Assembly (NCBI RefSeq): GCF_900167395.1
Contig: NZ_FUWK01000023.1
Location: 13,973-45,972, forward strand
DNA: 32,000 bases
Reading direction: 5' to 3'
DNA from: Nitrosomonas europaea
GTDB taxonomy: Bacteria > Pseudomonadota > Gammaproteobacteria > Burkholderiales > Nitrosomonadaceae
Shown here: positions 1 through 32,000 of the stretch, piece after piece
Layout: each line of letters begins with the position of its first letter
How positions within the stretch are numbered: the stretch's first letter is position 1
Notes under the pieces: model-generated
The model's input: only the letters and a program-made list of their open reading frames with translations
Told to the model about the DNA's origin: nothing
The model's database searches: none
Translations under genes and position numbers: made by a program

Positions 1-459
<459 letters not shown>

Positions 460-487
460 ATACATAAAATTAACTGACAGATAATTG

Positions 488-910
488 ATGGGTACGATAT
501 TTCACTTGGATATAGTGAGTGCAGAGGAATCGATTTATTCCGGTCCTGCAGAGTTTATTGTTGCTCCGGCAGTGATGGGTGAGGTAGGGATTTTTCCTCA
601 ACATACACCTATGCTGACTCGTATCAAGTCCGGTGTGGTCCGGGTGAAAGCACCGCTTCAGGATGATGAAGAAGTTTATGTTTCAGGCGGGATGCTTGAA
701 GTACAGCCAGATGTTGTGACGATTCTGGCAGACACTGCAGTGCGTGGAAAAGATCTGGATGAAGCCAAGGCTTTAGAAGCCAAACGGAAAGCGGAGGAGA
801 TCATGAAAAACAAAATTTCTGAAATCGAGTACGCACGTGCACAAGCTGAGCTGATTGAAGCTACAGCACAGTTGGCTGCCATTCAGAAGTTGAGAAAAAG
901 AGGTCACTGA
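488..910 (+). CDS. atpC: F0F1 ATP synthase epsilon subunit
   Basis: ~140 aa directly after atpD. It shows the epsilon-like N-terminal beta region and a C-terminal helical region ([12 protein letters not shown]...). The track start is TTG at 485. I prefer the adjacent ATG at 488. Confidence 0.9.
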
Positions 911-949
911 TTTCTCTGACTGTTCTGTAATGGTGGGTTTAGTTAAAAA

Positions 950-975
950 GGGCGACTATTGGTCGCCCTTTTTTT
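950..975 (+). terminator. Rho-independent terminator after the atp operon
   Basis: The stem GGGCGAC (950-956) pairs with GTCGCCC (962-968) around a 5-nt loop. A T7 run follows at 969-975, 40 nt past the atpC stop. Confidence 0.7.
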
Positions 976-1155
976 ATAAGATTAAAATATTTTTCTATCC
1001 AACCTGGTTATTTTAACCATTTCCTTTTATACATTAAGACCATGTATGTGTTTTCAGTGGTCATTGTGTAAAAGAAATAGCGAGTTTGCGGTTCGCAGAT
1101 AGAACGTTTATTTGCGTAGTGGCAAATGAAGTAATCCAAAAGAGGGTTAAAACTC

Positions 1156-2532
1156 GTGTTACAAGTTGATGTCGTGATATTGGCGGCTGGAATGGGTAAG
1201 AGAATGTGCTCGTCTTTACCCAAGGTATTACATCCTCTGGCAGGAAAACCAATTTTATCGCATGTTCTGGATATTGCTCGTACGTTGTCGCCGGAAAGAA
1301 TATGCGTGGTATTTGGGTATGGGGGTGAGCTGGTTCGCCAAGTTATCGGCGATCATTCTGATCTTATCTGGGTAAAACAGGCTCAGCAACTTGGGACTGG
1401 GCATGCTGTAAAACAGGCGTTACCTTATCTTGGTAATAAAGGTGTAACGCTGGTTTTATTTGGTGACGTGCCACTGGTAAAGAGTGATACGCTCAAGGCT
1501 TTGATTGAGAAGGCGCGTGAAGATAATCTTGTCCTGTTGACAGTCGAATTGGACAATCCGACCGGCTACGGACGGATCGTGCGTGATCCTGTAACAAATC
1601 GCATTCAGGCAATTGTAGAAGAAAAAGATGCCTCTCAATCACAGAAGAAAATCCGAGAAATCAATACCGGTATTATGGTTCTCCCGAATGGCCGTTTAGG
1701 TAATTGGCTCGATAATCTGAGTGATGCCAATACCCAGGGTGAGTATTACCTTACTGATATCATTGCCATGGCTGTGGATGCCGGCATTCCGATCGAAACT
1801 TCCAGTCCTGCATCTGATTGGGAAGTATCCGGTGTGAACGACAAGATTCAATTGTCTATCCTGGAGCGTGCTCATCAACAGGATACTGCCAACAGGCTTA
1901 TGGAGCAGGGGGTGATGTTTGCTGATCCGGCACGCTTCGATGTACGTGGCCGACTCGTTTGTGGAAATGATGTTGAAATAGATATTAACTGCATATTTGA
2001 GGGTAACGTTCGTTTGGGTAATAACGTCAAGATCCATGCAAATTGCATACTCCGGAATGTGATTGTCTCAGATGGATCAGTCGTTCATCCATTTAGCCTG
2101 ATAGAGGATGCAGAAGTAGGTAAAAATTGCCGTATTGGTCCATACGCCCGTATCCGGCCAGGGACACAGCTCGATGATGCCGTTCATGTCGGGAATTTTG
2201 TGGAGATCAAAAATAGCCATATTGCATCGGAGAGCAAGGTCAATCATCTCAGTTATGTAGGTGATACTGAAATGGGCAGGCGGGTCAATATTGGTGCCGG
2301 TGCAATCACGTGTAATTATGACGGAGCATTTAAACACCGGACCGTTATCGAGGATGATGTATTCATTGGTTCTGATACACAGCTGGTTGCTCCGGTAACG
2401 GTGGCGAGAGGATCGACGATTGGGGCCGGTTCGACGATTACGCGCGATACGCCTGAAGGTCAGCTTACATTATCTCGGACCAAACAAACGAGTATCGCTA
2501 ACTGGAAACGGCCGAGGAAAGACAGGAATTGA
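1156..2532 (+). CDS. glmU: Bifunctional UDP-N-acetylglucosamine pyrophosphorylase / glucosamine-1-phosphate N-acetyltransferase
   Basis: The N-terminus VVILAAGMGKRM is the nucleotidyltransferase signature. The C-terminal half carries left-handed beta-helix hexapeptide repeats. 458 aa with a GTG start, upstream of glmS. Confidence 0.93.
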   Translation: MLQVDVVILAAGMGKRMCSSLPKVLHPLAGKPILSHVLDIARTLSPERICVVFGYGGELVRQVIGDHSDLIWVKQAQQLGTGHAVKQALPYLGNKGVTLVLFGDVPLVKSDTLKALIEKAREDNLVLLTVELDNPTGYGRIVRDPVTNRIQAIVEEKDASQSQKKIREINTGIMVLPNGRLGNWLDNLSDANTQGEYYLTDIIAMAVDAGIPIETSSPASDWEVSGVNDKIQLSILERAHQQDTANRLMEQGVMFADPARFDVRGRLVCGNDVEIDINCIFEGNVRLGNNVKIHANCILRNVIVSDGSVVHPFSLIEDAEVGKNCRIGPYARIRPGTQLDDAVHVGNFVEIKNSHIASESKVNHLSYVGDTEMGRRVNIGAGAITCNYDGAFKHRTVIEDDVFIGSDTQLVAPVTVARGSTIGAGSTITRDTPEGQLTLSRTKQTSIANWKRPRKDRN

Positions 2533-2569
2533 GGTTGTTTGAATAACAGGATTGAGTAGGGGTCTGGCT

Positions 2570-4417
2570 ATGTGCGGTATTGTGGGTGCGATTGCAAAAA
2601 ACGATGTTGTACCTTTTTTACTGGAAGGATTATCCAGACTTGAGTATCGTGGCTATGATTCAGCTGGAATCGTGGTGGCGGATGGCATGTTGCACAGACT
2701 ACGGACAACAGGCCGTGTTTCTGAACTGAGCAAACTGGTCGATAGCGGAAAAACATCGGGACTTACTGGTATTGCACATACTCGCTGGGCGACACATGGC
2801 GTACCTTCTGAACGTAATGCTCACCCTCATTTCTCAGGTGATCAAAAAAAGATTGCTGTTGTACATAACGGCATTATCGAAAATCACGAAACTCTTCGGC
2901 AACGTTTACAACAGGATGGATTTGAGTTTCTGTCGGATACCGATACCGAAGTGATTGCTCACCTGATTTCATCTTACCTCTGTAAGACCAACGATTTACT
3001 GGAAGCAGTCTGCCGTTCCCTTGATGAGTTGCAAGGCGCATATGCGATAGCTGTGATGGAGGAATCGCGCCAGGATCGTATTATCGTAGCCAGAAATGGA
3101 GCCCCGCTCTTACTTGGGATAGATGATGATGGGATTTACGCGGCTTCTGATGCCTCTGCACTGGTGCAGGTTACGCAGAGAATCGTGTATCTTGAGGAAG
3201 GAGATGTGGCAGAGCTGTCCAGTGATGGATATCGGATTCTGAATTGCCTGGATTCGGTAAATGGCTATGAAGTCACTCGCAAAATAACTGAAAGCAGCCT
3301 GACGCGTGATGCAGTAGAACTAGGGCCCTATTCACATTTCATGCAGAAGGAAATCTTTGAGCAACCTGTTGCTGTGGCGAATACCCTGGAAATGGTGTTG
3401 AATGCTCAATCGGTATCTCCTCAATTATTTGGCAGTGAAGCACAAAGCATTCTTGCACAGACTCAGGGAGTGCTGATACTTGCTTGCGGGACAAGCTATC
3501 ATGCCGGTCTGGTTGCGAAATACTGGCTGGAAACGATTGCAAGACTTCCTTGTAATGTCGAGATTGCCAGTGAATACCGTTATCGTGATCCAATTGCCGA
3601 TCCGACCACATTGGTCGTCGGTATTTCCCAATCCGGCGAAACTGCAGATACTCTGGCTGCACTCAGTTATGCCAAATCATTAGGACATCGCTACAGTCTG
3701 GCGATTTGCAACGTGCCGGAAAGTGCTCTGATCAGACAAACGGATCTGCGCTTTTTGACTCGCGCCGGCCCTGAAATTGGAGTTGCCTCCACAAAAGCGT
3801 TTACTACACAGTTGGCGGCTTTGCTGTTGTTTACAGCAGTGCTTACAAAGATACGCGATCAGTTGTCAACTGGAGACGAACAAAAAATGATTGCCGCACT
3901 GCGGCATTTACCGGTTGCAATACAACATGCGCTGCAATGTGAACCGGAAATCAGAAAATGGGCCGGGGATTTTTCCCAGAAGCACCATGCTTTGTTTCTG
4001 GGGCGCGGTGTACATTACCCGATCGCACTGGAAGGTGCGCTGAAGCTCAAGGAGATTTCATACATCCATGCCGAGGCTTATGCGGCGGGTGAACTCAAGC
4101 ATGGTCCTCTCGCACTGGTAGATAGTGGAATGCCGGTAGTTGCCATAGCGCCGAATGATGCACTGCTGGAGAAGCTGAAATCCAATCTGCACGAGGTGCG
4201 TGCGCGAGGCGGGGAATTGTATGTCTTCGCCGATGCGGATTCACGTATCGAGGAGAGCGAGGGAGTTCATATTATCAGGCTGGCTGAACACAGTGGTGTA
4301 CTCAGTCCCATCTTGCATACCATACCATTACAGTTACTGGCTTATCATGTGGCTCTACAGAAAGGCACTGATGTCGATAAACCCCGAAATCTTGCCAAAT
4401 CAGTTACTGTTGAATAA
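2570..4417 (+). CDS. glmS: Glutamine--fructose-6-phosphate aminotransferase
   Basis: MCGIVGAI provides the N-terminal catalytic Cys after Met. Two SIS domains follow, and the protein ends ...[12 protein letters not shown]. The track start at 2552 (TTG) adds 6 residues before the Met-Cys. I moved the start to the ATG at 2570. Confidence 0.95.
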
Positions 4418-4552
4418 TTGGTCAAACTGATTATTGCGAAGGTACTGAAGCGAAGTTGCGGATGATCAGCACCGGGAGCTTCAGTCCCTTATGCTTTATA
4501 CAATACTACAGGAGTGGTAGCATTATCTACTTTCAATGGTTGAAGGAAGTCA

Positions 4553-5278
4553 ATGGCTGGTCATAGTAAATGGGCTAACATCAAGCATAAAAAGGCCGCG
4601 CAGGATGCCAAGCGCGGGAAGATTTTTACCCGTCTGATCAAGGAAATTACGGTAGCTGCCCGCTTGGGTGGCGGAGATCCAAACAGTAACCCCCGGTTGA
4701 GATTAGCGATGGATAAGGCTTTCGGACATAACATGCCGAAAGATAACGTCGAGCGTGCGATCAAGCGTGGTTGTGGCGAGCTTGAAGGGGTCAACTATGA
4801 GGAAATTCGTTACGAGGGTTACGGAATATCCGGGGCAGCGGTGATGGTCGATTGCATGACGGACAACCGTACGCGAACGGTCGCCGCAGTTCGCCATGCT
4901 TTCACCAAACATGGTGGCAACCTGGGAACCGATGGTTCGGTAGCATATTTGTTCAAACATTGTGGCCAGTTGTTGTTCGCCCCTGGAGTTGGTGAAGCGC
5001 AGCTTCTGGAAGCTGCGCTCGAAGCAGGCGCGGAAGATGTCATCAGTAACGATGATGGCAGTCTGGAGGTGATTACTGGTCCTGATACGTTCGTGTCAGT
5101 CAGAGATACACTGGAAAAAGCTGGCTTCAAGGCTGAACTGGCAGAGGTAACCTGGAAACCCGAAAACGAAGTCTTGCTGCAGGGAGATGATGCGGTCAAG
5201 ATGCAGAAACTGCTGGATGCCCTGGAAGATATCGACGATGTGCAGGATGTTTATACTTCGGCAGTCCTGGATACTTGA
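4553..5278 (+). CDS. yebC: YebC/PmpR family DNA-binding transcriptional regulator
   Basis: [32 protein letters not shown] is the hallmark YebC N-terminus. 241 aa, upstream of ruvC as in many bacteria. Confidence 0.92.
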
Positions 5279-5820
5279 CCTCGTTGGTATATGCCGCTAA
5301 AGGTATTCGCATACTGGGAATCGATCCTGGTTTGCGTATAACGGGTTTTGGCATTGTTGAGAAAATCGGGAATCGGCTGGTTTATATTGGCAGCGGCTGT
5401 GTAGTGACTGGAGAATCCGGTTTGCCGGATCGTTTGAAGACCATTCTCGATGGATTGAATGAAATCATTCTGCAGCATAAACCGGAGCAGGTTGCGGTAG
5501 AACAGGTTTTCGTCAATATCAATCCCAAATCAACCCTGTTGCTTGGCCAGGCACGCGGTGCTGCGATCAGTGCAGCGGTTCTTCATGAACTTTCCGTGTA
5601 TGAATATACTGCCTTGCAAGTCAAACAGGCTGTGGTGGGGAATGGTCATGCCCGTAAAGAACAGGTGCAGGAAATGGTGATGCGGTTGCTGGGGCTGGGA
5701 GAACGACCGCGACCGGATGCAGCCGATGCACTGGCATGTGCCATTTGTCATGCTCACGGCGGAACCGGCCTGTTGACCCTGAGTGCCCGCAATCGCTCTA
5801 AACGGAGCAAGCGGCTGTGA
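5275..5820 (+). CDS. ruvC: Crossover junction endodeoxyribonuclease RuvC
   Basis: [14 protein letters not shown] carries the catalytic Asp, and the remainder is RuvC-like. The TTG at 5275 overlaps the yebC stop. The exact start is uncertain: TTG 5275 or TTG 5284. Confidence 0.88.
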
Positions 5821-6404
5821 TCGGGAGAATTGCCGGCCTGCTGCTGGAGAAACATCCCCCGCTTGTACTAGTGGATGTAAATGGCATTGGTTATGAAATC
5901 GATGTGCCGATGAGCACCTTCTGCAGGTTGCCCGGTATTGGCGAACAGGTAACGCTTCACACCCATTTCTGGGTGCGTGAGGATGCACATTTGTTGTTTG
6001 GTTTTATGACGGAGCCAGAACGGGTACTGTTTCGTCAGCTTACAAAAATCTCCGGTATTGGTGCAAGAACAGGTTTGGCGATCTTATCTGGTTTGAGTGT
6101 CAATGACTTGCATCAGATCGTGGTATCACAGGACAGCACCCGTCTGACCAGAATCCCGGGTATCGGAAAAAAAACTGCGGAGCGTTTGCTGCTTGAGTTG
6201 CGCGATAAAATCAGCCCGGCGATAACCCTGCCTGAAACTGGAACAGCGATGGCCTCAAGTACCGATAAAGACATTCTCAACGCGCTATCTGCACTGGGCT
6301 ATAATGACCGCGAAGCCAACTGGGCAGTTGGACAGCTATCAGAAGGTGTGACGGTATCTGACGGCATCATGCAGTCACTCAGGCTTTTATCGAAAGCAAA
6401 ATAA
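5817..6404 (+). CDS. ruvA: Holliday junction branch migration complex subunit RuvA
   Basis: MIGRIAGLL...[12 protein letters not shown] is the RuvA OB domain. HhH motifs are present ([21 protein letters not shown]). The GTG start overlaps the ruvC stop. Confidence 0.93.
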
Positions 6405-6422
6405 TATCTTGGCTGGTTCTAA

Positions 6423-7463
6423 ATGATTGAATCGGATCGAATCATTACTGCCTCCCCATTTTCTTCCCAGGAAGAAGTCATAGAGCGTGCACTTCGCCCA
6501 GTTCAACTGGATGACTATGTTGGTCAGGAGAAAATTCGCGAGCAGTTGAAAATTTTCATTGAGGCGGCCAGGTTAAGGCAGGAAGCGCTGGATCACGTGC
6601 TGCTGTTTGGCCCGCCAGGGTTGGGTAAAACGACACTTGCCCATATTATCGCTCGCGAAATGGGTGTGAACTTGCGCCAGACTTCCGGGCCGGTGCTGGA
6701 ACGTGCAGGTGATCTGGCCGCTTTGCTGACCAATCTGGAAACTAATGATGTCTTGTTTATCGATGAGATTCACAGGCTTTCGCCCGTTGTCGAGGAAATT
6801 TTGTATCCGGCAATGGAGGATTATCAGCTCGATATCATGATTGGCGAAGGGGCGGCGGCAAGATCGGTCAAGATTGATCTGCCGAGTTTCACCCTGGTGG
6901 GAGCTACTACACGCGCAGGCATGTTGACCAATCCGCTGAGAGATCGCTTTGGGATCGTTTCCCGCCTGGAGTTTTATACCGCCGATGAGCTTGGCAAGAT
7001 CGTTACCCGTTCTGCCGGGCTACTCAATGTCGATGTGACTGCTGACGGTGCCAGAGAAATTGCATGCAGATCGCGAGGGACGCCGCGTATAGCCAATCGT
7101 TTGCTGCGCAGAGTACGTGATTTTGCTGAAGTCCGGGCAAACGGGCGTATCGATCGTCCGGTGGCCGATGCTGCATTGCAAATGCTGGACGTTGATGCCA
7201 CTGGTCTGGATGTTCTGGACAGAAAGCTGTTGCTGGCAGTACTGGAAAAATTTGGTGGTGGGCCGGTGGGTGTGGATAATCTTGCTGCAGCCATCAATGA
7301 GGAGCGTGACACAATCGAGGAGGTACTGGAACCGTACCTCATTCAGCAGGGATTCCTGCAACGCACTCCTCGCGGTCGCATGGCAACGACTATGGCCTAT
7401 CAGCATTTCGATATCATCCCTTCACACCAAACTACAGTGCCGAGTCTGTTTGACCCGGATTAA
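6423..7463 (+). CDS. ruvB: Holliday junction branch migration DNA helicase RuvB
   Basis: Walker A is GPPGLGKTT and Walker B is LFIDEIHRL. The [18 protein letters not shown] motif is present. 346 aa. Confidence 0.96.
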
Positions 7464-7522
7464 AAGCCGGTAACATCCGTAAACCAAAATTCAATATTTT
7501 TCTGAAGAGTATTTTTATAGAA

Positions 7523-7933
7523 ATGGAAGTCGTTTTCGTTCATCCCGTACGCATCTATTATCAGGATACTGATGCGGGGGGCGTCGTATATCATGCGTCC
7601 TACCTCAATTTCCTGGAGCGTGCCCGCTACGAGTGGTTGCGCGAACTGGGTTTTACGGTGGATACCATGATCCGGTCGCATAAAATGATTTTTCTGATTC
7701 GTTCGCTCGGTATCGAGTATTTCAAACCAGCTGTACTGGACGATCTGCTGGATATAACCGTGCAGGTGGTAGACATTGGCAGAAGCCGGATAACGTTGCA
7801 GCAACAGATTTTGCGTGAACAGGGTACACTTGCCAGCGCGACCGTTCATGCAGTGTGTGTCGGAGCGGAAACGCTGAAGCCAATCAGTATTCCAGCACCT
7901 CTTCGCCAAAAAATTGAGAAGCAGTCATCATGA
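7523..7933 (+). CDS. ybgC: Tol-Pal associated acyl-CoA thioesterase (4HBT family)
   Basis: YYQDTDAGGVVYHASYLNFLERAR is the hotdog-fold YbgC signature. First gene of the tol cluster. Confidence 0.87.
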   Translation: MEVVFVHPVRIYYQDTDAGGVVYHASYLNFLERARYEWLRELGFTVDTMIRSHKMIFLIRSLGIEYFKPAVLDDLLDITVQVVDIGRSRITLQQQILREQGTLASATVHAVCVGAETLKPISIPAPLRQKIEKQSS

Positions 7934-8634
7934 GTCAAGTAATTACCCAAGATTTATCATTTTTTCATCTTGTCAGCGGTGCGAGCCTTCCGGTTCAACT
8001 GGTTATGCTGCTGTTGCTGCTGGCTTCATTTGTTTCCTGGTGGTTCATTTTCAGGAAATTGTTTACCCTTCGTCAGGAAATTAAACAGACTGATGAATTT
8101 GAGAACATTTTCTGGCGTGGATCGGATTTGAATGCTCTTTATCAGCGAGCAGCTGGTGCACGTCATGCCGTAGGCAGCATGGAACGGATTTTTGAAGCCG
8201 GATTCCGCGAATTTACCAAATATCAGTCGGGAGTCGATATCGGTCCCATCATGGACAGTACACGCGGCGCAATGCGGGCTGTTTATCAGCGGGAAATGGA
8301 CAGGCTCGAGTCACATCTGTCATTCCTGGCTACTGTAGGATCGGTCAGCCCGTATGTAGGGTTGTTTGGAACAGTGTGGGGCATCATGAATGCATTTCGT
8401 GAGCTGTCTAATGTTGGTCAGGCTACCATCGCGCATGTAGCACCGGGTATCGCCGAAGCGCTGATTGCGACGGCAATGGGACTTTTTGCGGCAATTCCGG
8501 CTGTGATTGCCTATAACCGCTATGCCAGTGATACTGCTCAGCTGGCAACCCGCTACGAAAGTTTCATAGAGGAAGTATCCAACGTACTGCAGCGTCGTGT
8601 GGCTAAACCTCGGGATATGGCGAATTTCTCATGA
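7930..8634 (+). CDS. tolQ: Tol-Pal system inner-membrane protein TolQ
   Basis: MotA/TolQ/ExbB family with three TM segments and the motif VSPYVGLFGTVWGIMNAF. The ATGA start/stop overlap with ybgC and the position ahead of tolR-tolA-tolB-pal support the call. Confidence 0.9.
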   Translation: MSQVITQDLSFFHLVSGASLPVQLVMLLLLLASFVSWWFIFRKLFTLRQEIKQTDEFENIFWRGSDLNALYQRAAGARHAVGSMERIFEAGFREFTKYQSGVDIGPIMDSTRGAMRAVYQREMDRLESHLSFLATVGSVSPYVGLFGTVWGIMNAFRELSNVGQATIAHVAPGIAEALIATAMGLFAAIPAVIAYNRYASDTAQLATRYESFIEEVSNVLQRRVAKPRDMANFS

Positions 8635-9047
8635 TTCAGCGTCGCAGCAAACGTCGGTTGATGAACGAGATCAATGTCGTGCCGTACATTGACGTCATGC
8701 TGGTGCTGCTCATCATCTTTATGATTACAGCACCACTCATCCAACCCAGCCAGATCGAGTTGCCTGAAATCGGTAAATCTTCTGCACCTCCGGCGGAACC
8801 ACTGGAAGTGATGATTGCCGCCAACGGAAATCTCACATTACGTGACCGTGCCGGTGCAGACAAGGAGCAGCAAGTCGATCGCAACCAGCTGGTGGAACTG
8901 ATCAGGGCCAGGCAGGCACAAAATACCGATCAGCCTGTCGTTATTGCAGCAGATAAGAATGTCCGTTATGAAGAGGTGATTCAGGTAATGGATCTGCTGC
9001 AGCAGCAACAAATCCGGAAAATCGGATTGTTAACCAAATCAAAATAA
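8631..9047 (+). CDS. tolR: Tol-Pal system protein TolR
   Basis: ExbD/TolR signature: INVVPYIDVMLVLLIIFMITAP. 138 aa, start overlapping the tolQ stop. Confidence 0.88.
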   Translation: MIQRRSKRRLMNEINVVPYIDVMLVLLIIFMITAPLIQPSQIELPEIGKSSAPPAEPLEVMIAANGNLTLRDRAGADKEQQVDRNQLVELIRARQAQNTDQPVVIAADKNVRYEEVIQVMDLLQQQQIRKIGLLTKSK

Positions 9048-9068
9048 CTGTTGGGGTGTAATTGCGCA

Positions 9069-9929
9069 ATGGTCCGGCTGCCCGGAGATAATAGCGAACC
9101 GGGAAAACTGCGTGCGGCATTGTTTGCCCTGCTGGTGCATGCGGCTTTCCTCGCTTTGCTGGTATTTGGCCTGAATTGGAAGAATGAAGTATCTGAAATG
9201 ATGTCAGTCGATCTGTGGGCCGAGCTGCCCCGGCATCCCGTTGAGCCTCCGTCATCTGCTGCAAAGGTAATACCCGAACCAGTCAAGGTTAAGCCACAAC
9301 CGCAACAAAAGACTCAACCGCAGCCTCAGCCGGTGATCAAGGCTGCGCCTCCTCCCGTGCGTAAACCCGACATTGCGCTCAAGGACAAAACGGAAAAACC
9401 ACAGCTTAAAGAAGAAGTGAAAAAGCCGGAACCGGTGAAAAAAGAAGTACCGAAAAAGGAGCCCACCAAAAAGCCGGTGGAGAAACTTGTACCTAAAGAA
9501 GAGGTAAAGAAGCCTGAACCGGTCAAAAAGGTCGAACAGAAAACCGAGAAGAAGGAAGATGTTCGACAGCAGGCCGAAGCACAAAAACAGGCACAGCAGC
9601 GTGAACGCGAAGCGGCGGCAGCAAAAGCGGAGCGAGCCAGGGCGGATGGTGAAATCGAAAAATATAGAGAAATGATCAAGGCAAAGATTCGCAGCCGTAT
9701 CATTATGCCACCCGATCTTCCGGGAAATCCTGCCGTCGAGTTTACGGTGACCTTGTTGCCGGGAGGGGATGTCCTGACAGTGACTTTGCGTAAATCGAGC
9801 GGTTACACTGCGTTTGATGAGGCAGTGGAAAGAGCAATCTACCTGGCCAAGCCGTTGCCTTTACCTCCGGATCCGGGGTTATTCAATGCGTTCCGTAATT
9901 TAGATCTCAAGGTTTATTATCGTGAGTAG
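9069..9929 (+). CDS. tolA: Tol-Pal system protein TolA (start uncertain: TTG 9051 or ATG 9069)
   Basis: It has an N-terminal TM anchor (ALFALLVHAAFLALLVFGL) and a long K/P/E/V-rich linker that contains EEVKKPEPVKK twice. The TonB/TolA-like C-terminal domain reads IEKYREMIKAKIRSRI...TVTLLPGGDV. Located between tolR and tolB. Confidence 0.82.
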   Translation: MVRLPGDNSEPGKLRAALFALLVHAAFLALLVFGLNWKNEVSEMMSVDLWAELPRHPVEPPSSAAKVIPEPVKVKPQPQQKTQPQPQPVIKAAPPPVRKPDIALKDKTEKPQLKEEVKKPEPVKKEVPKKEPTKKPVEKLVPKEEVKKPEPVKKVEQKTEKKEDVRQQAEAQKQAQQREREAAAAKAERARADGEIEKYREMIKAKIRSRIIMPPDLPGNPAVEFTVTLLPGGDVLTVTLRKSSGYTAFDEAVERAIYLAKPLPLPPDPGLFNAFRNLDLKVYYRE

Positions 9930-9966
9930 TTTCTGGCTTGCTTTACAACATGTCATGGTGATTCGT

Positions 9967-11244
9967 ATGCGTAATTTTTTGTATTGCACCGGTGTGCTTC
10001 TGTTGTTGTGGATGAGCACATCATCACAAGCTGCGCTCAATATCGAAATTTTTGGGGGCGGGACCAACAAAATTCCGATTGCCATCGCTCCGTTTAATGG
10101 GGAAAGAGGGCTTCCCCAGAGTATTTCAGCGATTGTATCGGCTGATCTGGAGCGTACCGGGCTGTTTAAACTGGTCGATACCTTGGGGTTGACCTCGCAG
10201 GAGCCTGAGCAGATCCGGTATATCGATTGGCAGGGCCGCGGTGCGAGTGCGCTGGTTGTCGGCAGTATCTCGCCGCTGCCGGATGGCCGGATAGATGTTC
10301 GCTTCCGTTTGCTGGATGTCGTCAAACAGACTCAACTGACCGGGTTTAGTGGGGCTGTCACAACAGAACAGTTACGGGCTTTTGCACATCGGATTGCGGA
10401 TATCGTGTATGAGACATTGACTGGTGAGCCGGGTGCCTTCAGTACCCGAATTGCTTTTGTCAGAAAGCAGGGAAGCCAGTATGCGTTGCAGGTGTCGGAC
10501 TATGATGGGTTCAACGCCCGCTCACTGATCGAATATACCGAGCCGATCATCTCCCCCGCTTGGTCGCCTGATGGCAGCCGAATTGCCTACACCTCGTTTG
10601 AGAAGAAAAAACCGGTGGTTTATGTGCAGACGCTGGCAACTCGTGAACGTAAAGCAGTGGCGAATTTCAAGGGAAGTAACAGTGCACCGGCCTGGTCGCC
10701 CGATGGCAGCAAACTGGCCGTGGTTCTGACATTGCATGGTGGATCGCAGATTTATCTGATCAACGCGGATGGCAGCGGGTTGCAGCGGATCTCACAAAGC
10801 CCGGGGATCGATACGGAACCCAGTTTCTCGCCGGATGGCAGATGGCTGATGTTCACTTCCGACAGAGGAGGGAGTCCGCAGATATATCGTATGCCGGTAT
10901 CTGGAGGTGTTGCTGAGAGAATGACCTTTGAAGGAGATTACAACGTCAGTCCACATTACAGTCCGGACGGGAAACGGTTTGTTTATATTCACAGGAATGC
11001 CGGCCGATTCAATGTCGCTATTCAGGATTTGTCGACGCGCCAGATGCAGTTGCTGACTGACTCCAATTTTGATGAATCTCCCAGCTTTTCCCCCAATAAC
11101 CGTATGATTCTGTACACAACTGAAATAGGTGGACGTGGTATATTATCCACCGTTTCAAGTGATGGTCAGGCAAAGAGCCGTCTTTCCCAGGAAGCGGGTA
11201 ATATTCGGGAAGCAGTTTGGGGACCCTTGCTGAAACAGCGGTGA
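9967..11244 (+). CDS. tolB: Tol-Pal system periplasmic beta-propeller protein TolB
   Basis: From the ATG at 9967 the protein has a signal peptide, MRNFLYCTGVLLLLWMSTSSQAA. Repeated propeller blades follow (SPAWSPDG, APAWSPDG, EPSFSPDG, SPHYSPDG). The track start at 9922 adds 15 residues ahead of the signal peptide. Confidence 0.92.
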   Translation: MRNFLYCTGVLLLLWMSTSSQAALNIEIFGGGTNKIPIAIAPFNGERGLPQSISAIVSADLERTGLFKLVDTLGLTSQEPEQIRYIDWQGRGASALVVGSISPLPDGRIDVRFRLLDVVKQTQLTGFSGAVTTEQLRAFAHRIADIVYETLTGEPGAFSTRIAFVRKQGSQYALQVSDYDGFNARSLIEYTEPIISPAWSPDGSRIAYTSFEKKKPVVYVQTLATRERKAVANFKGSNSAPAWSPDGSKLAVVLTLHGGSQIYLINADGSGLQRISQSPGIDTEPSFSPDGRWLMFTSDRGGSPQIYRMPVSGGVAERMTFEGDYNVSPHYSPDGKRFVYIHRNAGRFNVAIQDLSTRQMQLLTDSNFDESPSFSPNNRMILYTTEIGGRGILSTVSSDGQAKSRLSQEAGNIREAVWGPLLKQR

Positions 11245-11297
11245 TGTGAGGGAAATATCTCACAAGGCGTGGTTCAATTATTTATTTATGGTGAGAA

Positions 11298-11813
11298 ATG
11301 AGAAAAATCTTTGCAGTACTGGTAATTTGCCTGTTGTCAGCTTGCGCTAGCGATAATGCTCAACAAACTTCTGATGTCGAGGATCATTCTTATAGCAGAG
11401 AGGGAGAAGGCACACGTGGCGGTGCAGGGTCGGATGGGTTCGGGATGAATCCTCTGCAGGATCCCAGCAACATATTGTCCCGTCGCAGTGTCTACTTTGA
11501 TTTTGACAGCTATACGGTAAAGAGCGAGTACCGTGATCTGGTTCTTGCACATGCAGCTTATTTGCGTGACAACACTAATGCACAGGTATTGCTGCAAGGC
11601 AACACTGATGAACGCGGAAGTCGGGAGTATAACCTTGCACTCGGGCAACGCCGCGCAAACAGTGTGAAAGATATCCTGTTACTGTCCGGCGCTCGTGATC
11701 AGCAGGTAGAAGCAGTCAGTCTGGGTGAAGAAAAGCCGCGTGCATTGGGAAGTGATGAATCTTCCTGGGCTGAAAACCGCCGTACAGATATTCTCTATCA
11801 GGGAGAGTATTGA
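11298..11813 (+). CDS. pal: Peptidoglycan-associated lipoprotein Pal
   Basis: Lipobox LLSAC at the N-terminus. OmpA-like domain with NTDERGSREYNLALGQRRANSV. Confidence 0.93.
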   Translation: MRKIFAVLVICLLSACASDNAQQTSDVEDHSYSREGEGTRGGAGSDGFGMNPLQDPSNILSRRSVYFDFDSYTVKSEYRDLVLAHAAYLRDNTNAQVLLQGNTDERGSREYNLALGQRRANSVKDILLLSGARDQQVEAVSLGEEKPRALGSDESSWAENRRTDILYQGEY

Positions 11814-12640
11814 TGTTTTTGCGTGCTTTCCTGCCATTGCTTTTGTTGAGTTGTAATGTCGCACAGGCTGCGCTGTTTGGTGATTCTGAAACACGCGAAC
11901 AGTTGGAGGCACTGCGCACAAAAGTACTGGAGATGGAAGCGCGCATGCAGCGTACCGAAGAGGTTCTCATGGGACAGGCTTTGATCGAATTGCATACCCA
12001 GGCAGAGAACCTCAAGGAGGAAATGGGGAAGTTGCGGGGGCAGATAGAAGTACTGGAAGATGAAAATCGGTCGCTGCGCAAGCAGCAAAAGGATTTTTAC
12101 CTGGATCTCGATAACCGTTTGCGCCAGCTTGAGCCTGGTTCAGCGGGGACTGCTGCATCAGATTCCAGAATATCTTCCCCGTCATCGGAACAACTCGCTG
12201 CTGATACAAAGGATATAAAAAGTCCGGCTTCCGGAAAAACTGCTGCTGTTCTCCAATTGCCGGATACAGCACAGCGCAATCGTTATGATGCGGCTTATGC
12301 ATCAATCAAAAGCGGTGATTATTCAGGAGCTGTAACCGGTTTTGAGAGTTTTCTTGCACAATATCCGCAATCTGCTCTTGCTCCCTCTGCTGCGTATTGG
12401 GTTGGCAATGCATACTATGCACTAAGGGATTTTGACAAAGCGATTACTGCTCAGCAACGATTGATCGAGATTTATCCTGGCAGTCCCAAAGTAGCAGATG
12501 GGCTTCTCAATATGGCAAGCAGCCAGGCTGAAATGGGCCAGAAGGCAGCTGCCAGAAAAACACTGGAAAAACTCATCGCCAGTTACCCCGGTACTGAGGC
12601 AGCAACAAAAGCCAAGCAACGCTTGGGAACTCTGAAATAA
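11810..12640 (+). CDS. cpoB: Cell division coordinator CpoB (YbgF), coiled coil plus TPR domain
   Basis: Signal peptide, then a coiled-coil region (LEALRTKVLEMEARMQ...), then a C-terminal TPR-like region (YDAAYASIKSGDYSGAVTGFESFLAQYPQS...). Last gene of the tol-pal cluster, start overlapping the pal stop. Confidence 0.87.
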   Translation: MMFLRAFLPLLLLSCNVAQAALFGDSETREQLEALRTKVLEMEARMQRTEEVLMGQALIELHTQAENLKEEMGKLRGQIEVLEDENRSLRKQQKDFYLDLDNRLRQLEPGSAGTAASDSRISSPSSEQLAADTKDIKSPASGKTAAVLQLPDTAQRNRYDAAYASIKSGDYSGAVTGFESFLAQYPQSALAPSAAYWVGNAYYALRDFDKAITAQQRLIEIYPGSPKVADGLLNMASSQAEMGQKAAARKTLEKLIASYPGTEAATKAKQRLGTLK

Positions 12641-12742
12641 ATTTTGGTCGAGCAGGATTGCCAGAATATACCCGGTTCACTCCACTTCTTTAAATTTTCC
12701 TCTGCAACATAGAGGAAGGTTTCTATTCCGTCAGGGTCACGG

Positions 12743-13378
12743 ATGTTACGAATTACGGAAATTTTCTACTCGCTTCAGGGGGAAACCAGCCGGATGGGGC
12801 TGCCTACGGTATTTGTGCGCCTGACCGGTTGTCCATTACGTTGCGGGTACTGCGATACTGGTTATGCGTTTTCTGGTGGAAAAAGTATGAGTATCAGCGA
12901 AATCATGGGCGAGGTGGCTTCATTCTCTCCGCGCTATGTCACTGTTACCGGAGGAGAACCGCTGGCGCAAGCTGACAGTCTGGTGTTACTGGCAGCATTA
13001 TGCGATCGGGGGTATTCCGTCTCTCTTGAAACCAGTGGGGCATTGGATATTGCACGTGTCGATGCGCGTGTATCGAGAATTGTGGATATCAAAACGCCGG
13101 GCTCCGGGGAAGTGGAGAAAAATCACTGGAACAATCTCGCTTATCTGACTTCTCACGATGAAATCAAGTTTGTGTTGTGTGATCGGGCTGATTACGACTG
13201 GGCCAGGCAGAAACTCCTGGAATTGAAGCTGGATGTAATTTGTCCGGTTTTGTTTTCTCCAGCTTATGGTCAGCTTGTTCCGGCAGATCTTGCCGCCTGG
13301 ATTCTGCAGGATCAGTTACCAGTTCGCTTACAGTTGCAGTTACATAAGTTGCTCTGGGGGGAATGTGTCGGAAGGTGA
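12743..13378 (+). CDS. queE: 7-carboxy-7-deazaguanine synthase (radical SAM)
   Basis: FYSLQGE at the N-terminus and the radical-SAM cluster motif CPLRCGYCDT. 211 aa, adjacent to queC. Confidence 0.9.
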   Translation: MLRITEIFYSLQGETSRMGLPTVFVRLTGCPLRCGYCDTGYAFSGGKSMSISEIMGEVASFSPRYVTVTGGEPLAQADSLVLLAALCDRGYSVSLETSGALDIARVDARVSRIVDIKTPGSGEVEKNHWNNLAYLTSHDEIKFVLCDRADYDWARQKLLELKLDVICPVLFSPAYGQLVPADLAAWILQDQLPVRLQLQLHKLLWGECVGR

Positions 13379-13399
13379 AATGGCGGGACGGTCAGATTC

Positions 13400-14086
13400 A
13401 TGAAAAAGGCAGTTGTACTCTTGTCTGGTGGGATGGATTCCGCCACGACGCTCGCTATCGCCCGGCAGAGTGGGTTTGCCTGCTATGCACTCAGTATCGA
13501 TTATGGCCAGCGCCATGTTGCCGAGCTGGCCGCAGCAGCTCGAATCGGTCAATCCCTGCAGGTCAGTGATCATCAGTTTCTCAAGCTGGATCTGGCTGTT
13601 CTGGCCAGTTCTGTGCTAACGGATATTTCCGCCACTGTACCACTGCATGGTACCAGTACCGGCATACCGGTGACGTATGTTCCGGCTCGCAACACCATTA
13701 TGCTGGCGCTGGCGCTGGCCTGGGCAGAGGTGTTGGGCAGCCACGATATTTTTATTGGTGTAACAGCTGTCGATTACTCGGGATACCCTGATTGCCGACG
13801 GGATTATATCGATGCTTTTGAAAAAATGGCTAACCTGGCCACGAAAGCAGGAAGAGAGGGGATGGTGCTGACAGTACATGCACCTTTGATTGACTTGCCC
13901 AAGCGTGAAATCATCCAATGTGGCATGGAACTCGGGATAGACTACGGCCTGACAGTTTCCTGTTATCAAGCAGATGAAGCCGGATATGCCTGCGGTCAGT
14001 GTGATGCATGCCATATTCGACGGGCTGGTTTTGAGGCGGCGGATATTCCGGATCCTACGTGTTACCGTAATAAGCAGATATCGTGA
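13400..14086 (+). CDS. queC: 7-cyano-7-deazaguanine synthase
   Basis: [16 protein letters not shown] is the PP-loop. The C-terminal zinc motif is [10 protein letters not shown]. 228 aa. Confidence 0.94.
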
Positions 14087-14116
14087 AGCAGAGTGATAAT
14101 CCAGAAGGAGAGATCA

Positions 14117-14470
14117 TTACGATTGGCTGCGTTCGATGCAGATACCCAGCTGTTTCACTCCCGGAATTACATCCAGTTTTGCTGCACTGATTTTTACCCA
14201 CGGGGAATCAAACTCGATCAGAATCATCTGGGCAATGTTTTCTGTCAGTGCTTCAAGCAGGGAAAAATGTTGCTGATCGAGAATGGCGTTGATTCTGTGA
14301 ACGACTTGAGAGTAATCCAGTGCATCTTCGATACGATCACTCATGCCGGCTTGTCGGGAAGGCAGAGCGATCTCGATATTCAATTCAATGGTTTGTGGAA
14401 TTTTCCTTTCCCACGGATAAATACCGATCAGAGTTTTGATTCTGAATTCTTTGAGAAAAATAATATCCAT
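14117..14470 (-). CDS. folB: Dihydroneopterin aldolase
   Basis: MDIIFLKEFRIKTLIGIYPWERKIPQTIELNIEIA... is the FolB fold signature. I trimmed the track ORF (start 14521) to the ATG at 14470, giving 117 aa, the normal FolB size. Confidence 0.85.
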   Translation of the reverse strand: MDIIFLKEFRIKTLIGIYPWERKIPQTIELNIEIALPSRQAGMSDRIEDALDYSQVVHRINAILDQQHFSLLEALTENIAQMILIEFDSPWVKISAAKLDVIPGVKQLGICIERSQS

Positions 14471-14554
14471 GGAGAGGTTCCGGGTTAGCCCGGGATTACG
14501 AGTGATGCACGGGCTGCGCAATTTTAATTTATTTATCGGGATATCAAAACTTTG

Positions 14555-15157
14555 ATGATTACAGTAGTGCTGATTTTTTCTGCCTACTTGCTGGGCTCGA
14601 TTTCTTTCGCCGTGGTTGCAAGCTGGCTGTTCAAGCTCCCGGATCCGCGCAGCTACGGTTCCCGCAATCCCGGAGCAACCAATGTACTGCGGACTGGCAA
14701 AAAAGCTGCGGCTGCCGTGACTTTACTGGGAGATGCGGGTAAGGGCTGGGTGGCGGTCGCAGCAGCGAAATACGGTGGTGAGGTTTGGGAGCTGGGTGAT
14801 GAAGTGATTGCGGGTGCTGCTCTTGCTGTCTTCCTGGGGCATTTGTTTCCAATCTTTCTCGCATTTAAGGGAGGTAAAGGTGTTGCCACATCAGCAGGCA
14901 TACTGTTGGGATTGAATCCCTGGTTGGGTGTTCTTACTATTTCGACCTGGATGGTCGTCGCACTGGTTTCACGTATTTCTTCACTGTCAGCCTTGCTGTC
15001 GGCCCTGCTTGCACCATTATATGCGTATTTCCTGCTGGAAAAAGGAATCCTGATAATGGCTGTGTCAATCATATCCGTTCTTCTGATATTGAAGCATCGG
15101 CTGAATATTGCCAATCTGATGGCTGGCAAGGAAGCGAGGATAGGCAAGAGCAGTTAG
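14555..15157 (+). CDS. plsY: Glycerol-3-phosphate acyltransferase PlsY
   Basis: [10 protein letters not shown]...[16 protein letters not shown] and the FKGGKGVAT motif. Multi-pass membrane protein of ~200 aa. Confidence 0.92.
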
Positions 15158-15165
15158 TCGTGGCT

Positions 15166-16179
15166 TTATAAATCTTCCAGATTCCAGCGGGCTTTGACGG
15201 TAAAGCTGCCGCCCGCTCTGAGGCGCTCATCGAGCTGCTGTAAACGTAATGCACCGGCCAGCGCAATCATTGCGCCGTTATCGGTACAAAACTCCAGCGC
15301 TGGGAAGAAAACGGTGATATCGGTTCCGGACAGATGGTGTAATAGCTTCTGACGCAATCGGCTGTTTGCGCCTACACCGCCTGCTACGACCAGTTGCTGC
15401 AATCCAGTGATATTCAGAGCAGTTACTGATTTTTTTACCAGCACATCGGTAACTGCGTCTTCAAAGGCAAATGCGATATCGGCGCGTGTCTGACTGTTCA
15501 TCTCATGCTTGCCGATCAGCAGAGCCGCAGCTGTTTTTAATCCGCTGAAACTGAAATTCAGATCATTGCTGTTCAGCATGGGGCGCGGGAGCCTGAATTG
15601 TTCTGCCCGGCCTTGTGTGGCCAGTTCTGCAAGCAACTTTCCACCGGGGTAGTCGAGGTCAAGTAATTTTGCAGTTTTGTCAAACGCTTCTCCGGCTGCA
15701 TCATCCACGGTTTCTCCCAATAACCGATACTGCCCGATTCCGTCTACCCGCATCAGTTGTGTGTGCCCTCCGGATACCAATAGTGCCACGAACGGAAAAT
15801 CAGGTGCCGGATCGGATAAAAGTGGGGAGAGCAGATGACCTTCAAGATGGTGGATGTTCAAGACGGGTATATTGCGCGCAAAAGCCAGAGCACTGCTGAA
15901 ACTTGCCCCGGTCAGCAACGCTCCTGCAAGCCCCGGACCCTGGGTACAGGCGATGGCATCAACAGATTCCAGCGAAGTATCCGATTGTCTGAATAATTGT
16001 CTGATGAGAGGCAGGATGCGGCGGATATGGTCGCGTGAAGCAAGTTCCGGCACGACACCGCCATATTCGCGATGCATGTCGACCTGAGAATATAGGGTAT
16101 GGCCGAGTAATCCCTGGCAGGTATCATAAAGTGCTACACCTGTCTCGTCACATGAAGTTTCAATACCTAATACAAGCAT
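15166..16179 (-). CDS. tsaD: tRNA N6-adenosine threonylcarbamoyltransferase TsaD
   Basis: From the ATG at 16179 the protein starts [18 protein letters not shown]. The motifs [10 protein letters not shown] and [10 protein letters not shown] are present. It is divergent from rpsU, as in E. coli. Confidence 0.94.
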
Positions 16180-16437
16180 TCTGTGATTTTCTCTCAGGAG
16201 AGATTTATTTGTGGTGGTCAAACTTTCTTTTGAAAAAAAATGATTGATGTTAAACTAGCGGGATTTTTCGAGACCGAATAGGGGTAGTTCCGGAAAAAAT
16301 TGAGCCAGTCATGGTTTTTCTGCAACAGGCATGGCAGGACTGGTTTATAACTTAGTTTTGACTGCAGAGCAATTTGGTCAGCGAATGTTCTGTAATATAT
16401 AAAGCAATCAAAGGAGACCGAAAGGAATTATTACTTT

Positions 16438-16650
16438 ATGACTACTGTTAAAGTCAAGGAAAACGAGCCATTTGAAATCGCGATGCGGCGCTTTAAGCGT
16501 TCTATTGAGAAAACCGGTTTACTGACTGAGTTACGCGCACGGGAATTTTATGAAAAGCCCACGGCTGTGCGTAAGCGTAAGCATGCCGCCGCAGTGAAAC
16601 GTACCTATAAACGACTGCGTAGTCAGATGTTGCCACCTAAACTGTATTAA
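16438..16650 (+). CDS. rpsU: 30S ribosomal protein S21
   Basis: [39 protein letters not shown]... is a full-length S21 sequence. AAGGAG-like SD (aaaggagacc) upstream. Confidence 0.96.
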
Positions 16651-16687
16651 TTCCTTCAGTTTTTCTGGGTATCTACCTCATTATTCC

Positions 16688-17134
16688 ATGAATTTAAGGC
16701 AAAAAATAACCGAAGATATGAAGTCGGCTATGCGTGCAGGGGACGTAAAGCGTCGTGACGCATTGCGTTTACTGCAGGCTGCTTTAAAACAGAAGGAAGT
16801 TGACGAGCGAATCGAGCTGGATGATGCTGCCGTGGTTGCAGTAATCGAAAAAATGCTCAAACAGCGTCGCGATTCCATCGCGCAATATGAGGCAGCACAG
16901 CGTCAGGATCTGGCAGATATCGAGAAGTTTGAAGCAGGAGTCCTGCAGGCCTATATGCCTGAAGCGCTGAGTGATGCTGAGCTGGATGCCATGATCAGCG
17001 AGGTGATTGCATCTGTTGGAGAAAATGGATCTCCAAAAATTGGAGAAGTCATGGCCCTGCTTAAGCCGAAGCTTGCAGGTCGGGCAGATATGGCCAAGGT
17101 ATCTTTACTGGTTAAAGTAAAAATTACAGGGTAG
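16688..17134 (+). CDS. GatB/YqeY domain-containing protein
   Basis: DMKSAMRAGDVKRRDALRLLQAALKQKEVD... is typical of the YqeY family. 148 aa, between rpsU and dnaG. Confidence 0.85.
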   Translation: MNLRQKITEDMKSAMRAGDVKRRDALRLLQAALKQKEVDERIELDDAAVVAVIEKMLKQRRDSIAQYEAAQRQDLADIEKFEAGVLQAYMPEALSDAELDAMISEVIASVGENGSPKIGEVMALLKPKLAGRADMAKVSLLVKVKITG

Positions 17135-17215
17135 TTTGATACCGGCTGGTTTTCTGGCAGATACTGTGAGGAATAATCGCAGATAATCTTTTATCGGGGC
17201 AATTTTTGCTGGTAA

Positions 17216-19018
17216 ATGATTGAACAATCGTTTATTCAGGAATTACTGGATCGTATCGACATCGTCGATGTGGTTGCACGTCATCTTCAACTTAAAAAAG
17301 CGGGCGCAAATTTTACAGCGTGCTGTCCCTTTCATAACGAAAAAACCCCTTCTTTTACAGTAAATTCGTCTAAACAGTTTTACCATTGCTTTGGTTGTGG
17401 CAGGCACGGGAATGCTATCAGCTTTTTGATGGAACACAGCGGAGCCAGCTTTGTCGAAGCAGTCGAGAGTCTTGCGACACATGCGGGTATGCAAATTCCC
17501 GATCAGGTAAGTATTTATCCAAAAATACCTGATCCAGGCAGAGTTCCATCGGATAAGATAAAAATCGATAAAGAAGTTGAAGCTACTTCACCTTTGGCAG
17601 GTTTGTACGAACGGATGGAGCAGGCGGCAAAGTTTTACCGGGGGCAGCTCAAGCAATCCGATCAGGCAATTGCGTACCTGAAAGAGCGGGGAATATCAGG
17701 ACGGACTGCGCTGTGTTTTGGAATCGGATATGCGCCTCCCGGCTGGCAAAACCTCTCCGGGATTTTTACAGATTATCCTGCAGATGATTCCAGCCACCCA
17801 CTGGTGCAGGCAGGTTTGGTCGTTGCGCATGATGGCAAGAAAAATTATGATCGCTTTCGTCACCGGATCATGTTTCCCATTCTTGATCGTAAAAAAAAGA
17901 TAGTGGGATTCGGAGGGCGGGCATTAGATGGGGGCGAGCCAAAGTATCTGAATTCGCCAGAAACCTCTCTGTTTGTCAAAGGGCGTGAGCTTTATAACTT
18001 GGCATCTGCCAGTCCGGCAATCCGGAAATCTGCCCGGGTAATTGTGGTCGAAGGGTATATGGATGTTGTGATGCTGGTGCAGAGTGGTGTTGAAAATGTT
18101 GTGGCTACTTTGGGTACTGCAACGACGGCTATGCATATTCAGAATCTTTTGCGCCATACAGACGAGGTGGTTTTTTGTTTTGATGGTGATGCAGCGGGAA
18201 CCAAGGCTGCATGGCGTGCACTGGAAACCAGTCTGCCGCAACTCAAGGATGGAAAAGATATCAAATTTTTATTTCTGCCGGATAAGGAAGACCCGGACAG
18301 TTACATTCGCAAATACGGACGGGTTGCATTTGAAGGATTGCTGGAGAAAGCTCAACCTCTGTCGGTATTCTTCTGTAATGAATTATCCGGTCGTGTGAAT
18401 CTTGGTACGAGCGAGGGTCGTGCTCGATTGGTTCAGCGGGCAGGGCCGTTATTGGCGCAGATCAATGCCCCTGTATTTGGATTCATGCTGACGAAACGTA
18501 TATCTGAGCTGACCGGGGTGGGCCAGAACCAGTTAGCTGCGTTCCTGAAAACCGGAAAGAAGAATCGATCTTCCACTCTTCGCCCTGAAGCATCTAGGCC
18601 ATTATCCGTAACGCCATATCGCAGACTGATCCAGATTCTGCTGCATGCCCCGGATTATGCGAATAAACTGGATACAAATCTTCTTGCGGTAAATGATGAA
18701 CAGAACGAGGAAAAAGTACTGCTGGTTGCACTGGTGGATTTTCTGAAGACTTCTGCTTGTTCTATGGAGGAAGAACTGAATTCAGTGACGATCCTGTTGC
18801 ATTTCGATCAGACTCCTCATCGTGTTTTACTGGAAAAGATTGTCCGGGATGCGCATGTAAAAGATGAAAACTGGAATATTGATGCTGAATTTACTGGAGG
18901 AATGGAGCGGTTGCGGGAGATGCAGCGAAGATCGAGAATGGCTGAGTTGCACAGCAGACCGCTTGTATCACTTACTCCAGAAGAGAAAAATGAGTTGCGA
19001 CAACTGATGCTCTCATAA
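17216..19018 (+). CDS. dnaG: DNA primase
   Basis: CHC2 zinc finger (CCPFHNEKTPSFTVNSSKQFYHCFGCGRHGN), Toprim region (VVEGYMDVV...FDGDAAG). 600 aa in the rpsU-dnaG-rpoD context. Confidence 0.94.
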   Translation: MIEQSFIQELLDRIDIVDVVARHLQLKKAGANFTACCPFHNEKTPSFTVNSSKQFYHCFGCGRHGNAISFLMEHSGASFVEAVESLATHAGMQIPDQVSIYPKIPDPGRVPSDKIKIDKEVEATSPLAGLYERMEQAAKFYRGQLKQSDQAIAYLKERGISGRTALCFGIGYAPPGWQNLSGIFTDYPADDSSHPLVQAGLVVAHDGKKNYDRFRHRIMFPILDRKKKIVGFGGRALDGGEPKYLNSPETSLFVKGRELYNLASASPAIRKSARVIVVEGYMDVVMLVQSGVENVVATLGTATTAMHIQNLLRHTDEVVFCFDGDAAGTKAAWRALETSLPQLKDGKDIKFLFLPDKEDPDSYIRKYGRVAFEGLLEKAQPLSVFFCNELSGRVNLGTSEGRARLVQRAGPLLAQINAPVFGFMLTKRISELTGVGQNQLAAFLKTGKKNRSSTLRPEASRPLSVTPYRRLIQILLHAPDYANKLDTNLLAVNDEQNEEKVLLVALVDFLKTSACSMEEELNSVTILLHFDQTPHRVLLEKIVRDAHVKDENWNIDAEFTGGMERLREMQRRSRMAELHSRPLVSLTPEEKNELRQLMLS

Positions 19019-19224
19019 TCTGCGGAGGTTTTCACGAACCAATCACCATGTTTTCGGCGATTAGATCATCAAGGTTAAAAGATGGGAAAAAAGTTTGGGT
19101 TTACAACGGCGAAGAGTGGTTGATTACGGCTACGTTTGTTCATATATTCAAAATGGGTCAGGAAAGTTTGGTACAATTAAAGGCTTTCTGTTCGATTTGT
19201 CTCTAGTCTTAATGGGTGCTCTGC

Positions 19225-21480
19225 ATGGCAAAAGCAAAAGTGTCGGGATCAGCTAAGAAAAATATCGTTACATCTACAGAGGTGACTGAAACAAAAAGCG
19301 GTAAATCGCGTGTTGAAACTCCAGACAATGGGGTTAAAGTTACCGGTAAAAACGCCAAAAATACCTTTTCAGCTGAAACGGAGGTTGTCTCCGTCAAGAA
19401 AGAAGCAACTTCTGCTTCCAGGAAAAAGTCTGTCAAAGCGGCTAAATCTGATGATGATTCTGTTCTAGTTGGGCAGAATAAGAATACATTGCTCCCTGCG
19501 GAAAAATCTGAGGATCTGGGGGCAGTTGATGAAGTTTCTGAGAAAACCAGAGTAAGTAAAAGAAATAAAAGTACTCTGTCAGAAAAACAGATCACTGATT
19601 TGAGCGAGAGTGCGGTGTCGGTGTCATCGGATAACGATATCGAATTACGCAGGATGCGTTTAAAGAAACTGATCATGCAGGGTAAGGAACGTGGTTACCT
19701 GACTTACTCTGAGATTAATGACCACTTGCCGGATGACATGCTGGATGCCGATCAGATCGAAAGCATCATCAGCATGATCAACGATATGGGTATTTCCGTG
19801 CATGATGAGGCGCCTGATGCGGAAGCTCTCCTGATGTCGGATGCGGCAACAGCAGTGACTGATGAAGATGTCGTGGAAGAAGCAGAGGCAGCACTTTCCA
19901 GCGTAGATTCAGAGTTTGGCCGTACTACGGATCCGGTGCGGATGTATATGCGTGAAATGGGATCGGTAGAGTTACTGACGCGTGAAAGCGAAATAGAAAT
20001 CGCCAAGCGCATCGAGGATGGTTTGAGGCACATGATACAGGCAATTTCAGCCTGTCCGACAATCATAGAAAATATACTCGAGCTGGCAGCGGATGTGGAA
20101 AATGGCCGGTTACGCGCAGACGAACTGGTTGATGGTTTCCTGGACGATGATACAGATGAAATCATGGGTAAGGAAATGTCTGAGGAATCGCTGGATCAGG
20201 ATTTTGATTCAGAGGATGGGGAAGACGAGCAAGTGGCTGCCGCCAGTGCCGATATGCTGAAGATGAAAGCAGAGGTGCTGGAGCGCTTTGCGGTGATTCG
20301 TCAGACCTATGACGGTATGAAAAAAATCATCAACAAGAAAGATGGGCGTCAGGATAAAAAGTACAAACAGTTGCAGGAGAAAATTTCTACCGAACTGATG
20401 GCGATGCGTTTTTCTGCCAAGATGGTCGAAAAACTGTGTGATACACAACGTGATATCGTAAACGATATCCGCAACTGTGAACGCAAAATTGCTGAGCTGT
20501 GTGTTACACGGGCAGGAATGCCGCGAAACTATTTTATCAAGGCATTTCCGGGGAACGAGACAGATATTGACTGGATCAGTTCGGAAGTCGAGTCAGGTCA
20601 GCCGTACAGTCAGTCGCTCGAACATTTCCGTCCGGCAGTCATGGAGCAACAGCAAAAAATGCTCGAACTTCAGAAACAAGCCGGTATTCCTATCAAGGAA
20701 CTCAAGGAGATCAACCGCCGTATGACGACTGGTGAAGCCAAGGCACGTCGTGCGAAACGTGAAATGACTGAAGCCAATTTACGATTGGTTATTTCAATTG
20801 CCAAGAAGTATACTAACCGCGGATTGCAGTTTCTTGATCTGATTCAGGAAGGTAATATCGGGTTGATGAAAGCCGTTGATAAATTTGAATATCGGCGCGG
20901 ATATAAATTCTCGACCTACGCAACATGGTGGATTCGTCAGGCAATTACACGTTCCATTGCTGACCAGGCACGTACCATCCGTATCCCGGTACACATGATC
21001 GAGACGATTAACAAGATGAATCGTATTTCCCGTCAGATTCTGCAGGAAACCGGACAAGAGCCTGAACCGGCAGTACTGGCCGAGAAGATGGAAATGCCTG
21101 AAGAGAAAATCAGAAAAATTCTCAAGATATCGAAAGAGCCGATTTCGATGGAAACCCCCATTGGTGATGATGAAGATTCTCACTTGGGAGATTTCATTGA
21201 AGATGCTTCGACCATGGAGCCGGCAGATGCTGCAGTTTATGCTGGTTTACGCACCGTCACGAAGGATGTGCTTGATTCTTTGACCCCACGAGAAGCCAAG
21301 GTTTTGCGTATGCGTTTCGGTATTGAAATGAATACTGATCATACTTTGGAAGAAGTCGGAAGACAATTTGACGTAACGCGCGAGCGTATTCGCCAGATCG
21401 AGGCAAAAGCGCTGCGTAAACTGAGACATCCTGCTCGGTCCGACCGCTTGCGTAGTTTCTTGGATAGTGGAAACTCCTGA
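19225..21480 (+). CDS. rpoD: RNA polymerase primary sigma factor (sigma-70) with a long N-terminal extension
   Basis: Region 1.1 ([18 protein letters not shown]), region 2 ([37 protein letters not shown]) and region 4 ([30 protein letters not shown]). I prefer the ATG at 19225 over the track GTG at 19216. Confidence 0.94.
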
Positions 21481-21542
21481 TAGTTACTTGCCGGTTCAGT
21501 TTGATCGGTTGATTCAATAAGTTGTAGACATTTCTGTCATCA

Positions 21543-21619
21543 GGGTCTGTAGCTCAGTTGGTCAGAGCAGGGGACTCATAATCCCTTGGTCGTAGGTTCA
21601 AGTCCTACCAGACCCACCA
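21543..21619 (+). tRNA. ileX: tRNA with CAU anticodon, most like tRNA-Ile2 (lysidine type, ileX-like). Elongator tRNA-Met is not excluded.
   Basis: The 77 nt fold by hand into a cloverleaf: acceptor GGGTCTG/CAGACCC, D stem GCTC/GAGC, anticodon stem GGGGA/TCCCT, loop CTCATAA, T stem GTAGG/CCTAC, encoded CCA. The anticodon arm, variable loop (TGGTC) and T loop (TTCAAGT) match my memory of E. coli ileX far better than metT. As I recall, ileX also lies just downstream of rpoD in E. coli. Confidence 0.85.
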
Positions 21620-21620
21620 T
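21573..21620 (+). repeat. attL: 48-bp direct repeat (3' part of the intact tRNA, from 2 nt before the anticodon loop to 1 nt past CCA)
   Basis: GACTCATAATCCCTTGGTCGTAGGTTCAAGTCCTACCAGACCCACCAT is identical base for base to 28836-28883. Confidence 0.9.
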
Positions 21621-21662
21621 AAAATCAATGATTTACGAAATTGCGTCTTGTAACCAAATGGA

Positions 21663-21687
21663 TTTTGTAAGCACTTTGTAAGCAGAT
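21663..21687 (+). repeat. 25-bp repeat TTTTGTAAGCACTTTGTAAGCAGAT (candidate integrase arm-type sites, P' arm side)
   Basis: Identical to 28696-28720. Internally it is a doublet of TTTGTAAGCA spaced 11 bp apart. A degenerate third copy, CTTGTAACCA, lies at 21647-21656. Confidence 0.55.
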
Positions 21688-21689
21688 AC

Positions 21690-21715
21690 AAAAAAGCCCA
21701 GCTTGCGGCCGGGCC
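21690..21715 (-). terminator. Rho-independent terminator ending the leftward operon of the island
   Basis: The minus strand reads GCCCGGCCGCAAGCTGGGC followed by TTTTTT. The stem is GC-rich with one mismatch. It sits 46 nt past the stop of the 145-aa gene and before attL. Confidence 0.6.
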
Positions 21716-21760
21716 AGTTTGCGCTATTTGTCCGGTTAACGTTCCGGATCACATGGAAGG

Positions 21761-22198
21761 TTACCTGCAAATCATTCGACCGTCGACTAACTGACATTTC
21801 ATTCCGCCGATGTGAACTATCTCACCGTGTAATCTAGGGTTATCGGTGCGAATCTTTGTAATGCGCTCAGCGCGATGTTCTGGCCTGGAATCGCCGATAT
21901 AGCAGCCTTGGCCGGCCTTGGGCGGCGTGACCATCTCACGGACCGGCTTACGGGCATCTTGAACTATCCGGCGAATTGCTGCAACCTGGGCGGCTGACAG
22001 TGCCGGCTTGGGCTTGCGCTTGCGCCGTAATTCAGCTATCGAATCTTTGACGATTCGAGTCAAGGCGGTCATCTCCGAGTCGGTGAAGGGCTTCGGCTTT
22101 TTCGCTATTGGCGGCCATGAATCGGTTGCCTGGCTTGCCCGGCCATTACCCCAGATTTTATCAGCAGTTTGGCGGCCTGTTGGTTTGCAATTGCACAT
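21761..22198 (-). CDS. Hypothetical protein, 145 aa (island cargo)
   Basis: ATG preceded by GGAGGA at about 7 nt spacing. Basic protein with an internal motif repeat (ALTRIVKDS / AAIRRIVQDA). I recognise no family. Confidence 0.7.
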   Translation of the reverse strand: MCNCKPTGRQTADKIWGNGRASQATDSWPPIAKKPKPFTDSEMTALTRIVKDSIAELRRKRKPKPALSAAQVAAIRRIVQDARKPVREMVTPPKAGQGCYIGDSRPEHRAERITKIRTDNPRLHGEIVHIGGMKCQLVDGRMICR

Positions 22199-22225
22199 AT
22201 TTAATCCTCCAAAAATTTATCCGGC

Positions 22226-22241
22226 TGTGACAACTATCACA
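22226..22241. promoter_or_regulatory. Perfect palindrome TGTGA-N6-TCACA (candidate operator) in the 113-bp gap before the 145-aa gene
   Basis: TGTGAcaactaTCACA at 22226-22241. A second palindrome, GTGATCAC, is at 22260-22267. It matches the CRP-type consensus shape, but the binding protein is unknown. Confidence 0.3.
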
Positions 22242-22311
22242 ACCTCTGGCAGTGTCGCCGTGATCACAAAATCTGCTCTCGGCTCGGTGACCGGTTGCTC
22301 TTCGTTGTCGC

Positions 22312-22941
22312 TCACCTGAACCCCCGTCCGCTGTTTCTAACCAATTCTTCCTGCTGCTGCTCGATAATTCGAAGGCCTTCCAGGCTTTGACTTTGCGGCA
22401 AACGGTCCTCATAAAGGCGAATTGTCCGCACCAGTTCGTCGCGCAAACTGTTCATGCGATCGCTGATTTTGATTGGAATCTGCCCGTCCGGCGCCGGCCA
22501 CCGAAGCTCATGATCCAAACCGGCGCGATTGTGCAAATCGCGCGCAGCGTGGTATGTTGCCGCTACCTCATCGCTCAGATTTTGCATATCGGTTGCAGCA
22601 GAAAAAACCGCATCAATCGCGGCTAAAAGTTTCTCAGCAGCCTTTGTCTCAGCCTGAACGGCGCCCAGGTGCGTTTTGTGGGCCTTATCGAACTGCGGCC
22701 TATATTCAGCCTGCCGAAGCACGGAAAGCCTCGATTCCAGCGCCCTTACAGTATCATCGGCGGCCAGCAGACTGTCTTCCAACCCGGTGTGCTCTTTGTT
22801 CAACCGAGCCAGCCCCAGCAGATCGCCGTCTGCGGATAGCCGTGCTTGGGTGTCGCTAAATTCCTTGAACCGCCCCGAGATTTCCGACAGCGTGGCTTTG
22901 GCTGCCAGCAGTTCGGTTTCGATTTTTTTAATCATGGTCAT
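22312..22941 (-). CDS. Hypothetical coiled-coil protein, 209 aa (island cargo)
   Basis: I chose the ATG at 22941 (MTMIKKIETELL...), which has GGAG 8 nt upstream. The track start at 23001 lacks an SD. The sequence is heptad-like and Ala/Leu/Glu/Arg-rich. No family recognised. Confidence 0.7.
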   Translation of the reverse strand: MTMIKKIETELLAAKATLSEISGRFKEFSDTQARLSADGDLLGLARLNKEHTGLEDSLLAADDTVRALESRLSVLRQAEYRPQFDKAHKTHLGAVQAETKAAEKLLAAIDAVFSAATDMQNLSDEVAATYHAARDLHNRAGLDHELRWPAPDGQIPIKISDRMNSLRDELVRTIRLYEDRLPQSQSLEGLRIIEQQQEELVRNSGRGFR

Positions 22942-23140
22942 TGTCCGCTCCAAAGTTAGCATGACTAAGCCTGTCAGCTCGACGGGAAACGGCAGCCACA
23001 TTCACCGATAATTCAAACAACTCGCGCCCTTCAGAGTCAGCCTGTATGGCGCGCTCGTAGTTATCCAGAGCCCTATTCAAATCTGCGAAAGCCTTCCACG
23101 CGGCCTGCAGTGCCAACTGACGGTCATTGCTGTTAAACAT
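22928..23140 (-). CDS. Hypothetical protein, 70 aa (island cargo)
   Basis: ATG with AGGAGG upstream. Its start overlaps the stop of the upstream 72-aa gene (ATGTTTAA arrangement). Its 3' end overlaps the next gene start by 14 nt. Confidence 0.6.
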   Translation of the reverse strand: MFNSNDRQLALQAAWKAFADLNRALDNYERAIQADSEGRELFELSVNVAAVSRRADRLSHANFGADNDHD

Positions 23141-23351
23141 TGTGTTCCTCCTGATTCATCAAAATTTGAACAAGCCCCGTCAACCGCCTAAGGGCATCTA
23201 CTGCCTCGCTGCGCGCCAACTCTAGGGCACGGCAAAGCCCGATATCTGTCTCATCGTCCCAACCAAGAGACGACTCCAGCTCGTCAACCATGCTCGCGCA
23301 AGTTACGTATGAAATCGCCGCATCGACAATCAATGCTCTTATCTCGCTCAT
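23133..23351 (-). CDS. Hypothetical acidic protein, 72 aa (island cargo)
   Basis: ATG with GGGAGG upstream. ATGA start/stop overlap with the upstream HTH gene. Confidence 0.6.
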   Translation of the reverse strand: MSEIRALIVDAAISYVTCASMVDELESSLGWDDETDIGLCRALELARSEAVDALRRLTGLVQILMNQEEHNV

Positions 23352-23578
23352 TGTTGTACCTCCCGAACTAGAACATATCTTGCCACGTTGTGGTGCGACA
23401 GCCCCCGATGATCGGGCACGCCATCACCAAGCACTGTGTTAATAACGTGCCCAGATTTCCGCAGCTCTTGAATCCTTCCCGCCGGGTGAGCGACTCCGTG
23501 ATTCCGCAGTTCGAAAGTGCTCATCGGTTTTACGCGAAGCAACTTCAAAACCGCCTTCTTTTGTGTTTCGGCATCCAT
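23348..23578 (-). CDS. Small winged-helix DNA-binding protein (HTH_39-like), 76 aa
   Basis: From the ATG at 23578 (AGGAG upstream): MDAETQKKAVLKLLRVKPMSTFELRNHGVAHPAGRIQELRKSGHVI...VARYVL. The pattern xTxELRxxGxxHPxxRIxELRxxGxxI matches my memory of Pfam HTH_39. The track ORF start at 23677 adds a Cys-rich leader with no SD. Confidence 0.7.
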   Translation of the reverse strand: MDAETQKKAVLKLLRVKPMSTFELRNHGVAHPAGRIQELRKSGHVINTVLGDGVPDHRGLSHHNVARYVLVREVQQ

Positions 23579-23614
23579 GACAATCTCCTTTTGTAAACGA
23601 AGTGGATAGGGATA

Positions 23615-23642
23615 ATTATACGCGTTCAGGAAGCATAAACAA
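23615..23642 (-). promoter_or_regulatory. Candidate sigma-70 promoter for the HTH/cargo operon
   Basis: The minus strand reads TTGTTT, a 16-nt spacer, then TATAAT. The -10 is at 23620-23615 and the -35 at 23642-23637, about 35 nt upstream of the ATG at 23578. Confidence 0.35.
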
Positions 23643-23759
23643 CCCAAAACACAATATGTTGCGATTAAACAACACAAAATATACTATATATATTGGTTTA
23701 ATATCTGATGGCCCTGTCGGCGGGTCGGTCCAAGTTTGGGCGCATCAGTGGCAAATCAC

Positions 23760-23813
23760 TTTTCCGTTTGAAACGGAGTAGCGCTTTTTTCCGTTTGAAA
23801 CGGAGTAGCGCTT
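23760..23813. repeat. Tandem 27-bp duplication, each unit holding the 15-bp palindrome TCCGTTTGAAACGGA
   Basis: TTTTCCGTTTGAAACGGAGTAGCGC occurs at 23760-23784 and again at 23787-23811, separated by TT. Both copies are perfect. Confidence 0.9.
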
Positions 23814-23989
23814 TTGGCACGAGATCGCCCGCCGTTAAGCCATCCAGCACAGCCCGCACATCGATAAATACATCGGTGCCAGCCTTCACGGGGTGCACTT
23901 ATCGCCGTGTTTGATGGTGCCTGAAATCGTCCATGAATCATTTTTTACTCCGTGATGGTTAATTGTTTACGCCGTGTTAATGATGGCCA

Positions 23990-24280
23990 GCAAGCTTTGG
24001 CAAGGTTTTGGCAAGGAAATGGCAAGGAAATGGCAAAGGTTAATTAATAATTAATTGTTAATAATCAACAACTTACCTTTACTTCTTCCCGAACCTTGCC
24101 ATTGCCCCCCCCTCATCATTTTTTTCCGGTGAAAAATTTGTGCATTTTTGTGTGCATGCAGGCAAAGTCTGAAAATGGCAAGGATTTCGGTATTTTCATT
24201 TAAAATCAACAACTTAAAATTTTAAAAGCTTGCCAAAACCTTGCCATCGTTTGCCAAACCTTGCAAAACCTTGCCAAAGA
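23990..24280. other. Candidate replication origin: phased iterons (TGGCAAGG / CCTTGCCA) flanking AT-rich segments
   Basis: Plus-orientation copies at 23998, 24009, 24020 and 24031 (11-bp phase). An inverted copy at 24094-24101 and a plus copy at 24176-24183. Five inverted copies between 24229 and 24276 (~10-bp phase). AT-rich blocks at 24040-24075 and 24190-24228 each contain AATCAACAACTTA. The region sits directly 3' of the primase/DUF3987 genes. Confidence 0.6.
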
Positions 24281-24283
24281 TTT

Positions 24284-25672
24284 TCACTCGGCCACAGAAA
24301 GCTTATTGTGGGATTTCAACAAAATGCCTTTGACAATCAGGGTATCGATGAAAGCTTTTGACGCCTTGTAATCATCCCGCCCCATATCGGCGAAGGGCTT
24401 GCGGCGCCTGGCCTTTGCTGTCACGGCGGAAACTGCCATAGGCGCCTTGTTTTCACGTAGGATGGAAAGAACGGAATCTGTAGCTGTTTGCAGGCCAGAT
24501 TCACCGGCAGCATCTATCACGGCGCGCATGTGTTCGTGCAGGCTCATAACCAGCTCACAGGCCGCTTCCACGGTGGCAAGTGGTATTTGCACCGGGTAGG
24601 AAAAATCGATTTCTTCATTCTGCATGAACTCAAACGAATGAATCACCGATGCAATCTTCAGGACGTGATTCTCGAACTTGCCCAGCCAGCCGACCATCAC
24701 CGCTTCACCGGCGCGCTCAAGCTTGCCCAGTTCGGCTTCATGGGCAATCCTTTGCTGGCGAATGTACGCACGTCCATCCTTGCACGGCTCAATGATAATC
24801 GGTGGCTTTTCAGCAGCCATTCTTTCCACGCATCGGGTGGCGGCTTTATCGTATTGGCTTGCGTCCACCGTGTGCGGTTCAAACTTCCGGCGGCCCAGCA
24901 AGCTGCGCTCGGCGACGAACAGGAATCGCTCGGTGAGGCCGCTGCCGTTGGAAGCTTGCAGAACGCGCCTGATGCTGCCATTTTGCGCAAACATGACGAC
25001 CTGCGTGCTAACCCTTCCGGTGAAGGCGTTTCGCGTTGATCTGGCACCAGAAACCCAACCGCCATCCCAACCGGTGAGAAGCAGGTCATTGTTCGAATGA
25101 AAGCCGCCTTCCGCCGGGAACAGACTTCTGAACAATCCCTGCTCGCTGCTGGCAAGTGGCAGCCGCCCGCTTTTAGATTCAGCCAGTTTGGAATCAATTG
25201 CTGCTGCCGTGCCGTCTGTGATTAAATCGATAAAATATGGCTTCTGATTCTGCTTGTCAGCCTTGTTGTGCTCGTGAATCTGCTTGTTCAAATCGCGAAT
25301 TGCTGCCTGATAAGCGTGCAGCCCGTAGTTCAGCACACGCGTCTTGCCGGAAGCTGGTGGCTGTTCGCACACGGTGAAAAGTCCCGCCGGAAGCTCGTAA
25401 CCGCTTTCAAACCGCGTCGTAAAGCTGCAGGCCGCCGGAACGCTTGCAGCGCCCAGAATCGTTACAAACACGGTGCCAAAGGGCATTTCTGCCTGCGCAG
25501 CCACATCATGCGCAAACCGGCCGATAACAGTATTTTTACGGAGATAGTCAGGCACTGCGACCGCCGGAACTTCACAGGTGAAAATCCCATTTAAGAATTT
25601 CTCAACGTGCCCTTCATCGGTGACCATCACTTCACCTGCCGATACTGGATCAGGAATCAATGCATTTGTCAT
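24284..25672 (-). CDS. DUF3987-like (YfjI-like) putative replicative NTPase/helicase, 462 aa
   Basis: Walker-A-like PPASGKTRV. The size and the position directly after a Toprim primase (ATGA overlap) are typical of the split P4-alpha-like primase/helicase pair. The family call is from memory, not from a search. Confidence 0.7.
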   Translation of the reverse strand: MTNALIPDPVSAGEVMVTDEGHVEKFLNGIFTCEVPAVAVPDYLRKNTVIGRFAHDVAAQAEMPFGTVFVTILGAASVPAACSFTTRFESGYELPAGLFTVCEQPPASGKTRVLNYGLHAYQAAIRDLNKQIHEHNKADKQNQKPYFIDLITDGTAAAIDSKLAESKSGRLPLASSEQGLFRSLFPAEGGFHSNNDLLLTGWDGGWVSGARSTRNAFTGRVSTQVVMFAQNGSIRRVLQASNGSGLTERFLFVAERSLLGRRKFEPHTVDASQYDKAATRCVERMAAEKPPIIIEPCKDGRAYIRQQRIAHEAELGKLERAGEAVMVGWLGKFENHVLKIASVIHSFEFMQNEEIDFSYPVQIPLATVEAACELVMSLHEHMRAVIDAAGESGLQTATDSVLSILRENKAPMAVSAVTAKARRRKPFADMGRDDYKASKAFIDTLIVKGILLKSHNKLSVAE

Positions 25673-26589
25673 TGCATGTCCCTCCAGTTTTGCAAATCGT
25701 TGAAATCTGATAATTCCATCGGCGCATCATCTGGAAACGGCGGGAACACAACGCCACAATCCAGCGTGCTGGCCGCCAGCAATGCAGCGGTGCGGCCCGG
25801 ATTGTCTTTGGTCAGGCGATCATCGTCTCCGGCGATGACAAGCTCTTTGTGCGGAAACTCACGCCGAATATAACGCCCCACATCCAGCAGATTGCCTGCG
25901 TTCATCGAGCAAAAAACAGCGCAGCCGGTGGATTGGTGAATGGTTGCACCGGTTGCCCAGCCCTCGCAAATGAAGATTCTTTGACCGACTTGAACCGTGC
26001 CAATGGGTGAGTAGCTGCCCTTGATCTTTCCACCGGTGAGGAATCTTTTTTCACCATCTGGCATGATGAACTGAAGGCTCGCAATCTCACTGCCGCTGTA
26101 TAGCGGAACGATCAGGGAATCATTCACGCATCGCAAACCGTGCGACTGAACGTTCTTGTTTATCAGATATGGATGCTCAGAATCAGCCGGCTCGGCGTTA
26201 GCCCAAAGCTTTTGTGCCTTTGCTGCTGCCTCTTTGTGGCGCCGTGCGGTATCGGCTTCCCGCTCAAGCCTCATGGCCTCCACGCGCTTGCGGTGCAATT
26301 CCCGTTCCGCCGGTGTCATTGTGTCGGGCGATTTGCTGCACCAACTCTGCGTAAGCCCCAGCCGCCAACAGCCAAACGCTCCGGCAACCGGGTCATCAGG
26401 ATGGAACACATACCAGCCCGAATCATCGCCCCGCTTGCCATTGCTTGAAAATCGATGCAGCTTGCCGTCATCGATAATCCCCGCCGGCGGTGTTAGTCCG
26501 GCATTGATAATTTCTTGATGAAATGCAGTTAAGTTATTGTTATAATTTGCATGTGCCGTTGGCTGCTTTTTCGAAAGAAGGGTGGCCAT
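25669..26589 (-). CDS. Toprim-domain DNA primase (P4-alpha N-terminal-like), 306 aa
   Basis: Toprim acidic motifs ICEGWATGATI and VIAGDDD. The N-terminal motif is DGKLHRFSSNGKRGDDSGWYVFH...GAFGCWRLG...W, typical of satellite/island primases. GGGAGG SD. Confidence 0.8.
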   Translation of the reverse strand: MATLLSKKQPTAHANYNNNLTAFHQEIINAGLTPPAGIIDDGKLHRFSSNGKRGDDSGWYVFHPDDPVAGAFGCWRLGLTQSWCSKSPDTMTPAERELHRKRVEAMRLEREADTARRHKEAAAKAQKLWANAEPADSEHPYLINKNVQSHGLRCVNDSLIVPLYSGSEIASLQFIMPDGEKRFLTGGKIKGSYSPIGTVQVGQRIFICEGWATGATIHQSTGCAVFCSMNAGNLLDVGRYIRREFPHKELVIAGDDDRLTKDNPGRTAALLAASTLDCGVVFPPFPDDAPMELSDFNDLQNWRDMQ

Positions 26590-26592
26590 TTT

Positions 26593-26754
26593 TTATGCCT
26601 CCCTTTTCGACCAAACCAAAAAACGGTTTGGCAGTTTTTCAGGTACCCAGCCGAAATATTCACCGGTCCAATACAGGCGTGTGCGCACGCTTGCAGGCTT
26701 AACCCCAAACATTGCGGCCAGTTCATCAGTAGTAAGTCTTTGTTTCTCAATCAC
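26593..26754 (-). CDS. Small AlpA/excisionase-like HTH protein, 53 aa (not in the ORF track)
   Basis: My translation is MIEKQRLTTDELAAMFGVKPASVRTRLYWTGEYFGWVPEKLPNRFLVWSKREA. GTG start at 26754 with GAGGTGA 6 nt upstream. The stop lies 4 nt before the primase ATG. The HTH core is LTTDELAAMFGVKPASVRTRL. It replaces the implausible 73-aa ORF 26529-26750 in another frame. Confidence 0.6.
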   Translation of the reverse strand: MIEKQRLTTDELAAMFGVKPASVRTRLYWTGEYFGWVPEKLPNRFLVWSKREA

Positions 26755-26897
26755 AATAATCACCTCACGTCAGGTGACAGGGATTAGAAGCCGGGCGAGT
26801 CGATTCAAAACCGCCAGCTAGCTAATCTCTATCACTTCGAATCGACGTGGCGATATTAATGATTGTGAAGCAGCGTGACAGGTGCCAACAAATCAAA

Positions 26898-27470
26898 TCA
26901 TTTATGGCCCCTATTTTTGTTAAGCCGCCGAACCATTGCGACCGCGTGGCTAAGCTCGGCCAATCCGCGCATATTCAGCTCTGTACGGCAGAACAGCTTT
27001 GCGTTAAGGAGGTCAGTGTCCCTATTGTTAATGCCGCTGGGGCTACCGCTGTCAATGCCGCTGAAGCCCCTGTTGTTTACGTCCTCAATCATCCGGCGAG
27101 CACCGGAATCGGATAAATCAAAATCGCAGTAGGTATGGCCGAACTGCTTTATGAGGAAGTCGGAAACATTCTTCCTCCGTATTTCGGAGTGGCCCTTTGC
27201 GATGAAGTAATATTCGTGCCATGCAATCATTGCGACGAATCGCCAGCCGGCGTCATTGCTGATCGTTGGCCGTCCACGTGCAGGCACAAACCAGCCGCCG
27301 GTTCCCTCTGCTAACTGGCGCTCGATGCCATTCAGAATGAACGCCTGCAGCTCAGCAGGGATGACCATGCCACCACGCTGGGTTCGGTATATGAAATGCC
27401 TCAGCGCCCGGTCTGCGGCGTCTTTTGTGACATCGCCGGTCAGATTTGAGTAGTCATCAAATATTTGCAT
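26898..27470 (-). CDS. Hypothetical protein, 190 aa, between int and the alpA-like gene
   Basis: The ATG at 27470 overlaps the integrase stop by 14 nt. The track alternative is TTG at 27491. No motif recognised. Confidence 0.6.
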   Translation of the reverse strand: MQIFDDYSNLTGDVTKDAADRALRHFIYRTQRGGMVIPAELQAFILNGIERQLAEGTGGWFVPARGRPTISNDAGWRFVAMIAWHEYYFIAKGHSEIRRKNVSDFLIKQFGHTYCDFDLSDSGARRMIEDVNNRGFSGIDSGSPSGINNRDTDLLNAKLFCRTELNMRGLAELSHAVAMVRRLNKNRGHK

Positions 27471-28707
27471 TGGACAAAATCCATTCTTCAATTTTCGTGT
27501 GCCACACTCGGAGCAAATCGACAGGTCGCCGTTTGTAGTGGCGTTCGGCTATTGCTGACGGCTTATGGCCCATAATTTGCGCCGTAATACCTGATGGCGC
27601 TTCAACCCACTCGCTCAAGGTGGCAAAACTGCGCCTTAATCCATGAATCGATAGTGGGGGCAGTCCTGCGGCTTCAATCGCCTGATTGTGGGCTTTCCGT
27701 GGCTCCTGCAGCCTTCCTGATTTTGCTCGCTTACTTGCGAACACAAATTCATTGATTTTCGGCAAGGATTGCAGTAATTGGCTAACGTACGGCGTCAAGG
27801 GGATCGTGCGGCCCGAATGTTCAACCTTATCGGCAAGGTGAATCGTCTGCCACTGGAAATCAACATCTTCCCACCCAAGCCCGGCTAGTTCTTCTCGGCG
27901 TGCACCGGTCAACAGTAGCGATTGCAGATAGGCAGACATCACCGGGTTATCTATTGACCGAACGGCGGCGAACCATGATGCCAATTGCTCGCGCTGCAGG
28001 CAGTCAGTTCGAGCCGTCGGCTTCGGTAGCTCGCGTTTCAGTTTCGCACAAGCGTCAGAATTGACCTGGTTCCTGTAGGCTGGTTGATTGCCACACCAAC
28101 TCAGGAATGTGCCAAGCAGGCTCAGGGCTAGCCGCGCTTGGGCTGGTCGTCGAGTCGCTTCGTTATCCAGCCACTGCGCAACTTTTTCACGGGTGATGCC
28201 CTTCAACGGCAAATCAAGCAGCGGTCGTAAAATTCCTTTCTCGGTGTAAGCTGGCGCACCGATACGGCGGCCACGTGTCACAGGTTCACCGCCATCACGA
28301 GCCATTTTCAGGTGGTCGGCTGCGTGCGCCTCTGACCATTTTCCAGACCGTGCGGCAATGTAGTCACGCCATGCTGGCAGCGCCGGTTCATCGGTGATTC
28401 GTGCTTGCACATCGGCGGCAATCTTCTCTTGTTTAACCAGCCGCGGATCTCGCCCCTGGTCAACCAGTCCCTGCAGCTCACGCGCGCGCTGCCTGGCCTG
28501 TTCAATCGTCCAAACTTCGGTGTCGCCGATTGTTATGCGGATTGATTTGCCGGCGAATCGTCCTTGAAAGATGAACGCGCGTTTCCCAGCGGTTGCCCGA
28601 ACAGCCAGCCCTGGTGTGGCGGTGTCCCATAAAAACGCTTGCGATGCATCGGCAGGGCAGGTATGGGCTGCTATCCTTGATGGCGTCAGTCTGACTTTTG
28701 TAAGCAC
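27457..28707 (-). CDS. int: Tyrosine-type site-specific integrase (P4-like, with DUF4102-like N-terminal arm-binding domain)
   Basis: The catalytic set is readable: LLLTGARREEL (Arg), SIHGLRRSFAT (His-x-x-Arg), GHKPSAIAERHYKRR (His, Tyr). The N-terminus LTPSRIAA...WDTATPGLAVRATAGKRAFIFQGRFAGKSIRITIG is typical of tRNA-targeting island integrases. GTG start with no clear SD. Confidence 0.92.
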   Translation of the reverse strand: MLTKVRLTPSRIAAHTCPADASQAFLWDTATPGLAVRATAGKRAFIFQGRFAGKSIRITIGDTEVWTIEQARQRARELQGLVDQGRDPRLVKQEKIAADVQARITDEPALPAWRDYIAARSGKWSEAHAADHLKMARDGGEPVTRGRRIGAPAYTEKGILRPLLDLPLKGITREKVAQWLDNEATRRPAQARLALSLLGTFLSWCGNQPAYRNQVNSDACAKLKRELPKPTARTDCLQREQLASWFAAVRSIDNPVMSAYLQSLLLTGARREELAGLGWEDVDFQWQTIHLADKVEHSGRTIPLTPYVSQLLQSLPKINEFVFASKRAKSGRLQEPRKAHNQAIEAAGLPPLSIHGLRRSFATLSEWVEAPSGITAQIMGHKPSAIAERHYKRRPVDLLRVWHTKIEEWILSNANI

Positions 28708-28720
28708 TTTGTAAGCAGAT
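28696..28720 (+). repeat. 25-bp repeat TTTTGTAAGCACTTTGTAAGCAGAT (candidate arm-type sites, P arm side), overlapping the int start codon
   Basis: Identical to 21663-21687. It covers the int GTG (28707-28705) and its leader. Confidence 0.55.
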
Positions 28721-28737
28721 TTAGTCGATATCGACCA

Positions 28738-28766
28738 ATTCTAATCTATGTGCTTATCAATGTAAA
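28738..28766 (-). promoter_or_regulatory. Candidate sigma-70 promoter of int
   Basis: The minus strand reads TTTACA (28766-28761), a 17-nt spacer, then TAGAAT (28743-28738). The 12-bp palindrome GTCGATATCGAC (28724-28735) lies immediately downstream, followed by the 25-bp arm repeat. Confidence 0.45.
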
Positions 28767-28835
28767 CAGAAGTAAACCTATGAATTTGAGGGATTTAACT
28801 ATTATCGGGATAGATTGAAATATAGCAGAACTTGA

Positions 28836-28883
28836 GACTCATAATCCCTTGGTCGTAGGTTCAAGTCCTACCAGACCCACCAT
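28836..28883 (+). repeat. attR: 48-bp tRNA 3' fragment (direct repeat of 21573-21620)
   Basis: Perfect identity with attL. There is no tRNA 5' half upstream of it, so it is a fragment and not a second tRNA gene. Confidence 0.9.
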
Positions 28884-30419
28884 TTCATGTTTTCCCTCAT
28901 CGCTTCCTTCTAAAAGCAGGAATGGAAGCGACTTTTCGGGAGTTCTAAACCCTTCGTTCCGGCAATACCGAAGCCGTTCACTGAAAGCGAGCTTCATAAC
29001 GGCTCTTTTATGTTCCAGCCTGCTAGAAACCCATAGCTGGTAAGGGTTTGACAGGAACGAGAATGCAGTTCTAAACGTTTCATCGAACGATTGCAGCGGA
29101 CGACCGCATTGTGCGATTTTTTCGTCGAGCGCTATTTTTTCTTCTTCGAGCTGCCGAATCTTCTTCTCATAAGCTGTGATCAGGATTGAATTGTCTGTAT
29201 CCGCAATCCGGTCGAGGAATTGTTCTGTCTTGCGCTCAATCTGAAGCAGATTGCGGCGAATTGTCTCTGCTTCCTGCTTGGCAGTATCGCGTTTGATATT
29301 CCACAGATCCGTAAAAATCTCGGCAGCCAGGAGGAACATTTCTTTAGAAGGCTTCATTTCGCTCAATAGTGCCCCGAACTCGCCTTCCAGCTTGTCCTTG
29401 GGAATGGATTTACCGTTCTGGCTGCATTTGACACCGCTTGTTTTACCGTAGCACAGGTAATAGGCATACAATCCGCCCCCGCCACGCGTCCAGCATGCTG
29501 TCAAAGGTGATCCGCAGCAGGCGCAAGTGACAAAGCCACGTAAGGGGAAATCTTCATTGATATCCTTGCGTACCGGGGCCTTGGCCTGTCCGTTCAACCG
29601 GGCCTGTACCTTTTTCCAGGTTTCATAGCTGACCAATGCCTCGTGATGGCCTTTGACCAGATGAATACCCCAGTCTGGTTTGTCCAGATAACCGGCATAG
29701 AGAACGCGGCTGAGGATTTCCTTGATCCTTTGCATGTGCACGGTTCCAAATCTATCCTTCGGATAATGCGGAGAGGCTTCAAAGAACCGCATCAGTTCGA
29801 TCTGTGTTTCAAACCGGCCTGAAGCAAACCCTTCCAGTCCTTCCGCAATCACAGAAGCGCAGGGCTGATCCGGGACGAGTAATTTTCCGTGCTTGCCCAC
29901 TTTGTCATAGCGGTAGCCGATAGGGGCGTTAAACACGGAATAGCCATTCATCATGCGAGCCTTCATGCGATTGAACACCTGTTCGGCATTCTTCTCACGC
30001 TGGTGCGCAGCCACGGAAGCCAGGAGGTGCTCAACCAGCCTGCTGTCGGAATCATCACCAAATTCAATGGAGGGTGATTCCAGCTTGCCACCAGCAGCAG
30101 AGATGGAGGCACGCAAATGCAGATGTGTTTCGATATCGCGGGCAAGACGACTGATATCGTCAATGATCACCACCGGACGAGTAGCGCGGTGTTGCTTGAG
30201 ATAGATCAGCATGGCTTTCATATTGGGGCGATCCAGCAGTTTGCCGGTGATCCCCTCATCATGAAAGACTTCCACGACTTCATAGCCTTTATGCTTTGCA
30301 TATTCCCGGCAGCGTGTTTCCTGAGAAGCCAAGCCGTGGCCTTCCGTCACCTGCTTTAGGCTGGATACCCTGCAATAAATCACAGCTTGTTGTGTCACGA
30401 TAGAATCCTCTTTACTCAT
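28839..30419 (-). CDS. Large serine recombinase, 526 aa. The last 14 codons and the stop lie inside the tRNA fragment.
   Basis: Resolvase catalytic domain (AVIYCRVSSLKQ with the nucleophile Ser, DDISRLARD), recombinase domain, zinc ribbon (CACCGSPL...YYLCYGK...KC) and coiled coil (IRQLEEEKIALDEKI). I chose the ATG at 30419 over the track TTG at 30434. The C-terminal ...MVGLVGLEPTTKGL is the antisense translation of the tRNA T and anticodon arms. Confidence 0.88.
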   Translation of the reverse strand: MSKEDSIVTQQAVIYCRVSSLKQVTEGHGLASQETRCREYAKHKGYEVVEVFHDEGITGKLLDRPNMKAMLIYLKQHRATRPVVIIDDISRLARDIETHLHLRASISAAGGKLESPSIEFGDDSDSRLVEHLLASVAAHQREKNAEQVFNRMKARMMNGYSVFNAPIGYRYDKVGKHGKLLVPDQPCASVIAEGLEGFASGRFETQIELMRFFEASPHYPKDRFGTVHMQRIKEILSRVLYAGYLDKPDWGIHLVKGHHEALVSYETWKKVQARLNGQAKAPVRKDINEDFPLRGFVTCACCGSPLTACWTRGGGGLYAYYLCYGKTSGVKCSQNGKSIPKDKLEGEFGALLSEMKPSKEMFLLAAEIFTDLWNIKRDTAKQEAETIRRNLLQIERKTEQFLDRIADTDNSILITAYEKKIRQLEEEKIALDEKIAQCGRPLQSFDETFRTAFSFLSNPYQLWVSSRLEHKRAVMKLAFSERLRYCRNEGFRTPEKSLPFLLLEGSDEGKHEMVGLVGLEPTTKGL

Positions 30420-30669
30420 CCGGTCTGGATGCAACGTTTTGGTATAGCGATTGGATTGAACGATCCTTTGAATCTATCACGTCACTTTGGCCCTGCAAAG
30501 TTTTGCGGTTTTTTGCCTGCAACGCCTGCTGGACGGGGTGCTTGTTGAAAGCTGCTGAGATGAATTCATCCATGATCATATAGATATGGCGGATGATTTC
30601 CTCTTCATGATCCTTGCCCAGATTGAGGGGTGCGAGGTATTTACGGTATTTTTCGATATCCAGAGGCAT
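30412..30669 (-). CDS. Hypothetical protein, 85 aa, translationally coupled to the serine recombinase
   Basis: ATG at 30669 with AAGGA upstream: MPLDIEKYRKYLAPLNLGKDHEEEIIRHIYMIMDEF.... Its stop overlaps the recombinase ATG by 8 nt. No family recognised. Confidence 0.5.
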   Translation of the reverse strand: MPLDIEKYRKYLAPLNLGKDHEEEIIRHIYMIMDEFISAAFNKHPVQQALQAKNRKTLQGQSDVIDSKDRSIQSLYQNVASRPDE

Positions 30670-31070
30670 GACTATCCTTTCCACGTAGGCATAGAGCTGC
30701 TTGTACGGGGGGTGAATGAACCGGAAATTTGTGATCACAAGAGCATCACAAATGCGCTCAAAGTTTATTGTTCAATTGGGATTGTCTTTGTATCACGCAC
30801 CATTTTCTTTGCGCGGGAAACAGAGCGCTGGCCGTGTCAAAAGCGAAACGGTATTCAGGGATACGGTATCTTCTGTAAATACAGAAAATTGCCGCAGAAA
30901 TAGGTATTTAATCCTAAGTTAGGCCAGAGTGCGGGTTTTGTCCAGTGAAAAACAGTCTGTTCTGGAGAAAAATTAAAATGCATTCATGCTAAGTTTGATT
31001 CATTCTTGTACATAAAGAGGTATGAAGGATCGATTAAAGGCGCTTCTCCTTGCGCTTATTAATTGGGAGG

Positions 31071-31634
31071 TCATAAAGGCGTGCGGAATATGCCGTGATA
31101 TTGACGTTGAAGAAGAAGGAGATTATCAGCTATAGCTCTATCCTCTTCTAAAGAAACCCTCCCATTCGAGAAAACTCTCATGACAGAGGAAAAAAGAGCG
31201 CCCCCATAAAGCACGCATGCTTTAAACGCTTGCCAACCATCTCTTTCAAAGCTGCCTTCAAGATACTCGGGGTTATGAATAGATGCTTTGATTGTGTCAC
31301 GTATATTTTGATCCATTCCTTCATCCTTGAATGGAATTTCATCTAAGTGGGTGATTATTTGAAAGGGTCCATATTCTGATTGTACATATGAACAAAAAAA
31401 CCTCAGGTAATCTATCGCAGATTTTGAGTCATCCAGAGATAATACATGTCGATTAAGGGAATAAAGAGTATCTGATTTCCCATTAAGTAATAGAGCATAC
31501 TCATCATTAAAAATTGCCGAAAAAATAAGTTTATTGTTATTTGATGGGTTATAAAGCTGTATATCCACTAAACTACAATCTTGGTAAAAAACTAAAGGCA
31601 AGAGACGCGCAGATTGGCCGGTATAATTATCCAA
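31071..31634 (-). CDS. Hypothetical protein, 187 aa, in a visibly AT-rich segment, possibly truncated at the 5' end
   Basis: A long ORF in low-GC DNA. The only start is TTG at 31634, with no SD. The frame stays open upstream to about 31664, close to the putative IS end. No family recognised. Confidence 0.5.
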   Translation of the reverse strand: MDNYTGQSARLLPLVFYQDCSLVDIQLYNPSNNNKLIFSAIFNDEYALLLNGKSDTLYSLNRHVLSLDDSKSAIDYLRFFCSYVQSEYGPFQIITHLDEIPFKDEGMDQNIRDTIKASIHNPEYLEGSFERDGWQAFKACVLYGGALFSSVMRVFSNGRVSLEEDRAIADNLLLLQRQYHGIFRTPL

Positions 31635-31655
31635 AATTTCGGATAATTCTAAAAA

Positions 31656-32000
31656 TGTAGTAGTTCAGATTTGATCTGACAGCAGGTCTTGCCAAGAGGT
31701 GGGATTACCCGGTTTGATAGAGGTGCGAATCTTTATCAACCAAACGCGAAAGCGTAAAGGAGTAATCCCATGAGCAGTGTTCATCATAAAATCATTAAAC
31801 ACAAGATTGGCTTGCTTAATCTGGCAGCTGAGCTTGGCAATGTATCCCGTGCCTGTAAGGTGATGGGTTTTTCTCGCGATACTTTCTATCGCTATCAGGC
31901 AGCTGTGGAAACAGGAGGTGTTGAAGCTCTGATAGATGCAAACCGACGTAAGCCCAATATCAAGAACCGTGTAGAAGAAGCGACGGAAGCAGCGATCCTG
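31656..32000 (+). mobile_element. Left part of an insertion sequence (left boundary approximate, continues past the window)
   Basis: A transposase gene starts at 31770. The candidate terminus TGTAGTAG... at about 31656 cannot be confirmed without the other end. Confidence 0.45.
31770..32000 (+). CDS. IS transposase, N-terminal HTH region (partial, 3' end outside the window), probably IS481-family-like
   Basis: AAGGAG SD then ATG: MSSVHHKIIKHKIGLLNLAAELGNVSRACKVMGFSRDTFYRYQAAVETGGVEALIDANRRKPNIKNRVEEATEAAIL. This HTH plus RRxPNxKNRV pattern is what I remember from DDE transposases annotated as IS481 family. The frame is open to base 32000. Confidence 0.7.
   Translation, partial: MSSVHHKIIKHKIGLLNLAAELGNVSRACKVMGFSRDTFYRYQAAVETGGVEALIDANRRKPNIKNRVEEATEAAIL

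Follow-up and report, generated by a model that had tools for sequence, protein, structure and literature searches.

What is the compact, gene-poor unit bracketed by two copies of a tRNA 3′ end in Nitrosomonas europaea, and how might it pass from cell to cell? We analysed a window of 32,000 nucleotides (the whole stretch of DNA under study; the host strain is N. europaea ATCC 19718), for which a first-pass annotation had proposed a replicative island with the layout of a phage satellite but no recognisable hijacking, packaging or transfer genes.

A repeat search returned a 58-nt direct repeat of 93% identity with a start-to-start spacing of 7263. Its perfect 48-nt part (21573-21620 = 28836-28883) is the 3′ end of the single tRNA(CAT) called by ARAGORN, and the 10 nt to the left of the second core continue the tRNA in diverged form. 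The place of this gene after rpsU-dnaG-rpoD suggests an ileX-type tRNA-Ile2.

21543..21619, plus strand: target tRNA(CAT), ARAGORN type Met
21573..21620, no strand: attL core, 48-bp perfect copy of the tRNA 3′ end
28836..28883, no strand: attR core, second 48-bp copy

The earlier coordinates and span of about 7.2 kb are confirmed: the 48-bp repeats delimit 7,263 bp with ten genes, all on the minus strand, whose products match public gene calls (416, 190, 56, 306, 462, 76, 72, 70, 209 and 145 aa). The first-pass annotation had set these genes against flanking core genes. The strand holds up, but the right flank is not core: it is another recombinase/mobile element, with a large gene for a serine recombinase beyond 28883 that extends at its 3′ end into the tRNA copy. 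The neighbouring DNA also holds an IS.

When the tRNA is joined computationally to the flank at 28884, the resulting empty site is matched at 357/357 nt by two metagenome contigs (L098 and L101), as the annotation had predicted. Both contigs encode an RpoD identical to the one beside the island, and a base-perfect empty site in such contigs argues that the island is mobile. The island is a discrete unit, present or precisely absent at the tRNA 3′ end. That it is a fragment of a larger prophage or ICE, an outcome the annotation had allowed for, is scarcely credible despite the recombinase and IS nearby, and the empty and alternative-flank sites rule it out: L098 and L101 lack just the 7.26-kb unit; L008 has just this unit at the same tRNA, with a native terminator as flank; the serine-recombinase block also occurs without the island; and five relatives share a compact 7.3-8.9 kb structure. 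No sign of excision or of a circular form was obtained: Logan contigs of 7,275 bp are simply unitigs broken at the 48-bp repeat.

The right-hand part of the island, together with arm sites at its left end, holds the genes and sites expected to serve integration and excision.

28738..28766, minus strand: sigma-70-like promoter upstream of int, 10/12 positions matching
28696..28720: attR-end arm-type sites for the integrase, two copies of TTTGTAAGCA, in a stretch that overlaps the start codon of int
27457..28707, minus strand: P4-type tyrosine integrase (int), Arm-DNA-bind_3 and Phage_integrase (catalytic) domains
26898..27470, minus strand: orf190, overlapping int by 14 nt
26764..26897, minus strand: conserved intergenic region upstream of the AlpA-slot gene, candidate regulated early promoter
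26593..26763, minus strand: 56-aa HTH protein in the AlpA/excisionase slot, GTG start
21663..21687: attL-end arm-type sites for the integrase, two copies of TTTGTAAGCA in a 25-nt block

The two domains bear out the tyrosine integrase noted earlier, whose R, HxxR and Y can be read in the translation, and the 25-nt arm-site block of the attL end is repeated perfectly at the other end of the island. The divergence of orf190 tracks integrase type, with 84% identity beside a 95%-identical integrase and 44% beside a different one; in PICMI115, the int-overlapping iolg gene is required for excision (PMC10803314). What had been described as a 53-aa AlpA/Xis-like HTH is indeed an HTH protein in the AlpA slot, but it has 56 aa from its GTG start and scores 15.5 bits against HTH_17, below the cutoff of 27. 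By sequence it appears weakly AlpA-like, and relative L007 carries a true Phage_AlpA in the same slot.

Replication genes and the origin follow.

25669..26589, minus strand: Toprim_3 primase of the P4-alpha N-terminal type
24284..25672, minus strand: DUF3987 P-loop protein, putative replicative helicase
23998..24276: replication origin, 7 exact TGGCAAGG iterons
23760..23813: 2 x 27-nt tandem repeat with internal palindrome TCCGTTTCAAACGGA

The primase matches phrog_2249 "DNA primase" in PHROGs (4.5e-67) and is 48% identical to p15 of the satellite phiAH14b (phmmer 4e-84), and its neighbour matches DUF3987 (1.3e-28) and phrog_2373 "DNA helicase" (7e-55), in agreement with the first reading of both proteins. 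The seven iterons lie within 280 bp as two opposed sets around AT-rich DNA. The window as a whole holds 8 copies of TGGCAAGG versus 1.5 expected, and at least 8 were reached in 0/100 shuffles. Each replicon variant within the island family carries an iteron sequence of its own, and in the island the genes for the primase and helicase, both of phage type, adjoin their cognate iteron origin. The origin proposed earlier is retained on these iterons, but the 27-nt tandem repeat, which shows no conservation in relatives, was rejected as an iteron set. Domain matches and iterons together support the layout of integrase, AlpA-slot gene, primase, helicase and origin that had been taken to mark a replicative unit.

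The island represents a Nitrosomonas-specific family, found in a narrow lineage of the genus, with members of about 7.3-8.9 kb that exchange integrase/att and replicon/iteron modules and always keep the genes HTH_39-orf72-(orf70)-orf209-orf145. In L007, an 8.9-kb member, the integrase is a different one, the site is a tRNA-Ser and the repeat measures 15 bp. Extra variable small ORFs are found at the att-proximal accessory end in L007, L008 and L011. Family dN/dS is 0.2-0.35 at dS 0.6-1.4, and purifying selection acts on all island genes, orphans included. We consider it very improbable that the island is an integrated plasmid or decaying remnant, inherited vertically with no current horizontal transfer. 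The narrow range of the family and a frameshifted integrase in one metagenomic copy (L003) would fit such an origin. It is opposed by the base-perfect empty site in strains of identical RpoD, by the same accessory operon standing behind different integrases at different tRNAs, by the selection on all genes and by the intact att core and arm sites. Relatives of the helicase, too, occur in 1,157 phage records and in 0 of 72,556 plasmid records, which disfavours the integrative-plasmid alternative raised in the first-pass annotation.

The conserved genes form an accessory operon at the left end.

23579..23700, minus strand: accessory-operon promoter/operator region
23348..23578, minus strand: 76-aa winged-HTH protein (HTH_39, 2.8e-9), first gene of the operon
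23133..23351, minus strand: orf72, small family-core orphan
22928..23140, minus strand: orf70, small orphan, optional in the family (missing in L007 and L011)
22312..22941, minus strand: orf209, family-core orphan
21761..22198, minus strand: orf145, family-core orphan
21695..21715, minus strand: intrinsic terminator after orf145, closing the operon

Conservation of the promoter/operator region extends to L001, L007 and L011, also in cases of a different replicon, and the terminator is conserved in L008 and L009. The proteins of 190, 72, 70, 209 and 145 aa remain the orphans they were first taken to be, with no significant match in Pfam, PHROGs, PADLOC or NCBIfam and no tblastn match in 50,697 phage or 72,556 plasmid records. 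Domain, profile and structure searches of the island likewise detected no sid, psu, delta, capsid gene, terS, relaxase or coupling protein, as had been claimed. orf145 has four invariant cysteines (C2, C4, C135, C144) and a dN/dS of 0.21-0.27; its AF2 model (pLDDT 59) is uninformative. The predicted fold of orf209 is a long helical-hairpin coiled coil (pLDDT 82.7), and the Foldseek comparison proposed earlier gave no PDB or BFVD match for it (best E 0.17, a generic helical hairpin).

A profile of orf209 found its own cluster and 4 remote matches only, among 1.84 billion representatives. Remote homologues lie in L103, L104 and L107 (hhalign probability 96-97%), and none of the other island orphans is common to these loci. 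The gene order in L104 is int / iolg-like / AlpA / primase / DUF3987 / HTH_39 / TerS-like (phrog_309, 7.6e-10) / orf209-like / tape-measure-like / Dit-like (PF21821, 2.3e-11). The resulting link of orf209 to packaging and tail genes is a remote one, with E from 1e-8 to 7e-4 and a neighbourhood seen in three short contigs. The conserved operon of four to five genes occupies the place expected for helper-exploitation genes, and it is the best candidate for a module of regulation and helper interaction.

The operon could also have a role, for host or element, that has nothing to do with phages. It is possible, though unlikely, that a satellite-type chassis carries host-beneficial or anti-phage cargo, the operon being a new defence or abortive-infection system, whether or not the element still moves between cells. 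Defence genes are known in P4-like satellites and PICMI (PMC10803314; PMC13586616); the operon is att-proximal, the usual position of cargo and the end where the extra variable ORFs occur; and its proteins are orphans, like many new defence genes. However, PADLOC gave no match, the remote orf209 homologues lie amid TerS-like and tail-like genes and not in defence neighbourhoods, and defence cargo typically varies among relatives, whereas this operon is the most constant part and the integrase and replicon are swapped.

Read from its sequence, the island is on balance probably a helper-dependent, PICMI/VEIME-like phage satellite. Helper phage infection or induction, the most likely signal, would switch on the AlpA-slot gene, whose product, together with Int and orf190, would cut the island out at its 48-bp core. 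From the TGGCAAGG origin, fired by the primase and the DUF3987 helicase, many copies or concatemers would arise. They would enter helper capsids, most likely in multimeric form, since 7.3 kb falls far short of a phage genome and the island lacks a gene for capsid resizing. In the new cell the island would be put back into the tRNA by the integrase, and HTH_39-orf72-(orf70)-orf209-orf145 may supply regulation and the interaction with the helper. Several results weigh against the satellite reading: no helper phage was identified and no cos or pac site recognised, searches of IMG/VR viral contigs and deposited phage records returned no family member, the small HTH protein is weakly AlpA-like, and the orf209 phage link is remote and extends to none of the other orphans.

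We regard as improbable a hitcher independent of phages, which would excise and replicate and be moved by a conjugative element acting at an unrecognised oriT, by vesicles or by natural transformation. Neither a packaging gene nor a cos or pac site is recognisable in the island, the collections of viral contigs lack it, and conjugation mobilises many int-bearing islands (PMC11389934). Yet the island has no relaxase, coupling protein or Mob protein, its primase has homologues among those of phages and satellites, its helicase has relatives in phage records and in none of the 72,556 plasmid records, and experiments in PICMI tie the order int / iolg / alpA / prim to excision induced by phage (PMC10803314).

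Gene-poor satellites have precedents in PICMI (PMC10803314) and VEIMEs (PMC9618062), so the suggestion that such a minimal satellite type had not been characterised does not stand. Our literature search found no paper linking Nitrosomonas with phage satellites, in keeping with the view that satellites are uncharacterised in nitrifier-like betaproteobacteria. The closest designs are PICMI/VEIME-type minimal satellites and phiAH14b. PICMIs, the phage-inducible chromosomal minimalist islands of Vibrionaceae, share with the island the order int, int-overlapping gene, alpA slot, DUF3987-type replication protein and accessory genes, with orf190 equivalent to iolg by position, and PICMI-like elements there average 6.7 kb against 7.3 kb here (PMC10803314). 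Both are without capsid-remodelling or packaging genes, and the gene after int overlaps it by 1, 4 or 13 nt in PICMIs and by 14 nt in the island. They differ in host (a betaproteobacterial nitrifier versus Vibrionaceae) and in site, a tRNA as opposed to the position next to fis that the PICMI authors call a hallmark (PMC10803314). Unlike PICMI, the island has a separate P4-alpha-type Toprim primase besides DUF3987, an explicit iteron origin, a conserved rather than variable accessory set, and an AlpA-slot protein that fails the Pfam thresholds of the PICMI model.

VEIMEs, or virion-encapsidated integrative mobile elements, have monomers of under 5 to 16.8 kb, a range that covers the island (PMC9618062). 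They share with it integrase, primase/helicase and AlpA-type genes and the lack of capsid genes, and they provide a model for packaging, with concatemers in helper capsids of full size. The operational definition of VEIMEs is the occurrence of concatemers in virions, whereas the island is likened to them by gene content.

phiAH14b, a satellite of Pseudomonas sp. ANT_H14 (KU708005) shown experimentally (PMC4936722), has the closest characterised relative of the island primase. Both elements run int, a hypothetical gene, alpA, a short Toprim primase, a separate helicase and accessory genes on one strand. Neither has structural genes of its own, phiAH14b being packaged in helper capsids and the island judged from sequence. 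phiAH14b is larger (16.8 kb and 29 genes against 7.3 kb and ten), has a helicase of another family than DUF3987, carries tail-assembly homologues of its helper, unlike the island, and has no accessory protein in common with it.

P4-like satellites, in the SatelliteFinder definition (PMC10085698), differ from the island, in which psu, delta, sid and epsilon are not detectable, and have a median size of 10 kb against 7.3 kb. Where P4 has the helicase fused within alpha, the island has DUF3987 on a separate polypeptide. Common to both are a P4-type integrase with Arm-DNA-bind_3, the tRNA 3′ end as site, the AlpA slot and an iteron origin after the replication gene, and the island primase domain is homologous to the N-terminal part of P4 alpha.

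The island is delimited by a duplicated tRNA end. ARAGORN finds a single tRNA(CAT), and the 48 nt formed by its 3' part, together with one base beyond it, recur perfectly at a spacing of 7,263 bp; outside this core, 10 more bases are similar, with 4 mismatches. The tRNA, called Met(CAT) by ARAGORN, may in our assumption be a lysidine-modified tRNA-Ile2, lying as it does directly after rpsU-dnaG-rpoD, like ileX in E. coli. A similar gene is annotated as tRNA-Ile in one phage record. Exact look-ups find the proteins in Nitrosomonas europaea ATCC 19718 (CAD84142-CAD84147), other N. europaea assemblies and metagenomes. All genes between the repeat copies run on the minus strand, in our analysis as in the public gene calls, and a terminator follows the last one. 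The bracketed island and its gene modules are as the first-pass annotation had described them, except for the small helix-turn-helix (HTH) protein, a 27-nt repeat and the right flank, which are taken up below.

Features of the island and its right flank (window positions)
21543-21619 (+): tRNA(CAT)
21573-21620 and 28836-28883: attL and attR, the two copies of the 48-bp core
21663-21687 and 28696-28720: 25-nt block with two TTTGTAAGCA decamers, a perfect repeat just inside both ends
Between the copies (-): ten gene products of 416 (integrase, Int), 190 (orf190), 56 (HTH in the AlpA slot), 306 (primase), 462 (DUF3987 helicase), 76 (HTH_39 protein), 72 (orf72), 70 (orf70), 209 (orf209) and 145 aa (orf145), lengths from public annotations
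23760-23813: perfect 2 x 27-nt tandem repeat with the palindrome TCCGTTTCAAACGGA in each unit
28839-31634: serine recombinase at 28839-30434, then 108-aa and 187-aa orphans; the block also takes in an IS
31570-31768 (-): match to the sRNA psRNA2
31770-32000 (+): open reading frame

The first-pass annotation had predicted an empty site in which the tRNA is directly joined to the flank at 28884, and such a site is present in two island-free loci with identical RpoD (L098 and L101), where the tRNA continues straight into the DNA right of 28883 over 357/357 nt of the computed empty site. A third locus (L008, GCA_039807715.1) holds a related island in the same tRNA, flanked there by a hairpin terminator such as tRNA genes typically have. 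Given the empty sites and this alternative flank, the 7.26-kb unit is mobile by itself: the island is a discrete, recently mobile element. The same sites rule out that it is a fragment of a larger prophage or integrative and conjugative element (ICE). A 7,275-bp Logan contig found in 18 samples was considered as a circular form and rejected; its ends correspond to the final 30 and the initial 30 nt of the 48-bp repeat, as a k=31 unitig break of the integrated form gives, and it therefore has no bearing on excision.

The rpoD-linked tRNA is an integration hotspot. Where the first-pass annotation had assumed core DNA, a large serine recombinase (Resolvase and Zn_ribbon_recom domains) lies directly right of attR, with its last codons inside the tRNA 3' copy. 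Its block occurs in the island-free L098 and L101 and is missing beside the island in L008; because of this independent occurrence we regard it as a variable insertion of its own at this tRNA. In three further loci with the same RpoD (L095, L097, L099, positions 12256-12540), the anticodon loop is interrupted by an element of yet another kind, which brings its own replacement tRNA(CAT); in L095, the original tRNA's 3' part has been displaced ~3.5 kb downstream, to 15868-15918. In a Nitrosomonadaceae MAG (L016, OZ252054.1), a different island of 6.05 kb (11931-17980) lies between repeats of this rpoD-linked tRNA's 3' end and encodes an integrase adjoining the tRNA as well as one HTH_36 and one HTH_Tnp_1_2 protein. 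At the right end of the window, the proteobacterial sRNA psRNA2 is matched strongly in Rfam (RF02349, 139 bits), and this match abuts the start of an open reading frame whose counterpart in the island-bearing locus L001 has rve integrase-core domains. This frame is presumably the N-terminus of an IS transposase.

The site-specific recombination machinery of the island is intact. The integrase matches Arm-DNA-bind_3 (6.1e-13) and Phage_integrase (1.8e-15) in a Pfam HMM search, and the TTTGTAAGCA decamers inside both ends are arranged in a way that fits arm-type sites bound by such an arm-binding integrase. Directly after int, orf190 overlaps it by 14 nt and diverges with integrase type: identity is 84% where int is 95% identical and 44% where int is of another type. 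Excision of the Vibrio PICMI satellites requires, alongside int and alpA, a gene that overlaps the integrase gene, iolg (overlap 1, 4 or 13 nt) (PMC10803314); by its overlap and this co-variation, orf190 is a candidate counterpart of iolg. The small AlpA/Xis-like HTH gene of the first-pass annotation exists, with a product of 56 aa, but its AlpA identity stays below threshold: it reaches 15.5 bits against HTH_17 (cutoff 27), and hhalign aligns it to AlpA proteins with a probability of 25-36% over the HTH region only. In L007, a related island, the same slot encodes a protein above the Pfam Phage_AlpA threshold. In one metagenomic copy (L003, 3025-4259), a frameshift divides the integrase into 137 + 274 aa; this copy is either decaying or wrongly assembled.

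The replicon is of phage or satellite type and has a cognate origin. The primase carries Toprim_3, matches the 'DNA primase' family phrog_2249 (4.5e-67, aligned to 36-307 of the 802-position profile) and is 48% identical to p15 of phiAH14b, a known satellite of Pseudomonas sp. ANT_H14; p15 was itself reported to be 42% identical to P4 alpha (PMC4936722). The helicase is a DUF3987 protein (phrog_2373 'DNA helicase', 7e-55) that finds 1,157 phage records by tblastn, mostly annotated as DNA helicase, versus 0 of 72,556 PLSDB plasmid records, a difference that speaks against the replicon having come from a plasmid. The helicase gene is immediately followed by 7 copies of the octamer TGGCAAGG within 280 bp, arranged in two opposed sets on either side of AT-rich DNA; in the window as a whole there are 8 copies where 1.5 are expected, and no shuffle reaches 8. 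The 2 x 27-nt tandem repeat, in a correction to the first-pass annotation, is separate from these iterons and lies between the origin and the accessory-operon promoter. We also considered it as an iteron or pac site in its own right and rejected both, as it is not conserved in related islands. That the island is simply an integrated replicon that does not transfer we hold to be very improbable.

The island belongs to a small family. Homologues of orf209 at >=63% identity form only 26 clusters, and those with an organism name are all Nitrosomonas. Their contigs carry islands of ~7.3-8.9 kb with the same gene order and with integrases of differing targets.

Integrase targets in the family
tRNA(CAT): 48-bp core
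L007: tRNA-Ser(CGA), 15-bp core, 8.9-kb island
L013: another tRNA

The replicons vary as well, consisting of primase plus DUF3987 or of a 680-aa Toprim_3-AAA_25 fusion, each with its own iteron sequence. In L007, a C-terminal relic of a second DUF3987 gene (8297-8528) downstream of the intact one looks like the scar of a replicon exchange within the family. What stays constant is the operon HTH_39-orf72-orf209-orf145, with orf70 optional, and its promoter region is partly conserved too. Beyond the family, we found no relative with the orf209 profile among 185,579 GTDB species genomes, none in IMG/VR with either that profile or the DUF3987 protein, and a single 1.9-kb fragment among JGI metagenome contigs; the island DNA matched deposited phages only in the tRNA. 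A 17-mer from the operon promoter gave 21 IMG/VR matches, all by chance, with ~40% identity in the flanks.

This constancy bears on what the operon does. Cargo such as defense genes usually varies between related satellites, whereas the operon does not, which suggests a role in the element's own cycle. An alternative would keep the satellite chassis and make the constant operon a new defense or host-benefit module; its proteins are certainly unfamiliar, but its constancy is not what cargo usually displays, and we consider this unlikely.

That the accessory genes are unlike known ones, as the first-pass annotation had proposed, is borne out. Apart from the winged HTH protein, which an HMM scan assigns to HTH_39, the proteins of 190, 72, 70, 209 and 145 aa have no significant match in Pfam, PHROGs, PADLOC or NCBIfam, and tblastn with the six accessory and overlapping proteins finds nothing in deposited phages or plasmids. 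Pairwise dN/dS of these orphans is 0.2-0.35 at dS 0.6-1.4, so they are real genes with maintained function; purifying selection acts on every gene of the island. AF2 models orf209 (pLDDT 82.7) as a long helical hairpin with shorter helices after it. For this model, Foldseek on PDB and BFVD returns only generic coiled-coil or helical hairpins (best E 0.17), and the orf209 profile has no sequence match in PDB. The orf145 protein has four invariant cysteines at its two ends; its model (pLDDT 59) was left out of the fold search, and a weak profile match in PDB to ribosomal uL24 (E 0.0014) is not relied on.

Searched against 1.84 billion cluster representatives, the orf209 profile recovers, besides its own cluster, four remote proteins of about the same length (E 1e-8 to 7e-4), three of which reach an hhalign probability of 96-97% over 150-170 columns. 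Among the contigs with such homologues (L103, L104 and L107), L104 has the gene order listed here.

Gene order in L104 (Logan SRR28047115, 1784-13565)
First part: integrase, overlapping gene, HTH_17, primase, split DUF3987, HTH_39
After HTH_39: 143-aa TerS-like protein, orf209-like protein, tape-measure-like protein, Dit-like tail protein

The 143-aa protein matches small-terminase PHROGs (phrog_309, 7.6e-10). Judged by sequence comparison with modest E-values, this remote neighborhood would be the operon's sole link to phage packaging or assembly. The L104 island is larger than that of the window, its locus is cut by the contig end, and tail-module genes are unusual in a satellite-like element. 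Two further resemblances were rejected: orf145 and the 170-aa neighbor in L103, another such contig, have CxC and KxWG motifs in common but an hhalign probability of ~1%, and orf72 and orf70 (142 aa together) as a split version of the 143-aa TerS-like protein give <1%.

The first-pass annotation had suggested a minimal satellite type not yet characterized, a view that is outdated: 'Type C' int-alpA-primase elements and the PICMI core have already been described (PMC10085698, PMC10803314). The authors of SatelliteFinder set the former aside as possibly new satellite families (PMC10085698), and in their terms the island belongs with these elements. It has in common with P4-like satellites a P4-type integrase and a core at a tRNA 3' end, and its primase domain is homologous to alpha (phrog_2249), but its helicase is a separate DUF3987 protein, no epsilon-like protein is recognized in it, and the absence of Pfam or PHROG matches among its accessory proteins leaves it without a psu-delta-sid operon. 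PICI Types A and B are defined by four or more out of five core components, among them genes for packaging or capsid morphogenesis (terS/rpp/ppi, cpm), whereas the island has int, the AlpA slot and primase/replicase only. The capsid, portal, protease, head-tail adaptor, connector and terL that a cfPICI encodes itself have no match in the island in Pfam or PHROGs. With PLE, described as specific to a few Vibrio, it has only an analogy of replication proteins, its integrase being of tyrosine type. It thus falls outside P4-like satellites, PICI Types A and B, cfPICI and PLE as these are defined. PICMI, defined by colocalized int, alpA and prim (DUF3987 or DUF5906), comes closer in core architecture; the island has int and DUF3987, with alpA below the model's Pfam thresholds, but the host clade differs, and PICMI integrate next to fis, which their authors name as the hallmark, whereas the island sits in a tRNA(CAT) downstream of rpoD and has no Fis-type protein. 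VEIMEs are defined by concatemeric repeats from purified virions; IMG/VR contains no member of the island's family. Among the ten proteins, Pfam and NCBIfam give no match to a relaxase, coupling protein or T4SS of an integrative mobilizable element or ICE. Movement by something other than a phage, with the island as a hitcher and perhaps through an oriT not recognizable from sequence alone, we regard as distinctly unlikely.

On balance, we read the island as probably a helper-dependent phage satellite, with a cycle drawn by analogy with PICMI, VEIMEs, P4 and phiAH14b, the last a 16.8-kb satellite shown to be packaged in helper capsids (PMC4936722). A helper phage would trigger the AlpA-slot gene; Int, the HTH protein and orf190 would excise the island, and primase and helicase would amplify it from the iteron origin. 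Helper capsids would then take up its DNA, probably in multimeric form, as has been demonstrated for PICMI and VEIMEs (PMC10803314, PMC9618062), and the integrase would re-insert the island. More tentatively, and with some doubt, the operon may be a helper-exploitation module of a new kind, by which a Nitrosomonas phage would package a 7-kb island that has no TerS, capsid or scaffold homologues; for example, orf209 could act as a coiled-coil adaptor, together with orf145 as a Cys4 protein. If so, the family would be a new one and the first satellite-helper system in ammonia-oxidizing bacteria.

In the literature searched, we found no paper linking Nitrosomonas and phage satellites. The island, which is well delimited and has an unexplained operon that its family conserves, could prove to be the first satellite-helper system known from a nitrifier. 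Nitrosomonas europaea serves as the model organism for ammonia oxidation and as a workhorse of wastewater nitrification, and its phages and mobile elements are barely known. Were the island confirmed as a satellite, it would follow that nitrifier populations harbor an active helper phage and that genes have a route between strains; the known satellites would also gain a family with helper-interaction genes unlike sid/psu/delta, cpm, rpp/ppi or terS. In practical terms, the island provides a compact integrase/att pair for site-specific integration along with a small iteron replicon, both native to an organism for which genetic tools are few.

Accessory proteins in common with phiAH14b or with the 10-kb record of vB_Pae_U10 were sought, and none is shared. 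The latter (L132, PP003922.1, 'Pseudomonas phage vB_Pae_U10', 10,183 bp) was deposited as a complete phage genome. It encodes an integrase, excisionase-like genes, a GpN-type capsid gene and a primase that, across half its length, is 54% identical to that of the window; it looks more like a satellite or a fragment than like a phage.
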